In this document: piece after piece, positions 1-64,000 of the stretch
How positions within the stretch are numbered: the stretch's first letter is position 1
Layout of the letters: each line of letters starts with the position of its first letter
Origin: an uncultured Myxococcales bacterium
GTDB lineage: Bacteria > Myxococcota_A > Polyangia > Palsa-1104 > JAEUJZ01
Length of the DNA stretch: 64,000 nt
NCBI GenBank assembly: GCA_964554495.1
Contig: CAZKOY010000004.1
Location: 18,128 to 82,127, forward strand
Direction of reading: 5' to 3'
Translations under genes and position numbers: made by a program
Notes under the pieces: model-generated
Databases searched by the model: none
The model's input: the letters and a program-made list of their open reading frames with translations, nothing else
Told to the model about the DNA's origin: nothing

Positions 1-1985
1 GGCTCGACGGGGCCACTGGCCAGCGTCTGATCGATCAGACGTGGTGCCACGCTGCGGCTGTGCGGCAAGAGTCCCTCTTCAAAGCCGCACATAAACACCA
101 CCCGGAATTCCAAGCCCTTGGAGCCGTGCAGTGTCGACAGCGTGACTTCATCGCGCAGCTCGTCTTCGGCGTCGGCATCCTGCGAAGACAAGGACAGCTT
201 CTGCAGGTGCGCGTGCAGATTGAAGCTGGGGCCTTCGCGTTCGGCATTGCGCGAAAGCGACTGCACGAATTCGTCAAGGTTGCGCAGGCGGCGCTCGGCG
301 ACCAAGCGCGTCGGGCCGCTGCGAATCAGCTCGTCTTGCATGCCCATGTCGCGCAGGTACGACGTGCAGTGTGCGTGCAGACCGCCGCTGTGCAGGGCAG
401 CCGGCAAGCCCGTGCGATAGCGCTGCACGACATCGACGAAGCGCCCCAGCGCGGCCAGCGTCCGTGGCGCGATCGTGTCGTCTGCTGCCTCGCCTGCCTC
501 GCTTGCTTCGTCTACGCTGGCACGTCGTGTGGCACCCGCGGCCGAGACCTTGGCAGACACCGATAGCTCGCCGAAAAGATCGCTCTCGCGCTCGTGCGAC
601 AGCGCCAAAAGGACATCCCACAGCGACAAGCTCGCCTGGCGCTTCTGGGCGCGGCGATGGCCTTGGCTCAAGCGCTCGATGGCCTTGGGACCCAAGCCGC
701 GCGGCGGATAGTTGATGATGCGGCGCAGCGCCAGCTCGTCGTGAGGAAAGACCAAGAGCTTTAGATACGCCGTCGCGTCTTTGATCTCGCGGCGATCAAA
801 GAAGGCCTGGCCGCCGACCACGCGATACGCGATGCGCGCCTGCCGCAGCGCTTCTTCAACGGCAGCGGTCTGCGAGTTGCTGCGGTACAAGATCGCGAAG
901 TCGCGCAGCTGATAGCGCTCTTCGGCGCCCAGGCGATCGATCTCGGCCGCGATGCACTCGGCCTCGGCTTTTTCGTCGGGGCAGGCGACGACATCGATCA
1001 GCGCGCCGCCCGGCTGCGCGGTCCACAGCGTCTTTTCGTGGCGGCTTGGGTTGTTGGCGATCACTGCGTTGGCCGCGCTCAGCACCACCGCCGTCGAGCG
1101 ATAGTTCTCTTCCAGCTTGATCACCTGAGCGCCAGGGAAGTGCTTGGAAAACTGCAAGATGTTGCGGCTTTCGGCGCCACGCCAGCCATAGATCGACTGA
1201 TCGTCATCGCCGACCACTGCCAGGTTATTGCGCGGCGCAGCGAGCAAGCGCAGAAGATCGAGCTGACAGCGGTTGGTGTCCTGATACTCATCGATCATCA
1301 GGTACTGAAAGCGCTGCTGCCAGCGACGCCGCACGTCTTCGTGATCTTGCAAAAGGCGCAGCGTCTCGACGAGCAGATCGTCGAAGTCAAAGGCGCACAG
1401 CGCTCGCATGCGCGCCTGATAGCGCGGGTAGATCTCGGCCGTGAAGCTGTCGTATTCGTGGACGAAGCGAGCGCGCTTCACCTGCTCGATGAACTGCTGC
1501 GGTGAAAGCCCGCCGTTCTTGCAGCGACTGATGCGCGACAAGACCGCCTTGATGTCAAGCTTGCGACCCGCGATATGGGCATCGCGCAGCACATCGCGAA
1601 TGACGCCAATCTGATCGGCCGTGTCATAGATCGAAAAGCCGCTGTGCAGGCCCAGCGTCGCCGCTTCGGCTTTCAAAAGCAGAAGCCCCAGCGAGTGAAA
1701 GGTCGAAAGCGTAAGCCCTCGCGCCCACGATGCCGGACGACTGCGGTCGCCGGTTGCGGCCAGCAGGCGCTCGACGCGCTCGCGCATCTCGTCGGCGGCC
1801 TTGTTGGTGAAGCTCACGGCCAAGATGTTTTCCGGGCGCACGCCGCGCTCTAGCAGATAGACGATGCGATAGGTGATGACGCGCGTCTTGCCCGAGCCCG
1901 CACCGGCCAAGACCAGAAGCGGCCCTTCGGTCGTCGTCACCGCTTGCCGCTGCGGTGGGTTCAAATCACTCAGCCGAATGCCCAT
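1..1985 (-). CDS. UvrD/PcrA/Rep-family ATP-dependent DNA helicase, N-terminal ~660 aa (C-terminus lies beyond the left edge)
   Basis: Not in the ORF track because there is no stop inside the window. Hand translation of the minus strand from ATG 1985-1983 gives MGIRLSDLNPPQRQAVTTTEGPLLVLAGAGSGKTRVITYRIVYLLERG (Walker A GAGSGKT). Further on come LMIDEYQDTN, AVVGDDDQSIYGWRGA and KLEENYRS. The frame stays open down to nt 3 (...LIDQTLASGPVE). Confidence 0.9.
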   Translation of the reverse strand, partial: MGIRLSDLNPPQRQAVTTTEGPLLVLAGAGSGKTRVITYRIVYLLERGVRPENILAVSFTNKAADEMRERVERLLAATGDRSRPASWARGLTLSTFHSLGLLLLKAEAATLGLHSGFSIYDTADQIGVIRDVLRDAHIAGRKLDIKAVLSRISRCKNGGLSPQQFIEQVKRARFVHEYDSFTAEIYPRYQARMRALCAFDFDDLLVETLRLLQDHEDVRRRWQQRFQYLMIDEYQDTNRCQLDLLRLLAAPRNNLAVVGDDDQSIYGWRGAESRNILQFSKHFPGAQVIKLEENYRSTAVVLSAANAVIANNPSRHEKTLWTAQPGGALIDVVACPDEKAEAECIAAEIDRLGAEERYQLRDFAILYRSNSQTAAVEEALRQARIAYRVVGGQAFFDRREIKDATAYLKLLVFPHDELALRRIINYPPRGLGPKAIERLSQGHRRAQKRQASLSLWDVLLALSHERESDLFGELSVSAKVSAAGATRRASVDEASEAGEAADDTIAPRTLAALGRFVDVVQRYRTGLPAALHSGGLHAHCTSYLRDMGMQDELIRSGPTRLVAERRLRNLDEFVQSLSRNAEREGPSFNLHAHLQKLSLSSQDADAEDELRDEVTLSTLHGSKGLEFRVVFMCGFEEGLLPHSRSVAPRLIDQTLASGPVE

Positions 1986-2062
1986 CGGCCGGCAGCTTAT
2001 CGCTCCCCCTGCGCAAGGCGATTCCTTTTGCTTCCCCCGTCGAGATTTGACTAGACTTAACT

Positions 2063-3595
2063 GTGCCCAAAGACCCTGTCAGTCGCGGGCCGTTCCCTGG
2101 GGGCGGCATCTCGCGCTTTGGCGATGACGACATCACGCCACTGCCCGCGCCTGTGCCGCTTGGAGCCGCATCGGCACCCGTCCAAGTGACGGTGCTGCCT
2201 TCGGCGGTGACGCCGGTCGCCACGCCGGCTGTGCGCCCGGCCTTTCCCGAGCGGCAGACACCGCGGGCTGGTGTGCGACCGCCACCGGGGCTTGTGCCTG
2301 CGGCGGACCGGCCGCTCTCGCCCGCCGTCTTTGTCGTCGAGCTGCCACCGGCTGGCGATCTGTCGCAGTTCGATGCGCCGCGCATTGTGGCCTGGGCGGT
2401 GGCGACGAACTACAGCGGCTGCCTGTGGCTGGCGCCGCAGCCTCTGTCGTCCGGTGGACCGATCCCCAGCGACGGAAATAGCCGATCCATCCCGCCGGAA
2501 TTCGCACCCGCCGAGAGCGCGCATGGCGCCGCGGGCCTGGGGCCGAGCACGCCGGACATGGCCCCGCACCGCGAGCTGTACTTTGAAAACGGCGCGCTGA
2601 TCGGCGCGTTTTCGACGGTGCCGGACGATGGCTTGGTCGACTATCTGGGGCCTCTGTGGTCGCGACCGCAGCTGCAGCGGGCGCGCTATCTGCTAAGCGA
2701 TGTGCCGCTGCATCGTCCTCACCAGCAGTTGGGCCGCTTGGTCGAAGCACAGCTTCTGCCGCGCGGCGCCGCCATGGGCCATCTTTTGAGCTATGTGCGC
2801 GAGCTATGCAGTCGCGCGGTGGCCATCGGACCGGGGCGGTATCGCGTGCTGGCGCGGGCCATCACGCGCGATGAAAAGCTCGATCCGCCGCTGCCGGTGC
2901 GTCGCTTGATCGTCGAAGGTCTGCGCAAGAGCGCCGAGCTGGCCTTTCTGCAGCGCCGGCTGGGCTCGGTGAATGCGCGGCTGCGACCCACGGCGGTGAT
3001 CGGCGCCACCGAGGGCGGAGCCGCGCTCAGCGACATTGGGCTGAGCAGCGCAGAGGAGCTAGCTCTGACGCTGTTCGACGGGCAGCAGACGCTGAACGAC
3101 ATCATGCGCAGGACGGGTCTGGGCGAGCACGCGGTGTACGTGCTGGCGTACTCGCTGGTCTGCCTGGGGACGCTGGCCGTGTCGGGGACAGCGACGGGGG
3201 CGCGAGCCTTGGCGGCGTCGCTGGGCGTGGGACTGGGCCTTTCCGGGACGCCCAAGTCATCGCCCAAGCTGTCGCCGGGTCCGAAGTCGTCGCCCGCGAT
3301 TCAGCAGAACGAAGCCGAGCTGTGCGTGCGTCGCATTCAGCAGGTGTATCGCTTGGTCGAAGACGGGGACTACTTCGCGCTTTTGGATCTGTCGCCGAAC
3401 GCGACGACGGCGGAAGTGCTGCGCGCCCATCAAGCGCTGCGCGGCGAGCTGCACGCGCCCAGCCTGCCGTACCGCGCCCGCACCAGCATGGATCGCGAGC
3501 TGCGGCACATCGCCCGCGCCCTGGACGAAGCCCGCATCGTGCTGGGCAATGAAGACCTGCGCCGGGCCTACGCCCAGGGCCTCACCAGCTCATAG
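2063..3595 (+). CDS. Pro/Ala-rich protein with DUF4388-like middle region and C-terminal J-like domain lacking HPD
   Basis: 510-aa ORF with GTG start. ELYFENGALIGAFSTVPDDGLVDYLG resembles DUF4388. The C-terminus DYFALLDLSPNATTAEVLRAHQALRGELHAPSLP...LGNEDLRRAYAQGL follows the DnaJ J-domain layout but has HAP where HPD is expected. Confidence 0.6.
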   Translation: MPKDPVSRGPFPGGGISRFGDDDITPLPAPVPLGAASAPVQVTVLPSAVTPVATPAVRPAFPERQTPRAGVRPPPGLVPAADRPLSPAVFVVELPPAGDLSQFDAPRIVAWAVATNYSGCLWLAPQPLSSGGPIPSDGNSRSIPPEFAPAESAHGAAGLGPSTPDMAPHRELYFENGALIGAFSTVPDDGLVDYLGPLWSRPQLQRARYLLSDVPLHRPHQQLGRLVEAQLLPRGAAMGHLLSYVRELCSRAVAIGPGRYRVLARAITRDEKLDPPLPVRRLIVEGLRKSAELAFLQRRLGSVNARLRPTAVIGATEGGAALSDIGLSSAEELALTLFDGQQTLNDIMRRTGLGEHAVYVLAYSLVCLGTLAVSGTATGARALAASLGVGLGLSGTPKSSPKLSPGPKSSPAIQQNEAELCVRRIQQVYRLVEDGDYFALLDLSPNATTAEVLRAHQALRGELHAPSLPYRARTSMDRELRHIARALDEARIVLGNEDLRRAYAQGLTSS

Positions 3596-3657
3596 CCACC
3601 TTACGCCTTGGGGGGACGAGACGCGTTCTGCGCGCTGCCCGCCATTTGTCCTAGAAT

Positions 3658-3664
3658 TCACCGT
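3658..3664. repeat. Left copy of 7-bp direct repeat TCACCGT, abutting the ATG of the low-GC gene
   Basis: Sequence reads gaatTCACCGT|ATGcag at 3654-3670. An identical heptamer follows the TAA at 4694-4700. Confidence 0.8.
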
Positions 3665-4693
3665 ATGCAGACGTTCAAGCTCGTCTCTAGTGGAGTGGTC
3701 CTTTCTTTGCTCGCACTACTGACAGATGCGATTGCGGGATACTGTCTGATGCAATATGTGCGTTCTATGAAGTACAGTACGGTAATTGGGAAAGTGACGC
3801 ATGGAGAAGTCGTCGACACGTCAAGCGATGATTCGATGCGTTATGAGCCAAGATTCAAATATGAATATGAAATTGGTGGACAGCATTTTATCGGGACTCG
3901 ATATCGTTATATAGTTGAAAGCTTTAATAAAGCGGAGGATGCGGCGGCGCTCGTAAAACAACTACCTGTTGGTTCGCAGGTCCTTGTTTTTTATGATCCA
4001 CATGCGAAAACCGATTCCGTTTTGAAGCGCGACATTAGTGAACGAGAGCTGCTTACGTTGCTGTTGATTCTTCCTGTCAATGTCGTTCCGCTGGCGGTCT
4101 GGGTCGCCCTCGCGCGGAGGCTTCGTGAGCGAGAGCGGAATCGAGAGACCGGCGGCCTGCCTGTCCTGCGAGCTGGCGACGAAGTACGCGTGCGAATCAT
4201 GCGCTATTCGCCCTGTACATACGGTGCCATTGCGACGTCCTGTACGGCCCTGTTGGCCGCGGTGCTCGGGGGGGCGCTAGGCCGAGAAGCGCCCACCGGC
4301 TGGGCCCTTCCCTGTACCGTATTTTTGATGACTTTGGCGGTCGGTGGGTATGCCATCTTTCATCAACGAGAGAAGCAAGAATCTGGTATTTACGATTTGG
4401 TTATTAATAAATCAACACAACGCATTAAGTTTCCAGAAACTGCCAGGCAATTTAAACAAGTTGCTCTGCCTTTGGCTGCGGTCGCTGCCGTTCGAGTTGA
4501 GCTGCATGAGGACGATTGCAGTGAAGCCGAAGTCAGGTATCGCAATGTGATTCTTCTCAAAGACCCTTCTCAGTCTGTCACCATATGCCATTGGTTGAGC
4601 GAATCAGAATCATCACAGCTTGCCGACTGGCTTAAAGAAGAGCTGGGGGTTCCGCGTAATCTCTTCCGCCAGGTTGCTCATCAAACGACATAA
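3665..4693 (+). CDS. DUF3592-like multi-pass membrane protein, compositionally foreign (low GC)
   Basis: ORF track 3608-4693; the most plausible start is ATG 3665 (MQTFKLVSSGVVLSLLALL = TM1). IGKVTHGEVVD...YEPRFKYEYEIGGQHFIGTRYRY...VLVFYDPHAKTDSVL fits the DUF3592 pattern. Three further hydrophobic helices follow. Codon usage is rich in aaa/ttt/tat/att/gaa, unlike the flanking genes. Confidence 0.7.
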   Translation: MQTFKLVSSGVVLSLLALLTDAIAGYCLMQYVRSMKYSTVIGKVTHGEVVDTSSDDSMRYEPRFKYEYEIGGQHFIGTRYRYIVESFNKAEDAAALVKQLPVGSQVLVFYDPHAKTDSVLKRDISERELLTLLLILPVNVVPLAVWVALARRLRERERNRETGGLPVLRAGDEVRVRIMRYSPCTYGAIATSCTALLAAVLGGALGREAPTGWALPCTVFLMTLAVGGYAIFHQREKQESGIYDLVINKSTQRIKFPETARQFKQVALPLAAVAAVRVELHEDDCSEAEVRYRNVILLKDPSQSVTICHWLSESESSQLADWLKEELGVPRNLFRQVAHQTT

Positions 4694-4700
4694 TCACCGT
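4694..4700. repeat. Right copy of 7-bp direct repeat TCACCGT, abutting the TAA stop of the low-GC gene
   Basis: Sequence reads acaTAA|TCACCGTgctgcc at 4688-4706. Confidence 0.8.
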
Positions 4701-4729
4701 GCTGCCACGTCTCCTACTTCGAGGTTCCG

Positions 4730-6364
4730 ATGTCTGAGTTCGATCGACGCACCACGCCCCCAATCGACGCGCTCGCTGTGCCGTGGGCGGGCCGCGTCTC
4801 GCTGGTGGAACACCTGCAGGCGCACCTTTTGCCAGACGATGCGGGGCTCAGCGCGGCGGGCCAGGCGCTGCCCGACGAGCAGCAGGTAACGCCCGAGACC
4901 CTGCGCTGGGCACCGGGGGCGCTCGACGGCGTGATGTCGCATCACGTGGCGGGCAAGGACGATCTGGCCGAGCAGGTGCAGATCCTCACATCGGCGCTGT
5001 ATGACTGTGCGCGGTCGGACACAGACGACGTGGCCATCGCCAAGCTCGCGGGACTGTACGCGCTATTGCGCGAGACGCGGGCGCTGCAGGTCGTCGATGC
5101 TCTGAGCGAGCGCATCGTCGAGGAACGGGCCATTCCCCCGCACGCAGTACATGGTATCGCGCGCTATTTGGTCGAGGTCGCGGCCGATCGCGAGCCGCTC
5201 AAGCTGGGCCTTGCTCTGCTTGGCTTGGTGGCGCAGCCCGAGGACGAAGAGCTTCTGGTGGTCGCTGGCTCGCACGATGAGTTCACGCTGTTTGCCGCCG
5301 TGGCTTTGATGCAGTCGCAGCCCGATCCGCTGCCGGCGCTGTGGCGCTTGGCGCGACGGGTACACGGCTGGGGACGCATCCACGTGATCGAGCGCTTGGC
5401 GCGCATCGACGAGCTACCCGATGCGCTGCGTGACTGGCTGCTTTGCGAGGGCTATCGCAACGACGTGATGATCGAATACACCGCGCTTTTGTGCGCCCAG
5501 GTCGGGCGACTGCAGGTGGCGCTGGATCGCGAGTCGGTCAGCGACGCGATCCTCGATGGGGCTGGCCAGATCCTAAGCGCGCTTTTGACGACGGGCGGCC
5601 CGGCCGCGACGATGGATGACTACGGCGATGGCGCGGCAGTGCTGTCGGCGTTTCTGCACCACGTCGAGCGGCGACCGGCGCGGCTCTTTGACTTTGGCGT
5701 CATCCGCGGCTTGCTCGACTGGCTCGACGACGAAGAAAACTGGCCCGAGCGGCAAGCGCGCGGCTTTTCTGCGGAATGGCGACGTGAGCTACGCGAGCGC
5801 TGCAGCGCGTTTCTGTCGCGTCCCGGCTGGCCGGCTCTGGTCTCGCAAGGGCTTTCGTCATCGGATCGGCAGATGTTTTTTCAAGCCGAGCAGGCGGCTC
5901 ACAGCCTTGGCATCGACTGCTTTGACGCGCACTTTGCCTGGCTGACCTCGAATCACGAGAGCCGGCGCAGTCATTACTATTCGCTGATGCAGGATGCGGA
6001 CCCGGCGCGCATCGATCGCGTGCTGGCCTTCGCCGAGCGCGATCTCGATCTGTCGACGATCGCCACAGGTCCCAGCCGGGCTCTGGCCATGGGTCCCGCG
6101 TTTGCGCAGCACAACGCGCTCGACTTCATCTTGCAGGCGCTGGATCGCTGGCCGGGGCGAGGCGTTCCGTTGGTGCGGGCGGGACTGCGCAGCCCGTCGA
6201 TCCGCAATCGCAACCTGGCGCTTTCGGTCTTTTGTGCGTGGCCGAAAACAAGCTGGCCAGACGACGCGATGTCGCTTTTGACGCAGGCGCTTGCCGATGA
6301 ACCCGATGCCGCGCTACGCGGTCGCTTGGAGACCTTTCTGCACGGCTCTGCGACGGCACCGTAA
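4730..6364 (+). CDS. Hypothetical all-alpha (HEAT/ARM-like repeat) protein
   Basis: 544-aa ORF with host-like GC, ATG preceded by gagg, 36 nt after the DUF3592 stop. Leu/Ala/Asp/Arg-rich helical composition with no catalytic motif I recognise. Confidence 0.6.
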   Translation: MSEFDRRTTPPIDALAVPWAGRVSLVEHLQAHLLPDDAGLSAAGQALPDEQQVTPETLRWAPGALDGVMSHHVAGKDDLAEQVQILTSALYDCARSDTDDVAIAKLAGLYALLRETRALQVVDALSERIVEERAIPPHAVHGIARYLVEVAADREPLKLGLALLGLVAQPEDEELLVVAGSHDEFTLFAAVALMQSQPDPLPALWRLARRVHGWGRIHVIERLARIDELPDALRDWLLCEGYRNDVMIEYTALLCAQVGRLQVALDRESVSDAILDGAGQILSALLTTGGPAATMDDYGDGAAVLSAFLHHVERRPARLFDFGVIRGLLDWLDDEENWPERQARGFSAEWRRELRERCSAFLSRPGWPALVSQGLSSSDRQMFFQAEQAAHSLGIDCFDAHFAWLTSNHESRRSHYYSLMQDADPARIDRVLAFAERDLDLSTIATGPSRALAMGPAFAQHNALDFILQALDRWPGRGVPLVRAGLRSPSIRNRNLALSVFCAWPKTSWPDDAMSLLTQALADEPDAALRGRLETFLHGSATAP

Positions 6365-6394
6365 GCGCTCGCGACGCAGCAAGAAAGCGGCTGG

Positions 6395-7852
6395 CTAGTT
6401 GGCCAAGAGATAGGCGATGAGCTGCCGCTTTTCGTCGTCGCGTAGATCGTTGCAGGTCTCGACATGTCCCTGATCGCCAAAGGGCATGTCGGTGCGCGTT
6501 GGGCGCGAGCTACCCAAGCAGAAGAGCTGTTCCAGCGAGTCGAGCGAGCCGTTGTGCAGAAAGCGCTGCTCGGAAAACAGGCCAACCAAGCGTGGCGACT
6601 TGATGCCGTGCGTCGGTGCGCTCTCGGGCGAGGCCGGAGCGCCGCAGCAAGGTGTGCCGCTGCCCGCAGGATCCAGCCAGGCTTGCAGGGCGCGCTCGCT
6701 GCCGATCTCGTCGAAGGTGTACACGCGCTTGCCGCTGCCGCGCGGGCCGTCGTGGCAGGTGCTGCAGCCGCGCTCGCTGAACACGCGCCGACCTTGCGCC
6801 ACGGTCGCCTCGTCGGGTGGTGCGGGATTCGCTGGCCGGCGCAGCGAGTACACATATTCCCAAAGCGGCGCGATCTTTTCCGTTGGCCAGGCCGCGACCA
6901 GCCCACCGCCGTACACGACGAAGGACTGGCAAAAATGTTCCAGGCTGTGCGTGTTGCCGGTCCAGCCCAGAAGCGCGTTTTTCATGCCGCTCGCCGCGAT
7001 CTCTGCGTTGCTTGGAAGCTCCCACAGCGGCGGGATCTTTGACACGGTGTGGACGCCATCGTTTACGGGCAGAGGCTCGATCAAGAAGTCCATGGTGCCG
7101 GCCCGCCACGCGGCATAGTGATCTTCCGCTGCAGCCGGAAACGCCGGGGCCTTGATACCGGCCAAAGACAGCGGCAGCACGGCGGCCACCAGCTTGTTCT
7201 TCAGCGCGGCATCGGCCTGGATGCGTGAAAGAAGCGGCTGTATGCGTGCGACGGCGCTTGCCGCATGCCCGGCAGGTCCCTGCAGTGCCACCGATGGTAA
7301 GACCGCGACCATTAGGTTCTGCAGGCCGTACTCATAGCGATGGTTGGGCGCTCCCACTGCGTAGCGACCGTCGGGAAGCTGCGCGAAGTGGCAGCTTGCA
7401 CAGGTAAAGGCCAGCGCGTCGACTTTGCCGCCAAGCTTGGCGGTCGGCACCATCCCCAGCGGCAGGTGCTGCGCCGAGTAGGGATCGGGCACCATGCCCA
7501 GCTTGGCGAAGCCGGCCCCGACGTCTTGCGGGAAGTTATCGAGGAGAAACCGCAGCAAGCTCTTGGGTACGCCTGCGGTGCCGAAGCTCTCGTAAAAGAA
7601 CATCGACTTGCCGCAGCGCAGACGGGCGGTGCGGTCCTGTTCGCGATCCGAGCCCGCGGGCGGCAGCGCAGAGCAGGCACCGTCGAGCGAGCCGCGTTCC
7701 AAGACCGTCTGCAGGTCGGCGTCGACATCGGCAAGAGGCGACGGCGGCCCGGAAAGGGGGCGCAGCGGATCGGGTGACTCGCGTGTCGGATCGCCGCAGC
7801 CAACAAGCTGGGCCACGACGAAAACCGCCCACGTTTTGCGTGAAAACGACAT
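6395..7852 (-). CDS. Di-haem cytochrome c peroxidase/MauG-like lipoprotein
   Basis: Two CxxCH haem-binding motifs ([16 protein letters not shown]) and a C-terminal [10 protein letters not shown]...[13 protein letters not shown] typical of the CCP family. The likely start is [22 protein letters not shown] (lipobox LVGC) at 7852, in frame with the track ORF 6395-7972. Confidence 0.8.
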
Positions 7853-8117
7853 GGGCCGGCATCTTAGGCCGCAAGCCATCGGGCTGAACAGAGGCCACGG
7901 CCAAGACCGCGCAGAGCCAGGCGGCCCAGCCTTGCCCAGCCCGTCGGGTGGCAGGTGGCCGATGCCGATCACGGGACGCGGCCGACGCTTGCCAGGCGGA
8001 TCGCGGCTGTGTTACCCGCTCTTGTTCTGCGAACAGACCGGGACACAAAAGCCAACCGCAAGAGCCACACACCACGTCCACCAGCCAGGCGGGCGCTTGC
8101 CCACACGGGAGTCTGCG

Positions 8118-8654
8118 ATGAGAGCCGTTGTCCAGCGCGTATCGCGTGCGGCGGTACGCGAACAAATTTCTACGGCCCTGGGTGTCTATCAGGACGGCGG
8201 CGCGGTCTTGGGTCAGATCGACCGCGGGCTGTGTGTGCTGCTTGGCATCGGGCAAGGCGATGAGCGAGCCGACGCCGAGTGGCTGGCGGACAAGGTGGCT
8301 GGTCTGCGTATATTTCCCGATGGCGCGGTCCGCGCAGAAGCCGGGACCAGCGGCGGCAAGGACATGAACCGCAGCTTGACCGAGGTCGGCGGCAGCCTGC
8401 TGGTCATCAGCCAGTTCACGCTGTACGGCGACGCCAGCAAGGGGCGGCGGCCTTCGTTTATCGGTGCCTTGCCTCCCGATCAGGCCGAGCCCTTGTACGA
8501 ACACTTTGTTGCGGCCTTGCGTCAGCTTGGGCATTCGGTGGCCACCGGCCGCTTCGGCGCGATGATGGCCGTCGAGATCGTCAACGACGGGCCAGTGACG
8601 CTGCTGCTCGATTCGGCGCTGGGTCGCGGCAAGCCAGCCCGAGGTGAAGCATGA
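8118..8654 (+). CDS. dtd: D-aminoacyl-tRNA deacylase
   Basis: [13 protein letters not shown]...[12 protein letters not shown]...[12 protein letters not shown]...GRRPSF...[17 protein letters not shown]. Classic Dtd length and SQFTL motif. ATG 8118 is in frame with track ORF 7608-8654. Confidence 0.9.
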
Positions 8655-9928
8655 GGCGAGCGCTGGGTCGTATGGGGCGGACTTGGCAGCGACTCGGTGG
8701 GCTGAGCCTGGCGCTCGCGTCGCTTGTGCCGTCGTCTGCGGCAGCGTCGCTGCCCGAGCTATTTGGCCTGGGTGGGCGAGTGAGCGCGATGGCCAACACA
8801 GGCGCGGCGTACGCGACGGGCTTTGACGCCGCCTATGCCAACCCGGCGGGCCTCTGGCAGAGCGGCCGACAGCTGACGCTGGGAACGGTCTACGGCGGCT
8901 ACGGCCTGTCGCTGCGCAGCCCGCAGGATGGCAGCACAAGCCCCCACCCGATCGACCCGACATCGGGCCTGATCATCGGCGGCAGCTTCACCTTGCCGCT
9001 CGGCGGAGTGCTGAAAGATCGCATCGGCACAGCGCTCGCTTTGTATACGCCGTTTGGCCTGATCAACCGCGCGCAGGATCCGTTCCCCGACGTGCCGCGG
9101 GCGCCGGTCTTGGACGGACGCTCGCAAGTGGTGTCGGTGCTGCTTGGTGCTGGGGTGCGCTTGCCAGGCGGATTTTCCGTCGGTGGCGGTGCGCTGGCTT
9201 TGGCGGCACTGGTCGGCACGATCACCATCACGCCCGATGGCAGCGGCCGCATCACGTCGATCTCGGAACAACAGCTGACCGTCGATTACGCGCCGATCTT
9301 GGGAGTGCGCTGGCAGGGCCTGGGCGATCGCCTCGCGCTGGGCGCGGTGTTTCGCGGTGCCTCGCGCTCGTCGTATCGCCTGACGGTCAGCACCAAGCTG
9401 GGTGACGCGCTGCCCATCGAACTGCCGCTGATTTACTTTGCCGGGTCGGCTCAGTACGACCCGCTGCAGCTTGGCATGGAAGCCGCGGCGCGGCTGCGCC
9501 CGTCGCTGCTTTTGGTGGCGCAGCTCACGTGGAAGCACTGGTCGGCGTATGAGTACCCGGTCTTGCCAGCGACCAAGAGCGCCGCGATGCTGCCGGTGCC
9601 CGGCTTTCACGACACGCTGGTGCCGCGACTGGCCATCGAAAAGACCCTGGCTCTGGGCGGCTGGGGAGAGCTGTCGCTGCGCGGCGGCTATCAGTTCGAG
9701 TGGAGCCCGGCGCCGGATCCGCCGGCCCCGCCGCCCAAGCCCGAGTCGCGACCGTCGAACTTGCACGACGCCGACCGCCACATCGTGTCAGCCGGTCTGG
9801 GCCTGCGCTTCATCGGGCGGCTGCCGCTGACTCTTGATGTCTTTGGTCAGGGGCATATCTTGGGGCCGCACTCGACGCTGTCGGGCGGCCTGGGTGTACT
9901 CGGCGCGGTCCTGGGGTATCAGCTATGA
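8651..9928 (+). CDS. FadL/OmpP1/TodX-like outer-membrane beta-barrel protein (paralogue 1)
   Basis: Signal peptide ([13 protein letters not shown]), then [31 protein letters not shown], the N-terminal signature of FadL-type transporters. The start overlaps the dtd stop (ATGA). Confidence 0.7.
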
Positions 9929-11262
9929 GCGCGTGGGCATGGCTTTTGACACTGTGCGGCGCACTGCTTTGTGCGACGTCGGCGCGAGCAAACCCCGTCG
10001 ATGCCTTTGGCCTGGGAGCGCGAGCCACCGCGCTGGGCTCGGCGTACTCGGCAGTGGCCGACGACACAGCAGCGGCGTATTACAACCCAGCGGGCTTGGC
10101 GCGCAGCACCGATCTGCGCGTCGACTTGGGCTATCAGCTAGCGCGGCCGGTCTTGAAGGTCTCGGGGCAGCCGCAGGACCTGATGGACTCGCGCGGGCTG
10201 ATCTTTGGCGTGCTCTTGCCGGGGCGGCTTCTGGGCCTGCGCTTTGCCTTCGGTGTGACGCTGTTTTTGCCGGACCAGCAGGCGACGCGAATCCGCGTGC
10301 TGTCGTTCGATCGGCCGCGGCTGCAGCTCTTTGAAAACCGACCGCAGCGGATGTTTTTTGCCGCGAACCTGGCGATTCACATCTATCGCGGCTTATACCT
10401 AGGCGGCGGCTTGACGTTTATGTCGCGCAGCAAGGGCGTGGTGTATCTGCGCGGCCGCGTCGCACTGTCCGATCCCGAAGAGAGCGCGCTTGAGTCCTCC
10501 GTCGATGTGAACCTGCTGGCGATTCGCTATCCGCAGGTTGGCCTGCTGTTCGAGGCGACCAAGGACCTGTCCTTTTCGCTGGTGTACCGCCACAAGTTCC
10601 TGCTGGAGCTAGAGCAAGGCTTCAACATCCGCGGCGACATCGGCGACGCAGGACAAGAGCCGCTGGTGAAAGACGCCCGCTTTGAAGAGGTCGCGTACTC
10701 GGTCGATCTGTTCCAGCCGTGGCAGATCGTGGCCGGTGCGGCGGCGCGGTTCTCGTCGGTGTTGGTCAGCTTCGATCTGACGTACTCGCGCTGGAGCGAG
10801 CAGCCCCCACCCGCGGCGCGCATCAGCCTGAACGTCGACATCGGCCGCTTCAACGATCTGGTCAAGCTAGTGCCCTCGCGGCCTTATCCCGATCCGGGGT
10901 TCTTTGACACGCTGATGCCGGCTGTGGGGGTGGAATGGCGGGCGCTTTCGAATGCGCTGTCGGGGAGGCTGGCGCTGGATCTGCGCGGCGGCTATCGCTT
11001 CGAGCCGTCTCCCGTGCCAGAACAGGACGGCGAGTCGAGCTTCGGCGACAGCGACCGCCACATCGTTAGCCTGGGCCTGGGCGTTGAGCTATCGCGACTT
11101 GGCCAGGTTCTAAGAAAGCCGCTGGCGATCGATGTGTTCGGCGCCTTTACACACCTGCCGCTGCGCCGCTTTAAGAAGCTCGATCCGCGGTCACTGGTCG
11201 GCGATTTCACCGTCGGAGGGCAGGTCTGGCAAGTCGGAGGGCAAATGCGATGGCGGTTCTAA
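9925..11262 (+). CDS. FadL/OmpP1/TodX-like outer-membrane beta-barrel protein (paralogue 2)
   Basis: Signal peptide, then FGLGARATALGSAYSAVADDTAAAYYNPAGLA. Both copies share SDRHIVS(A/L)GLG near the C-terminus; this copy ends in an aromatic residue (RWRF). The start overlaps the previous stop (ATGA). Confidence 0.7.
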   Translation: MSAWAWLLTLCGALLCATSARANPVDAFGLGARATALGSAYSAVADDTAAAYYNPAGLARSTDLRVDLGYQLARPVLKVSGQPQDLMDSRGLIFGVLLPGRLLGLRFAFGVTLFLPDQQATRIRVLSFDRPRLQLFENRPQRMFFAANLAIHIYRGLYLGGGLTFMSRSKGVVYLRGRVALSDPEESALESSVDVNLLAIRYPQVGLLFEATKDLSFSLVYRHKFLLELEQGFNIRGDIGDAGQEPLVKDARFEEVAYSVDLFQPWQIVAGAAARFSSVLVSFDLTYSRWSEQPPPAARISLNVDIGRFNDLVKLVPSRPYPDPGFFDTLMPAVGVEWRALSNALSGRLALDLRGGYRFEPSPVPEQDGESSFGDSDRHIVSLGLGVELSRLGQVLRKPLAIDVFGAFTHLPLRRFKKLDPRSLVGDFTVGGQVWQVGGQMRWRF

Positions 11263-12407
11263 ACATGCGCATGTGCAGTACGGCGTTCCAACGCGTCGTC
11301 GGGAAGCCGACAAACCATGGAACACTGCAGGCGTTCGCCGGGCCGCTTGCCTGGGCGGCGCTGCTTCTGACGGGGCTTACTGCGTGCGGAACGCAGGGCG
11401 ATGCGACGGTGCTGCCGGATCGCTGGCCGCGCTCGGGGCTGTCGGGGTATCGCTTCGTGGATGCCGATGTGCCCTATGCCCTGGGCCGCTTTGGCTGGGA
11501 TCTCGACGAGCCGACAGTGGTCGTGCCCGTGATGCCGAGTGCGACGCTGGCCGACGCTCGCATGCAGGTGTGGGGGCAGATGAGCCCGCGGCTGTCGCCG
11601 GAAAAGACCGTACTGTTTCGCGCCGAGCTAAGCGCTCAAAAGCCCAATGCCGAGGCAGAGCCCGACGAAGCGCTGACTCCGACGCAGCCCTGGGAAGGCG
11701 CCGGGCTGCACAGCCCCAGCTTGCTGGCGCTGCGCGACGATGGCAGCCGCCAGCTACTCGTTTACCAAGGGCAGCAGGGCGATGTCGGGGCGGCAGTGGT
11801 CACAGGCGATGGCATCGACAAGCGAGACGCGCCGCTGATCTCGGCGACGACGCTGCGGGCCGGGACCACCGGCACCATCGGGCGGGTGTCGGCGGTGCGC
11901 GATGAAGACCGTGTGTACCTGTTCTATACCCTCGGCGAGCGCGAGCTTCGCGTGGCCGAGACCGCGTACGCGACGCTGGTGCGCACTGCCGATCTGGGAC
12001 AGAAAGAAACCGGCGAGCTAGACGTGCGCATCAGCCCGCCGCTGCTTTACGCCAGCGCCGTCGGTGTGCCGCCCGGTGAAAGCAAGGCTGTACCTGCTGA
12101 GCGCATCGGGCACGTGGCGGCGCGTCGCTTGCTGACCCCCGTGGGCCGCGTGCGCTGGGACGTGGCGCTGCGAGCGCAGGCCGGGCGCGACACGGTGCTG
12201 GTGGCCGCAAGCGCCTTTGCCGAGGCGCGTACGAAAGCGAGCATTGGCCCCGCTTCTGCGTTCTTGCCCGTCGAGGCCGCGCTGATCAAGACCAGTGAGG
12301 GCACGGTGGGGGCACCCAGCTTGGCGACGGTGGCGGGCCGCTCGCTGCTGTTTTTTGGGCTGCGCAGCGTCGGCAGCCAAGTGGCCGTGGCCACCCTGCC
12401 GCAGTGA
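11250..12407 (+). CDS. Hypothetical lipoprotein
   Basis: Lipobox LLLTGLTACGTQGD. Alternative in-frame ATGs at 11265 and 11271 lie just after the upstream TAA (11260-11262). No motif I recognise. Confidence 0.55.
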   Translation: MAVLNMRMCSTAFQRVVGKPTNHGTLQAFAGPLAWAALLLTGLTACGTQGDATVLPDRWPRSGLSGYRFVDADVPYALGRFGWDLDEPTVVVPVMPSATLADARMQVWGQMSPRLSPEKTVLFRAELSAQKPNAEAEPDEALTPTQPWEGAGLHSPSLLALRDDGSRQLLVYQGQQGDVGAAVVTGDGIDKRDAPLISATTLRAGTTGTIGRVSAVRDEDRVYLFYTLGERELRVAETAYATLVRTADLGQKETGELDVRISPPLLYASAVGVPPGESKAVPAERIGHVAARRLLTPVGRVRWDVALRAQAGRDTVLVAASAFAEARTKASIGPASAFLPVEAALIKTSEGTVGAPSLATVAGRSLLFFGLRSVGSQVAVATLPQ

Positions 12408-13576
12408 GCCCGAGCAAGGCCATGAACCCCGACGCGTCTCAGCCGTCCAGCGATCCGATCCGGGCGCTGCTTACGCAAGGCGTCGGGACGGTGTACCCAG
12501 CAGCCGGGCTTCTGTGCCGGCATGGGTATAGGCTTGTGCGGCTGGACACCGTCGGGGCCGCCCTGGCTGACACCTGCTTTGACCTGGCATCGCTGACCAA
12601 GGCGCTCTGCACCAGCGTGCTGTGCCTGCGCGCTCTGTCGCAAGGCCGCCTGCGGCTCGATGAGGTCGCGCTGCCCGGTGTGTCCGTCGAGGATCTCTTG
12701 CGACACCAGAGCGGCCTGCCCGCCTGGCTGCCGCTTTTTGCATCCGATGCGCGGGACGCAGACGAGGCAGCGACTCGCCCCTTTCCGACGCCAAGCGTAG
12801 CGCTGCGCCGGACCGCATTCGACGCTGCGCGAGCCGCACCACGCGGGCCCGTGGGTCAGCGCGCGGTGTACAGCGACCTGGGCTTCATCGTGCTGGCCGA
12901 TCTGTTGGAACAGCGCTTGGGCGAGCGGCTGGATGTGCAGTTTGCCCGCCTGGCCGATGCGCTTGCCATCGAGCTTGCCTTTCGTCCGCTGGATGTCGCC
13001 GAGTCGCTGCAGCGCATTCCCGTGAACCGCTGCGCCCCCACCCATCGCGAGACCCCACGACGCGAGCCGCTGCGTGGGCAGGTTCACGACGACAACGCCC
13101 GCGCCATGCTGGGCGTCTCGGGACATGCGGGGCTGTTCGGCACGCTCTGCGCGGTGGCTGACCTGGCCGCGGCGCTGCTCGACTGTTACCACCGGCTCGA
13201 TACCCAGGCGGCGATCGCGCTGGGCATCGAGCCCGCTGTGCTGGCGGCGGCGTGGGCGCTGCCGCAAGCGAAGCACGCACCGGGCACGACCTGGGGTCTG
13301 GGCTGGGATCATCCATCGCCGCAGTCACCCGATTCGTCGTCGGTGTCATCGGCGGGCTCGCTGTGGCCACGTACGGGCGTCGGGCACCTGGGCTTTACCG
13401 GCTGCTCGCTGTGGATCGATCCGGCTGCCCATCGCGATCAGGCTGTGGTGGCCGTGTTCCTATCGAACCGCGTCTGCGTGCCGTCCCCCGCCGAGGCCGC
13501 TGCGACGCAAGCAGGCATCAAGCGTCTGCGCCCCCTGCTTCACGACGCGATCTATCGCCTCGCCACGGCGGCCTAA
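12404..13576 (+). CDS. Beta-lactamase/transpeptidase-fold serine hydrolase (peptidase S12 / class C-related)
   Basis: SxxK motif in FDLASLTKALCT, Tyr motif in AVYSDLGFIVLADLLE, third motif GHLGFTGCSLWIDP. The GTG start overlaps the upstream TGA; an alternative ATG lies at 12422. Confidence 0.8.
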   Translation: MSPSKAMNPDASQPSSDPIRALLTQGVGTVYPAAGLLCRHGYRLVRLDTVGAALADTCFDLASLTKALCTSVLCLRALSQGRLRLDEVALPGVSVEDLLRHQSGLPAWLPLFASDARDADEAATRPFPTPSVALRRTAFDAARAAPRGPVGQRAVYSDLGFIVLADLLEQRLGERLDVQFARLADALAIELAFRPLDVAESLQRIPVNRCAPTHRETPRREPLRGQVHDDNARAMLGVSGHAGLFGTLCAVADLAAALLDCYHRLDTQAAIALGIEPAVLAAAWALPQAKHAPGTTWGLGWDHPSPQSPDSSSVSSAGSLWPRTGVGHLGFTGCSLWIDPAAHRDQAVVAVFLSNRVCVPSPAEAAATQAGIKRLRPLLHDAIYRLATAA

Positions 13577-13583
13577 GAGGCTC

Positions 13584-13913
13584 CTAGGGATCGATCGGCA
13601 CCGGCTCTAGCTTGTAGCCGCGCGAGGTCATGCACAGGTTGGTCATCTTTTTCACCTGATCCTTGCGCGCCGCGCGCTGCTCACTCGACAGCGCTCCGAC
13701 GGGACCCGCCTGAATCTCGGCGTTGTATTCGCAGACGGCTTTATCGTACTTCACCTGATCGGACTTCACGCCGTCCTTCTTCCATTCCATCGGCAGCGTG
13801 ATGCAGGCAAAGAGCGTCAGCGCGCCCCCCACAATCCCCATCCTCGCCCATCCAAGCTTGGCAGCGACCCCTTCCAAAACGCGCGTCCTATTGATGGCAT
13901 GCATCGCGGTCAT
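13584..13913 (-). CDS. Small hypothetical lipoprotein
   Basis: 109-aa ORF with lipobox in MGIVGGALTLFAC (alternative start at 13841). Lys-rich mature part with conserved-looking Cys residues. Confidence 0.5.
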   Translation of the reverse strand: MTAMHAINRTRVLEGVAAKLGWARMGIVGGALTLFACITLPMEWKKDGVKSDQVKYDKAVCEYNAEIQAGPVGALSSEQRAARKDQVKKMTNLCMTSRGYKLEPVPIDP

Positions 13914-14088
13914 GACAGTGCTCCCCTTCGCAACATACCGAAAAATACGCGCACTGGGGGGGACGATCTGACAGGTCAGGCGCGACCGAGTCGGGCCTGG
14001 GAAAGCTACGCCTCGTCGGCTGACCGCAGTCGCAACAGAAAACCGCGGCTAGTCAGGGCCGGGCATTTTGTGGATACTCGCCCGCGAA

Positions 14089-15615
14089 ATGAAGGTCCTT
14101 CATGTTGCCTCGGAAGTCGCGCCGCTGTCGAAGACAGGCGGCCTGGGAGACGTTCTTGGTGCCCTGCCGCGAGCCCTGACGCAGACGGGAGAAGCGACGA
14201 GCTATGTCGTCTCGGCCCGCTATGGCTCGCTGTCGCCGAGTGAGTTCGGCATGGCCCGCCGCCTGCGCACGATGTCGGTGCCCCTGGCCGGCGAAAACCA
14301 CGAGGTCACGATCTATGAAGGCCGCCTGCCGGGGCCTGGCGCCTATGTGCCGCTGTACCTGATCGATCATCCGCTCTTCAGCGAGCGCCCTGGCATCTAT
14401 GGCCCGCCGGATCAGCCAGGCCAGGACTACGGCGACAACGCACGCCGCTTTGCCCTGCTTTCGCGGGCCGCACTGACCTTGGCAGCGAGCTTCGATCTGC
14501 GCCCCGACATCGTGCATGGCCACGACTGGCAGACTGCTCTAGCTGTGTACTATGCCCGCGTCGGTCATCACGATCTGGGGCGCCGCATGGCGACGGTGTT
14601 TACCGTACACAACCTGCTGTTTAAGGGGCTGTGCTCGCTGGGTGAAGCCGCGGCGCTGGGTGTGGCGCCGCAAGACCTGGGACCCGAAGGCGTCGAGTTC
14701 TGGGGCCAGGCCGCGTTCATCAAAGCCGGTCTAAAGTTCGCGCACCGCGTCACCACCGTCAGTCCGACGTACGCGAACGAGATCCGCACGCCCGAGTTCG
14801 GTTACGGCTTGGAAGGCGTGATGTCGGCGCTTGGCGATCGCCTGACCGGCATCTTGAACGGCGCCGACTATGAGCGCTGGAGCCCGTGGAGCGATCCCTA
14901 TCTGCCGATGCGCTACGGCCATCCCGAGGGTACGGGCACCCCCCTCGACGAGGACCGCTGGCAGTCGGCGCTTGCCGGCAAGGCGCGCTGCAAAGCCGAG
15001 CTTCAGCGCGAGCTTGGCTTGTCACCGCGTCCGCGTACGCCGCTGCTTGCGACGATCTCGCGCCTGACCGAGCAGAAGGGCATCGACCTCATCTGCTCGC
15101 TGCTGGAAAACGATCTGCTTGCCGGCAGCGACTTTCAGTGGGTGATCTTGGGTCGCGGCGAGTCCTGGCTGGAAGAGCGGCTGCGTGCCTTGACCACTCG
15201 CTTCCCCAGCCGCTTGGCCGTGCGCTTGGCCTATGACGAAGCGCTCTCGCACCGCACCGAGGGCGGCGCCGACTTCTTCGTGATGCCCTCGCGCTTTGAG
15301 CCCTGCGGCCTGAACCAGCTTTACAGCATGCGCTATGGCACTCCGCCGATTGTGCGCGCCACGGGCGGCTTGGCCGACTCTGTCGTCGATTACGACGCGC
15401 GTTCCAAGAGCGGCACCGGCTTCTGCTTCACCCACTACGACGCGCCATCTTTGACCCATGCTATTCGTCGCGCCCTGTCGGCGTATGGCGGCGACCCCAT
15501 GGCTTTCCAGGGCCTGATCCGTCGCGGCATGCGCGCCGACTTTGGCTGGGCGCAGTCTGCACGGGCCTATCTGCATGTCTATAAACAGGCCCTGCTGGAC
15601 AGCCACGCGGGATAA
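14089..15615 (+). CDS. glgA: Glycogen synthase (ADP-glucose type)
   Basis: MKVLHVASEVAPLSKTGGLGDVLGALPRAL (KTGGLGDV motif), GT5/GT1 layout, C-terminal PSRFEPCGLNQLYSMRYGTPPIVRATGGLADSV. Confidence 0.9.
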   Translation: MKVLHVASEVAPLSKTGGLGDVLGALPRALTQTGEATSYVVSARYGSLSPSEFGMARRLRTMSVPLAGENHEVTIYEGRLPGPGAYVPLYLIDHPLFSERPGIYGPPDQPGQDYGDNARRFALLSRAALTLAASFDLRPDIVHGHDWQTALAVYYARVGHHDLGRRMATVFTVHNLLFKGLCSLGEAAALGVAPQDLGPEGVEFWGQAAFIKAGLKFAHRVTTVSPTYANEIRTPEFGYGLEGVMSALGDRLTGILNGADYERWSPWSDPYLPMRYGHPEGTGTPLDEDRWQSALAGKARCKAELQRELGLSPRPRTPLLATISRLTEQKGIDLICSLLENDLLAGSDFQWVILGRGESWLEERLRALTTRFPSRLAVRLAYDEALSHRTEGGADFFVMPSRFEPCGLNQLYSMRYGTPPIVRATGGLADSVVDYDARSKSGTGFCFTHYDAPSLTHAIRRALSAYGGDPMAFQGLIRRGMRADFGWAQSARAYLHVYKQALLDSHAG

Positions 15616-15624
15616 TTGCTCTTC

Positions 15625-16665
15625 GTGGAGCTTTCCCACCTTCGCTATTTCCTCGCCATCGCACGGGCCGGCAGCATCAGCGCCGCCGCCAAGAAGCTGC
15701 GCATCAGCCAGCCCGCCTTGACCGTCGCCATTCATCAGCTGGAAAAAGAGCTCTCGGGCACGCTGTTCCATCGCGATCACAGCGGAGTCACGCTGACCAG
15801 CGTCGGTGAAGAGCTGCGCCGCCATGCCGAGCAGATCTTCACGCTGATCGAGCACGCGCAAGAACAGGTGCGCAGCTTAGAGCGCGGCTCGATCGGCCGC
15901 TTCACCTTGGGCTGCCACGAGTCGCTGGGGGCGTACTTCTTGCCCGGCTTCATGGCCGACTTCTGGCGCGCCGAGCCGCGCATCGAGCTTTCGCTGTGGA
16001 ACGCGCCCTCGGCCGCCGTCGAAGATGCCGTCGTCGAGCGCAAGGTCGACTTTGGCCTGGTGGTAAACCCGCGCCGCTTGCCGGATCTGGTGATCGTCGA
16101 TCTATTTCGCGATGCCGTGGATCTCTTTGTTGCGTCGCCCAGCGACGGCAGCCCGCTTGCGCTGTCCTGGGACGAGGCCGTGGCTCGCATCATCGAAGGG
16201 CCGATCGTCTACGCCGGGCGCGTCTCGCAGTGCGTCGAGCTGATCGAGCGCTTGGCGGGTATGAAGGTCGCTTCGCATCGCTTGCTGTCCTGCGGCGATC
16301 TGGAGCTCGTCAAGAGCCTGGCCTTGGCCGGCATCGGCGTCGCGCTGTTGCCGCGACGGGTGGCAGCGTATGGCCAAGGCCACCGCCTGCAGCGCCTGCA
16401 TCCCGAGCTGCCGAACTTTCCCGACACCATCTGCTTGGTCTTTCGCGCGGATCTGCCGCGGACCGTCGCTGCCCTGCGCCTTAAAGAAGCCCTCATCGAG
16501 CACGGGCAGAAGCTGGATCGCTTGGGCGATGGTCACGATCCGCACACGCTTCGCAGCGACCCTGGTGGCTCGCGCAGCGTCGCCGAGCGGTCCGATTCTG
16601 AATCGGCCCCAGCGCGACCGCAGCGCGCATCCGCGCTACCGCGCCGGCCGCGGGGAAAAGGCTAA
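15625..16665 (+). CDS. LysR-family transcriptional regulator with disordered C-terminal tail
   Basis: (V/M)ELSHLRYFLAIARAGSISAAAKKLRISQPALTVAIHQLEKELSGTLFHR is a LysR wHTH. GTG 15625 is preferred over TTG 15616. It starts 10 nt after the glgA stop. Confidence 0.85.
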   Translation: MELSHLRYFLAIARAGSISAAAKKLRISQPALTVAIHQLEKELSGTLFHRDHSGVTLTSVGEELRRHAEQIFTLIEHAQEQVRSLERGSIGRFTLGCHESLGAYFLPGFMADFWRAEPRIELSLWNAPSAAVEDAVVERKVDFGLVVNPRRLPDLVIVDLFRDAVDLFVASPSDGSPLALSWDEAVARIIEGPIVYAGRVSQCVELIERLAGMKVASHRLLSCGDLELVKSLALAGIGVALLPRRVAAYGQGHRLQRLHPELPNFPDTICLVFRADLPRTVAALRLKEALIEHGQKLDRLGDGHDPHTLRSDPGGSRSVAERSDSESAPARPQRASALPRRPRGKG

Positions 16666-16669
16666 GAGC

Positions 16670-18142
16670 GTGCTGCGTCCGCTGCGCTTGCTGCGCGACA
16701 TCGTCCTGCGCCTGCGACGAGCCCGCCGTCGTCGTCGCTTTCCGGCGCCGCGCACTTTCCGGTACGAGCGCTTCGGCGGCATCGCGCAGCTAGGTGGACG
16801 CAGTGGCTGGCCGCAGGCCTTGGTCTTCGTCGATCACGATCGCGCGCAGCACTTGGGATACGCTGCGCCTCCGCCGGGCCTGTGGCCGCCGTCCGTCGAA
16901 CCAGGCGCCGATCCAGCCAGCGATTCCCGCCAAGGGCCTGCGCTGTCTGCCGCCGCCATCGACGATCTTTTGCGGCAGCCGCTTTCCGCGCCGCTTGAAG
17001 CCCACCTGCAGCTGACCAATCGCTGCGCTGCTGGCTGCAAGGGCTGCTATACCGGGGCCACCGTCGACGGTGCGCCACAGGAATGGGGGCTGGCCGAGTG
17101 GTGCCGCGCGCTTGACGAGCTAGCCGAAGCCGGCGTGTTTCACGTCGCGCTCGGCGGTGGCGAGTCCGCGCTGCTGCCCTGGCTGGACGATCTTTTGCGC
17201 TACGCCCGCCGCCGCGGCATCGTCCCCAACCTGACCACAAGCGGCCTGTATCCCGACGAGGTATTGCAGCGCGTATGTCAGCTCGCCGAGCAGGGCCTGT
17301 TCGGTCAGATCAACGTCTCGATCGACGGCGTACACGAAGACTATGCCCGCGTGCGCGGCATCGATGGCTTTGCCCAAGCCGATCGTGCGCTTGTCGCCCT
17401 GCGGCGCGTCAGCCCCGATGTCGGCATCAACTGCGTGCTCACCCGTGACACGTTTTCTCGTCTGCCGCAGCTATTTTCCTATGGCCGATCGCGCGACGTC
17501 AGCGAGATCGAAGTCCTGCGCTTCAAGCCCGCCGGCCGCGGCGCCCGTCGCGAGGTCTATCAAAACAGCCGCTGCAGCGATGAACAGCACCGCGCGCTTC
17601 TGCCCACCGTGCTGTCGCTGAGCCGCCAGCATGGCCTGCGCGTGCGCTTGGACTGTTCGTTTACCCCGATGGTTGTCCATCACCAGCCGCCCCGGCAGAT
17701 TGTGCAATTCCTTTGCATTTATGGATGCGCGGCGGGTGACCTTCTCGTCGCAGCACGCAGTGCTGGACAGCTATCTGCCTGCAGTTTCTTTGCATCTACG
17801 TCGGCGCGGGTGGACCGCCTGCGCGCGTACCAAAAAGAACCCGCCGCTTTCCCAGAGTTTCAGCGCTATCGCGAAACGCCGCCCGAGCCCTGCCGATCGT
17901 GTGAGTACCGGGCGCTGTGCCGCGGTGGCTGCCGGGCTGTCGCGCAGCACATCCACCACGACGCACACGCCCCCGACCCCGAGTGTCCGCGGGTGATCGA
18001 CTGGCAGGCGCGCACCGCGATGACGCAGCCAACGCAGGCCGCGCAGCCAGGGGAGTCGCCAACGGAATCTGCGACGGATTCGTCCGCGGACAGTCGACCT
18101 TTGACGCAGTGCGCAAAAAGGCGTTTGCCCGTGCTAGCGTAG
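16670..18142 (+). CDS. Radical SAM / SPASM-domain enzyme (peptide- or cofactor-maturase-like)
   Basis: CX3CX2C in HLQLTNRCAAGCKGCYTG. C-terminal auxiliary-cluster Cys motifs (GCAAGD..., CRSCEYRALCRGGCRAV) are typical of SPASM. GTG 16670 sits 5 nt after the LysR stop; the track ORF start at 16370 would overlap LysR. Confidence 0.85.
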   Translation: MLRPLRLLRDIVLRLRRARRRRRFPAPRTFRYERFGGIAQLGGRSGWPQALVFVDHDRAQHLGYAAPPPGLWPPSVEPGADPASDSRQGPALSAAAIDDLLRQPLSAPLEAHLQLTNRCAAGCKGCYTGATVDGAPQEWGLAEWCRALDELAEAGVFHVALGGGESALLPWLDDLLRYARRRGIVPNLTTSGLYPDEVLQRVCQLAEQGLFGQINVSIDGVHEDYARVRGIDGFAQADRALVALRRVSPDVGINCVLTRDTFSRLPQLFSYGRSRDVSEIEVLRFKPAGRGARREVYQNSRCSDEQHRALLPTVLSLSRQHGLRVRLDCSFTPMVVHHQPPRQIVQFLCIYGCAAGDLLVAARSAGQLSACSFFASTSARVDRLRAYQKEPAAFPEFQRYRETPPEPCRSCEYRALCRGGCRAVAQHIHHDAHAPDPECPRVIDWQARTAMTQPTQAAQPGESPTESATDSSADSRPLTQCAKRRLPVLA

Positions 18143-18150
18143 GCGCAGCC

Positions 18151-19059
18151 ATGTTCCCAGTCGGCGATCCCATGTCTTCTGTTGGTTCCAACACGTCGCC
18201 GCCGCGCGCCATCTTTGTCGTTTCGGATGCGACCGGCGAGACCGCAGAAAAGGTCGTGCGAGCCGCTCTGTCGCAGTTCGAGATCGACGACAGCGATATC
18301 GACCTGCGCGTCTTTCCCCATCTGCGCCACGAGCATGATGTCGACACCGTCGTCGCCGAAGCCCAGGTCGCGCAGGCGCTGATCGTCTCGACGCTGGTCC
18401 GCCCCGAAGAGCGCGAGCTTTTGTTCCGGCGCTGTGGCGAGCGCAGCGTGCGCTGTGTCGACCTGCTCGGCTCGCTGCTTGGCTCGCTGGCTGGCTTCTT
18501 CGGCATCGAGCCGCGCGGCATCCCCGGCCTTTTGCACACCGTTTCGACCGGCTATTACCGCCGCATGGAAGCCATCGAGTTCACCGTCCACAGCGACGAC
18601 GGACGCGAGCCTGATGCCCTACTGCGCGCCGATCTGGTGCTGGTCGGCGTCAGCCGCACGTCCAAGACGCCGCTTTCGATCTATCTGGCTCAGAAGGGCT
18701 TCAAGGTCGCCAACGTGCCCGTGGTGCTCGACGTGCCGCCGCCGGCTCAGCTTGCCGAGGTCGCGCCCGAGCGGGTGTTCGCGCTGACCATCCAGCCCGA
18801 AGCGCTGCTCGCCATTCGTCGCCAGCGCCTCTTGCGCCTGCACTTGGATCTGGTGCCCGACATGAGCTATGGCCAGCGCGAGCACATCCTGCGCGAGATC
18901 TATTTCGCCCGCTCGCTGTTTTCCGCCCACCCCGGCTGGACCGTGGTCGACATCACCGGCAAGGCCATCGAAGAGACCGCCGCCGACATCCTGCGCGCCT
19001 TTTCCGCAGCTCAGCAACGACAGACGCAGAATCACCTTCTCTCGGACGGCGAGAAGTAG
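18151..19059 (+). CDS. ppsR: PpsR/PDRP-type bifunctional kinase-pyrophosphorylase (DUF299 family)
   Basis: IFVVSDATGETAEKVVRAAL and P-loop-like LVGVSRTSKTPLSIYLAQKGFKVANVP, with typical length. ATG 18151 is in frame with track ORF 17917-19059. Confidence 0.85.
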   Translation: MFPVGDPMSSVGSNTSPPRAIFVVSDATGETAEKVVRAALSQFEIDDSDIDLRVFPHLRHEHDVDTVVAEAQVAQALIVSTLVRPEERELLFRRCGERSVRCVDLLGSLLGSLAGFFGIEPRGIPGLLHTVSTGYYRRMEAIEFTVHSDDGREPDALLRADLVLVGVSRTSKTPLSIYLAQKGFKVANVPVVLDVPPPAQLAEVAPERVFALTIQPEALLAIRRQRLLRLHLDLVPDMSYGQREHILREIYFARSLFSAHPGWTVVDITGKAIEETAADILRAFSAAQQRQTQNHLLSDGEK

Positions 19060-19072
19060 TGCAATCGCGCGC

Positions 19073-19624
19073 ATGAAAGCCATCCCCGGACGCCTGTTTA
19101 TTTTCGGCTTTGCCTTGGTGATCGCGCTCGTCGCCGCCGTCGGCTTCCGCACGCTGAAGCAGGCACAAGATCGCCGCTTCGCCGTCAGCCTGCGCGCCCT
19201 GCCCGCGGCCAGTGCTCCCGACGAGATCCCGATCACCAGCCAGATCGTCGTGCGCATCGAAAAGCGCACGGCAGGAAGGTCGGATCAGACCGCGTGGGCC
19301 TTGCTTCTAGACGGCAGCGGCCGCTTGCTGGCTGATCTGCAGCCGCTTTCGGCCAAGACCTTGGACAACGGCAAGCGCGTCGAAGAGACGACCTTTCCGC
19401 CGCTGGGCCGAGTGCCCGCGCAGCGCATCGTCGCCGCGGTCGTCGTGCGCATGCCGCCGGAAAACGAAGCGCCGATCCGCGCCGCTCTGTCCCAGATTCT
19501 GCAAGCGGTCGAGCAGCGCAACGGCCAGCTTCGCGAGGCGTTTGGCAACCTGCTGCCCACCGTCCGCCGCCTGGGTGGCCATGCCGAGCTTGTGCAAGGC
19601 CAGGTTCCCAAAAGTGCCGGCTGA
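19073..19624 (+). CDS. Hypothetical N-terminally membrane-anchored protein
   Basis: MKAIPGRLFIFGFALVIALVAAVGF is a single TM helix. ATG 19073 is in frame with track ORF 18869-19624. No motif I recognise. Confidence 0.5.
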   Translation: MKAIPGRLFIFGFALVIALVAAVGFRTLKQAQDRRFAVSLRALPAASAPDEIPITSQIVVRIEKRTAGRSDQTAWALLLDGSGRLLADLQPLSAKTLDNGKRVEETTFPPLGRVPAQRIVAAVVVRMPPENEAPIRAALSQILQAVEQRNGQLREAFGNLLPTVRRLGGHAELVQGQVPKSAG

Positions 19625-21331
19625 TCAGCGCCCCGATTGGCCCATATCATCGGAGGCTGTTTGGGAATCTGCCGCGCGATCGCTCAGACGGAGATATCCA
19701 GATATGTAGAAAATAAACAAATACAAAACATTAATATAAATAATGCGATATTTTGGCAGATAAAAAAGCAGCGCAAGCGACAACAGACAGGCGACCAAGG
19801 GGCCAATCTGGCGGCGCCCCGCGGCGGGGATGTCATAGACGAGCAGCATGGTCACCCCCAGCACTTCCAGGGGCAGATACTGCTCGGCGGTTAGGCCGAT
19901 CACCATGCCCAAGGTGCGACCGAGCGTCACAAAACCAAGCAGCGCCCCAATCCCCCATGCGAACTGGCGATAGCGTGGCTGGCGTTGGATCAGCTTGCGC
20001 GCCGACACCATGCTGCCTGCGAAAGCCAGCGCCATGGTCCAGGCCATCAGCACCGCGCTGCGTGGATCGGGGCCAGAGACGCGCAGCAAGATGCGCCGAA
20101 GGATGATCACTCCGAGCAAGATGCCGATGCCCACCAGCGTCGAGCGTCGCTTGATGCGCCGCGTGTTCTCGTTGTCGGCATCGGGCAAAAGGCCGTGTTC
20201 TAGCTCGCGGATGAGCGCCAGCATCGATGGAAAGCGCGCCGCTGGATCGCGCGACAGGCCGCGTCGCAGGGCTCGCTCGATCACCGTCGGGACTTCGATG
20301 CCGCCGAGCGCTCGCGGCAGGGCAGAAGGAAGCGCGGCCGTGCGCACGTTTTCGGCGAACTTCTCGAACGTCTCGCCGGGAAAAGGCAGCACGCCGTACA
20401 GCGCTTCGTACAGCGCGGCGCAGAAGCTGAACTGATCGCTGCGCGCATCCGCTTCGTCGCCGCTTACCTGCTCGGGCGCCATATAGCCCGGCGTGCCCAT
20501 GATCGATCCGGCCTGCGTCAGCCGCTCGCGGCTGCTCTTCAGGTTGTCAAACGAGGTCCCGGCCAAGCTGACGCTGCTCGCTGGCTGCTCCTCGCCGGGG
20601 CTCGTCGGGGAAAGCGCTCGCGCCAAGCCAAAGTCGAGCACCCGCGCCCGCCCATCGTCCCCGACCAGCACATTGTCTGGCTTAAAGTCGCGGTGGATCA
20701 GACCGCACTGGTGGGCGGCGGCGAGGCCGGCTGCGGCTTGCAGATACAGGCGCAGACGGGCATCGAAGGCGCGCGGATCGCGCAGCGGGTGTTGTTCCTG
20801 CCAGTGCAGAAGCGACATGCCGGGGACAAATTCCATGGCGATGAAGATGCGGCCGCCTTGCGACTCATGATCCTCGCCGACTTCATAGACGTGGACGACG
20901 TTGGGGTGCGAGACACGAGCCATGGCCTGCGCTTCCTGCTGCACCCGGCTGCGCCCGCGGGCGCGCTGCTGCATGCCGTCGCGCACCACCTTGATCGCGA
21001 CCTTGCGATCCAGATCGGGGTCGTACGCTGAATAGACAACGCCCATGCCCCCCCGGCCAAGCTGACGGAGGATCAGGTAGCGACCGATGCGCGGCGGCAG
21101 TGCGTCGGCTTGCCCGATCTGGACGACCGACTCATCGTCTTTTGGCTGCGCGCTGTCGCAGGCCGCGGGATCGAGGGTCACGTCGAGCACTTGCGGCTCT
21201 GTCGGCTCAGCCGCCAGGGTGTCAGCCAAGCCAGCGACCGCATGCGACGGGTGTTTCGCTGCAGAGGAACCATCCAAGGTGGCGGCAAGCTCTAGCCCCA
21301 GGCGGGTACTGCGATCGCGACGAGACGACAT
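19625..21331 (-). CDS. Hanks-type Ser/Thr protein kinase with C-terminal polytopic membrane domain
   Basis: GRGGMGVVYSAYDPDLDRKVAIKVV, HRDFKPDNVLV, DFGLA, GTPGYMAPE, then about 6 hydrophobic helices. The last helix is encoded by an AT-rich patch at 19690-19780. Confidence 0.85.
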   Translation of the reverse strand: MSSRRDRSTRLGLELAATLDGSSAAKHPSHAVAGLADTLAAEPTEPQVLDVTLDPAACDSAQPKDDESVVQIGQADALPPRIGRYLILRQLGRGGMGVVYSAYDPDLDRKVAIKVVRDGMQQRARGRSRVQQEAQAMARVSHPNVVHVYEVGEDHESQGGRIFIAMEFVPGMSLLHWQEQHPLRDPRAFDARLRLYLQAAAGLAAAHQCGLIHRDFKPDNVLVGDDGRARVLDFGLARALSPTSPGEEQPASSVSLAGTSFDNLKSSRERLTQAGSIMGTPGYMAPEQVSGDEADARSDQFSFCAALYEALYGVLPFPGETFEKFAENVRTAALPSALPRALGGIEVPTVIERALRRGLSRDPAARFPSMLALIRELEHGLLPDADNENTRRIKRRSTLVGIGILLGVIILRRILLRVSGPDPRSAVLMAWTMALAFAGSMVSARKLIQRQPRYRQFAWGIGALLGFVTLGRTLGMVIGLTAEQYLPLEVLGVTMLLVYDIPAAGRRQIGPLVACLLSLALLFYLPKYRIIYINVLYLFIFYISGYLRLSDRAADSQTASDDMGQSGR

Positions 21332-21404
21332 CGTGGCTCTGTGACTCCTTTATCGAAACATTGGATGTAGATTCCGAAAGAAAAAGGAATAAAAAAGGAA
21401 TTCA

Positions 21405-22268
21405 CTAGTGCGGCTGGCGTTGGCCGTTCGTACCCCAGCCAGCGGGCGGTGGCTCCACTTGCGTACCGTCCTTGTTCCAGCCGCTCGGCGGTGGCTCACC
21501 AGTGATCTGGACCGACGGAACGATGAGCTGTTCTTCCAGCAGGCCGTCCCGTTCGACGCGCTTTTGCGCGCGGCTGGGACGACGAAAAGACAGACCAAAG
21601 GTCACGGCACCCACAGCCAGAAGGCCAACGCCTGCGGCCGTCAGCGCGACCCCCAAGCGGTCGCTGTTGAAGACTTGCATACACTGCGTCGCCGGAGGCT
21701 CGGCTGGCTGCGCGCACTGGCCGTGCAGACCCCAAAGGACGGCGCCGGCCGTGGCGATTCCCAGGCCGCTTGCGCCCGCCGCAATGCCCAGGGGACGCAG
21801 CCAGCGCGGCAGTGGCTTTTCTTCTTGGATCACCAGCGTGCGCGTCTTTTCGATCACCTCGGGCCGGCGCTCGGCGCGCTCGCGCTCGCTCACTTCGTTA
21901 AGCACGCTTTCCAGCGCAGCACGGGCCGGCGGCGTCAGATCGCGGCTCATGGCGGCATACATCTCGAAATACACGCGGGCGGAAGACCACTGTTCCAAGC
22001 GGCGATAAGCCTGCCCGATGTTGTAAAGAAGCTGAGGCGCTGGCTGGATGGCATACGCGGCTTGCAGCACCGGAATGGCCGCCGCATAGTCCTTGGCGGC
22101 GTACAGCTTGCTGGCGCGCAGATACTGTTCGCGAAATGCGGCGTCGTCTGGGATACTGGCTGACGCTTGTGACAAAAAAAGGAATGTCAGAAGAAATAGG
22201 AATCCGACACTCCCTCGGCGTAGCTGCGCTGTATCCCTGTGCTCGGCCATACCCACGTCGTAAACCAT
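21405..22268 (-). CDS. TPR-containing membrane protein
   Basis: Signal-like GFLFLLTFLFLSQASA. TPR-like AAKDYAAAIPVLQAAYAIQPAPQLLYNIGQAYRRLEQWSSARVYFEMY. Two TM helices follow. Start chosen at MVYDV (22268); alternative starts at 22250 or 22391. Confidence 0.6.
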   Translation of the reverse strand: MVYDVGMAEHRDTAQLRRGSVGFLFLLTFLFLSQASASIPDDAAFREQYLRASKLYAAKDYAAAIPVLQAAYAIQPAPQLLYNIGQAYRRLEQWSSARVYFEMYAAMSRDLTPPARAALESVLNEVSERERAERRPEVIEKTRTLVIQEEKPLPRWLRPLGIAAGASGLGIATAGAVLWGLHGQCAQPAEPPATQCMQVFNSDRLGVALTAAGVGLLAVGAVTFGLSFRRPSRAQKRVERDGLLEEQLIVPSVQITGEPPPSGWNKDGTQVEPPPAGWGTNGQRQPH

Positions 22269-22326
22269 CACTATACCGCGGAAGGCGGGATCTTGGCGGT
22301 CGACGAAGAACCGTGGCTGGGTTCGC

Positions 22327-22355
22327 TTGACAGCTTCCGGTGCGACGACATAAGA
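22327..22355 (+). promoter_or_regulatory. Sigma-70-like promoter candidate for bcp (-35 TTGACA, 17-nt spacer, -10 ATAAGA)
   Basis: TTGACA at 22327-22332 and ATAAGA at 22350-22355. RBS GAGGAAG sits about 8 nt before ATG 22379. Confidence 0.35.
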
Positions 22356-22378
22356 GCAGCGGCGCGAGGAAGCCAACC

Positions 22379-22873
22379 ATGATGAGCCCATCCGAGATCC
22401 CCCACGTCGCGACTGCCACCGTCGGACAGTCAGCGCCAGAGTTTGAGCTATACGGCGACGACGGCGCCCTGCACACTCTGCGCGAGCTCCGCGGCCGCAG
22501 CGTGGTTCTGTATTTCTATCCCAAGGACAACACGCCCGGATGTACGCAGGAAAGCTGTGACTTCCGCGATGCGCAGGCGGCCTATGCGCAGCAAAATGCC
22601 GTCATCCTCGGAATCAGCCCGGATAGCGTCGCTTCGCACCAGAAGTTCAAGAGCAAGTTCTCGCTGCCCTTTTTGCTGCTTTCCGATCCGGGCGCGGTCG
22701 TCGCGCAGGCATATGGCGCCTGGGGGGAAAAGAACATGTATGGGAAGAAGTCGATGGGCTTGATCCGCTCAACCTTTGTCATCGCGCCCGACGGACGCTT
22801 GCTCGCGGCCTATCGCAAGGTGAAGGTGGCGGGCCACGCGCAAAAGGTCCTGGCAGGTCTGTCGGCGAAGTAG
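22379..22873 (+). CDS. bcp: Peroxiredoxin Bcp (thiol peroxidase, atypical 2-Cys)
   Basis: VVLYFYPKDNTPGCTQESCDFRD (peroxidatic PxxxTxxC, with a second Cys 5 residues later), ...FLLLSDPGAVVAQAYG...RSTFVIAPDG. Confidence 0.9.
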   Translation: MMSPSEIPHVATATVGQSAPEFELYGDDGALHTLRELRGRSVVLYFYPKDNTPGCTQESCDFRDAQAAYAQQNAVILGISPDSVASHQKFKSKFSLPFLLLSDPGAVVAQAYGAWGEKNMYGKKSMGLIRSTFVIAPDGRLLAAYRKVKVAGHAQKVLAGLSAK

Positions 22874-23074
22874 CGCAGGCGGCCAAGGCCAGCCTCTGCG
22901 CCACGGCGCCAAGGCACGACCTGTGAACCCCGGAAGACGCAGGCGCTGCGGGGAGCGCCTGCCCGCCTCTGCGCAAGACCTGCTGTGTGCGCTAGCGTGC
23001 CCGCAGATTTCGCGGGCTTTGGGGGCGGGCTAGGCACGAAATCGGTGGCCTGTACATTGCACAGAATAAGTGCA

Positions 23075-23992
23075 ATGCGAGTTACTTATTATTCATCGTT
23101 CTTTGTGGCGGCCTCGACGCTGGCGTTGGCCGCCCATGCCGAGGCGGCGCAGCCTGTTCAGCTATGGGTTCGCGCCCCTGGGGTGTATGGCAAAAAAGAG
23201 CAGGACCCAGCGAAACAGAACCCACAGACCGTGGATCTAGAGTCGCTGCCGCAGAAGCAAGAGCAGCGGACCGATGTGCAGTACGGCACCAGCGCGTATT
23301 ACCGCGGCGTCGCGCTCAGCGACATCTGGGCCAAGTACACGCCGCCCAATGGCACGGATCTGGCGCTGCTTCACTTTCACAACGGCGTCGTCATTCCGCT
23401 GCCGTTTCGTGATGCAGCAACGATGAAGCGCGTGGCGCCGTTCGTGGCGCTGTCGCGCAGCACCACTGCCGAGGGACCGTATCGCACCGAGCTACCCCCG
23501 GTGAACAAGTCCGTCGAAGGCTATGCCGACATTCGCCAGGTGGCGTTTTCGGGAAATAAGATCGTGGTGGCCGATGGCTGGCATCCCGAGATGACTGAAC
23601 CGGCGCTCGCCAACTTTTCGCCGTGGCGCTTGACCGGATCGCTGACGGGCATCGAGTTCGTCGAGGGCACCGCGTACTATCGGCAGTTTGTCCCCAGCGC
23701 CGACGTTCGCCCCGGCTTTGAAGTGTTTCGCCAGAACTGCCAGTTCTGTCACGGCGTAAACAAAGTAGGAGCGCGCTTCGGCTGGGACTATGCGACGCCG
23801 CTGCCGCTGCACACGTATCGCAGCACGGAACAGAAGCTGTATATGCACATTGCGTATCGCGTGGAATACAAAGCGACCTGGCAGCAGATGCCAGCGCTCA
23901 AGCACATCTCGCAGGCGGAAGCCGGACTGCTCTGGCAGTGGATGCGAGCGGTCTCGTCCGCGCCAATGACCCGTTACACCCCGACGCGCTAG
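23075..23992 (+). CDS. Secreted protein with C-terminal mono-haem cytochrome c domain
   Basis: Signal peptide MRVTYYSSFFVAASTLALAAHAEA. CxxCH in FRQNCQFCHGVNKVG. The N-terminal domain is unassigned. Confidence 0.7.
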   Translation: MRVTYYSSFFVAASTLALAAHAEAAQPVQLWVRAPGVYGKKEQDPAKQNPQTVDLESLPQKQEQRTDVQYGTSAYYRGVALSDIWAKYTPPNGTDLALLHFHNGVVIPLPFRDAATMKRVAPFVALSRSTTAEGPYRTELPPVNKSVEGYADIRQVAFSGNKIVVADGWHPEMTEPALANFSPWRLTGSLTGIEFVEGTAYYRQFVPSADVRPGFEVFRQNCQFCHGVNKVGARFGWDYATPLPLHTYRSTEQKLYMHIAYRVEYKATWQQMPALKHISQAEAGLLWQWMRAVSSAPMTRYTPTR

Positions 23993-24085
23993 GGCATGCA
24001 CGCCACTTCGATCGACAAACGGCGGGACGCGCCGGCCCTGGGACGAACATGGGGTGTGGCCGTCGCGCTCGCTGGAGAATAAGTC

Positions 24086-24748
24086 ATGGAAACACAGACC
24101 GAAAAAGGCAGTCCGTCTGCCGAAAAGTACCGCATCCTGGTGGCCACTGATTTTTCCGATCTGGGCTCTCTGGCGTTTGCTGAAGCGATCTCGCTGGCTC
24201 GCCGAAATCCCTATGCTGAGCTGCACGTCGTCGCAGTCGTCGACAAGGAAGCCAGCGAGATCGTGCCACTGCAAGACCGTCGCGCTTCGCTGGTGCAGAT
24301 CACCGATCACATGCGCGAACGGCTGATTGCCGAAACCAACCGCATGCTGGGCCCGGACCCATCGCGACGCGTGCCGAGCACAGTCCACATTCGTCTGGGC
24401 AAGATCGCCGAACAGATCGCAGGTCTAGCCGGTGAGATCAGCGCCGATCTCGTCGTTGTGGGCACCCATGGCCGTCGCGGTGTGCGCCACCTGCTCTTGG
24501 GTTCGGTGGCCGAGCGCACGGTGCGGCTGTCGCCTTGCGCGGTGTTGGTCGTGCGTCCCAAGGACACGCATGTTCTCGACAACCTGCCGACGATCGAGCC
24601 GCCTTGCCCCGCCTGCCTAAAGACGCGGGAAGAAACACAGGGGCAGCAGTGGTGGTGCGAAGTGCATCGGCAAGAGCCGGGTGAGTTCCACGCCTTCTCG
24701 TACAGCCGACGTCTCGACGAGCCCGCCGTTCCTGCGCCGTACTACTAG
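24086..24748 (+). CDS. Universal stress protein (UspA family) with Cys-containing C-terminal extension
   Basis: YRILVATDFSDLG...ADLVVVGTHGRRGVRHLLLGSVAERTVRLSPCAVLVVRP (the G-x2-G-x9-G-S motif). The extension carries CPAC...WWCEVH. Confidence 0.8.
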   Translation: METQTEKGSPSAEKYRILVATDFSDLGSLAFAEAISLARRNPYAELHVVAVVDKEASEIVPLQDRRASLVQITDHMRERLIAETNRMLGPDPSRRVPSTVHIRLGKIAEQIAGLAGEISADLVVVGTHGRRGVRHLLLGSVAERTVRLSPCAVLVVRPKDTHVLDNLPTIEPPCPACLKTREETQGQQWWCEVHRQEPGEFHAFSYSRRLDEPAVPAPYY

Positions 24749-24771
24749 GCGATTTGGTCTAACGCCACGCG

Positions 24772-26217
24772 CTATTCCGTCGGGCTGCTCGCGGTAGCGG
24801 TCGATTCCGCGGAGGTCACGGCGGACAGATCCGCCATGCGGCGAACGGTGGCAGCGCGGCGACCGCTTGGATAACGACGAAGGTATTCACGCGCTCGCTC
24901 ACGAGCCTGCGATATGTCTCCGGCCCGCGCCCACGCCTCGACTTCGCGTGCCAGCGCGTCGTGGCTGAGCGGTCCTTCCTCATCCAGCGTCTGCGTACGA
25001 CGGAAGCTCTCGGCTGCTTTTCGCGCCTGCCCCATGTCATCCAGCAGCACGCGACCCAGTGTGAACGCGGCCAGAGGCGCGCGTGGATCCTCGCTGTGCC
25101 GTTCTAGCAAGCGACGCAGTGGAGCCACGGCAGACGCGGGATGGTGGCTCATGCGCGCGACATCGGCGAGCAGCAGCAGATCAGCGGGCGCGGGATTTTC
25201 GTCGACGATCGGCGACAAGCGGACCTCAGCAGGGCTCGGCGAAGGCGACGGCAGAAAGGATGCGCGAGCCGGCGCAAAGGCTTGCTGATACGCCTGCTCA
25301 AATTTTCCCGAGCGCGCTAGCTGACGCCAGCTTGCCTGGGCAGCAGCACCGCTTGTCGCACGCGCCGCAAGCGGCCCGCGTCCCGATGTCGCAGCAAGAC
25401 CGATCGCGGCTTGATCCGTTCGTGCGCTTGACGTGGATGACGATGGGAACGCGCTTGCGCTCGGTGCATCTTTGCCGGGGCCCATCGTGAACTCAAGGCT
25501 GCGCTCGCTGACTTGAAACTCGACGCGCTCGCCCGCCACCAGCACCGCCTGCTGCCCCGCCCAAAACACGCGCACGCGCCCTTCGCGGACCGCGACCGTG
25601 ACGCGCAGGCCGGTCTTATCCGCTGCGCCGACGGGCTGCTTATCGACGGAAAAAGACGACCCTGAAGACTCGACCGTGACACCACCAGCCGCCACGCGAA
25701 ACTGCCGAGCCGCGGACGGAGTGACGGAAAAATCGGCGCCGCCGCGCAAAAGCTCGACGAGCACGCTGGATGCGCTCTCTTGTCGCACGGCGACCGCGCT
25801 TAGACCGCGGGGCCGCGCCGACGATCCATCCGCAAGGTGCAGCGACGACTGCTGGGCTGCTTCAGCTGCAGCGGTTGTTGATGCCAGCGGCGGCTGCGGC
25901 ACAGGGGACGATGGCGCGCCTCGCGTCGCATGACTGCCCGCCGCGATGCCCGCTGTCTGGGGCAGGCTACTGCTCGCGTCTTGGCTCCACGGGCGTAGCG
26001 AGCCGCTGCGGGGCAGCCACAGCGCCGCAAGAAAAAGGGCTGCGATGCCGCCCATGCGCAGAGCGCTTCGTCGTCGAGTAGCAGCCACATGTCGCTGCGC
26101 AATTCCCGTGCGGATGCGTTCGGCTCGCTCCGGTGTCCAGGACACATCCAAGTGCTGCGCTTCTGCACGGACCCTGGCGCAAAGCTGCGATTGGAAGTCC
26201 ACCTGCCGACTAGGCAT
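24772..26217 (-). CDS. FecR-domain anti-sigma factor with TPR-like C-terminus
   Basis: Single TM helix (MGGIAALFLAALWL). FecR-like LADGSSARP...LLRGGADFSV...FRVAAGGVTVESSGSSFSV...VREGRVRV. Overlaps the upstream ECF sigma gene by 8 nt. Confidence 0.7.
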   Translation of the reverse strand: MPSRQVDFQSQLCARVRAEAQHLDVSWTPERAERIRTGIAQRHVAATRRRSALRMGGIAALFLAALWLPRSGSLRPWSQDASSSLPQTAGIAAGSHATRGAPSSPVPQPPLASTTAAAEAAQQSSLHLADGSSARPRGLSAVAVRQESASSVLVELLRGGADFSVTPSAARQFRVAAGGVTVESSGSSFSVDKQPVGAADKTGLRVTVAVREGRVRVFWAGQQAVLVAGERVEFQVSERSLEFTMGPGKDAPSASAFPSSSTSSARTDQAAIGLAATSGRGPLAARATSGAAAQASWRQLARSGKFEQAYQQAFAPARASFLPSPSPSPAEVRLSPIVDENPAPADLLLLADVARMSHHPASAVAPLRRLLERHSEDPRAPLAAFTLGRVLLDDMGQARKAAESFRRTQTLDEEGPLSHDALAREVEAWARAGDISQARERAREYLRRYPSGRRAATVRRMADLSAVTSAESTATASSPTE

Positions 26218-26911
26218 CGTCTAATGTCCTTGCAAGAAAAGTTTGTGCGGCAGCGATACGCCGCTTGGCGGTGGCCAGGCTGCAGCCGCACAGGCTTGCC
26301 ACCGACTCAACCTGCTCTCCTTCGATATGGCGCAGCGTCCAAGCCAGCCGCTCATTGGCGGGTAGCTCGTCGAGCAGACGATAGATACGCATGAGCAGGA
26401 CGCGGTCTTCGGTACCGCACCCCGGAGCCAAGAGGGACTCGCTGCCACAGGCCGCCGGAATCTCGGCACTGTCACCCAGCCCCAAGAACGCCCACAGCCG
26501 CCGTCGACTGCGCTGCTTGAGCACGCGATACGACTTGCGCACCGTCACCGTCTTAAGCCAGCCGCGCACCGACAGCGGATTGCGCAGCTTGTCGAGGTCC
26601 GAGATCACGGCCAGAAATACTTCCTGCACCACGTCATCGACCTCGTCATCCCGGCCGAGGACCCGCAGCGCAACCTGCGCGACATAGGGCCCATACAGAC
26701 GGAAAAGCTGTTCCCACGAGGGAGGCCCATCGCTGGTCGAGGGCAAGCACGGAACATCATGAACCGCCATGCCTGAGGCTGCCTCGCCGCGCCGCGTGCT
26801 CGAAGCAAGGGTGGCCTGCGGCGCCGTCGCTGGATCCGACGACGTGGCAGTGCCAGCCCCCGGATCAGCCGGCGTTTCGACCAGGCGCAGGTGGGAAGCA
26901 GACTTGGCCAT
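26210..26911 (-). CDS. ECF-type RNA polymerase sigma-70 factor
   Basis: Region 2: LFRLYGPYVAQVALRVLGRDDEVDDVVQEVFLAV...RGWLKTVTVR. Region 4: ERLAWTLRHIEGEQVESVASLCGCSLATAKRRI. Confidence 0.85.
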   Translation of the reverse strand: MAKSASHLRLVETPADPGAGTATSSDPATAPQATLASSTRRGEAASGMAVHDVPCLPSTSDGPPSWEQLFRLYGPYVAQVALRVLGRDDEVDDVVQEVFLAVISDLDKLRNPLSVRGWLKTVTVRKSYRVLKQRSRRRLWAFLGLGDSAEIPAACGSESLLAPGCGTEDRVLLMRIYRLLDELPANERLAWTLRHIEGEQVESVASLCGCSLATAKRRIAAAQTFLARTLDDA

Positions 26912-26968
26912 TGCTATTCCCTAAGTGCCAGCTTGAGCGCAAAACAGCTCACAGGGGGCTGCCGGCTC

Positions 26969-28675
26969 TCAGCGCGCGTCGCGCAAGATCGTGACGGACT
27001 CGATGTGCGGGGTCCCCGGATGCATGTCATACGGCGTGCTCTGCAGCCAGGCATACCCGGCGCGCGTCAAGGCCGAAAGATCGCGGGCCAGGCTCTCGGG
27101 GGAACAGCTGACATAGACGATGCAGCGCGGACGCAGCGACACGATCGCTGACAGCACATCTTGTGTGCAGCCACGCCGCGGCGGGTTTAATAACAGGGCG
27201 TCGCACCGCTGTGCCATCGCGCGGATTGCGGCATCGGCAAGCACGGTCTCGACCGCGCCGCAGCGGAAGTCAGCCTGTTGGGACAGGCCCAGCCGCGCTG
27301 CGCTGGCCTGCGCATCTGCGCTCGCACTCGCGCTCCATTCCACGCCCAGAAGCGAGCTGCCTGGCAGCCCGCGCAGCAAAGTTAGGCCCAGCCCACCGAC
27401 CCCACTGAAAAGGTCGACGATTCGCAGCGGCGCGGTCACATGCTGTGCTGGCCCCGGAAGCAAAAGGGACCGCACGTGTGCGCAGACATCGGAATAGATC
27501 CGGGCCGCCGTGACACGGTTGACTTGAAAAAAGGAACGAGACGAGATGCGCAGCGACAGCCCCCCGACTTCATCCCAAAGATAGGGCGGCCCGTGCAGCA
27601 GCCGATCGGCTGCATCGCCATCTGTTTCCGATCCTTCGTCTGCCAGGAGCGCATTTCCGGGGCTGCGATTTACGTGCAGGACCATGCTGACAAGCTGCGG
27701 ATGGGCGTACGTAAGCGCGGTCGTTAGCTCGGCCAGCACGTCGGCAGATGGGGGCTCGGCCACAACCAAGCTTAGCTGCTGCTCATGAGCGGCAGACTCC
27801 CGCAGAAGGACATAGCGCAGCACGCCCTGCCCCGTGGTTTCGTCATAGGCACGTACTCCCAAACGATTCAGCTCGATGGCTAGCGTGTGCGCCAGCGCAG
27901 TCAGGGAAGGCGCATTAATACGGCAGCCGTCCATCGCCAAAACATCATGCGAGCGTGGAATATAGGACCCGAAATAGAGCGGTGCGGCGGTCGCGGAATT
28001 CGCGCTTGTCGCGCGGTGCGCGGCCACCAGCTTCACGCGACTGCGATACCCCAGGGGCAGTCCCCCTAGGCCGTGTTCCCATTTCCGGTCGCCATCACAC
28101 GGGGAAAAGCCGAATCCAAGGCAGGCCGAGACCCCACCAGGAATTCCAGGAATTCCGTGCAGCGCGTGGGCTAGCCGTTCCGCTTTCCAGCGGAGCTGAG
28201 CGTCGTACTGCATGTGCTGCAGGGAACATCCCCCGCAGAGTCCATAGCCAGCACAGGACGGCAGCACGCGTTCCTCTGAGTCGTTGAGCCGACGATTAAC
28301 GGTCCCCCAGGCATCTTGGGTGTGTGGGCTGAGGTGGTGGATCCGCACATCCGCTGTCTCATTAGGAAGCAGACCCGGAACGTGAATCTCGCGATCCACC
28401 ATGCGGCAGACCCCGGCGCCATGTGCGTCCAGTCCATGCGCCGACAGCTCCACATTCCGCCCTATGGTCGGGCTGGGCTGGCGCTTGGGCGTCTGCGGGA
28501 CCGCCGCGGGATTCCCGACGCCCACAGCAAGGCCTGTAGGCTGCGATGGGCTCTGCCTTGCCGCTTCGGGGTTGGCTGCGACCGCACTGATATCGGTCCG
28601 ACTCGCCGTGGCGGGGGAATGAATGACCGCTTGCTGCGACTCGTGCCGTCTCGGCTCTCGGGGGGCTGCTGCCAT
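26969..28675 (-). CDS. RumA/TrmA-family 23S rRNA (uracil-C5)-methyltransferase with N-terminal extension
   Basis: TRAM-like GVCRMVDREIHVPGLLPNETADVRI. Fe-S Cys cluster PSCAGYGLCGGCSLQHM. FFQVN, SAM motif DLFSGVGGLGL, LLNPPRRG, YVSCSPESLARD. Confidence 0.85.
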   Translation of the reverse strand: MAAAPREPRRHESQQAVIHSPATASRTDISAVAANPEAARQSPSQPTGLAVGVGNPAAVPQTPKRQPSPTIGRNVELSAHGLDAHGAGVCRMVDREIHVPGLLPNETADVRIHHLSPHTQDAWGTVNRRLNDSEERVLPSCAGYGLCGGCSLQHMQYDAQLRWKAERLAHALHGIPGIPGGVSACLGFGFSPCDGDRKWEHGLGGLPLGYRSRVKLVAAHRATSANSATAAPLYFGSYIPRSHDVLAMDGCRINAPSLTALAHTLAIELNRLGVRAYDETTGQGVLRYVLLRESAAHEQQLSLVVAEPPSADVLAELTTALTYAHPQLVSMVLHVNRSPGNALLADEGSETDGDAADRLLHGPPYLWDEVGGLSLRISSRSFFQVNRVTAARIYSDVCAHVRSLLLPGPAQHVTAPLRIVDLFSGVGGLGLTLLRGLPGSSLLGVEWSASASADAQASAARLGLSQQADFRCGAVETVLADAAIRAMAQRCDALLLNPPRRGCTQDVLSAIVSLRPRCIVYVSCSPESLARDLSALTRAGYAWLQSTPYDMHPGTPHIESVTILRDAR

Positions 28676-28871
28676 GGGCGCACCATATCAAGACCAGATA
28701 CCTCCGTCGATGGGGTGGCAGCCTTGCCGTTTCGGAGTATCTGCCGCTGCATCTACACGCCGCGAACGGACACTTTCACGCTTGTTCCCAATTTCTGCGT
28801 TGTGTACTGTTCCATCACTACCGCTACGGACCAGATTCCTACACGGCATGCTCAAACAGCGAGGCAAGACC

Positions 28872-29351
28872 ATGGCGACCAAGACCACCAATGCATCGGA
28901 GCTGACGCGTCTGATCAATCAGCTGCGACAGGAGCGGCAGCAGCACGAAGCTGCGATTGCCGAAATCGACGCAACGTTCAAGGCGTTCGGAATCGTGGGG
29001 TCTACCACTTCGGGACGTGGTGGCGGGGGCAAAAAAGGAAAGAAGCGCGCGGACGCGGAAGCGCCCAGCAAGGGCAAGCGCCGAGGGCGCAAGCCAGCAG
29101 CCGACAAGCGGGGCTCGTCGCGGAAGGCGCCTTGGTCGCGGAAGTTCGAGATGACCGGCGATCAGCTGATCATGACGTTTGTCCGTGAAAAGGGCGGCGC
29201 CACCACCGAGGATATTCGCAAGCACTGGGAAGCGTCGGGGCGACGTGGCAAAGCGGAAAACAACCTGACCCTGTTGGTCAAGGGCGGCAAGCTCAAGCGC
29301 AGCAAGCTGGATAGCACCCAGGGTCGCGGCAGTATGTATTCCATCCCGTAG
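28872..29351 (+). CDS. Small basic (Lys/Arg/Gly-rich) putative DNA-binding protein
   Basis: ATG 28872 is in frame with track ORF 28623-29351. N-terminal coiled-coil-like LTRLINQLRQERQQHEAAIAEI. Basic linker GGGGKKGKKRADAEAPSKGKRRGRK. C-terminal LIMTFVREKGGATTEDIRKHW looks winged-helix-like. Confidence 0.55.
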   Translation: MATKTTNASELTRLINQLRQERQQHEAAIAEIDATFKAFGIVGSTTSGRGGGGKKGKKRADAEAPSKGKRRGRKPAADKRGSSRKAPWSRKFEMTGDQLIMTFVREKGGATTEDIRKHWEASGRRGKAENNLTLLVKGGKLKRSKLDSTQGRGSMYSIP

Positions 29352-29374
29352 GCTCTGCCGAGCGATTCCATACA

Positions 29375-29436
29375 CGAAAAAAGGGAATCTGGTGTGGCCC
29401 ATGTGGGCAAACAGCCAGATTCCCTTTTTCTTTTTG
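29375..29436. terminator. Bidirectional intrinsic terminator between convergent genes
   Basis: Perfect 12-bp stem AAGGGAATCTGG (29381-29392) / CCAGATTCCCTT (29415-29426), flanked by an A-run upstream (gaaaaaa) and a T-run downstream (tttctttttg). Confidence 0.7.
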
Positions 29437-29493
29437 CGAACTGGTCCGCTGCCGTGCCAGCACCGACTGCGCACCGGCTGCCGGCCAGGTGCC

Positions 29494-30825
29494 TTACAGC
29501 TTGGCGGTGTTGGCTAGGTTGAGCTTGTGTGCGCAGTCTGCCACGGCGCTGCGGACCGCATCGTGGACGCGCGGGTCCAAGGGGGACGGCACCACTTCGT
29601 CAGGAGTCACCACGCTGGCAATGGCTTGCGCAGCGGCGATGAACATCTGCGGATGCAGCGTACTGGCGCGCGTCTCTAGTGCGCCCTTGAAGATTCCCGG
29701 AAACGCCAGCGCGTTGTTGATGGCTGCGCCATCTGCGGCGTATGCCGCCCCCGCGGCACGGGCCGTATCGGGATCGATCTCGGCCTGGGGATTCGATAGC
29801 GCGAAGATGACCTGGCCTTTGCGAATCATCTCGGGCTTGAGCAGACCGACCTTGCCTGTCGTGCAGATCACGACATCGGCCGTCGCCATGATCGAATCCA
29901 GGGTCGCGGCCTGTGCTCCTTCTTCCACCATGCGCGCGACCATCTCGGCATTTACGTCGGTGACCAGGACCGAGCGCGCACCGTAGTTCAGAATCAGCCG
30001 CGCGATCGCGCTGCCGGCTGCTCCAAGCCCGACTTGCGCCACTTTGGCTTTGTGCAGATCCAGCCCCGTGATGCGACAGGCATTGATCAGCGCGGCCAGC
30101 GTGACCACCGCGGTACCGTGCTGGTCGTCGTGCATCACTGGCTTGCTCAAGCGACGACGAAGCTCGTTTTCAATCTTGAAGCACTCGGGAATGCGGATGT
30201 CTTCCAAGTGGATGCCGCCAAAGGTCTTGGACAGCCGCACGACGGTCTCGATGAATTCGTCGGCGTCCAGCGTGTCGATCAAGATCGGCGTCGCTGAGAT
30301 ACCAGCGAACTTGTCGTATAGGACCGCCTTGCCCTCCATCACTGGCATGCTGGCCAGCGGGCCGATGTTGCCCAGACCCAGCACGCGCGAGCCATTGGTG
30401 AAGATGCCGACGGACTGACCGATGTTGGTGTAATCCCAGGCGCGATCCGGGTTGGCGGCAATCGCGCGCGAGACCCGCGCCACGCCCGGCGTGTAGATGT
30501 AACGAAGATCGCCGAGGCGACGTAGCTCAACCCGGCTGGCCGCACGAATCTTGCCGCCGCGGTGAAGCTCAAAGACCAGGTCTTTGACTTCCAGCACCTC
30601 GACACCATCTGTGTGCTGCAGCGCCGAGATCAAGCGAGCCGTGTGTTCTTCATTCTCGGTCTCGACGGTGATGTCGCGCGTCGAGAGACCTTCGGCCATG
30701 TGGACCGTGGTGATCTCGCCGATCAGTGCGCCCTCTTGCGCGATCACCGTGGCCAGGCGAGCAAGCTGTCCAGGGCGGTGCCGCGTGCGCACACGCAAGA
30801 CGGTATCGATGCGTTGACGACCCAT
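29494..30825 (-). CDS. NAD(P)-dependent malic enzyme with N-terminal ACT domain
   Basis: ACT-like LRVRTRHRPGQLARLATVIAQEGALIGEI. Malic-enzyme core YTPGVARVSRAI...GSRVLGLGNIGPLASMPVMEGKAVLYDKFAGI...VGLGAAGSAIARLI. Confidence 0.9.
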   Translation of the reverse strand: MGRQRIDTVLRVRTRHRPGQLARLATVIAQEGALIGEITTVHMAEGLSTRDITVETENEEHTARLISALQHTDGVEVLEVKDLVFELHRGGKIRAASRVELRRLGDLRYIYTPGVARVSRAIAANPDRAWDYTNIGQSVGIFTNGSRVLGLGNIGPLASMPVMEGKAVLYDKFAGISATPILIDTLDADEFIETVVRLSKTFGGIHLEDIRIPECFKIENELRRRLSKPVMHDDQHGTAVVTLAALINACRITGLDLHKAKVAQVGLGAAGSAIARLILNYGARSVLVTDVNAEMVARMVEEGAQAATLDSIMATADVVICTTGKVGLLKPEMIRKGQVIFALSNPQAEIDPDTARAAGAAYAADGAAINNALAFPGIFKGALETRASTLHPQMFIAAAQAIASVVTPDEVVPSPLDPRVHDAVRSAVADCAHKLNLANTAKL

Positions 30826-30927
30826 GCCACTACACTATCGCAGTCGCTTGGCTAGGTCAGCCGGGCATCGTCGCCGATCCAGCCCAGCGCAAGCACGCGG
30901 TGGCAATAACGCAAGAGTGACGGACGG

Positions 30928-33159
30928 CTAGGGCGTTCCTTGACGCAGGGTGTCAACGTCCGCGGGCATGCGGCACACCGTGACGGGCACGCCGCTTAGG
31001 TGCGCCGTCCCAGCCAGCGGATCCACCAAAAGATCGTCGGTGAGGTCGTTGGCGCTGACGCCCGCATGGGCTTCGGCCACGCGCAGGCGAGTTCCTTGCC
31101 CATGATGACCATAGCCGTGCGGCAGGCTGACGACGCCCGGCATGACTTCATCGGAAACCGCAACCGGCGCCACGACTTCACCGACGCGCGACGACACGCG
31201 GACGCGCTCGCCCTGCTGGATGCCGCGCTGCGCCGCATCGCGCGGATGCATGATCAGCGTGCAGCGATCCGGCCCCTTTACCAAGCGCTCGCTGTTGTGG
31301 CACCACGAGTTGTTCGAGCGTAGCTGACGTCGCCCGATCAAGAGCAGCCCGTCGCGGATCAGAGTGGTTTCGTGCGTCACCAAGAGCGATTCACGCAGAC
31401 GCACAAAGTCCGCAAGCATGATGGGCGTTGCGACGTCGAGCTTGTTGTCGCGCGTATAGAGTCGCTGCGGCATGCAAGGCGCAAGCGGCCCCAGATCGAT
31501 GCCGTGTCGGTTTTCGTCGCGAAGCAGCGTTGCAAGGCTCAGCCCCTGGCGACCGCGGCGCAGTCCGTTGGGCCCGATGCGCAGCAACAGATCGAGCGTG
31601 CGCGCTGGATCGAAGAAGCCCTCGGCATGGTCGGACACCAGACGCATCGCGCGCGACAAGGCGACATCCTTGGTGCGTCCGCTCTTTGCATCGTGCTCAA
31701 GCAGGCGCGTCATCAAGCCCGCAAAGATCTGCCAGTCGTGACGCTGATCAGCGCTTTTTGCAAACAGCGCAGGCGAGTACTTGACGGTGTTGCGAACGGC
31801 CAGCGCGAAAAAAGCCAGGTCGTAGTGATCGTGTTCAAGCGCGAAGGTCGGCGGCAGGATGATGTTCGCGTGGCGCGTCGTCTCGTTGAGATAGATATCG
31901 ATGGCCACCATGAAGTCGAGCCGCGGCAGCGCGGCATCGAGTCGACGGCCGTTGGGGGTGCTCAAGACAGGATTCCCCGCGTGCGTGATCAGCGCGCGAA
32001 TCTGCTTGTCGCCGGGCGTGTCGATCTCTTCCGCCAGGCAGGCCGCGGGAAGCTCGCCGCCAAACTCGGGAATGCCGCGCACGCGACTTCTGAACTTGTT
32101 GTGGTGGCCCTGCTGATCCAGCCACGATCCAAGCTGCGCCAAGTTCACCGCGGGCGTCGGGAACATGGCGCCTCCTTCGCGATCGAAGTGGCCACTTACG
32201 ATATTGATGACTTCGATCAGCCAGTTGCACAGCCCGCCGAAGACATGGGTCGAGACGCCCAAGCGACCGTACAGCACGCCGCGCTCGCTTTGGGCATAGC
32301 TGCGCACGATACGACGCAGCGTCTCGGCGGGAACGCCACAGGCCGCAGAGACAGCTTCCGGGGAAAAGTCCTGCACGGAAGCCCGCAGCGCGTCGAGACC
32401 GCGGATGGCCGAAGCGAGATGCCGCAAGCGCACCAGATCTTCCGCGAAGATCACGTGCAGCATCGCAGCCAGGATCAGCGCGTCGCTGCCCGGACGCACG
32501 AACACGTGCTCATCGGCTAGCTCGGCTGTCTCGGTGCGGCGTGGATCAAAGACGATGACGCGACCGCCGCGAGCACGAATCGCCGCCAGGCGACGCTTCA
32601 TTCCCGGTGCCGACATCAAGCTGCCGTTCGAGACGACCGGGTTGCCGCCAAAGATCACAAAGCAGTCGGTGCGATCGACATCAGGCACCGACATCACGAT
32701 CTGGTGGCCATACAGCAAAAGCGACGTCAGCATCTTGGGAAGCTGATCGACCGAGGTCGCCGAAAACCGGCTGCGGCTGCGCAGGACCTTGGCGAACAGC
32801 ACGGAATAAAGCAGTGCGCCATAGTTGTGGACGCTGGGGTTGCCCAGGTACATGCCCACGGCGTGTGGCCCGTGCTCGCTGCGGATCTGATGGATGCGCG
32901 CCGCGGTCTCGTCAAGCGCTTCGTCCCATGAGATCTCGTGCCAGCGCGTGCCGCTGCGCTTGAGCGGACGGTGCAGGCGGTCGGGGTCGTGGTGAATGTC
33001 GCCGAGCGCCGTGGCCTTGGGGCAGATATAGCCCTGGCTGAACGGGTCGGCTTCGTCACCGCGGATGCTGACCACGCGGTCACCTTCGGTCTCGATGCGC
33101 ACGCCGCACATCGCTTCACACAGGTTGCACGAGCGGAAGTGAGTCACGTGGACCCCCAT
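30928..33159 (-). CDS. Molybdopterin (bis-MGD) oxidoreductase family protein
   Basis: N-terminal 4Fe-4S motif SCNLCEAMCGVRIE...GYICPK. Length and C-terminal beta-barrel-like region (MHPRDAAQRGIQQGERVRVSSRVGEV) are typical of the family. Confidence 0.85.
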   Translation of the reverse strand: MGVHVTHFRSCNLCEAMCGVRIETEGDRVVSIRGDEADPFSQGYICPKATALGDIHHDPDRLHRPLKRSGTRWHEISWDEALDETAARIHQIRSEHGPHAVGMYLGNPSVHNYGALLYSVLFAKVLRSRSRFSATSVDQLPKMLTSLLLYGHQIVMSVPDVDRTDCFVIFGGNPVVSNGSLMSAPGMKRRLAAIRARGGRVIVFDPRRTETAELADEHVFVRPGSDALILAAMLHVIFAEDLVRLRHLASAIRGLDALRASVQDFSPEAVSAACGVPAETLRRIVRSYAQSERGVLYGRLGVSTHVFGGLCNWLIEVINIVSGHFDREGGAMFPTPAVNLAQLGSWLDQQGHHNKFRSRVRGIPEFGGELPAACLAEEIDTPGDKQIRALITHAGNPVLSTPNGRRLDAALPRLDFMVAIDIYLNETTRHANIILPPTFALEHDHYDLAFFALAVRNTVKYSPALFAKSADQRHDWQIFAGLMTRLLEHDAKSGRTKDVALSRAMRLVSDHAEGFFDPARTLDLLLRIGPNGLRRGRQGLSLATLLRDENRHGIDLGPLAPCMPQRLYTRDNKLDVATPIMLADFVRLRESLLVTHETTLIRDGLLLIGRRQLRSNNSWCHNSERLVKGPDRCTLIMHPRDAAQRGIQQGERVRVSSRVGEVVAPVAVSDEVMPGVVSLPHGYGHHGQGTRLRVAEAHAGVSANDLTDDLLVDPLAGTAHLSGVPVTVCRMPADVDTLRQGTP

Positions 33160-33195
33160 GGTAGGAATGCGTGAAAGGATCGAAAAAGGAACGTA

Positions 33196-33888
33196 TTACT
33201 TGCCGCTGCCCACCGGCACCGTGGCCAGGGGGATGTAGTCGGGAACGTCGGGGCCCAGGCGGCTCTCGTACAGCACGATCTCTTTGAGAGCAAACGCGCC
33301 ACCGACGGGGCGATCGCCATAGCTGGCCAGCAGGTCGGCGAGACCCCGCCGCCATTGTTCCGGCGAAAGCGGGCCTTTTTCGTCGCGCTCGCTGGCGCTG
33401 CCCGTGGGTCGACGATGCGACGGCCGCTTGTCGACGGGGCGCGGCTGGTGGCGGTCGCGCACACGACCCAGCGTCAAGTGGGCACGAAAGGGCCGCTCTT
33501 CGCGCGCAAAGCCCAGCTCAAAGAGCCATTCTTCGACGGCGCGAGCCAAGGAAAGCAGCCGGCCTTGGTTCGACTCGCTCTCGCCTTGCACACCCAGCCA
33601 AAGGACCTTGGGGCGCTCGGGCTGGGGAAAGGCGCCCAGGCCGCGCAGCCGCACAATGGCCGGAGCCGTCGGCTGCATGGCCATGCCGCGCTGCACCCGC
33701 GAAAGGATCTCTGGCACGCGCGCCGGATCGACGTCGCCGAGAAACTTCACGGTCGTGTGCAGCGACGCCGGACGCGACCAGGTCACGCGATAGCCCAAGC
33801 GCTCGGTCGGCGTCATAAGGCCGTGCAAGAGCTCAGCCGCGGCCGCTACGACGTCGTCTGGCGGGCGAAACGCCCAGAACAAGCGCAA
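33196..33888 (-). CDS. thpR: RNA 2',3'-cyclic phosphodiesterase (2H phosphoesterase, ThpR/LigT-like)
   Basis: Two HxT/S motifs (LHTTVKFLG, FRAHLTLGRV). I prefer the TTG start at 33888, preceded by aagagagggggg, because the track ORF start at 34038 would overlap the SOD gene. Confidence 0.75.
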   Translation of the reverse strand: MRLFWAFRPPDDVVAAAAELLHGLMTPTERLGYRVTWSRPASLHTTVKFLGDVDPARVPEILSRVQRGMAMQPTAPAIVRLRGLGAFPQPERPKVLWLGVQGESESNQGRLLSLARAVEEWLFELGFAREERPFRAHLTLGRVRDRHQPRPVDKRPSHRRPTGSASERDEKGPLSPEQWRRGLADLLASYGDRPVGGAFALKEIVLYESRLGPDVPDYIPLATVPVGSGK

Positions 33889-33908
33889 GAGCCCCCCTCT
33901 CTTTCGCC

Positions 33909-34517
33909 TTACTGCGCCTTGCCCATGCGGGTCATGGCGTGACGTTTCTCGACGGTGGCCCAGTTGATGTGCTTGAGTACACCGGCCAGGTAATCCGGCT
34001 TCTTGGTGCCATAGTCGAGGAAGTAGGCGTGCTCCCAAGCGTCGATGGCGATCAGCGTCGACTGGTTGGGCAGAAGACCGATGTGGTGCTCGCCCTGCAC
34101 TTGGTTGGTGCGCACGCGGCCATAGGTCCAGTCATACGTGACCAGCGCCCAGCCATGGCCCGAGCCAACGATGCCCTTGATATCGGCGATGAACGCATCC
34201 CACGAGCCAAACGACTTTTCGACATCGGCCTTAAACGCCGCGCTCGGCTGGCCGCCTTCGGCGCCGAGGTTCTCGAAGTACTGCTCGTGCAGCACGGTGC
34301 CGTTGTACGCCACCGGCTCGCGGCGACGCAGCTCAGAGTACTCGCTGAAGGAATAGTTGGCCGTCGTCGGGTCGGCCTTACCCAACCTCTCTTCGATCTC
34401 GTTGAGCTTCTTGACGTAGCCCTGGTACAGCGTGAAGTGCGCTTGTAGCTGCTTCTCGCTGAGGAACGCTTTGCAGTCTCCGATCAGGTGCTCGAAGTTC
34501 TTGGGACTATGCGGCAT
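33909..34517 (-). CDS. Fe/Mn superoxide dismutase family protein (divergent N-terminal helix motif)
   Basis: C-terminal IAIDAWEHAYFLDYG (D/H metal ligands) and NGTVLHEQYFENL. ATG 34517 with RBS ggagg. The N-terminal AHFTLYQGYV replaces the usual HHxKHHxxYV. Confidence 0.85.
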   Translation of the reverse strand: MPHSPKNFEHLIGDCKAFLSEKQLQAHFTLYQGYVKKLNEIEERLGKADPTTANYSFSEYSELRRREPVAYNGTVLHEQYFENLGAEGGQPSAAFKADVEKSFGSWDAFIADIKGIVGSGHGWALVTYDWTYGRVRTNQVQGEHHIGLLPNQSTLIAIDAWEHAYFLDYGTKKPDYLAGVLKHINWATVEKRHAMTRMGKAQ

Positions 34518-34844
34518 TGAAACAGCCTCCGTACGGGTCGTGGTTGCCTGCCGGGGTGCGGCAGCTTGGGTTTTGGTTCGATGATCTCGGCGTGGACCTG
34601 TCGTCAGTCGGGGTCGCCGATGCTGTGCGTCCCGTCTGTGGGGCTGGCTAAGCCCCCACGCCACACGCCTGCAAAAGATGCGCTTTCGTCCCCAAGCCGG
34701 TCAAGCGCGAAGATGCGGGCCACAGACAGCCGACAGGTGCCGTGCGCCAGCCGCCGAGCCGCGTATTCCCTTTGTTGAGTTGGCTTCGTCGCTGCGGCGC
34801 GAAAACCGTGAACCAACGCCGACCTGGGCCGCATCAGAACGCAT

Positions 34845-36956
34845 ATGCAAGGCCTTGATCTGCGGACGAATTTCTTGCCCCAGCTTCTGACGCGGCTGCC
34901 AGTCAACCTGAGCGAGCGCATCCATGTCGTCTCGCCCGAGCCAGGCACGGAAAACCCGCAGCGGCCTGCCGACGGCGAGTTTGTCCTTTACTGGATGCGC
35001 ACGGCGGTGCGAGGGCACGAAAACCCCGCGCTCGACGTGGCGCTGACGTTGTCGGGGCTTCTTGAGCGCCCGCTGTTCGTCTATCACGCGCTGTCCGAGC
35101 GCTATCCCTATGCCTCGGATCGGCACCATCGCTTTATCTTGGAAGGCGCACGCGATGTGCAAGCAGAGCTTGCGGCGCGCGGCATCGGCTATGCCTGTCA
35201 CGTCGAGCGCCCAGGTCAGCGCGGACCGCACCTGAAGACGCTGGCGCAGCGGGCCTGTGTTGTGGTCACGGAAGACATGCCATGGGCACCGCTTGTCGCC
35301 TGGACGCAGAGCCTGGCGACGTCGCTGCGGCGCGCTGTGCTGGCTGTTGATACCGCCTGCGTCTTGCCGGCGCGGCGCATCGGACGCGCGTGGCTGCGCG
35401 CCTTTGCCTTTCGCGCGGCGACCGCCCGCGAGCGACTGCAGCGAGCGCTGCGCCCATGGTCCGAGATCACGCCGCCCTATCCGGCCTTTGTGCCGAGCCT
35501 GCCGTTTGTGCCGCTTGATCTCGCCGCGACGGATCTTTCCGCGCTCATCGCCCGCTGCGAGATCGATCACAGCGTCGGTCCGGTACACCATACGCGCGGC
35601 GGCAGCCAGGCTGGCTATGCTCGCTGGCAGCGCTTTTTGCACGACGGGCTCGATCGCTATGCCACGCAGCGCGATGACCCGCTGAAGCCGTCGGGCTCAA
35701 GCCGCATGTCGGCGTACCTGCACTATGGCCAGGTGTCGCCGCTGCGCATCGCGCGACAGGCAGCGCAAGCGATCTGCTCAGACGACAGCCGCGACAAGTT
35801 CCTCGACGAGCTCTTGACCTGGCGCGAGCTGGCACATGTCTTTTGCACCTATGAGCCACGGCACGAGACGCTGTCGGCGGTGCCGGACTGGGCGATAAAG
35901 ACTCTGCGACAGCACGAGTCGGATGCGCGACCGCTCTTGCCGTCCTGGGAACGGCTGGCGCGCGGTGAAACCGGCGAGCCGCTATGGGACGCAGCACAGC
36001 ACAGCCTGCGCATTCATGGAGAGCTGCACAACAGCCTGCGCATGGCCTGGGGCAAGGCGCTGCTTTCGTGGACACCGAGCGCCGAACGCGCGCTGGATCT
36101 GCTCATCGATCTGAACCATCGCTATGCCCTGGATGGTCGCGATCCCTCGTCGTATGGCGGCATCTTGTGGTGCTTGGGACAGTTCGATCGGCCGTTTCCG
36201 CCACAGCGTCCGTATCTGGGCATCGTTCGTCCTCTTTCGCTGCGCGTATTCGCCAAGAAACTGGCGCCGCTGGCCTATCGCGCGCAGGTACTGCGACCGG
36301 CCCGTGAACAGGCGCTGCGCGTCGCGGTGCTGGGCGATGACATGGCGGCACTGATCTGCGCACGCACGCTAATCGACCACTGCATCCCTGCTCACCTTTT
36401 CTGCGTGAACGATGCAGCCCCTGCGGGCTCTGCTGCGCTGCAGAAGATGCAAGAGTTTGTCATTTCGGATCAACGCCTTCGACGGCATATCGATTCGTGG
36501 ATGCAAGATGCTGTCATTTCGCAACTGCGGTCGTCCCCCAGTGAGCCGACGCTCGCCGAGCGGTATCTGCCCCAGGGACCTGCCGGATCGCTGGCGGCAC
36601 ACCTGGGCCGGGGCCTGAACGCGCCGGTCCCGCTGACGTCGCTGCAGCTTGAACATCGCGCGTCGATGTGGTGGCTAAAGGCCCTGCCTGTGGACTCGTC
36701 ACAACAAAGCGCCGTGCCGTCTGAGTGGGGTCCATTTGATGCGCTGCTGGCCACATCCGCCGAGAGCAGTGCATGGCTGCAGCGGGCACTTTCGCGGGCC
36801 CACACTGCCGATCTGCAGATCGCGCTATCCGACGACGAGCCTGGCTTTTGCGCGGCCAGTGGCCTGGGCGTGTGTCGTCGCACCGCGCAGTCGGACACGC
36901 TGCAGGATGCGCTGCTGTCAGGGATGGCCTTGGCGGGACGAGTCCTTGGTTGCTAG
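34845..36956 (+). CDS. phr: Class II CPD photolyase fused to a C-terminal FAD/NAD-oxidoreductase-like domain
   Basis: FVLYWMRTAVRGHENPALDVAL...SRMSAYLHYGQVSPLRIA...FLDELLTWRELA...HNSLRMAWGKALLSW...YALDGRDPSSYGGILWCLGQFDRPF. The extra ~220 aa begin LRVAVLGDDMAALICARTL, a degenerate GxGxxG. Confidence 0.8.
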   Translation: MQGLDLRTNFLPQLLTRLPVNLSERIHVVSPEPGTENPQRPADGEFVLYWMRTAVRGHENPALDVALTLSGLLERPLFVYHALSERYPYASDRHHRFILEGARDVQAELAARGIGYACHVERPGQRGPHLKTLAQRACVVVTEDMPWAPLVAWTQSLATSLRRAVLAVDTACVLPARRIGRAWLRAFAFRAATARERLQRALRPWSEITPPYPAFVPSLPFVPLDLAATDLSALIARCEIDHSVGPVHHTRGGSQAGYARWQRFLHDGLDRYATQRDDPLKPSGSSRMSAYLHYGQVSPLRIARQAAQAICSDDSRDKFLDELLTWRELAHVFCTYEPRHETLSAVPDWAIKTLRQHESDARPLLPSWERLARGETGEPLWDAAQHSLRIHGELHNSLRMAWGKALLSWTPSAERALDLLIDLNHRYALDGRDPSSYGGILWCLGQFDRPFPPQRPYLGIVRPLSLRVFAKKLAPLAYRAQVLRPAREQALRVAVLGDDMAALICARTLIDHCIPAHLFCVNDAAPAGSAALQKMQEFVISDQRLRRHIDSWMQDAVISQLRSSPSEPTLAERYLPQGPAGSLAAHLGRGLNAPVPLTSLQLEHRASMWWLKALPVDSSQQSAVPSEWGPFDALLATSAESSAWLQRALSRAHTADLQIALSDDEPGFCAASGLGVCRRTAQSDTLQDALLSGMALAGRVLGC

Positions 36957-37074
36957 CAGTCCCTTGCACACACTGCTTTACCCGAAAAGCACGTCGTTTC
37001 TAAAATGGGCTCTCAACTGCCGCGCCAGCCCCGGCTTACTGTGAGCCGACCTCTCGGCGCGCGAGAGGAACCCG

Positions 37075-40000
37075 ATGAATCCCCCGGTCCTGGCTGCAGG
37101 CACAGTGGAAGGCGAGCGCTTTGTTATCGAGCGCCTGGCGGGCAGCGGCGGCATGAGCTCGGTCTATCGCGCTCTCGATCGAAAGACAGATCGGCCGGTC
37201 GCCATCAAGTACCTCGCGCTGCGCACACAGCTACAGCAGGAAGCGGCGCGCTTCCTGCGCGAGATTCAGCTTCTTGCCGAGCTTTCGCATCCCGGCATCG
37301 TCGGCTATGTCCACCACGGGCAGTCCGCCGCGGGTCTGCCCTATCTGGTCATGGAATGGCTAGATGGCGAAGACCTGACCCGTCGGCTTTCGCGTGGCCC
37401 CTTGAGCGTCGCCGAGAGCGTGCGGCTGGCGCAGAAGGTCTGCGAGGCGCTGGAGCTTCTGCACAGTCGCGGCATCGTCCACCGCGATATCAAGCCGAGC
37501 AACCTGTTCCTGCGCGATGGCCTGATCGATCGCGTCACACTACTGGATCTGGGCGTTGCGCGACGAAGTGCGTCACACCGCACGATGACGCAGACCGGCA
37601 TCGTCATCGGCACGCCCGAGTACATGTCGCCCGAGCAGGCGCGTGGGCGTCGTGACATCGGGCCACCGGCCGACATCTTTTCCTTGGGCTGCGTGCTGCA
37701 CGAGTGCCTGACCGGCCGGCCGCCGTTTATGGGCGAGCATTTGTCGGCGCTGCTGTCGCGCATTTTGTTCGAAGATGCGCCGCGACTGAGCAGCGCGTGG
37801 CGCAATGTGTCGCCGCAGCTTGATGCACTGGTGCAGGCCATGCTGCGGCGCGAGCCGGATCAGCGACCGCAGAGTGCCGGTGTGCTTCTGGCTGAGCTCA
37901 ACAAGATCCCGATCGTCGACGACAGCCAGACGATGTCGCCACTGCCCAAGGCCATGACAGGCATCGGCGCTGACGAACAGCAGCTAGTCACGGTGGTCGT
38001 CGCAGCCGAGCCAGATCCACGCAGCGTGACCGGACCAAGCAGCATGCTGTCGGCCAGCGAGCTAGCAGAGGAACGCAGCGCGCTGCGGCTGCGCTTGGCG
38101 GACTTCGCGGCACCGATCGAGTGGCTGGCCGATGGCTCGCTGTGCGCCACGCTGAAGAATATCGGCAGCGCTGCCGATCAAGTGACCTTGGCGGCGCGCT
38201 TGGCGCTTGCCATTCGCGAGGCTTGGCCCAGCGCCATCATCGCCATGGCCACCGGTCGCAGCATCGTGCGCGAGCGCGTGCCCATCGGCGAGGCCATCGA
38301 TCGCGCCGTGGCCTCGCTGCGCCAGCAGCAGAACCGCGTGCTCGCCGCAGCCGCGGACCGCTCGTTGCTGGCGGCGGTGACGCGCGTTGTCTGGCTGGAC
38401 GCGCTGTCCGCTGATTTTCTTGAACAGCGCTTCACGCTAGAGACGCTCGCGGAAGGCCGTGGACTGCTTGCCGAGCCAGAGGACTTTGATGACCAGCGTC
38501 TGCTGCTTGGGCGCCCAACGACCTGCGTGGGACGCGAGCAAGACCTGGCCGTGTTGGAAATGGAGCTTGTGAATGTGCTGGAGCACCTGTCGCCTGCCGC
38601 GATGGTGATCACGGCGCCGGCCGGGTTTGGTAAGTCGCGCCTGCGGCATGAATTTCTGCGACGGCAGACCATGCGCGGGCAGGCTCTGGCCATGCTGATG
38701 GGGCGCGCCGATCCGCTGGCGGTGGGCACGCCGTATGCGCCGCTTTCGCGCGCTCTGCGGCAGGCCTGCGGCATTCATAGTGGGGACTCTCTGGCCGAGC
38801 AGCAGGAAAAAATCCGGCGACACATCGAGCAGCTGTTTTCGCTATCACCAAGTGCCGACAAGCCCCCGCCATCCGAGCCTTCGCTGGAAGCCCTGCCCGA
38901 GTTCCTGGGCGAGCTTATGGGAGTTCATTTTCCCGATGACGCCAGCGTAAAGCTGCGCGCGGCTCGCAGCGATCCCAAGGTCATGGGCGATCAAGTCAGC
39001 CAGGCCTTTCTGCGGTACCTGCAACAAGCCGCCGGGGTGGCTCCGCTGGTCTTTGTTCTGGAAGATCTGCACTGGGCAGACAGTCAGACGATCAAGCTGG
39101 TTGATCTGGCCTTGCGCGAGCTGAAGCAGCCGCTTTTCGTGCTAGCCATGGCGCGGCCCGAGATTCATACGCTGTACCCCAACCTGTGGGTCGGCCGCAT
39201 GCAAGAGCTCAAGCTGCCGGGGCTAAGCCGCCGCGCGGCCGAGCGCATGATTCGTCAGATGCTGGGTCCGCAGGCCACGCCGTCTTTGGTGACGCAGCTT
39301 GTAAACCAGGCCGATGGCAATGCGTTTTATCTGGAAGAGCTGATTCGCGCCGTCGCCACAGGTAAGCGAGACGCGCTGCCCGAGACGGTGCTGGCCATGC
39401 TGCAGGTGCGTCTGCAGTCCTTGGATATCACGTCGCGTCGTGTCCTGCGGTCGGCCAGCGTGTTTGGCGAGATCTTTTGGCGGACGGGGATCCGTGGGCT
39501 GCAGCCTGGCCAGCTTTCCGAGCCAGAGCTTGACCGAGCGCTTCGATCGCTGTGCGAAAGTGAGCTGATCGCGCAGCGGCCCGAGAGCCGCCTGCCCGGT
39601 GAGGACGAGTTTGCCTTCCGTCATGCACTGGTGCGCGAGGCCACATACGGCCTGCTTTCCGACGAAGATCGCGTGAATGCGCACAGCCTGGCCGCTGAGT
39701 ACCTAGAAAAAGCCGGCGAGCTCGATCCGATGGTCTTGGCGGAACACTTTCGCTTGGGGCACAGCCGCGAGCGAGCGCTGGCGCCGTATACGCGGGCCGC
39801 GATGCAGGCCCTTTCGGCCAACGATCTGCAGGCTACGCTGGCTCGCGTCGAGCTTGCCAAGCGCTGCGGAGCCAGCGGGGAAGCCTTGGGGACGCTAGAG
39901 GCGCTGGCCTGCACGGCGCACTTCTGGCGCGACGACTTTCAGTCGGCCTATCCGGCGGGCTGCCAAGCGCTGCTGCTTCTGCCGCGCGGCAGTCGGCTGT

Positions 40001-40893
40001 GGATGCAGTCCCTGGGCAACATGCTGACCTTCACGAGCCTTATGGGAAAGCAGGATCATTTTCGCAGCCTGATCGGCGAGTTCAGCACCGTCGTTCCAAG
40101 CGGCGACGGACTTGGGATGTATGTCGAGGCCGGCTCTCTTTTGATCAGCATGTTCAGCTTTGGTGGGATTCGCGATGCCGCGCAGGGCTTCTTGGGGTTG
40201 GTCGAAGCGGTGGGCCAGCCGTGTCTGAGTAGCGATCCCTTGGCGCGGGCGTGGTTCAAGCAAGCGCACGCCATTTTTTTGCTGATGCTGGGCAGCGATC
40301 CGGCTCGCGCGGTCACGCTGGCCAAAGAGGGGCTTGCCGCTGCACATGAAGCCGGAGCACGCCGCAACCAGGTGCTGATCAGCGCCTTTTTGGGCATGGC
40401 GCTTGAGCTTGCGAACGAATCCACCGTTGCAGAGAACGTGCTGCGCGAAAATCTAAGCCACGCGCAGCGCTTGGCTGAGCCGCTTTCCATCTCGCACGCT
40501 AAGGTGTGGCTGGCCATGGTGCTGCGCTGTCGGCGAGATCAGGCGGCGCAGCGCGAGGCGGCGAAGCTAGCCAGCGAGGTGCTCGCCACAAAAGGAGCCA
40601 ACGCGTTTTATGTCGTGGCCTGTCAGTGCGTGCTGGCCAGTGCTCGCCTTTTTGCCGGTGACTTGGCTGGGGCCGAAGCGGCTTTTGCGGCGGCAGCCCC
40701 CCTGCATTCGTTTCTGCCCATCTTGCACGGACTGGCCCTGTCGACGCAGCTTGCCGTCCTGCGGGCCGCTGGGCGCAGCGACGAAGCCAAGCACACCGCA
40801 GCGACGGCGCAAGCCCTCTTGGATCGTCTGAGCCCGCTTGGGCTCGCCGAACACGCCATGCGCAGTGAGCTTGCCGCGGTCGCCGCGGGCTAG
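37075..40893 (+). CDS. Ser/Thr kinase - AAA/STAND ATPase - TPR-like protein (PknK-type architecture)
   Basis: GSGGMSSVYRALDRKTDRPVAIKYL, HRDIKPSNLFL, DLGVA, GTPEYMSPE. Walker A in MVITAPAGFGKSRL. LVFVLEDLHWAD is Walker B-like. A long helical-repeat C-terminus follows. Confidence 0.85.
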   Translation: MNPPVLAAGTVEGERFVIERLAGSGGMSSVYRALDRKTDRPVAIKYLALRTQLQQEAARFLREIQLLAELSHPGIVGYVHHGQSAAGLPYLVMEWLDGEDLTRRLSRGPLSVAESVRLAQKVCEALELLHSRGIVHRDIKPSNLFLRDGLIDRVTLLDLGVARRSASHRTMTQTGIVIGTPEYMSPEQARGRRDIGPPADIFSLGCVLHECLTGRPPFMGEHLSALLSRILFEDAPRLSSAWRNVSPQLDALVQAMLRREPDQRPQSAGVLLAELNKIPIVDDSQTMSPLPKAMTGIGADEQQLVTVVVAAEPDPRSVTGPSSMLSASELAEERSALRLRLADFAAPIEWLADGSLCATLKNIGSAADQVTLAARLALAIREAWPSAIIAMATGRSIVRERVPIGEAIDRAVASLRQQQNRVLAAAADRSLLAAVTRVVWLDALSADFLEQRFTLETLAEGRGLLAEPEDFDDQRLLLGRPTTCVGREQDLAVLEMELVNVLEHLSPAAMVITAPAGFGKSRLRHEFLRRQTMRGQALAMLMGRADPLAVGTPYAPLSRALRQACGIHSGDSLAEQQEKIRRHIEQLFSLSPSADKPPPSEPSLEALPEFLGELMGVHFPDDASVKLRAARSDPKVMGDQVSQAFLRYLQQAAGVAPLVFVLEDLHWADSQTIKLVDLALRELKQPLFVLAMARPEIHTLYPNLWVGRMQELKLPGLSRRAAERMIRQMLGPQATPSLVTQLVNQADGNAFYLEELIRAVATGKRDALPETVLAMLQVRLQSLDITSRRVLRSASVFGEIFWRTGIRGLQPGQLSEPELDRALRSLCESELIAQRPESRLPGEDEFAFRHALVREATYGLLSDEDRVNAHSLAAEYLEKAGELDPMVLAEHFRLGHSRERALAPYTRAAMQALSANDLQATLARVELAKRCGASGEALGTLEALACTAHFWRDDFQSAYPAGCQALLLLPRGSRLWMQSLGNMLTFTSLMGKQDHFRSLIGEFSTVVPSGDGLGMYVEAGSLLISMFSFGGIRDAAQGFLGLVEAVGQPCLSSDPLARAWFKQAHAIFLLMLGSDPARAVTLAKEGLAAAHEAGARRNQVLISAFLGMALELANESTVAENVLRENLSHAQRLAEPLSISHAKVWLAMVLRCRRDQAAQREAAKLASEVLATKGANAFYVVACQCVLASARLFAGDLAGAEAAFAAAAPLHSFLPILHGLALSTQLAVLRAAGRSDEAKHTAATAQALLDRLSPLGLAEHAMRSELAAVAAG

Positions 40894-40909
40894 ATTCGCT
40901 TTGACGCGC

Positions 40910-42085
40910 TTAGCTGCAGGGGAAGAGCTGCTGCAGGGTGCTGATCATGTCGTCGATATTGACGGAGTTGGGATCGGTCTTTTGGACTTCTTTGCGCAGC
41001 GTCTGGGCAAGAGTGGTGTTCCGCGCAGTGGCCGCGCGATCGAGCGCAGCAGCGGTGATGTTGATAAATGCCCAGTCGGCGGCCCGTCGCTCGCCCGAGT
41101 TGCGCTTCATGTAGCCCAGACGATCGATGACCGTGGCAGCCAACGCGCGATCGAGCGCGCGATCGAGCTGACCGTAGGCCAAGTTCTGCAGGGTGCTGTT
41201 GCCGGGGGGCAGCATGCGATCGACATCGCGCCAGCAGCGCACAGCCAGCGAGGCGTCATACACGCGATCGGCTGCGGCAGCGTCGGCGACCTTGGTGTAT
41301 CGCATGAAGCCCTTGCCCGCGCTGCTGCGCGCCTCACCGCCCGTGAAGTAGGCCCATGACGAGTCGCAGTCATCGAGCTTGTCGCGACCGCAGGTGACGG
41401 CTTCTTTGTACACCGATGAATAGAGGAACCAGATCAGGATGCCCTCGACGCGGGCGGCCTGAACCCGCGGCTCTTGACCGCTGGCCCCCGCCATGATGGC
41501 GGCGTTGAGCGCTGGCACCATGCGCACCGGCCCGACGCATCGCTCGGGCTGATTGATGCTCTGCACGGGATCGGTACACAGCGTCTGTCCCATGCCGTTT
41601 ACGAACACGGGATAGTGCTCGTCTTCGCGTCGATCCAGGCGCGACTGCAAGCCATTGGCGATGCTGAGCTGCACCTTGGCCTCGGCAAAGTCGGCGGGCG
41701 TCGGCACCTTGTCGCATTCCCACAGCAAGGTGGCGATGGTCTCAAACGCCGTGATGCGCGCCACCGTGCTGATATTTGCATTGATCGGAACGTATGTATT
41801 TCCGTCGCTGACACAGGCCGGCCAGGGCGCGACCGTCTTGCCGGGCTGATAGTCCGTTCCTTGGCGGGTGCAGCTAGCTGAAGACATCACGCTGCCCGAG
41901 CCCGCTCTGCAGCCGGTGAACGATGTGTCACCAAGGTCTGGGGGCATCACCTGTTCTTGCTCCGCCGGGGTGGCTGAGCAGCCAAGCCCCAAGCCAAGCG
42001 CGAGCGCCGCGCCAAGGCCGGCCTGTTTCGTGCCCTTCCACAGCCATGCGCGAGAGGAATACGAGGAGCTAGATCGTAGAGTCAT
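40910..42085 (-). CDS. Cys-rich hypothetical lipoprotein (downstream of TonB-dependent receptor)
   Basis: Lipobox ALGLGLGCSATP with many paired Cys. 55 nt downstream of the TBDR stop on the same strand. No motif I recognise. Confidence 0.6.
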   Translation of the reverse strand: MTLRSSSSYSSRAWLWKGTKQAGLGAALALGLGLGCSATPAEQEQVMPPDLGDTSFTGCRAGSGSVMSSASCTRQGTDYQPGKTVAPWPACVSDGNTYVPINANISTVARITAFETIATLLWECDKVPTPADFAEAKVQLSIANGLQSRLDRREDEHYPVFVNGMGQTLCTDPVQSINQPERCVGPVRMVPALNAAIMAGASGQEPRVQAARVEGILIWFLYSSVYKEAVTCGRDKLDDCDSSWAYFTGGEARSSAGKGFMRYTKVADAAAADRVYDASLAVRCWRDVDRMLPPGNSTLQNLAYGQLDRALDRALAATVIDRLGYMKRNSGERRAADWAFINITAAALDRAATARNTTLAQTLRKEVQKTDPNSVNIDDMISTLQQLFPCS

Positions 42086-42140
42086 CGCAGAGTCCTTTCT
42101 GTGTAAGACAAATCTATGCGGAACCGCGTGATATGTGCCT

Positions 42141-44522
42141 CTAGCGTTCGATATCTAACGAAAATGTCACACTGCTGCTTGGGCCATTCACGCTGGATCC
42201 ATGATAGCGATACGCGACGTCGCCTGCATTTTCGACGACGAGCATGGCGGTCGCGCGGTGCAGGATGCCGCGCGGCAAAAGATCATGAAGACGCAGACCG
42301 GCGCGCAGATCGACCACAACAAAACCCGGCGTGCCACCGCGGGGAATGCGCGCATCGTTGTAATCAGCCGGGGCAAGACGCGTCTGCTCGGTGGCCCAGC
42401 GCAGGCCCGCGCCCAGGACGGTGCCGCGCAGCGGACGCAGACGAAGCTCGGCCGTGCCGTTGAGCGGCGGGATACGCGACAGCGGCACAATCGCTTGGTA
42501 GCCGACTTCGCCCGCGCCCGGCGGCGTTGGATTCGGCGCCTCGCCATAGGCATAGGCCAGAGTGGCTGACAGATCGATGCGCAGCGGCAGGTGGACGAGC
42601 AGCGCGCCTTCGGCCCCCCAGATCACGCCGCGACCGCCGATGTTGACCAACTGAAAACGTGACCACGACGTCGTGCAGCCGAGCGCATCCAGGCCGCTGC
42701 CTCGTGGACACTCGGCGATGCTGCGCGGGCGTCTCACGATGGCGTCGTGCAGGCCCATGTTGAAGAACCACGCCGAGAGCGAAAGCCAGCTAAACGTCAG
42801 TCGCACACCGGCCTCGGCCGTCAGCGAGCGCTCGGGCTGTAGCGCGGCGTTTTCGAACTGAAAGCCAGGGCCCGTCGCTTGACGTGACGACAGATCGTCC
42901 AAGTTGGGCGTGCGAAAGCCCTGGTTCAGATTGAACAGCAGCGCAAGCTCACCGCGCGGCCGCACTTCCATTCCAACGTCGAAGGCATAGGGCACAAACA
43001 GGCGATCGACCGCTTGCGTCGCTGACTCGGCATCGGCGGGCACCCAGGCCGCGGCCACGCCCAGTCGTCCTCCGGCCCGCGCGACGACATAGCGACCGAA
43101 GTTGGCTTCGGCTTCGGCAAAGCCAGCGAAGCTGGTGTAGCGCGAGCCAGCGATGTACTGCCCGCGGGACCAGTCGCGGGTGAAGCCCAGATCGAGGACA
43201 TCCAAGGCCGCCTGCGATTCGACCTGATCATGATAGAGATCCAGGCCATAGCGTCCGCGCAGCCCGAACCAGCGACGGCGCAGAGTGCTGCTCTCGCCAC
43301 GCGCAGTCAGGCCCAGCGTGTGGACCTGATCCAGGCCGCGCTCGCGCACCTTGGCTAGCGGTCGATCGCGCCGCCTTCGTTCGTGCTGCAGCTGATACGA
43401 GACCGTCGTCTGCAGCCGCGAAAGCCCACGCAGTCCCGGTGATAAACGCAGCGAGGCATAGGCCAGGGTGCGAAACTGCTCTTCATAGATCAGACACTCG
43501 TCGAGCGGCGCATAGGCCGGCGGGCACTGATCAGTACGCGGCGCATCGAACTGCAGGTACTGATAAGCGGCCAAGACTAGCTGATCGTTTTGCCGTGGGC
43601 CGGTGGCGGGTCCAAGCGGAATAACCAACCGCAGGTCCGCGGTTCCCTCGCGAAATCCGGTACCAAGCTGCGCCAAGCCGTTTCCGGTATAGCGCGGCAC
43701 TTCAGGAAACGGTGCGACCGATTGATCGATATTGCGGACCGCACGCCCGTCGAGAAGACCGGCTGTGCGATAGCCTCCGCCGGCCACCAGACCCACGCGC
43801 GGCGACAGCCAGCCCGACAGGCGCAGGCGCCCGCCCGCTTCGCGATCCGCGCTGGCAAAGCGGCCTAGAGCCTGCCCATGCAGAAGCGGTCGCGGCCGCT
43901 CGGTCGTTGGCCGCTCAGCAGCCAGCGGCTGGATGGGCAGGGCCTCGATCGCGCCGCCGATGGCATCCGAACCAAAGCGCACGGACGCCGAGCCGCGCTG
44001 CACCACGATCTGATCGATGGTCTGCGAGTCGATCGTGAAAAAGTACTGGTTCGGGCCCTGGCGATACAGGCTGTTATTGAGCCGCACGCCGTCGTACAGA
44101 AGCACGGTGTGCTGCCCGGTGACGCCGCGCAGAAACGCCGAGCCTTGGCCGTGTGCCGTCTGTTGCACATAGACACCGGGTTCATAGCGCAGCGCATCAG
44201 GGGCCGAGCGGGGCAGACGTTCGTCAAGCTGTTCGCGCGTGACGACGCTGGTCGCCCGACCCGGCACCCCTCGACTGGCTCGCACGCGCGTCTCAAACGG
44301 CGTGCTGTCTCCCGGCTCGCTTGCCGCGGAGTCCTTGGGCACAGCAGCGGGCTCGCTTGCTCCGTTGCTCGTGGCGGAATCAGGCGATGTCGGGGCGAGG
44401 CGCTGCGCCTGACTGCGTCCACAGAGGACCATGGGAAACAACAAGACCAGACACCATCGAGCGCGCACCGGCGACAGTCTATCATCCCTCTTTATGCTTC
44501 GGGCGAGTGGTGCAGCCGCCAT
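42141..44522 (-). CDS. TonB-dependent outer-membrane receptor
   Basis: Plug region ATSVVTREQLDERLPRSAPDALRYEPGVYVQQTAHGQGSAFLRGVTGQHTVLLYDGVRLNN, followed by a long beta-barrel. Start placed at MAAAPLARS (44522) to avoid overlapping the ALDH gene. Confidence 0.85.
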   Translation of the reverse strand: MAAAPLARSIKRDDRLSPVRARWCLVLLFPMVLCGRSQAQRLAPTSPDSATSNGASEPAAVPKDSAASEPGDSTPFETRVRASRGVPGRATSVVTREQLDERLPRSAPDALRYEPGVYVQQTAHGQGSAFLRGVTGQHTVLLYDGVRLNNSLYRQGPNQYFFTIDSQTIDQIVVQRGSASVRFGSDAIGGAIEALPIQPLAAERPTTERPRPLLHGQALGRFASADREAGGRLRLSGWLSPRVGLVAGGGYRTAGLLDGRAVRNIDQSVAPFPEVPRYTGNGLAQLGTGFREGTADLRLVIPLGPATGPRQNDQLVLAAYQYLQFDAPRTDQCPPAYAPLDECLIYEEQFRTLAYASLRLSPGLRGLSRLQTTVSYQLQHERRRRDRPLAKVRERGLDQVHTLGLTARGESSTLRRRWFGLRGRYGLDLYHDQVESQAALDVLDLGFTRDWSRGQYIAGSRYTSFAGFAEAEANFGRYVVARAGGRLGVAAAWVPADAESATQAVDRLFVPYAFDVGMEVRPRGELALLFNLNQGFRTPNLDDLSSRQATGPGFQFENAALQPERSLTAEAGVRLTFSWLSLSAWFFNMGLHDAIVRRPRSIAECPRGSGLDALGCTTSWSRFQLVNIGGRGVIWGAEGALLVHLPLRIDLSATLAYAYGEAPNPTPPGAGEVGYQAIVPLSRIPPLNGTAELRLRPLRGTVLGAGLRWATEQTRLAPADYNDARIPRGGTPGFVVVDLRAGLRLHDLLPRGILHRATAMLVVENAGDVAYRYHGSSVNGPSSSVTFSLDIER

Positions 44523-44596
44523 GCCGCGCGGAAGGCACACAGCGCAGAGCCGCGGCGAAGGAACGGGCCGCGAGCGAACGTCGTTGGCCCGCTTCG

Positions 44597-46072
44597 CTAG
44601 TAAAATGAAGCAGTGCGGCGCGTGCCGGTGTAGTCGATGTACACGCTCTGCCACTCGGTGAAGAAGTCGAGCGCCGTGGTCCCTTGCTCGCGTCCGCCGA
44701 CGCCTGTGTCTTTAAGGCCTCCGAAGGGCACCTGTGCTTCGCCACCCACGGTCGGACTGTTGACGTGCAAGATGCCGGTCTCGACCAGATCGATGTAGCG
44801 GAATACGCGGCCGACATCACGCGTGTACACCGACGACGACAGGCCATAGCTGCTGTCGTTAGCCAGGGCAAACGCATGCGCTTCGTCTTCGGCGGCTGCG
44901 ATCGAAAGCACCGGTCCAAAGATCTCTTCTTGGAAGATGCGGTGCGTGCGCTCGACGTCGCAGAACACCGTCGGGGCGACAAAGTACCCTGCTGCCAGCG
45001 CCCCATCCAGACGCGAGCCGCCCAGAAGCAGCCGCGCTTCCCGCTTGCCGATGTCCAGGTACGAAAGCACGGTCGAAAGCTGCTTGCTGTCGACGAGCGG
45101 GCCGACCTGCACGCCTGGCTCGGTGCCCGGCCCAACTTTCAAGGCGCGGGCCTTTTCGACGACGCGCTCACAGAACGTCGACAGCACCGACTTCATGACC
45201 ACCGCACGCGAGGTCGCCGTGCAGCGCTGGCCGCTGGAGTAGAACGCCCCTTGCACCGCCGCGGTCGCGGCCAGATCGAGATCGGCATCATCCAGCACGA
45301 TGATCGCGTTTTTGCCGCCCATCTCGCACTGGACTTTCTTGTTGTGCGCGGCGCCCAGGCCGTACAAGCGCTGGCCGATCTCGTTGCTGCCAGTGAAGCT
45401 GATGGCGGCGACATCGCGGTGCTTGACCAGCGCGTCGCCCAGCGAGCCACCGGGGCCGTACACGACGTTCCACACGCCCGCAGGAATGCCCGCTTCGATC
45501 AGGATCTCGGTCAGAAGGTGCGCGCACCACGGCGTGCTGGATGCGGGCTTGAACACGATGGTGTTGCCGCAGACCAAGGCCGCTGCAGCTTTCCACACTG
45601 GAATGGCCAGGGGAAAGTTCCACGGCGTGATCAGCGCCACCACGCCCAACGGAATGCGCCGCGTATAGATCAGGTTGTTGGGTAGCTCTGACGGAATCAC
45701 TTGGCCGAAGCTGCGGCGCCCTTCGCCCGCCGAAAACTCAAAGCAGTTGATGGCGCGCTGCACTTCGCCGGTCGCGTCGGCAATCGACTTGCCTTCTTCC
45801 AAGCTCAGGGCGCGGGCGACTTCTTCTTTGCGCTGACGCAGGATGTGCTGCGCGCGAAACAAGATCTCGCCACGCTTGGGAGCAGGCAGCATGCGCCACG
45901 CATAGGCCGCGGTCTTCGCCGCATGCACCGCTGTCTCGATCTCGGCCGGGCTTGAGACGACGACTTGGCCCAGGCTCTGCCCGTTTGCGGGGTTGATGTT
46001 GTCCTGCGTGCGGCCCGCGGCCGGCGCCGAAAAGGCACCACCGATGTAGTTCTGAATCAGCTGGTTTTGCAT
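44597..46072 (-). CDS. NAD(P)-dependent aldehyde dehydrogenase
   Basis: MQNQLIQNYIGG..., VQCEMGGKNAIIV (the ELGGKN-type Glu motif), FYSSGQRCTATSRAVV (catalytic Cys), FTGSNEIG. Confidence 0.9.
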   Translation of the reverse strand: MQNQLIQNYIGGAFSAPAAGRTQDNINPANGQSLGQVVVSSPAEIETAVHAAKTAAYAWRMLPAPKRGEILFRAQHILRQRKEEVARALSLEEGKSIADATGEVQRAINCFEFSAGEGRRSFGQVIPSELPNNLIYTRRIPLGVVALITPWNFPLAIPVWKAAAALVCGNTIVFKPASSTPWCAHLLTEILIEAGIPAGVWNVVYGPGGSLGDALVKHRDVAAISFTGSNEIGQRLYGLGAAHNKKVQCEMGGKNAIIVLDDADLDLAATAAVQGAFYSSGQRCTATSRAVVMKSVLSTFCERVVEKARALKVGPGTEPGVQVGPLVDSKQLSTVLSYLDIGKREARLLLGGSRLDGALAAGYFVAPTVFCDVERTHRIFQEEIFGPVLSIAAAEDEAHAFALANDSSYGLSSSVYTRDVGRVFRYIDLVETGILHVNSPTVGGEAQVPFGGLKDTGVGGREQGTTALDFFTEWQSVYIDYTGTRRTASFY

Positions 46073-46334
46073 GAAGACCTCGAAGCGAGGCACCGTACTG
46101 CGCGCTCGCTGCGACGGTCAATTGCGATCTCACGCGCCGATCTGCGCGTGGGGGCGCGACGTTTTTATCGACATGCAACGGATGTCCTACGCAGGAAGTT
46201 CGGCTCGCGGGCCAGGAGGAATCAGCGGCTGCGTGGCTGTACGTGGCGTCGGACGGTGAGCCGGGGAATGGGTTATTTGTGTTGTAACGTAAGAATATAC
46301 AGATAAAAACGACAGACTTCTGGTTCGTATGCCA

Positions 46335-47225
46335 TTAAAGCCGCAGGTCGCCGAGAAATGGCTTGAGCAGATCGACCAGCGCGCGAATGCGCGGGATATC
46401 GGACAGCACGGCGGGCACGACGACGCGAACGCCGACCTCGCGGCCGAGCACATCGGGCAAGACAGGGATCAAGGTGCCGTCCGGTACTCCCGGATCGGGC
46501 AGCATGGCGTCGGGCACCATGCAGATGCCCAGCCCAGCGAGCGCGAACTGTCGCAAGAAATGGATGTGCCGCGTGACCAGCACCGGAGCCACCGGGAAGG
46601 TCTGACCGCGCAGCGTCGTCCACTTGCGGCCGTCGTCGCCGGGGGCTTCAAAGGACATCAGGTCATGGCGAGCGAGGTCTTCGATGTTTTGCGGCGTGCC
46701 ACGGCGGCTTAGGTATTCGCGGCTGGCGATGGCCCAGATGCGGACGCGGATCAGCTCGCGCGAGACCCAGGGGCCGGGGGGCGTACTGTCGCCAAAGTGG
46801 ATGGCTACGTCGACGTTTTCGAGCAGTCCACCGATGGGGTCCTCGCTGAACTGCAGGCGGAAGCTCAGCCGTGGGTACTTGTCTCGCACAAAGGAAAGCA
46901 GCGGCGTCACCACGTGCGGCGGCAGGCCGATCGGCAAGAGCGCGCGTAGCTCACCGCCTGGCTCTGATCCCGCTTCGCGCACCGACGCCAGAAGCGCGCT
47001 GGCCTCATTCACCATCAGCCGGCCCCGGCCCGCGAGGATCTTGCCGGCTTCGGTGAGCGGTGCTCCAAGGCGCGTGCGGTCGACCAGCGGTACTCCGGCG
47101 CGGGCTTCTAGCTGATCGATCCGTCGGCGCAGGGTGGCGCGTGACATGCGCAGCGACTTCGCCGCCGTCAGAAACGACCCGGTGTCGGCCACCGCGAGAA
47201 ACGCGCGAAGCTCTTCGAGGTCCAT
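46335..47225 (-). CDS. LysR-family transcriptional regulator
   Basis: MDLEELRAFLAVADTGSFLTAAKSLRMSRATLRRRIDQLEARAGVPLVDR. ATG 47225 with RBS ggaggc. Confidence 0.85.
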   Translation of the reverse strand: MDLEELRAFLAVADTGSFLTAAKSLRMSRATLRRRIDQLEARAGVPLVDRTRLGAPLTEAGKILAGRGRLMVNEASALLASVREAGSEPGGELRALLPIGLPPHVVTPLLSFVRDKYPRLSFRLQFSEDPIGGLLENVDVAIHFGDSTPPGPWVSRELIRVRIWAIASREYLSRRGTPQNIEDLARHDLMSFEAPGDDGRKWTTLRGQTFPVAPVLVTRHIHFLRQFALAGLGICMVPDAMLPDPGVPDGTLIPVLPDVLGREVGVRVVVPAVLSDIPRIRALVDLLKPFLGDLRL

Positions 47226-47320
47226 GCTGCCTCCGTCTGGGAGCGCTGCTGCTTGAGCCGTCGCCGGCTCACAACGCACTTATGTTCACGACTTTACGAC
47301 CCTATCATTGCGTGCCGTGG

Positions 47321-47401
47321 TAACTCAATTGCGTTTCGTAATATTATAATATAAATTGCCGACATTACTGCGATGTATGAATTTATGTTGAATAATAAAC
47401 G
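47321..47401. promoter_or_regulatory. AT-rich intergenic island containing the 10-bp palindrome TATTATAATA (47342-47351)
   Basis: taactcaattgcgtttcgtaatattataatataaattgccgacattactgcgatgtatgaatttatgttgaataataaacg lies upstream of the LysR gene (minus strand). Composition contrasts sharply with the flanks. Confidence 0.3.
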
Positions 47402-47417
47402 CCGCGAGCGAGAGCGA

Positions 47418-47450
47418 TCCGACGGGCCAGAAGGGCTCGCGCCCGTCGGA
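47418..47450 (-). terminator. Hairpin downstream of the CBM9-like gene (possible terminator)
   Basis: Perfect 10-bp stem TCCGACGGGC (47418-47427) / GCCCGTCGGA (47441-47450) with a 13-nt loop. No immediate T-run on the minus strand, so its function is uncertain. Confidence 0.35.
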
Positions 47451-47473
47451 GACCTGGCGCACGACGGGGCGGG

Positions 47474-49087
47474 CTAGCCGGTCTTGCCGGTGGGGCGGGG
47501 GGCTTTGCTGGGGGGCGGCGGCGTGGTGGCTTTCGGTGTGGCCGGGGCAGCCGGCGGAGCGCCCGGCAAGCCGGGGGGCGGTGCAAGCTGCGGCGTCGGC
47601 GGCACCTTGTGGTCGTCGGAAGTGCCAGCCGGTGCGGCACTCGGCGCACCTGGGAGCGGGCCGGTGGGCACGGGCTTTGGGGGATTGGCCAGCACGGCGT
47701 TTTGCAGCACAGGTGGCAGGGTGCCCGGCGCAACCGGCGCGCTCACCGACGGTACAACGCCCTGTGCATCGGCAAAGGCGAGCTGACCGAAGCGGTTCAG
47801 CGCGTGAAAGTCACCGACCAAAGGCGGCGACCAGCCGCTGGCCACGGCCTGCCGGCCCTTGGGAAAGTCAAAGCGGAAGAAGTTGGCGCGCCAGATCGTG
47901 CCGGGGACGGGCGGCACGCCGCGCATGGTTTCCAGCTTGCCCTTGGCCGCGACAAGCGGGATGCGTAGCTCGGCATCCCAGCCCTGGTCGTCGTCGTCTC
48001 GCTGGTTCAGCGTGCCGTGGACTTGGACGGCGGTCTCGATGCCGGAATCCCATGCGTTGTCGTTGCCGCGATACACCGGCAGCCAGCTATCAAAGGTCAC
48101 GTTCTTGGGGCTGACCTGCAGCTCGATGTATGTGCGGCCGTCGCCGTCGGCATCGATGAAGGCCTCGGCGACTTCTTGGGTCCACAGCTTGTCGTCGTGC
48201 TTGTCGAGCGTGGCCCAGACATCGCTGTCTTGGAAGTGGAAGGCCAGATACAGGTTGCTGTCGTCCCACAGCGCCCGCACCGAGCCAGCTTGCGGCGACG
48301 GCGAGCCGTCCATGGTGTTGACAAAGGGGCCGCTGCTCTCGGCGGTGCTCCACGCTGGCTCGTCGAACTTGCCGTCGATCTGAAGCTTCGCGCCAGCCGG
48401 CAGCTTGCGCACCACCAAGCGACGTGGCGGCGGCGGCGCAGCGGCCAGCGTCGGAAGCTCGGCGGCGATGACGCGATTCTGGCCATCTTGGCGACCGCTT
48501 TGCACGCTGAAGCGAGCGCCGCCTTTCCACAGTCCGATCAAGATCTGCGCTTTGTCACCCGACCACGATCCGGGCAGGTTCACGCGATGGCTGTCGCGGA
48601 TGATCTCGCCTGCTTGCCAGCTTGGGACGGGGTACTTGCCGTTCATCGGCACGTGATCGGCGGTGAAGTGCGCGCGGCGGTTGCCGCTGGCGTCGGCAGA
48701 GTCGACGTGGACAAACAGCTTCCAGCCTTCGGGCGCGGGCTTTTCCACGCGGAAGTAATGGGTCAGCGTGACGAGCTTGCCCACGGCCAGCGCCTCGGCA
48801 TCGGCATCCATGCCCAGGTACACGATGCGCGCACCGTCGGGGCCGCTTAGCACGGCACCGCTGGGATAGCGCAGAGTCGGTACCTTGTCTGCTGCGACAA
48901 GCTGCGAGCGGGCTTCTTGAATCTCGGCTTCCGAGGGCTGCGCGCGATCCGGAGTCTGCTCGACGCAGGCCAGCACACACAAGCTGCCCGCCACAAGACC
49001 CAGATACGACGTAGCCGCAAACGAACAAGCTGCACGATGTCGTCGAACCATGGGTCGTGCTTGTATCGTTTTTTTGGGCCGCGGCAT
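47474..49087 (-). CDS. Lipoprotein with family-9 carbohydrate-binding-module-like (DOMON-like) domain and Pro-rich tail
   Basis: Lipobox SLCVLACVEQ. FDEPAWSTAESSGPFVNT...ALWDDSNLYLAFHFQDSDVWA...DEVAEAFIDADGDGRTYIELQVSP...WRANFFRFD resembles CBM9. The C-terminal 90 aa are Pro/Ala-rich. Confidence 0.65.
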   Translation of the reverse strand: MPRPKKTIQARPMVRRHRAACSFAATSYLGLVAGSLCVLACVEQTPDRAQPSEAEIQEARSQLVAADKVPTLRYPSGAVLSGPDGARIVYLGMDADAEALAVGKLVTLTHYFRVEKPAPEGWKLFVHVDSADASGNRRAHFTADHVPMNGKYPVPSWQAGEIIRDSHRVNLPGSWSGDKAQILIGLWKGGARFSVQSGRQDGQNRVIAAELPTLAAAPPPPRRLVVRKLPAGAKLQIDGKFDEPAWSTAESSGPFVNTMDGSPSPQAGSVRALWDDSNLYLAFHFQDSDVWATLDKHDDKLWTQEVAEAFIDADGDGRTYIELQVSPKNVTFDSWLPVYRGNDNAWDSGIETAVQVHGTLNQRDDDDQGWDAELRIPLVAAKGKLETMRGVPPVPGTIWRANFFRFDFPKGRQAVASGWSPPLVGDFHALNRFGQLAFADAQGVVPSVSAPVAPGTLPPVLQNAVLANPPKPVPTGPLPGAPSAAPAGTSDDHKVPPTPQLAPPPGLPGAPPAAPATPKATTPPPPSKAPRPTGKTG

Positions 49088-49133
49088 ACCCCCGAAGTGA
49101 ACGGCCGCGCGGTGCAGAAGGCGGCGGGCGCGG

Positions 49134-49997
49134 CTACGATTCGACGCGTCGATTGACCAAGTTGCCGATGCGGTGCGAAAGCTTCGAGGACAGGCGCGAG
49201 GTCAGCCACAGCAGCCAGGCCTCGGCGGTCACCGGCACCACCGAGCGACGGCAGCGCACAGCGCTCACGATCGACTCGGCGACCTGCTCGGGGGGGAAGT
49301 TGCGCTTGCGGTACATCTTCTGCACGCGGGCGCGAATCTTTTCGGGATCGCGACCCGGCTCGGCAGCAAAGCGCGTGGTCGAGATAATGTCCGTGTCGAT
49401 CACGCCTGGACAGATGACGCTGACGCCCATGCCCAGCGGCTCTAGTTCGTTGCGCAGCGACTCGCTTAAGCCAAAGACCGCGAACTTACTGGTGCAGTAG
49501 CCAATCGTGCGCGCCCCGCCATAGTACCCAAACGCCGACGAGACATTGACGACGTGGCCGCCCTGACCATGCGCCTTGGCTTGCTCGATCATCTTGGGCA
49601 CAAAGAAGTGGCAGCCGTGAACAACGCCCCACAGGTTGACGCCGAGCACCCACTTCCAGTCGTCTAAGCTCGTCGTCTCGATGCCGCCAGCCAGGCCAAC
49701 GCCCGCGTTATTGACCAGGATGTCGACGGCGGGAACCAGGGCATGCACGGCATCGGCAAAGGACTGCATCTGCGCGCGATCCGACACATCGACGCAGCGG
49801 CTTAGCAGCAGCCGGCCGCGCTGCTTCAGCAGGTCAGCTAGCTCAGAAAGCCCCGCCTCGTTTACGTCCGAGATGATCAGCTGAGCCCCGGCTGTGGCCA
49901 ACGCCAGCGCGGTCGCTCGTCCGATGCCACGCGCGGCGCCTGTCACCAGCGCCACGCGTCCAGAAATGTCCATGTGTCCCAGCGAAGCAAAGGGCAT
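49134..49997 (-). CDS. Short-chain dehydrogenase/reductase (SDR)
   Basis: VALVTGAARGIGRA (TGxxxGxG), NNAGV, YCTSKFAV (YxxxK). Confidence 0.9.
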   Translation of the reverse strand: MPFASLGHMDISGRVALVTGAARGIGRATALALATAGAQLIISDVNEAGLSELADLLKQRGRLLLSRCVDVSDRAQMQSFADAVHALVPAVDILVNNAGVGLAGGIETTSLDDWKWVLGVNLWGVVHGCHFFVPKMIEQAKAHGQGGHVVNVSSAFGYYGGARTIGYCTSKFAVFGLSESLRNELEPLGMGVSVICPGVIDTDIISTTRFAAEPGRDPEKIRARVQKMYRKRNFPPEQVAESIVSAVRCRRSVVPVTAEAWLLWLTSRLSSKLSHRIGNLVNRRVES

Positions 49998-50014
49998 CGG
50001 AGGCCTCCTATTTT

Positions 50015-50941
50015 CTACGCAAGACCGTCGCTGACCAGGTACTGCATGGCCAGGTCGTAGTTGTCGATGTTATTGGGGTGAAAATCGCGGCGCAGATACT
50101 GCTTTATGCCGGCGGCAAACACCTCGCGCAGGATGCCGCGGCGACCGTGTTCTTTGCGCACGCGGCGCAGCATGGACAGGTCTTTTCGAATGCGCTCCCA
50201 GCCCACTAGGCGGCGTTCTTGCCACAGCAAAAGACAGGTGCCGGCGAACCAGAACGCACCCAAGATTGCCGACGCAAAGGCCAGCCCAGCCATACGCAGG
50301 CCATAGCTCGGATTGACGTGCGCAAGCACATCGAAGGCCACCGCCTTGTGCTCGATTTCTTCCGCGGCGTGCCACAGAAGCAGGCGTCGCATCGTCGGAT
50401 CCAAGTGGTCGGTTAGCTCGTTCATGCGCAAGAAGTTGTCAGCCATGACCGCGGTGAAGTGCTCGGCGGCGGCCGTACCTGCCAGGTGCAACGACGGCGG
50501 CGTCAGCTTCTCGATGATCTGGTAACAGAGTCGCTCATACAGGTGCAGAAAGCCGCTGACGTCATAGCCCTGGCTGTTAAGCAGGCGGTTCATGCGCTCG
50601 TGCTGCTGCGCATGCCGGCCCTCTTGCGCGAAGAAGCCTTGGATCTGCGCGCGAAGCTCATCGGGCAAGTCGGCCCGCTGCAGGTAGTAATGCACGCTGC
50701 GCACAAAGAAGCGCTCACCGGCTGGGAACAGCATGCTGACACTGTTGATCAACGACGTGGCGATGACGTTGTTGAAGGCCCAGTGTCGCGGCAGTTCACC
50801 GTCGATGGCTAGCTGTGGCAAGCGCGGCTTGATCGGCCGTGCGGCGTGCGCCGCGGCACCGTCCTTCGCCGGGCTATCCATCGCCAAAGAGGGGGAGCCA
50901 TTTGCAGCATGCAGACCCGATACAGATGCGGCAGCGGTCAT
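50015..50941 (-). CDS. Predicted metal-dependent hydrolase (COG3687-type)
   Basis: LPRHWAFNNVIATSLINSVSMLFPAGERFFVRSV...FFAQEGRHAQQHERMN...LLLWHAAEEIEHKAVAFDVL. Confidence 0.7.
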   Translation of the reverse strand: MTAAASVSGLHAANGSPSLAMDSPAKDGAAAHAARPIKPRLPQLAIDGELPRHWAFNNVIATSLINSVSMLFPAGERFFVRSVHYYLQRADLPDELRAQIQGFFAQEGRHAQQHERMNRLLNSQGYDVSGFLHLYERLCYQIIEKLTPPSLHLAGTAAAEHFTAVMADNFLRMNELTDHLDPTMRRLLLWHAAEEIEHKAVAFDVLAHVNPSYGLRMAGLAFASAILGAFWFAGTCLLLWQERRLVGWERIRKDLSMLRRVRKEHGRRGILREVFAAGIKQYLRRDFHPNNIDNYDLAMQYLVSDGLA

Positions 50942-50982
50942 TGTTGACTCCTGGTCAATAAGCTCAAGCCGACGCTATCACC

Positions 50983-51003
50983 CTATTGAATGTGGGTCAA
51001 TAG
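50983..51003. promoter_or_regulatory. Candidate TetR operator: inverted repeat CTATTGA-N7-TCAATAG in the divergent intergenic region
   Basis: CTATTGA at 50983-50989 and TCAATAG at 50997-51003. An extra GGTCAATA copy lies at 50953-50960, matching 50995-51002. The site sits between the hydrolase start (50941, minus) and the TetR start (51024, plus). Confidence 0.45.
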
Positions 51004-51023
51004 CGCCGTATTGTCAGCAGGCA

Positions 51024-51836
51024 ATGGCCCGGCATCGATCTGCGAACCCCCCAGCACGCCGCAAGAAAAAGTCCGCCACCCCGCGCAAGGCAGCCAGCCG
51101 AAAGACCGCGTCTACCAAGCCATCTCGTCGAGCGGCGGCCAAGCCAGCGAGCAAAGCAGGCCAAGCGGGCAAGAAAAAGACGGCTGCCGCAAGCCGCCGA
51201 TCCGGCCGCGCAAAGCGCACGTCAGCGAACGGTAGCGCGAACAACGCGCGCACGCGCCTGATCACCGATGAACGCCGCGCCCAGCTGATCGCGCTGGGTC
51301 TTGAGCTGTTTAGCAGCCGCCCATATGACGAGGTTCACATCGCTGAGCTAGCGACCGCAGCGGGCATCTCAAAGGGCCTTCTTTATCACTATTTTCCGAC
51401 GAAGCGGGACTTCTATACAGCGGCGCTGCGACAGGCTGCGGACGGCCTGCTTGCGCAGCTTCAACCGGATCCAGATCTGCCGCCGGTTCAGCGCTTGCAA
51501 CGCGGCCTGCATCACTATCTGAGCTATGTGCAGCAGTACGGGACTTCGTATGTCGCGCTGATGCGCGGCGGGGTTGGCGCCGATCCAAGCGTTGCCGCCA
51601 TCGTCGAAGAGACGCGCGTGAACTGCATGTCGCGCTTGGTCAGCGGCATGGGGTTTGCGCCGCAGACGCTACCGCCGCTTGTGCGCATCGCGCTGCGCGC
51701 CTGGATTGGCACCGTTGAAGCGGCCAGCCTGGAATGGGTCCTGTGTCCATCGGTGCCGGCCGAGGAAGTGGTCAATCTGCTGTCGCAGCAGCTTCTGCAC
51801 CTGCTGCTTCTTTTGGGCGCGATGCCGGCGATGTAG
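51024..51836 (+). CDS. TetR-family regulator with Lys/Ala/Arg-rich N-terminal extension
   Basis: HTH: RRAQLIALGLELFSSRPYDEVHIAELATAAGISKGLLYHYFPTKRDFY. ATG 51024 is in frame with track ORF 50733-51836. Confidence 0.85.
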   Translation: MARHRSANPPARRKKKSATPRKAASRKTASTKPSRRAAAKPASKAGQAGKKKTAAASRRSGRAKRTSANGSANNARTRLITDERRAQLIALGLELFSSRPYDEVHIAELATAAGISKGLLYHYFPTKRDFYTAALRQAADGLLAQLQPDPDLPPVQRLQRGLHHYLSYVQQYGTSYVALMRGGVGADPSVAAIVEETRVNCMSRLVSGMGFAPQTLPPLVRIALRAWIGTVEAASLEWVLCPSVPAEEVVNLLSQQLLHLLLLLGAMPAM

Positions 51837-51865
51837 TGCGTGCGCGAAAAGCCGATCCAGCCGGG

Positions 51866-54800
51866 CTACGAAGCCCAGACGTCCTGCAGGTAACGACCTT
51901 CGCTCTTCCAGCCTTCCAGGACGGCATCGGCATCGGCAAGCGAGCAGCCACGGGCCTTGGCAACAAGCTGCGCCAGCGTGTGCTGCACATCGGTCGCCAT
52001 CTTGCGCGCATCCCCACAGACATAGATGGCCGCGCCCTGGTCCAAAAGCGCCAGCACTCGGTCGGCGTGCTGCCGCAGCAGATCCTGCACGTACATGCGA
52101 GGGTGATCGGGCTGGCGCGAAAACGCGATGTATAGCTGATCCAGCGAGCCGTCTTTCAGGTGCTGCTCTAGCTCATAGCGATAGATGAAGTCGTGATCGG
52201 GGCGACGGCAGCCGAAGAACAGCACGGTCTTGCCGACGTTTTCGCCGGCCTGCCGCTGTGCCGCGCGTTCCTGGATGAAGCCGCGCATGGGCGCCAGGCC
52301 TGTACCCGGCCCAATCAGCAAGACCGGTGTCTTGGCGTCGACGGGCAAACGGAAGGTCGAGCGCGTGTCCTTGACCAGCATGCGAATCTGCGAGCCGGCT
52401 GGGCAGTGCAAAAGATAGTGACTGCACAGGCCTTCGCGGCGCGCCTCGTGCGGGCCGTTGAAGTTGTGTACACCGACGGTAATGCTGCAGGCGCGAGCGA
52501 GCATGCGCGGCGATGACGAGATCGAGTAGTAGCGCGGCTTGAGCAAGGGCCGCAGCGACAAGAGCAGCGGCAGCGGGCAGTGTACCGACGCAAAGCGCAG
52601 CAGCACATCGAGCAGCGTCAGCTTCTGGCCCAGCACATCGCGGCCAAAGGTGGCTTCCGATGCCAGATCCAAAAGCTGCTTCTGTTCGGGCGGGCAGGGG
52701 CAGCCTTCGGCGAGTGCGCGCAGCTCTTTGCGCGACAGCGGACCGCTGAGATCGATGTGATAGGTCAAAAGGTCGTGGACGGTGATCGGCACGCCGGTTG
52801 GCAGGTGTGCCGAGTCCCCCACGCTCGTTGGATGCAGCGGCGAGACCTCATGCAGCACGACGACATCTGAGCTGCGTACGCCACAGCGAGCCGCAACGGC
52901 TGCCACTAGATCGTGTGGATTTTCGGGAAAGACGCCCAGGTGATCACCCGCTGCGTACGTGACACCTTCGGGCAGCTCGATCTCGATGTGTCGCGTCGAG
53001 CGATCGGACAGGCTGGACTGCAGCTCTTCGTTGCGCAGGATGACGCCCAGGCGAGCTTCGTCTTGCAGTGGGAATTTGTTGGGCAGGACCGCACGGGCCT
53101 GCGTGCCTGCGAAGTTCACGACCTCGACGGAATACAAAAGCGGGCTGGTCTCGGGCGCTGGTGGCGGTGGGCTGCCAGCGGAAAAGATCGTCGGCACCGT
53201 GCGGAAAAGCTGCTGCTGCCAGGCGTCGGCTGCCGCTTCGAGATCGCCGTCGGCATCGCAGCTTCCAAGCGGCATAAATGGCGTCGCTCCCAGCGCACAC
53301 AGACGAGCATGCACGTGCTTGGGAAACTTCTGAAAGGTGGTGCGCCACTGCTTGTTGCCGCAGCCCAGCACCGCATACTGCAGCCCCTGCAAGGGACTGC
53401 CCGCGAGCGTGAGATCCGAGATCAGTGCGGCAAACTTCTGCGCGTTGTCCGGTGGTGTTCCGTTGTACGTGCTGCTGACGATGACCAGGGGCGCTGCGCC
53501 GATCTTGGCCAGGGCATCCAGCGAAGAAAAGGCGTCTAGATCCGCGAGCACAGGCGCAAACCCGCGAGCCGTTGCTTGTCGCGCAATGCCCTGGGCCAGA
53601 TCCTGACAGGTGCCCATGTTCGATCCGTACAAGACATAGAAAGGCGGGCCGCTGGTCGTCCTTCCAGTCTGCGTATCGACGGGAGCGTCGCGCTGTTCCG
53701 GCGTGGGGAAGGCGCCTTTTTCTTCGCCGCGCGGCTCTAGGAAGAGCTGCAGATCTTTGGGCTTGATGGTCAGCGTCTGGACATGGACCAGCTGATAGTT
53801 GGGGTCGTGCAGCCGCGGCCGATAGCGCTGATACAAAAGCGCAAGGACCAAGCGCGCTTCCAACAGCGCGAACTGAAAGCCGATGCAGCTACGCATGCCC
53901 AGGCCGAAGGGATGATAGACATTGGGGTGCCGCGCAGCGACGGAGTCGGGTAAGAATCGATCGGGATCAAAGCGCTCGGCATCGGGGCCCCAGTGCTGCG
54001 GATGACGATGCAGTGCGGTCAGCAGCGTGACGACGCGCTGGCCTTTGCTGACCGGATACATTCCCGCCAGCATGGTGTCGCGATCGACGACTTTGTTGAA
54101 CGCAGGCGCCGTCGGATATAGCCGCAGCGTCTCTTTCAGCACGCGCCCGACATAGTCCAGGCGTTCGATGTCCTGGTACGTCGGGCGATAGCTGAAGTCA
54201 CGGCCCAGTACACGATCGACCTCGGCACACAGCGCGGCTTCGATCTGCGGGTGACGGCTGATCAGATACAGCGCATAGGACAGAAGGCCGCTTGTGGTCT
54301 CGTGGCCAGCGATGAGGAACGTGATCAGCTGATGGCGAATGTTTTCGTCGGGCAGACGCTTGCCGGTCATGCGATCGCGCGCCGTCAACATCGTCTGCAA
54401 GATGTCGTTGGGCACAGGCTCGCCGCGCTCAAGGGCCTGCTTGCGCTCGGCGATGATGCGATCGACCGTGCCGGCAAGGACGGTGTTGGCGCGCTCGCGG
54501 CGGTGCGCGGCCAGTGGATGAAACGATGCAGGCAGCACGGTCATCGGGGCCTGCATGGCGTCGCGCAGCACTTCGACCATGGCGTCGACAAACGGGATGG
54601 CTTCGTTGCTTTCCAGGCAGTGAAAGCGAGTATTAAAGCCGGTATAGGCGATGGTCTCGAACGTCATGCGCGTCATCAGATCCGTCGCTAAGAACGGCTC
54701 GGATGCACGCAAGCGGCCAAGCTGGGCCAGCAGCACATCGGCGATCTCAAGCATCTTGGGGTAGTACTGCTTGAGCGCGCTGGTTCCCATGGTGGGCAGC

Positions 54801-55393
54801 AAGATGCGGTGCGCGACGTGCCAGATCTCTTCGTCGTCTTCCGCAGTGAACAGGCCATCGCCGACGCTGTATGTGCGCAGGTGCGAAAGCGGAGAACGAT
54901 CGCCGATCGTGCGCTTGGGAAAGTCCTGGGGCCGCGACAGCATGTCCTTGATGACTTCGGGATCGCGCGTCAGGTACACGGTGCGCCCCGGTAGCTTCAG
55001 CACGACGAAGTCGCCGAACTTGTGCAAGAGCTCTTCAGCGGCTGCGAGGAAGTTGCCGCGGCGCAGGTCGGCGAGATTGCCAATGATCGGCAGCGGTCGT
55101 GGTCCTGGAATGGTCGCTGTGGCAGCGGCAGCGGGCTCGCTGGACTTGTCGGTAGGACGGGTCAGCTCGACGGAAAGAAGCAGCCCGTCCGGCAAGCTAT
55201 CGGACAGCGCCACGACATCGCCATCGGCATCGCGGCAGAGGACGCGGCCCCCTTCAGGGAGCGTCTGTCCCAGCGCGCTCAGAATGGCGCGCTCAATCGA
55301 TTCGGCACTGCTGCCGGGATAAAACGCAACGCGCAGCGGCGCAGCCGACATCGCACTGGCCATGCGCACCTGGATGCTCTTCTTGGTGCTCAT
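51866..55393 (-). CDS. Self-sufficient cytochrome P450 - NADPH-P450 reductase fusion (CYP102/P450-BM3-like) with ~95-aa N-terminal extra domain
   Basis: Haem loop FGLGMRSCIGFQFA. Flavodoxin-like FYVLYGSNMGTCQDLA. FAD motif RYYSISSSP. NADPH motif LIGPGTGLAPMRGF. The P450 fold starts near IPGPRPLPIIGNL, after about 95 residues. Confidence 0.9.
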   Translation of the reverse strand: MSTKKSIQVRMASAMSAAPLRVAFYPGSSAESIERAILSALGQTLPEGGRVLCRDADGDVVALSDSLPDGLLLSVELTRPTDKSSEPAAAATATIPGPRPLPIIGNLADLRRGNFLAAAEELLHKFGDFVVLKLPGRTVYLTRDPEVIKDMLSRPQDFPKRTIGDRSPLSHLRTYSVGDGLFTAEDDEEIWHVAHRILLPTMGTSALKQYYPKMLEIADVLLAQLGRLRASEPFLATDLMTRMTFETIAYTGFNTRFHCLESNEAIPFVDAMVEVLRDAMQAPMTVLPASFHPLAAHRRERANTVLAGTVDRIIAERKQALERGEPVPNDILQTMLTARDRMTGKRLPDENIRHQLITFLIAGHETTSGLLSYALYLISRHPQIEAALCAEVDRVLGRDFSYRPTYQDIERLDYVGRVLKETLRLYPTAPAFNKVVDRDTMLAGMYPVSKGQRVVTLLTALHRHPQHWGPDAERFDPDRFLPDSVAARHPNVYHPFGLGMRSCIGFQFALLEARLVLALLYQRYRPRLHDPNYQLVHVQTLTIKPKDLQLFLEPRGEEKGAFPTPEQRDAPVDTQTGRTTSGPPFYVLYGSNMGTCQDLAQGIARQATARGFAPVLADLDAFSSLDALAKIGAAPLVIVSSTYNGTPPDNAQKFAALISDLTLAGSPLQGLQYAVLGCGNKQWRTTFQKFPKHVHARLCALGATPFMPLGSCDADGDLEAAADAWQQQLFRTVPTIFSAGSPPPPAPETSPLLYSVEVVNFAGTQARAVLPNKFPLQDEARLGVILRNEELQSSLSDRSTRHIEIELPEGVTYAAGDHLGVFPENPHDLVAAVAARCGVRSSDVVVLHEVSPLHPTSVGDSAHLPTGVPITVHDLLTYHIDLSGPLSRKELRALAEGCPCPPEQKQLLDLASEATFGRDVLGQKLTLLDVLLRFASVHCPLPLLLSLRPLLKPRYYSISSSPRMLARACSITVGVHNFNGPHEARREGLCSHYLLHCPAGSQIRMLVKDTRSTFRLPVDAKTPVLLIGPGTGLAPMRGFIQERAAQRQAGENVGKTVLFFGCRRPDHDFIYRYELEQHLKDGSLDQLYIAFSRQPDHPRMYVQDLLRQHADRVLALLDQGAAIYVCGDARKMATDVQHTLAQLVAKARGCSLADADAVLEGWKSEGRYLQDVWAS

Positions 55394-55455
55394 CGCTTGT
55401 CATTGTCGGGACGGATCGCTGGCAAAAGCAAGGCGAGCGAAACAGGATGTGGTCG

Positions 55456-56493
55456 CTACCGAATGGTGAAACCGATCGACGTGACGACCGTGTGCAGCCA
55501 GTTGTTGGTATAACCGTCGCCCGGCGGTGGATCGTCCTGGCTGAAGCCCTGCGCGCCCCCGCCGAGATAGCGCAGGTTGAGGAAGGTCTCCATAAAACTC
55601 GTAAGCGACAACCCGATGCGCAGCGATGCGTCGAGGATCGCGCCTTCGAACTCGTACAAGCTGCCGGTGATGATGCGACCGCGCGCATACAGACCGTCGA
55701 TCTCGGTGCCGATGAACAGGCCGTTTTTGAACGTGGTGCGAGCGCGCAGATGCAAAAGCGGTACGACGCCGATGTCGTTGTTTACGCGACGCAGCGCGCC
55801 GTCCGCCGACGTGAACGAGATGGCCGCGTTGCGGATCTGCAGACCGACGCCGATGGCTAGCTCGTGCCGGCGACTGCGGAAGAAGTCGAACTGATAGTTG
55901 AAGCGATAGAAGTCAAAGCCATAGCGGAAGTTGACCGGCGTGCCGCTGGGAAAGTCCAGCTGATCGACGCGCAGATCGCGGGCCAGGACTTGTTCGGTTC
56001 GCAGGTCGATGGGCTGGTACAGAAAGATCAGCGTGTGGCGACGGAACAACTCGACTTCGGCCGAGATGCGCGCGAAGAAGAACAGGTTGTTCTGGCCACC
56101 TTCGTTGATGTAGTCGATCTCGGATCCGTCCTGGCTGAACTGGATGGTGTGCTTGGCCACACCGACGGTGCCAAGCTCAAGATTCAAGCGCAGGGCGACG
56201 TTGCGTGCGGGGTTGTTGATGCGAAACGCGGTCGGCAGGATGACCGGCAGATCATCTGCAGCGCTGGGCGGCGCAGGCCAGGCTACAGAGGGTGTGTAGG
56301 CTTCTGGCGAGGTCGCTATCTGCAGTGGCTGCTGTGCGTTTGCAGCGGCGGGCTGCCACGCGCAGCAGGCAAAGCAGAGGAACGCGAGGGCCGAAGGATG
56401 GAAGGAACGAACGAAGGAAGAAAGGAACGAAGAAAATCGGGGTCGCGCTGCGTGCATGCCTGTTAGTTGCCGGCCACCACGCAAGCGCGCCAA
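55456..56493 (-). CDS. Hypothetical outer-membrane beta-barrel protein
   Basis: Signal peptide ...LAFLCFACCAWQPAAANA. Alternating hydrophobic pattern throughout, many aromatic-x-aromatic strands. Alternative start at MHAARP (56457). Confidence 0.55.
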   Translation of the reverse strand: MARLRGGRQLTGMHAARPRFSSFLSSFVRSFHPSALAFLCFACCAWQPAAANAQQPLQIATSPEAYTPSVAWPAPPSAADDLPVILPTAFRINNPARNVALRLNLELGTVGVAKHTIQFSQDGSEIDYINEGGQNNLFFFARISAEVELFRRHTLIFLYQPIDLRTEQVLARDLRVDQLDFPSGTPVNFRYGFDFYRFNYQFDFFRSRRHELAIGVGLQIRNAAISFTSADGALRRVNNDIGVVPLLHLRARTTFKNGLFIGTEIDGLYARGRIITGSLYEFEGAILDASLRIGLSLTSFMETFLNLRYLGGGAQGFSQDDPPPGDGYTNNWLHTVVTSIGFTIR

Positions 56494-56509
56494 CTTGCTG
56501 CGCTGCGCG

Positions 56510-57415
<906 letters not shown>

Positions 57416-57455
57416 GGTGTCCTCTTCCTGTAGGGGCGTTTGCGAGTCGAAGAAC

Positions 57456-57471
57456 AGCAATGGGCATGCCA
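57456..57471 (-). promoter_or_regulatory. Sigma-54 (-24/-12) promoter candidate upstream of the MBL / OM barrel / P450 genes
   Basis: The minus strand reads cgTGGCATGCCCATTGCTgt. The GG and GC dinucleotides sit at the canonical spacing of TGGCACG-N4-TTGCW, with the -12 element about 40 nt upstream of ATG 57415. Confidence 0.5.
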
Positions 57472-57560
57472 CGATGCGGAGGTTCCCTGGGCGGCTCGCG
57501 CGCCTAGCTGTCCAGCCTGGGGCCTCAGGTCGCCCCGGCCCGCGAGTCCGGCGGAAACGG

Positions 57561-57600
57561 TCATGTTTCACATGGTTTCACGATGTTTCACATGTTTCAT
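57561..57600. repeat. Four tandem, helically phased ~10-bp repeats (core GTTTCA / TGAAAC)
   Basis: tcatGTTTCAc atgGTTTCAc gatGTTTCAc atGTTTCAt. Cores at 57565, 57575, 57585 and 57594, giving spacings of 10, 10 and 9 bp. The array sits 8 nt past the pseudokinase stop and about 100-130 bp upstream of the sigma-54 motif. Confidence 0.8.
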
Positions 57601-57607
57601 CCGGCCT

Positions 57608-60607
57608 CTAGGCTGCGCGGTGCGGTGCGGAAGGTGGCGCGGGCAGATAGCTGGCGAGCGCGCTGTACAGCTCCGCGCTGCTTGGGCGCTGCACCGGTTC
57701 GCGGTGCAGGCAGGCGGACAGCAGCGAGACCAGCGTGGCGTCTAGGCCTGGGAGCGTCGACAGGCGGGCAGCGCTGCCCTGTGGCGTCGGCGGTGCGGTC
57801 TCGGCTGCTGCGACCTCGGCTTGGCTGCGCTCGCTGGCCAAGAGCTCAAGCGCCAGCAAGCCGAAGCCGAACACATCCGACTGCGGCGTTGCGGCATGCA
57901 GGCCAGTGGCTAGCTCGGGGGCGCGATAGCGGCGAATCACGCTTGCCTCGTCAGCGCTTTCGGCCAGGACTTCGTCCGCGTGGATGGCGGCTTGCGCCGC
58001 GGTCGAGGTCAAGTCAGCGAGCTCGGGATGGCCGCCTGCTGCCACGGATGCGAGGCCCAAGTCGACTAGCTGCACGCGGTAGGGCGCGCCATCGACGCTG
58101 ACTTGTACGCTCTGTGGCTGCAGGTTGCGATGGACGATGCCGTGTTGATGCAGCACACGCAGCCCGGCCGCCAGCTGAGCGATGATGCACAAGGCCGCAT
58201 CAAGCGTGCGCGGCAGACCGAGCAGGTGGCGCAGCGAGCGGCTAGGGCGCCGCTCGCAGATCAGAAAAGTGGTGCCATCCGGCGCTTGATCGATATCGAC
58301 GATGCTGTCGAGGTATGGATCGCGAAGGACGGTGAGCAGCTTGGCTTCGCGCGCGAAGCGAGCAAGCAGGGCAGGGTGGGCGGCGTTCGACACCACCTTG
58401 GCGACAAAGCGCTTTTGATCGGAGCTGCGCTGCACTTGGTACAGCTGATAGCCGCCGTGAACTTCAAGCTGCGTCATCACGCGATAGCTGCGCCCCAAAG
58501 GGGCTCCCGGTGGCAGCGTCGGCGCGTCGCGTGAGCCGGCGGTGCTATCACTGCGCTGCGCTTCGTCCTGCGCAACATCGGACAAGCTGCCGTGCTGACT
58601 GACCTGCAGCAGCCTCCTGCCTAGCTGGTGGCGCAGATCGCTGTTTAGCTGCTGCTCGGCGGCATGGCTTTCTTGCAGCTCCCGCAGCTTGGCCAAAAGA
58701 TCGCGTCGCATGTCTTCGATGGCGCGGGCCAAGGCGGCGTGCTCGTGGCCCTCGTCGATAGGAACGGGGGTCTGAAGCTCGCCCTTCGCCAGGCGGGCTG
58801 CTGCGGCCAGCAGGCTGCGCTGCTCATCAAGCTTGCGCTTGGTATGCATGCTCTGTTCTTCCAAGTCATCGGCGCGCTGGGCCGTCAAGGTCAGCGCGAC
58901 TTGGTTTCCGAGCTCGATCAAGATTTCGAGATCTTCGTTCTGAAATTCGCGGCGACTGGCGGACGCTTCCAGGTACACGACACCCAGCAAGCGACCTTGG
59001 ACCAGAAGCGGGGCCGCCATCACGCTCTGGGTTTGGGTCTGGGTTTGGGATGAAGATGCTTCGTGGCTGCGACGAAGACGCTGACGCATGGCCGGTCGGC
59101 GCTTCTTTTCAACGGCATCTAGCGTGACTGGATCGCAGCCCGCCGTGGCACTGGCGGGATCCTTCAGCTGACCTTGGGCAGTGCGTGCCGCAAGCACGCG
59201 CAGGCCGCCCGTCGACTCATCGCATAGAAACAGGACGGCGCGCTCGGCCTGCAGAAGTCGCTGCAGGGCCTGCAGCGTGCTGTCCGCGTGCTCTCGACTG
59301 CCACTGTGCTGCGTCGATGACAGGCTGGTTCCCAGGACGGCAGAGTAGTTACCCAGGCGCTGCAAGAACGCGCGATAGCGACGGACCAAGATCGTGCCCA
59401 TGGCACCGATGAAGACGATGCCGGTGAGTGCGCGCACATCGAATTCCATGCGCAGGATATGCAGCGCGACCAGCACCTGCGGCACGGCGAGCAAGCTGGT
59501 GCCCAGCAGACCCAAGGCGAGGATGCGCGCATCGGCGTTGCCACGCAAAAGGCCATGGATCGCCGCGCCATAGATGGCCACTGAAAAGGGCAGCCAGAAC
59601 AGAAGCGAGGCTTTAAGAAACAGCTCCAGGTGAATGACGCCGGTCAGCGTGCCCAGCATGCCGAGGAAAAACAAAAGCGCATTGGCCACGCCCATCCCGC
59701 GCATGAAGCGCGACCAGCCGTCGTCGAAGAGCTGCGCGATGAAGGCGCACATCGACGCGCTGATCAGGCAGAACGAAGCCACCAAGATCAGGCGCCATAG
59801 TGCCGGGTGATCGAATAGATATGCCCGCGCCTGCGAGCGACTCAGCAGATAAGCGCCGATGCTCAGGCACTGCACGGCGTACAAAAGGTACAAGCGCTCG
59901 CGACGCTGCAGCAGAAACAGGCCCAGCACGCCTGCGCCCAGCACCAAGGCAATCAGGCCGACAATCAGAAACGGCAACCCTTTGTGGATGGCGTCTGCAA
60001 ACAGCTCGGCACGTCCGCCCCAAAGTGGCGGCCGGATCAGCCCGATGTCGGAATAGACCGATCGCAGGTGCAGGGTCAGCAGCTTGCCCGTTGGCTGTGA
60101 GCCCAAGGGCAGATAGATGGGGCGCTTGGCAATGAAGCGCTGTGCATCGCCTTGCATCGGGCCGAAGCGCATGATGCGCTCGCCATCGAGAAATGCTTCG
60201 AGGCACTGATCGACTTCGTGCAAGAACAGCGTAGGGTCGACGGCCGCCGGTCCGCTGAGCCAGGTGCGCAGCCATAGATCGGCGCGGCCGCTGCGGCCTG
60301 GTGGGTTGTGCAGGCGCTGCGTGTTCTGCCAGGCGGCGCTGGGTGCTGCATCGCGCGACCAGGCCTGGCTTCCGTCGGGAAGTACGGGTGATTCGCCATA
60401 CCGATACTGCCAAGCACCAACATAGGTCGCGATGCCTTGGGTCACGGGGACATCGCTGCTGAGCTCTGCGCTGCGACAGCTCGTCAAGGCCAAGACCAGC
60501 AAGCTGCAAAGTGTCGCAAGCGCGCGACAAGACCTCGCACCATGGGCAGCACGGAAGCGATGCTGACCGGCCCACACCTGCGCGGCTGCATGGCTCATGC
60601 GGCTCAT
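57608..60607 (-). CDS. 7TMR-DISM-type sensor - GAF - HAMP-like - Hanks-fold PSEUDOkinase (paralogue 2)
   Basis: Lipobox-like LVLALTSC. WQYRYGESP...PPGRSGRADLWLRT...LEAFLDGERIMRFG. About 7 TM helices. GAF-like region. RLAKGELQTPVPIDEGHEHAALARAIEDMRRDL. In the kinase fold, HRNLQPQS replaces HRDLKPxN, DLG replaces DFG, and the Gly loop is degenerate. Confidence 0.85.
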   Translation of the reverse strand: MSRMSHAAAQVWAGQHRFRAAHGARSCRALATLCSLLVLALTSCRSAELSSDVPVTQGIATYVGAWQYRYGESPVLPDGSQAWSRDAAPSAAWQNTQRLHNPPGRSGRADLWLRTWLSGPAAVDPTLFLHEVDQCLEAFLDGERIMRFGPMQGDAQRFIAKRPIYLPLGSQPTGKLLTLHLRSVYSDIGLIRPPLWGGRAELFADAIHKGLPFLIVGLIALVLGAGVLGLFLLQRRERLYLLYAVQCLSIGAYLLSRSQARAYLFDHPALWRLILVASFCLISASMCAFIAQLFDDGWSRFMRGMGVANALLFFLGMLGTLTGVIHLELFLKASLLFWLPFSVAIYGAAIHGLLRGNADARILALGLLGTSLLAVPQVLVALHILRMEFDVRALTGIVFIGAMGTILVRRYRAFLQRLGNYSAVLGTSLSSTQHSGSREHADSTLQALQRLLQAERAVLFLCDESTGGLRVLAARTAQGQLKDPASATAGCDPVTLDAVEKKRRPAMRQRLRRSHEASSSQTQTQTQSVMAAPLLVQGRLLGVVYLEASASRREFQNEDLEILIELGNQVALTLTAQRADDLEEQSMHTKRKLDEQRSLLAAAARLAKGELQTPVPIDEGHEHAALARAIEDMRRDLLAKLRELQESHAAEQQLNSDLRHQLGRRLLQVSQHGSLSDVAQDEAQRSDSTAGSRDAPTLPPGAPLGRSYRVMTQLEVHGGYQLYQVQRSSDQKRFVAKVVSNAAHPALLARFAREAKLLTVLRDPYLDSIVDIDQAPDGTTFLICERRPSRSLRHLLGLPRTLDAALCIIAQLAAGLRVLHQHGIVHRNLQPQSVQVSVDGAPYRVQLVDLGLASVAAGGHPELADLTSTAAQAAIHADEVLAESADEASVIRRYRAPELATGLHAATPQSDVFGFGLLALELLASERSQAEVAAAETAPPTPQGSAARLSTLPGLDATLVSLLSACLHREPVQRPSSAELYSALASYLPAPPSAPHRAA

Positions 60608-63486
60608 GAGGCGTGGTCTCCTGCAGGCTCTTTCGCGAGGCTGTCATCATGGGTTGCCCAGGTCGCAAGCGCGCTGGATAGCTCGTCGGCGCTGGGGCGC
60701 TGCACGGCATCTTCTGCCAAGCAGCGGCTGATCAGTGCTGACAAAGAACTGGGCAGATCGCCGCGCAGGGACTGCACAGACCGAAGCTGCAGCACCTCAC
60801 CGCGATAGCGACTGACAACCGGAGGCCGAGAAAAAGGCAGGACACCAGTCAAGAGCTCATAGGCGATGACGCCCAGGCTAAAGATGTCCGAGGGCGGCTG
60901 TGCGAGGTGCGAGCCAACGTATAGCTCAGGCGCCAAGTACATCGGCGAACCGACGAGCAGACCGGGCTGCTCGCGGGCTTCGCGCGCCACCGCTTCCTGC
61001 TGGCTCAAGGTCGAAAGGCCAAAGTCGACAAGCTTGGCTTGTGGTTCGCCATCGACTTGCGCCACCAAGACATTGGCGGGCTTCAGGTCGCGGTGGACGA
61101 CGCCGTGGGCATGTACGGTGCGCAGGCCGCTTGCGATCTGCGAAAGCACGCGACAGGCACCCCGCACATCGCGATAGCGATCCATGCACTGACTGAGCGG
61201 CGTGCCTGGGACCCGTTCCATCACCAAGAACAGCAGGCGCGTATCCGTCAGATCGACATCGACGATGGCCGCAACATGTGGATCGCTCAGCCGCGCCAGG
61301 ATCTGCGCTTCGCGAGCGAACTGCAGGATGGCTTCCTTCTGGGCCTTGGCCGAGATCACCTTGGCCGCGAGCCGACGACCGTCGCGCAGGCGCTCGACGT
61401 CATAGACACTGCCGCTGGCCCCTTGGCCCAGCACGCCGACCACGCGGTAGCCATCGCCAAGAAGCTCGCCGGCTTCTAGCCACTGACTGCGCTGCAGCGG
61501 ATTGCTGCCGCTGCCTAGCGCCTGATCCAAGAGCCGCTGAATGCGCTGCTCGATCTGAAAGCGCAGCTCTTCGTTGAGCTTCTGCGCTGCCACGCGGCTG
61601 CTCGTAAGCTCGGCCATCTTGGCGGCTAGATCGCGGCGCATACCGTCGAGAAGACCGGCCAGCGCGCTGAGCTGACTTTCCGTCGGCACCGTGATCGGAG
61701 ACTGCAGATCACCACGCGCCAGGCGGCCGACCTGCTGCAAGAGCTGCTGCTGTTCGTTGAGCAAGCGCTGTGCGTGCTGTGTCTGCTGTTCCAGCGTGCT
61801 GGTCCGCGCGCCCAGCAAGTGCAGCGCGATCTGCCGACTGAGTCCCTGCACCAACACGCGCTCGCTGTGGCCGATTCCGACGACGCTGTCGTGCAGGTAC
61901 AGCACACCCAGCAGCTGATCGTGGACTAGAAGCGGCACTGCAAGCTCGCTGAAGCGCATGCCGAGATCAGCGGCCACCCGCGCCCCCAGCGAGTCATCGG
62001 CCACACGCTGCTCGGCGGTCACCTGACGCGTCGCAAGAGCACGGCGAGCTGGCGCAGGGATCGACGGATTTTCTTCGCCATCGACCGCAGACAAGTCACC
62101 GCGCGCATCGCGAGCGGCCAAGAGCTTCACGGCATTTCCATCGTCATCGCAGACAAACAGCAGCGCTCGCTCGGCCTGCAGCATGCGCAGAAGCTCGGCC
62201 AGCACGCGGTGGGCATGCTGGCGCGGGGACAGCGAGCGCGCCGATTCGAAGTTGAGCTGCATCAGCGCCGAATAGTCGGCTAGCTGACGCTGCGCGCGAC
62301 GCACGCGATGCGACAAGATCACGCCCAGCGTAAGCGCGAACAGCGCCGCCGGATAATGACCCAAAAAGCCGGTGCGCGGCAGCACCCGCATCTCTTGCAA
62401 GACCTGCCACGTGGCAAAGGCCGCCGCGATGAGCAGGCCCACGCTGAGCATGCGGCCATAAAGCTCGCCGCGCAGGGTGCTGGCCAGGGTCTTGCCGATC
62501 ACCAGCAGCATGAACAGCAAGAACAAATACTTCAGAACTTCAGACGTGTTGACGATGTGAACGCGTCCGCTGATCACCAAGAAGCTGGCGAACGCAAAGT
62601 ACAAAAGGAAGATGGCGGCCAAGGCCGGCAGCAAGTTGAATCGGTCTTGGCCCAACATGCGCGCCACGAACAGCGACAAGAACCCGCCTGAAAAGCACAG
62701 GCTGCTTAGCTCGACGTAGTACCAGACGACCGCGGCGGATATGAAATAGGAACGGATGGTCGAGCGGCACAAGACATACACGCCCAAGCTCAGTAAGCAC
62801 AGGCCGTACAGAAGCAGGTCGGTCTCGCTGCGCTGCACGAGAAACAGCGACAACAAGGCCAAGCCGGCGGTCAAGAGCAGCACTCCGATCAGCGCGGGAC
62901 CCAGGCCTTCTTGCACCACGGCCGATAGCACATGCGTGTACTCGCCCAGGTGTTGTGGCGTCGGGAACCCGATGCGGGCATGCGGCGAGTACACACGGAT
63001 CACCAGAAGACGGCCGGCTACCCGTTCGGGCAGGGGCAGAAAGTGGTTCTGAAAGCCAGGAAAGCCGCGCGCCGTCGGCCCATCGAGCACGCCGAAGCGC
63101 TCGATCATCTGCCCATCGAGGAACGCCTCGAAGCTCTGCTCGACGAAGTCAAGCTGCAGGACTAGGCGCGATGTGCCCCATGGATCCGCGGCAAGGGGCG
63201 GCAAGCGCGTGCGCAGCCACAGATACGCTTGGCCGCTTCGGCCGGGCGGGTTGTGCGTCTGCTGCGTCGGGCGCCAGCTTGCGCTGGGATCGCTGTGGGC
63301 TTCGTCGGGCAGCGACCACAAAAAGCGACCGTCGGGCGAAAGCGGCGATTCGCCATAGCGATATTCCCAAGTGCCAGGGTACGAGCGCATGCGCTCTGGA
63401 GGAGGGCGCTCTGGTCCGTCGACCGGGGCGCTGCAGCCCATGGCAAGCAGCAGGCCCAGGATGATCAGCACAGCGACAGAGCGCAT
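60604..63486 (-). CDS. 7TMR-DISM-type sensor - GAF - HAMP-like - Hanks Ser/Thr kinase (paralogue 1, catalytic motifs intact)
   Basis: Lipobox LLLAMGC. WEYRYGESP...PPGRSGQAYLWLRT...FEAFLDGQMIERFG. Seven hydrophobic helices. GAF-like LLFVCDDDGN...VPLLVHDQLLGVLYLHD. RLARGDLQSPITVPTESQLSALAGLLDGMRRDL. Kinase motifs GQGASGSVY, AAK, HRDLKPANVLV, DFGLS, SPMYLAPE. Confidence 0.85.
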   Translation of the reverse strand: MRSVAVLIILGLLLAMGCSAPVDGPERPPPERMRSYPGTWEYRYGESPLSPDGRFLWSLPDEAHSDPSASWRPTQQTHNPPGRSGQAYLWLRTRLPPLAADPWGTSRLVLQLDFVEQSFEAFLDGQMIERFGVLDGPTARGFPGFQNHFLPLPERVAGRLLVIRVYSPHARIGFPTPQHLGEYTHVLSAVVQEGLGPALIGVLLLTAGLALLSLFLVQRSETDLLLYGLCLLSLGVYVLCRSTIRSYFISAAVVWYYVELSSLCFSGGFLSLFVARMLGQDRFNLLPALAAIFLLYFAFASFLVISGRVHIVNTSEVLKYLFLLFMLLVIGKTLASTLRGELYGRMLSVGLLIAAAFATWQVLQEMRVLPRTGFLGHYPAALFALTLGVILSHRVRRAQRQLADYSALMQLNFESARSLSPRQHAHRVLAELLRMLQAERALLFVCDDDGNAVKLLAARDARGDLSAVDGEENPSIPAPARRALATRQVTAEQRVADDSLGARVAADLGMRFSELAVPLLVHDQLLGVLYLHDSVVGIGHSERVLVQGLSRQIALHLLGARTSTLEQQTQHAQRLLNEQQQLLQQVGRLARGDLQSPITVPTESQLSALAGLLDGMRRDLAAKMAELTSSRVAAQKLNEELRFQIEQRIQRLLDQALGSGSNPLQRSQWLEAGELLGDGYRVVGVLGQGASGSVYDVERLRDGRRLAAKVISAKAQKEAILQFAREAQILARLSDPHVAAIVDVDLTDTRLLFLVMERVPGTPLSQCMDRYRDVRGACRVLSQIASGLRTVHAHGVVHRDLKPANVLVAQVDGEPQAKLVDFGLSTLSQQEAVAREAREQPGLLVGSPMYLAPELYVGSHLAQPPSDIFSLGVIAYELLTGVLPFSRPPVVSRYRGEVLQLRSVQSLRGDLPSSLSALISRCLAEDAVQRPSADELSSALATWATHDDSLAKEPAGDHAS

Positions 63487-63492
63487 TCCCGC

Positions 63493-64000
63493 TCAATGTA
63501 TCACGTTCGACGGGCGGGCTGGTGGCTGGGCCGGCGCTTCCCTCACCACATCCAGAAGCGCTGTGTCGGTCGACCACGTGCCCATGGCAACAGGTACGAA
63601 CTGACTGCGCAGCCGGCCACCACTTAGCGCCTCCAATAAGAGATCGCCCAGTGGATGCTGGCTGGCGCGCTGTCGCAGCGAGTCGCCGCGCGATGCCAAG
63701 TCTGCGGCCCGCAGCGTGCTCGCGTCTTGCACCAGTGCGCTGAAGTCGGTCGGCTCCAGCATCGCAATCGCCTTTAATGTCCAGCCGCCAAGCGGTGCCT
63801 CGGACTCAAAGACATACGGCAGAGCGATCAGGCATGGCTTCGCATCCGCGGCAATGCGGGCATCGCCGGGTCGATCTGCTCGTGGAAACAGGATGCCAAT
63901 GCGTCCATCCGGCCCCAGCTCCAGAACCGTCAAGTACACCGCCCCCGGTGACTCGTTGGTGACCTCGATCTGATACAGCTCGCGCTCGCGGAGCCGCAGG
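63493..64000 (-). CDS. DUF4384-like domain protein, C-terminal part (N-terminus beyond the right edge)
   Basis: The frame is open to the window edge (...LRLRERELYQIEVTNESPGAVYLTVLELGPDGRIGILFPR...), matching the DUF4384 pattern. It ends 6 nt before the kinase start. Confidence 0.6.
   Translation of the reverse strand, partial: LRLRERELYQIEVTNESPGAVYLTVLELGPDGRIGILFPRADRPGDARIAADAKPCLIALPYVFESEAPLGGWTLKAIAMLEPTDFSALVQDASTLRAADLASRGDSLRQRASQHPLGDLLLEALSGGRLRSQFVPVAMGTWSTDTALLDVVREAPAQPPARPSNVIH

Follow-up and report, generated by a model that had tools for sequence, protein, structure and literature searches.

Receptors of the 7TMR-DISM type, such as RetS/LadS and NicD of Pseudomonas and RgsP of Sinorhizobium, carry an N-terminal beta-sandwich ectodomain and a seven-helix bundle that matches the Pfam model 7TMR-DISM_7TM. 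Hanks kinases of the PknB type have a single membrane helix, and their topology is the reverse of an N-terminal sensor and membrane segment followed by a C-terminal kinase, an arrangement that the 2025 bacterial STK atlas records in only one of 42 families. The literature we searched gave no link between 7TMR-DISM and a Hanks Ser/Thr kinase output, and 7TM, GAF or HAMP architectures are not mentioned in the atlas. Here we describe two adjacent genes, K1 and K2, whose products have the ectodomain and 7TM bundle of the former receptors and the kinase output of the latter enzymes, with the sensor at the N-terminus, seven helices as membrane anchor and the kinase at the C-terminus. Unlike 7TMR-DISM receptors, both proteins also carry a GAF domain and a HAMP-like region between membrane and output, plus an invariant lipobox Cys.

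A preliminary description of the window (the whole 64,000-nucleotide stretch of DNA analyzed here) had proposed K1 and K2 as overlapping genes, paralogous along their full length, and our analysis agrees. Both open reading frames were found in place on the minus strand (Table 1), the junction reads ...gcc tcA TGA gcc..., with the K2 ATG (60607-60605) sharing letters with the K1 TGA (60606-60604), and BLASTP aligned the two proteins end to end (34% identity over 984 columns, E 5e-143). Their common domain order is a lipobox signal, beta-sandwich ectodomain, 7TMR-DISM 7TM bundle, GAF domain, HAMP-like hairpin, coiled coil and Hanks kinase. No terminator or promoter could be called with confidence between the two genes.

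Table 1. Features of the K1/K2 locus, from high to low position in the window.
Feature	Position	Strand	Basis or remark
3' end of 756-aa Peptidase_C14 (caspase)-DUF4384 gene	63493..64000	minus	Full gene read in L009
K1, 960-aa receptor Hanks kinase, catalytic motifs all canonical	60604..63486	minus	ORF list
K1 signal peptide with lipobox (LLAMG-C18)	63433..63486	minus	Hydropathy; Cys18 invariant in 10/10 K1/K2 orthologs
K1 extracytoplasmic beta-sandwich, WEYRYGESP motif	62902..63432	minus	AF2 model, pLDDT 86
K1 seven-helix transmembrane bundle (7TMR-DISM_7TM)	62287..62901	minus	Pfam, hydropathy, AF2 model
K1 GAF domain	61816..62229	minus	Pfam GAF, 44 bits
K1 HAMP-like helical hairpin and coiled coil	61492..61794	minus	Pfam HAMP, 16 bits (under cut-off 25)
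K1 kinase domain	60652..61449	minus	Pfam Pkinase, residues 680-936
ATGA overlap, K1 stop/K2 start	60604..60607	minus	Read from sequence
K2, 999-aa paralogous receptor, predicted pseudokinase output	57608..60607	minus	ORF list
K2 N-terminal extension and signal peptide with lipobox (LALTS-C44)	60476..60607	minus	Hydropathy; Cys44 invariant in 27/27 family members
K2 extracytoplasmic beta-sandwich, WQYRYGESP motif	59975..60475	minus	Visible in AF2 model of full-length K2
K2 seven-helix transmembrane bundle	59315..59974	minus	Pfam, 35 bits; AF2 model helices 199-431
K2 GAF domain	58886..59299	minus	Pfam GAF, 55 bits
K2 HAMP-like hairpin and coiled coil	58556..58864	minus	Pfam HAMP, 22.8 bits, E 1e-4 (under cut-off 25)
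K2 predicted pseudokinase domain	57638..58486	minus	AF2 fold and catalytic-residue changes
Four TGAAAC[AC] repeats, 9-10 nt spacing, candidate activator-binding site	57564..57599	minus	Directly after K2 stop
Sigma-54 type -24/-12 promoter TGGCATGCCCATTGCT	57456..57471	minus	41 nt ahead of next gene's ATG
301-aa metallo-beta-lactamase-fold protein resembling persulfide dioxygenase	56510..57415	minus	Pfam Lactamase_B, 88 bits

Most of the proposed domain architecture was recovered, as Pfam profile searches supported 7TMR-DISM_7TM, GAF and Pkinase in both proteins and the Cys of the lipobox-type signals proved invariant across all aligned family members. The exception was the ectodomain, which had been called 7TMR-DISMED2-like: neither protein matched that Pfam model at E<0.1, no family member had any Pfam match in this region, and only the fold class stood. 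The ectodomain is modeled as a galactose-binding-like jelly roll outside the Pfam DISMED models, which sets it apart from 7TMR-DISM receptors, and in K1 its Foldseek match was the jelly roll that binds sugar at the N-terminus of GH2 enzymes (E 2e-5). Hydropathy and AlphaFold models both gave the seven transmembrane helices expected, and both bundles exceeded the 7TMR-DISM_7TM cut-off of 29 bits (33 bits for K1, 35 for K2). The GAF domains were likewise confirmed, the family profile matching the PDE6C GAF-A domain (E 2.5e-5). Although the HAMP scores of K1 and K2 are themselves below the cut-off, 20 of the 33 family members match HAMP (best E 2e-7), the family profile matches the Af1503 HAMP domain (E 0.002), and the AF2 model of K2 has a helix (557-607), a loop and a second helix (624-671) in this region. 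The same type of sensor (ectodomain plus 7TM) is also found fused to histidine kinases, PP2C/SpoIIE phosphatases, GGDEF domains, cyclases, MCP and sigma-54 activators, modular outputs being a trait common to 7TMR-DISM receptors and the K1/K2 family.

The kinase domains of the two proteins scored very differently against Pfam Pkinase (155 bits for K1, 64 bits for K2), and the residues quoted for each in the preliminary description were all found exactly. K1 has every catalytic signature of PknB-type kinases (GQGASGSV, AAKV, HRDLKPAN, DFG, and APE) and is predicted to be catalytically competent. In K2, positions 58109-58132 read cat cgc aac ctg cag cca cag agc (HRNLQPQS), so that Asn stands for the HRD Asp, Gln for the loop Lys and Ser for the loop Asn; DFG is DLG (58055-58063), the Gly loop is degenerate (LEVHGGYQL), as is the P+1 loop (RRYRAPE vs. 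GSPMYLAPE in K1), while the beta3 motif VAKV and APE are present. By the usual sequence definition K2 is a pseudokinase, and for its domain AF2 predicts an ordinary two-lobed kinase fold, nearest to M. tuberculosis PknA/PknB (TM 0.77).

In every informative contig K1 is followed by K2, and none has only one of the two genes. The 4-nt overlap occurs in five lineages (L001, L005/L006, L007/L008, L041, and the window with L009, which is 99.7% identical to it). Deeper lineages have a third, classical bitopic kinase, K3, between K1 and K2 (L002, L003, and the AMR_MDS_0893 MAG), and the translational coupling of K1 and K2 is therefore derived and not ancestral. One further lineage (L039) has a second, independent tandem of an active and a degenerate receptor, in which a canonical receptor is followed by a receptor, P0016, reading HRDLQPKN and NAG (the DFG Asp is lost), and then by a K3-like kinase; its occurrence suggests that the degeneration of one copy is tolerated specifically when an active paralog lies beside it. 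K3-like kinases also flank other members of the family, some of which are single receptors adjoining such a kinase.

HAMP and coiled-coil modules function as parallel dimers. Together with the kept adjacency of the two genes and their translational coupling in a sub-lineage, this makes a single K1/K2 receptor complex the most likely arrangement. The best reading overall, to which we would give a probability of roughly 0.55, is that K1 and K2 are ancient, co-inherited inner-membrane receptors of uncultured Polyangia (Myxococcota) that act in one complex, with K2 as a non-catalytic co-receptor and possibly with a sigma-54 output. We infer a physical K1/K2 heterodimer, in which K2 would sense ligand and would regulate K1, serve as a scaffold or receive phosphate from K1; in the deeper lineages K3 may also join the complex. 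The coiled-coil residues of the LN..LR motif, invariant in the family and common to the K1 and K2 clades, would fit homodimers as well as heterodimers, and the core residues of both clades are compatible with K1 and K2 being two independent homodimeric receptors for different ligands. K2 would then be a non-catalytic scaffold or decoy for K3 or other kinases, or a phospho-acceptor, and the adjacency of the genes would reflect co-regulation only. That the ectodomains are only ~33% identical, each being under purifying selection, is consistent with separate homodimers, as are the position of K3 between the genes in deeper lineages and the single receptors beside K3-like kinases. However, we consider separate homodimers rather unlikely in view of the strict co-occurrence and order of the genes across 50-100% identity, the maintenance of the overlap in five lineages, and the independent emergence of a second canonical and degenerate tandem.

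All eight ortholog clusters of K1 (54-95% identity) are canonical. The HRD Asp is absent from all nine clusters of K2 orthologs (50-100% identity), which read HR[NCSG]L[QR]P and have degenerate Gly loops; no K2 ortholog retains the catalytic base or the catalytic-loop Lys and most have also lost the catalytic-loop Asn and the P+1 loop, and that distant orthologs have DFG and near ones DLG points to stepwise degeneration. Retention of the beta3 Lys (8 of 9 clusters), the alphaC Glu and the DFG Asp makes residual or unconventional activity possible. With the APE motif also kept, a normal kinase fold predicted, and some eukaryotic "pseudokinases" reported as weak or unconventional kinases, K2 might still be an enzyme, either such a protein kinase or a kinase fold with another nucleotide-dependent activity. 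We think this improbable, as residues of varying kind (N, C, S, or G) stand at the position of the catalytic Asp and Q or R at that of the loop Lys, the orthologs have no evident conserved substitute for a catalytic residue, and the two degenerate loops include the one for substrate. In addition, the pseudokinase domain has a threefold higher dN/dS than the K1 kinase domain (~0.24 vs. 0.08, the latter in a range of 0.08-0.11), as estimated for the window genes against orthologs 95% (K1) and 93% (K2) identical to them, at a dS of ~0.2.

Over its full length K2 has a dN/dS of 0.15, with 0.04 in the ectodomain and 0.01 in the 7TM bundle against the 93%-identical ortholog, and in the tree K1 and K2 form one monophyletic clade each, with mirror-image topologies. 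Adjacent paralogs of which one has lost its catalytic residues might be taken for a recent local tandem duplication with K2 as the decaying copy of K1, but this is contradicted by the ortholog motifs, dN/dS and tree, and we give it hardly any credence: the 999-codon K2 ORF is intact, its identity to K1 is just 34%, its separate clade is of the same age as that of K1, the sensor half is strongly constrained (0.01-0.04), and the same degenerate motifs recur in nine ortholog clusters. A survey of gene neighborhoods found the pair co-conserved and co-oriented in relatives, and this too argues against a recent duplication. K2 is not a decaying copy, and the pair is ancient and inherited together.

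Downstream of K2, the sigma-54 promoter and the persulfide-dioxygenase-like gene are the only neighbors conserved in all lineages. The promoter is the sole match across the 64-kb window, against 0.13 expected, and TGGCAY-N5-TTGCT is invariant at the same position in all K1/K2 loci; the TGAAAC repeats likewise recur just after K2 in all loci, with both direct and inverted copies preserved in L001, L002, L005, and L007. The 301-aa protein matches the NCBIfam model for the dioxygenase half of Blh (333 bits), and its gene comes next after K2 wherever the locus reaches far enough. More tentatively than for the complex itself, a phospho-signal might pass to a sigma-54 enhancer-binding protein encoded elsewhere, which would act on the TGAAACA repeats and turn on the promoter of the persulfide-dioxygenase-like gene. 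Neither the window nor any of the K1/K2 loci has a gene for an enhancer-binding protein; in a related MAG the genes of an FHA-sigma-54 activator and a K3-like kinase overlap. Myxococcus has well-established FHA-domain enhancer-binding proteins and Ser/Thr kinase cascades (Jelsbak 2005; Nariya & Inouye 2006, both listed among the references of PMC4320627). The link of K1/K2 to the sigma-54 promoter is one of adjacency within a single bacterial order and may be inherited synteny alone.

Upstream of K1, a DUF4384 gene had been drawn into the module on the strength of its spacing. The 6-nt gap to the K1 ATG was confirmed, but the gene encodes a caspase-DUF4384 protein found upstream of K1 in this genome only (the window and L009) and absent from that position in all other lineages, and we rejected it as a module member; similarity to relatives ends 48 nt before the K1 start, and the DUF4384 match in the window-truncated ORF (21 bits) is under the Pfam cut-off of 27. 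The best PADLOC/NCBIfam matches are to defense kinases (mad6, PD-T4-6), and upstream genes here encode caspase-like and CHAT proteins, but an anti-phage system of the kinases and these neighboring proteases is extremely improbable, as the matches span only the generic kinase domain far under family cut-offs (MAD6 174 vs. 460 bits), the caspase and CHAT genes are missing from every other K1/K2 locus, and the genes conserved alongside K1/K2 are one for a dioxygenase of housekeeping type and one for a P450.

RetS works for the most part non-catalytically, through binding to the kinase GacS, and is a functional analog of the role proposed for K2. The locus also resembles the Ser/Thr cascades and FHA sigma-54 activators of Myxococcus (Pkn8/Pkn14-MrpC; FHA enhancer-binding proteins) in bringing together several Hanks kinases (K1, K3, and K2), in its adjoining sigma-54 promoter with upstream repeats, and in the FHA-sigma-54 activator beside a K3-like kinase in the related MAG; it differs in having no activator gene at the locus, and its hosts are uncultured Polyangia and not Myxococcus. 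With the pseudokinase families of the STK atlas (ActPs1-3, GLW, CP1, DYD, and DLHK; e.g., the MviN pseudokinase domain) K2 shares a loss of catalytic residues from the Hanks fold that is conserved across a lineage. In all seven of those families, however, every member or a part of the members has another residue in place of the Lys, whereas in K2 the VAIK-type Lys and the DFG Asp persist and it is the HRD Asp that is missing, and K2 is a 7TM receptor always encoded beside an active full-length paralog. A review of pseudokinases has GAF only as an accessory domain of CP1, without 7TM or a paired active paralog.

The eukaryotic pairs (EGFR or HER2 with HER3, and plant receptor kinases with pseudokinase co-receptors) have, as do K1 and K2, an outside sensor, a membrane segment and an inside kinase, and their partners are paralogous, with one lacking the catalytic base. 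Like K2, HER3 has exchanged the HRD Asp for Asn. K1 and K2 differ in having seven helices and a HAMP/coiled-coil dimer module in place of single-pass, ligand-induced dimerization, and in their independent origin inside a bacterial family. That the catalytic center of K2 is dead by its motifs and yet selectively kept in every related genome suggests that K1/K2 is a bacterial counterpart to the receptor pairs in which animals and plants join a kinase with a pseudokinase.

Re-reading of the sequence bore out the two reverse-strand reading frames that the preliminary description had proposed for K1 (a receptor with a Hanks-type kinase) and K2 (its paralogue with a pseudokinase output), together with their ATGA overlap, and each of the motifs and codons quoted there proved correct. 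At the junction, tcATGAgc, the TGA of K1 and the ATG of K2 overlap by four bases, and the reading frame upstream of K1 ends six bases 5' of the K1 ATG. Paralogy along the full length of the proteins, which had also been claimed, was confirmed by BLASTP (34% identity in a whole-length alignment, E 5e-143). The four-nucleotide stop/start overlap is common to five lineages and occurs in none where a third kinase gene, K3, intervenes; based on its conservation, we predict that K1 and K2 are translationally coupled. Scans for a terminator and for a sigma-70 promoter between the genes produced nothing exceeding the shuffled background, and no RNA families were identified in the window with Rfam.

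Features of the K1/K2 locus and of related loci (window positions unless a locus prefix is given)
Feature	Location	Strand	Remarks
K1	60604-63486	-	ORF, 960 aa
K2	57608-60607	-	ORF, 999 aa
Ectodomain motif WxYR[YW]GDSP	~63343-63381		K1 residues 36-48; representatives P0135-P0275
Caspase-DUF4384 gene, 3' part	63493-64000	-
TPR-CHAT and caspase-DUF4384 genes	L009:1-4180		caspase gene preceded by TPR-CHAT
TGAAAC[AC] repeats, four	57564-57599	-	9-10 nt spacing, directly 3' of K2 stop
Predicted sigma-54 type -24/-12 promoter, TGGCATGCCCATTGCT	57456-57471	-	41 nt before the MBL gene ATG
Metallo-beta-lactamase (MBL)-fold gene	56510-57415	-	301 aa, directly downstream of K2
ORF between P450 fusion and MBL genes	55456-56493	-
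P450-flavodoxin-FAD/NAD reductase fusion	51866-55393	-	1175 aa, P450 BM3-like
Hanks kinase gene	37075-40893	+	1272 aa, Pkinase + AAA_16
Hanks kinase gene	19625-21331	-	568 aa
K3	L002:7899-9995; L003:3852-6008; also L018, L042		between K1 and K2
Second tandem	L039:1289-8844		canonical 981-aa receptor kinase, then P0016, then K3-like kinase
FHA-sigma-54 activator and K3-like kinase	L030:366-3163	-	overlapping genes, related MAG

K1 is predicted to be catalytically competent, that is, an active Hanks-type kinase. Its Pkinase match scored 154.8 bits in Pfam (cut-off 31.7) and its catalytic motifs are GQGASGSV, AAK, FAREAQIL (with the alphaC Glu), HRDLKPAN, DFG, and APE; the canonical set (Gly loop, beta3 Lys, alphaC Glu, HRDLKxxN, DFG, and APE) is present in all eight K1 orthologue clusters. 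The Pkinase match of K2 scored 63.6 bits, and in an AF2 model its kinase fold is closest to that of the Mycobacterium tuberculosis kinases PknA/PknB (TM 0.77). We defined a pseudokinase as a kinase fold without at least one of the beta3 Lys, HRD Asp, and DFG Asp, and K2, which has Asn in place of the HRD Asp and keeps the other two, is classed as a pseudokinase under this sequence definition. The motif table of K2 orthologues has N, C, S, or G for the HRD Asp in all nine clusters, and every orthologue has Q or R for the catalytic-loop Lys and a degenerate Gly loop. Retained in every K2 orthologue are the alphaC Glu, DFG Asp, APE, and subdomain XI Arg, and the beta3 Lys is retained in eight of the nine clusters, including that of the window. 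The P+1 loop reads RRYRAPE in K2 vs. GSPMYLAPE in K1, and the activation loop of K2 carries an insert with a conserved DL[TA]S motif. DFG persists in distant K2 orthologues, some of which also keep the loop Asn, and near ones have DLG, from which we infer that the degeneration was stepwise.

Both proteins have a lipobox signal (LLAMG-C18 in K1 and LALTS-C44 in K2) whose cysteine is invariant in the aligned members (10/10 and 27/27), leading us to predict that they are bacterial lipoproteins. Hydropathy indicated a signal peptide and then seven helices, and the domain assignments of the preliminary description stood in Pfam for the kinase, GAF, and 7TMR-DISM_7TM and failed for the ectodomain. 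The 7TMR-DISM_7TM match (33.1 bits for K1 and 35.3 for K2, cut-off 29) was found in all 33 of 33 family members examined, and GAF scored 44.1 and 54.6 bits, respectively (cut-off 22.4), with the family profile also matching the PDE6C GAF-A domain among PDB sequences. In the AlphaFold model of K1 residues 1-410 (pLDDT 86, pTM 0.82) a beta-sandwich at residues 40-182 is followed by seven long helices, and the model of full-length K2 (pLDDT 78) runs from a beta-sandwich through a 7TM bundle, GAF, and a helix-loop-helix with a long helix to a bilobal kinase fold. The Pfam scores for HAMP in K1 (16.3 bits) and K2 (22.8 bits) are below the cut-off of 25. Despite these scores, a HAMP-like domain is supported at the family level by matches in 20 of 33 relatives (best E 2e-7) and by a match of the family profile to the Af1503 HAMP domain among PDB sequences (E 0.002); the HAMP-like region is a helix-loop-helix in the AF2 model and occupies an atypical site, after GAF and not directly after the membrane.

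The ectodomain had been taken for 7TMR-DISMED2, an identity in the Pfam sense that we have dropped. Neither 7TMR-DISMED1 nor 7TMR-DISMED2 was matched in Pfam by the ectodomains of K1 and K2 at E<0.1, DISMED was absent from the leading Pfam families across 33 relatives, and the profile search of PDB sequences returned GAF and HAMP matches only, without the RetS ectodomain. Foldseek likened the ectodomain to the sugar-binding jelly roll at the N-terminus of GH2 glycosidases (E 2e-5), with RetS not among its best 50 matches. The fold is of the galactose-binding-like jelly roll class, which is also the class reported for DISMED2. The term "DISMED2-like" is therefore valid only as a fold class.

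A profile of the sensor (ectodomain and 7TM) was searched against 1.84 billion representatives and matched 10,267 proteins at E<1e-3; at the stricter E<1e-30, 747 remained. Among the top 150 representatives, approximately 44 have a Hanks kinase, which is canonical in almost every case. Among 57 of the remaining representatives, one of which, the kinase-bearing outlier P0165, was chosen on purpose, the outputs were histidine kinase (22, HATPase_c/HisKA), SpoIIE/PP2C (18), GGDEF (7), cyclase (6), MCP (2), and sigma-54 activator (2), and the relatives from KSB1 and Bacillota were histidine kinases. The 7TM match and the diversity of outputs led us to conclude that the sensor is a genuine member of the 7TMR-DISM type whose ectodomain is unmodeled by Pfam, with the Hanks kinase as an additional output, concentrated in Polyangia.

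All homologous loci came from metagenome-assembled genomes of uncultured Polyangia/Myxococcales, and across these the co-occurrence and order of K1 and K2 are strict. K1 followed by K2 with the four-nucleotide overlap was found in this genome (as the near-identical locus L009), in L005 (GCA_016794505.1, 95/93% identity for K1/K2), and in three further lineages (77/73, 76/71, and 68/62%), and in deeper lineages (~55/51%) K3 lies between them. The N-terminal part of K3 is a canonical Hanks kinase, which a linker rich in Pro and Ala joins to a single TM helix; the periplasmic tail that follows is short (~140 residues). K3-like kinases also adjoin other members of the receptor family (L014, L039, and L040); the window holds no close K3 orthologue. 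Two more Hanks kinase genes are located elsewhere in the window, consistent with the kinase-rich nature of Myxococcota genomes.

A second tandem was found in locus L039, where a canonical receptor kinase precedes P0016, a receptor-family protein with HRDLQPKN and with NAG for DFG that has lost both the loop Lys and the DFG Asp. The pairing of an active receptor with a degenerate one apparently originated twice, independently. The search of representatives also identified P0165 as a 1151-residue member of the sensor family with a kinase-like domain that has no recognizable HRD and has NFG for DFG, and which may represent a third pseudokinase lineage.

A search of 5.8 billion proteins yielded eight orthologue clusters for K1 (54-95% identity) and nine for K2 (50-100% identity), which formed two separate clades with mirror-image branching in a neighbor-joining tree. 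By the Nei-Gojobori method, relative to the closest relative (dS ~0.2), dN/dS was 0.08 for the K1 kinase domain, 0.24 for the K2 pseudokinase domain (range 0.24-0.30), 0.04 for the K2 ectodomain, and 0.01 for the K2 7TM bundle. From the separate mirror-image clades and the dN/dS values we concluded that the duplication is old, that the genes have co-diverged, and that K2 is under purifying selection, most strongly so in its sensor half.

Upstream of K1, the full "DUF4384 gene" can be read in L009 (99.7% identity to the window). It encodes a caspase (Peptidase_C14) protein of 756 residues, which matches DUF4384 weakly at its C-terminus. TPR-CHAT and caspase genes were not found upstream of K1 in other lineages, where the upstream gene is an opposite-strand unknown gene, LysR, GT87, or YdjM. 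Nucleotide similarity to the relatives ends at position 63534, 48 nt before the K1 ATG, and the caspase reading frame extends into the old K1 leader, its TGA stop being the product of one C-to-G difference. The operon with a DUF4384 gene that had been suggested thus gives way to an upstream gene that differs in every lineage, and we rejected the DUF4384 gene as a member of a conserved module, as only this genome has such a gene upstream of K1. With this correction and that of the ectodomain assignment, the core interpretation is supported. A role as a defense system was also rejected, as matches in PADLOC and NCBIfam were confined to the generic kinase domain.

An MBL-fold gene follows K2 in every locus of sufficient length, and its product matched the dioxygenase half of Blh (sulfurtransferase/persulfide dioxygenase) with 333 bits in NCBIfam. 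The element that precedes it, TGGCATGCCCATTGCT, is a predicted sigma-54 dependent promoter according to the criterion we used (TGGCAC-N5-TTGCW at a suitable distance to a start codon and conserved in orthologous loci). It is the sole sigma-54-type match in the 64-kb window, where 0.13 would be expected, and in the intergenic alignment TGGCAY-N5-TTGCT is invariant and at the same position in all K1/K2 loci. The TGAAAC[AC] repeats are situated ~95-130 nt upstream of this element, and copies of them, direct and inverted, are conserved in the relatives. The two elements are arranged like a sigma-54 promoter and a candidate activator site upstream of it. A gene for an enhancer-binding protein (GAFTGA motif) was not found in the window or in the K1/K2 loci. 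In L030, from a related MAG, the activator/kinase gene pair is divergent from another sigma-54 promoter at L030:3391 (+), and a 7TMR-DISM-HAMP-kinase receptor that lacks GAF is encoded ~5 kb away. Further downstream, the P450 fusion gene is located two genes after K2 in several lineages, and the products of the intervening reading frame (182-345 residues across loci) had no match in Pfam or NCBIfam.

Modules of the HAMP and coiled-coil types function as parallel dimers. As K1 and K2 have a HAMP-like hairpin and a coiled coil and their genes are kept together, we infer that the two proteins most likely operate within a single receptor complex. It is feasible that K1 and K2 may instead form independent homodimers, and the coiled-coil residues common to both proteins fit a homodimer and a heterodimer alike; the strict linkage of the genes favors the joint complex. 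K2 may also have residual activity, as it has the beta3 Lys and DFG Asp, although its HRD Asp and loop Lys are substituted. The reading of K2 as a decaying duplicate is refuted by the K1-then-K2 order and orientation kept in relatives, the conserved degenerate motifs, the low dN/dS, and the separate, old K2 clade. In a joint K1/K2 complex, K2 would sense ligand without catalysis and would regulate K1, be a phosphorylation target of K1, or serve as a scaffold; K3, where present, would join the signaling. More weakly, the signal might be passed to a phospho-dependent sigma-54 activator and from there to the adjacent promoter. The most far-reaching version of this reading, which we consider possible at a probability of roughly 0.3, is a true heteromeric receptor in which K2 senses and allosterically switches K1, a bacterial equivalent of HER2/HER3 that evolved independently with at least two origins (K2 and P0016) and is read out by a phospho-dependent sigma-54 activator at the TGAAACA-repeat promoter of the persulfide-dioxygenase-like gene.

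The locus provides a clean bacterial case of a receptor pseudokinase whose gene always accompanies that of an active receptor kinase, in which the selection data mark the catalytically degenerate K2 as functional, the active/degenerate arrangement was probably repeated independently in a second lineage, and a candidate transcriptional read-out adjoins the pair. It also indicates that 7TMR-DISM sensors feed Ser/Thr phosphorylation besides their classical outputs, that the eukaryote-like layout of a sensor outside and a C-terminal kinase is possible in bacteria, and that the WxYR[YW]GDSP ectodomain family is large, with thousands of representatives missed by current Pfam models.

In eukaryotes, the role best understood for pseudokinases is to partner active paralogues within receptor complexes, and it is to eukaryotic receptor pairs of the HER2/HER3 type that the proposed K1/K2 kinase and pseudokinase receptor can be likened. 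The literature we searched contained no report of 7TMR-DISM combined with Pkinase. In only one of the 42 families of a 2025 atlas of bacterial Ser/Thr kinases does a membrane segment precede the kinase; the atlas includes seven pseudokinase families in which the VAIK Lys is substituted in all or some members, none of them described with 7TM, GAF, or HAMP; according to the review accompanying it, bacterial pseudokinases have been cataloged recently and have had almost no experimental study. In the atlas families ActPs1-3, GLW, and DLHK the VAIK-type Lys is substituted in all members, whereas K2 keeps it, as do seven of the eight other K2 orthologue clusters. K1/K2 is a new form of known kinds, namely 7TMR-DISM receptors, Hanks kinases, and bacterial pseudokinases, and is confined to one uncultured lineage.
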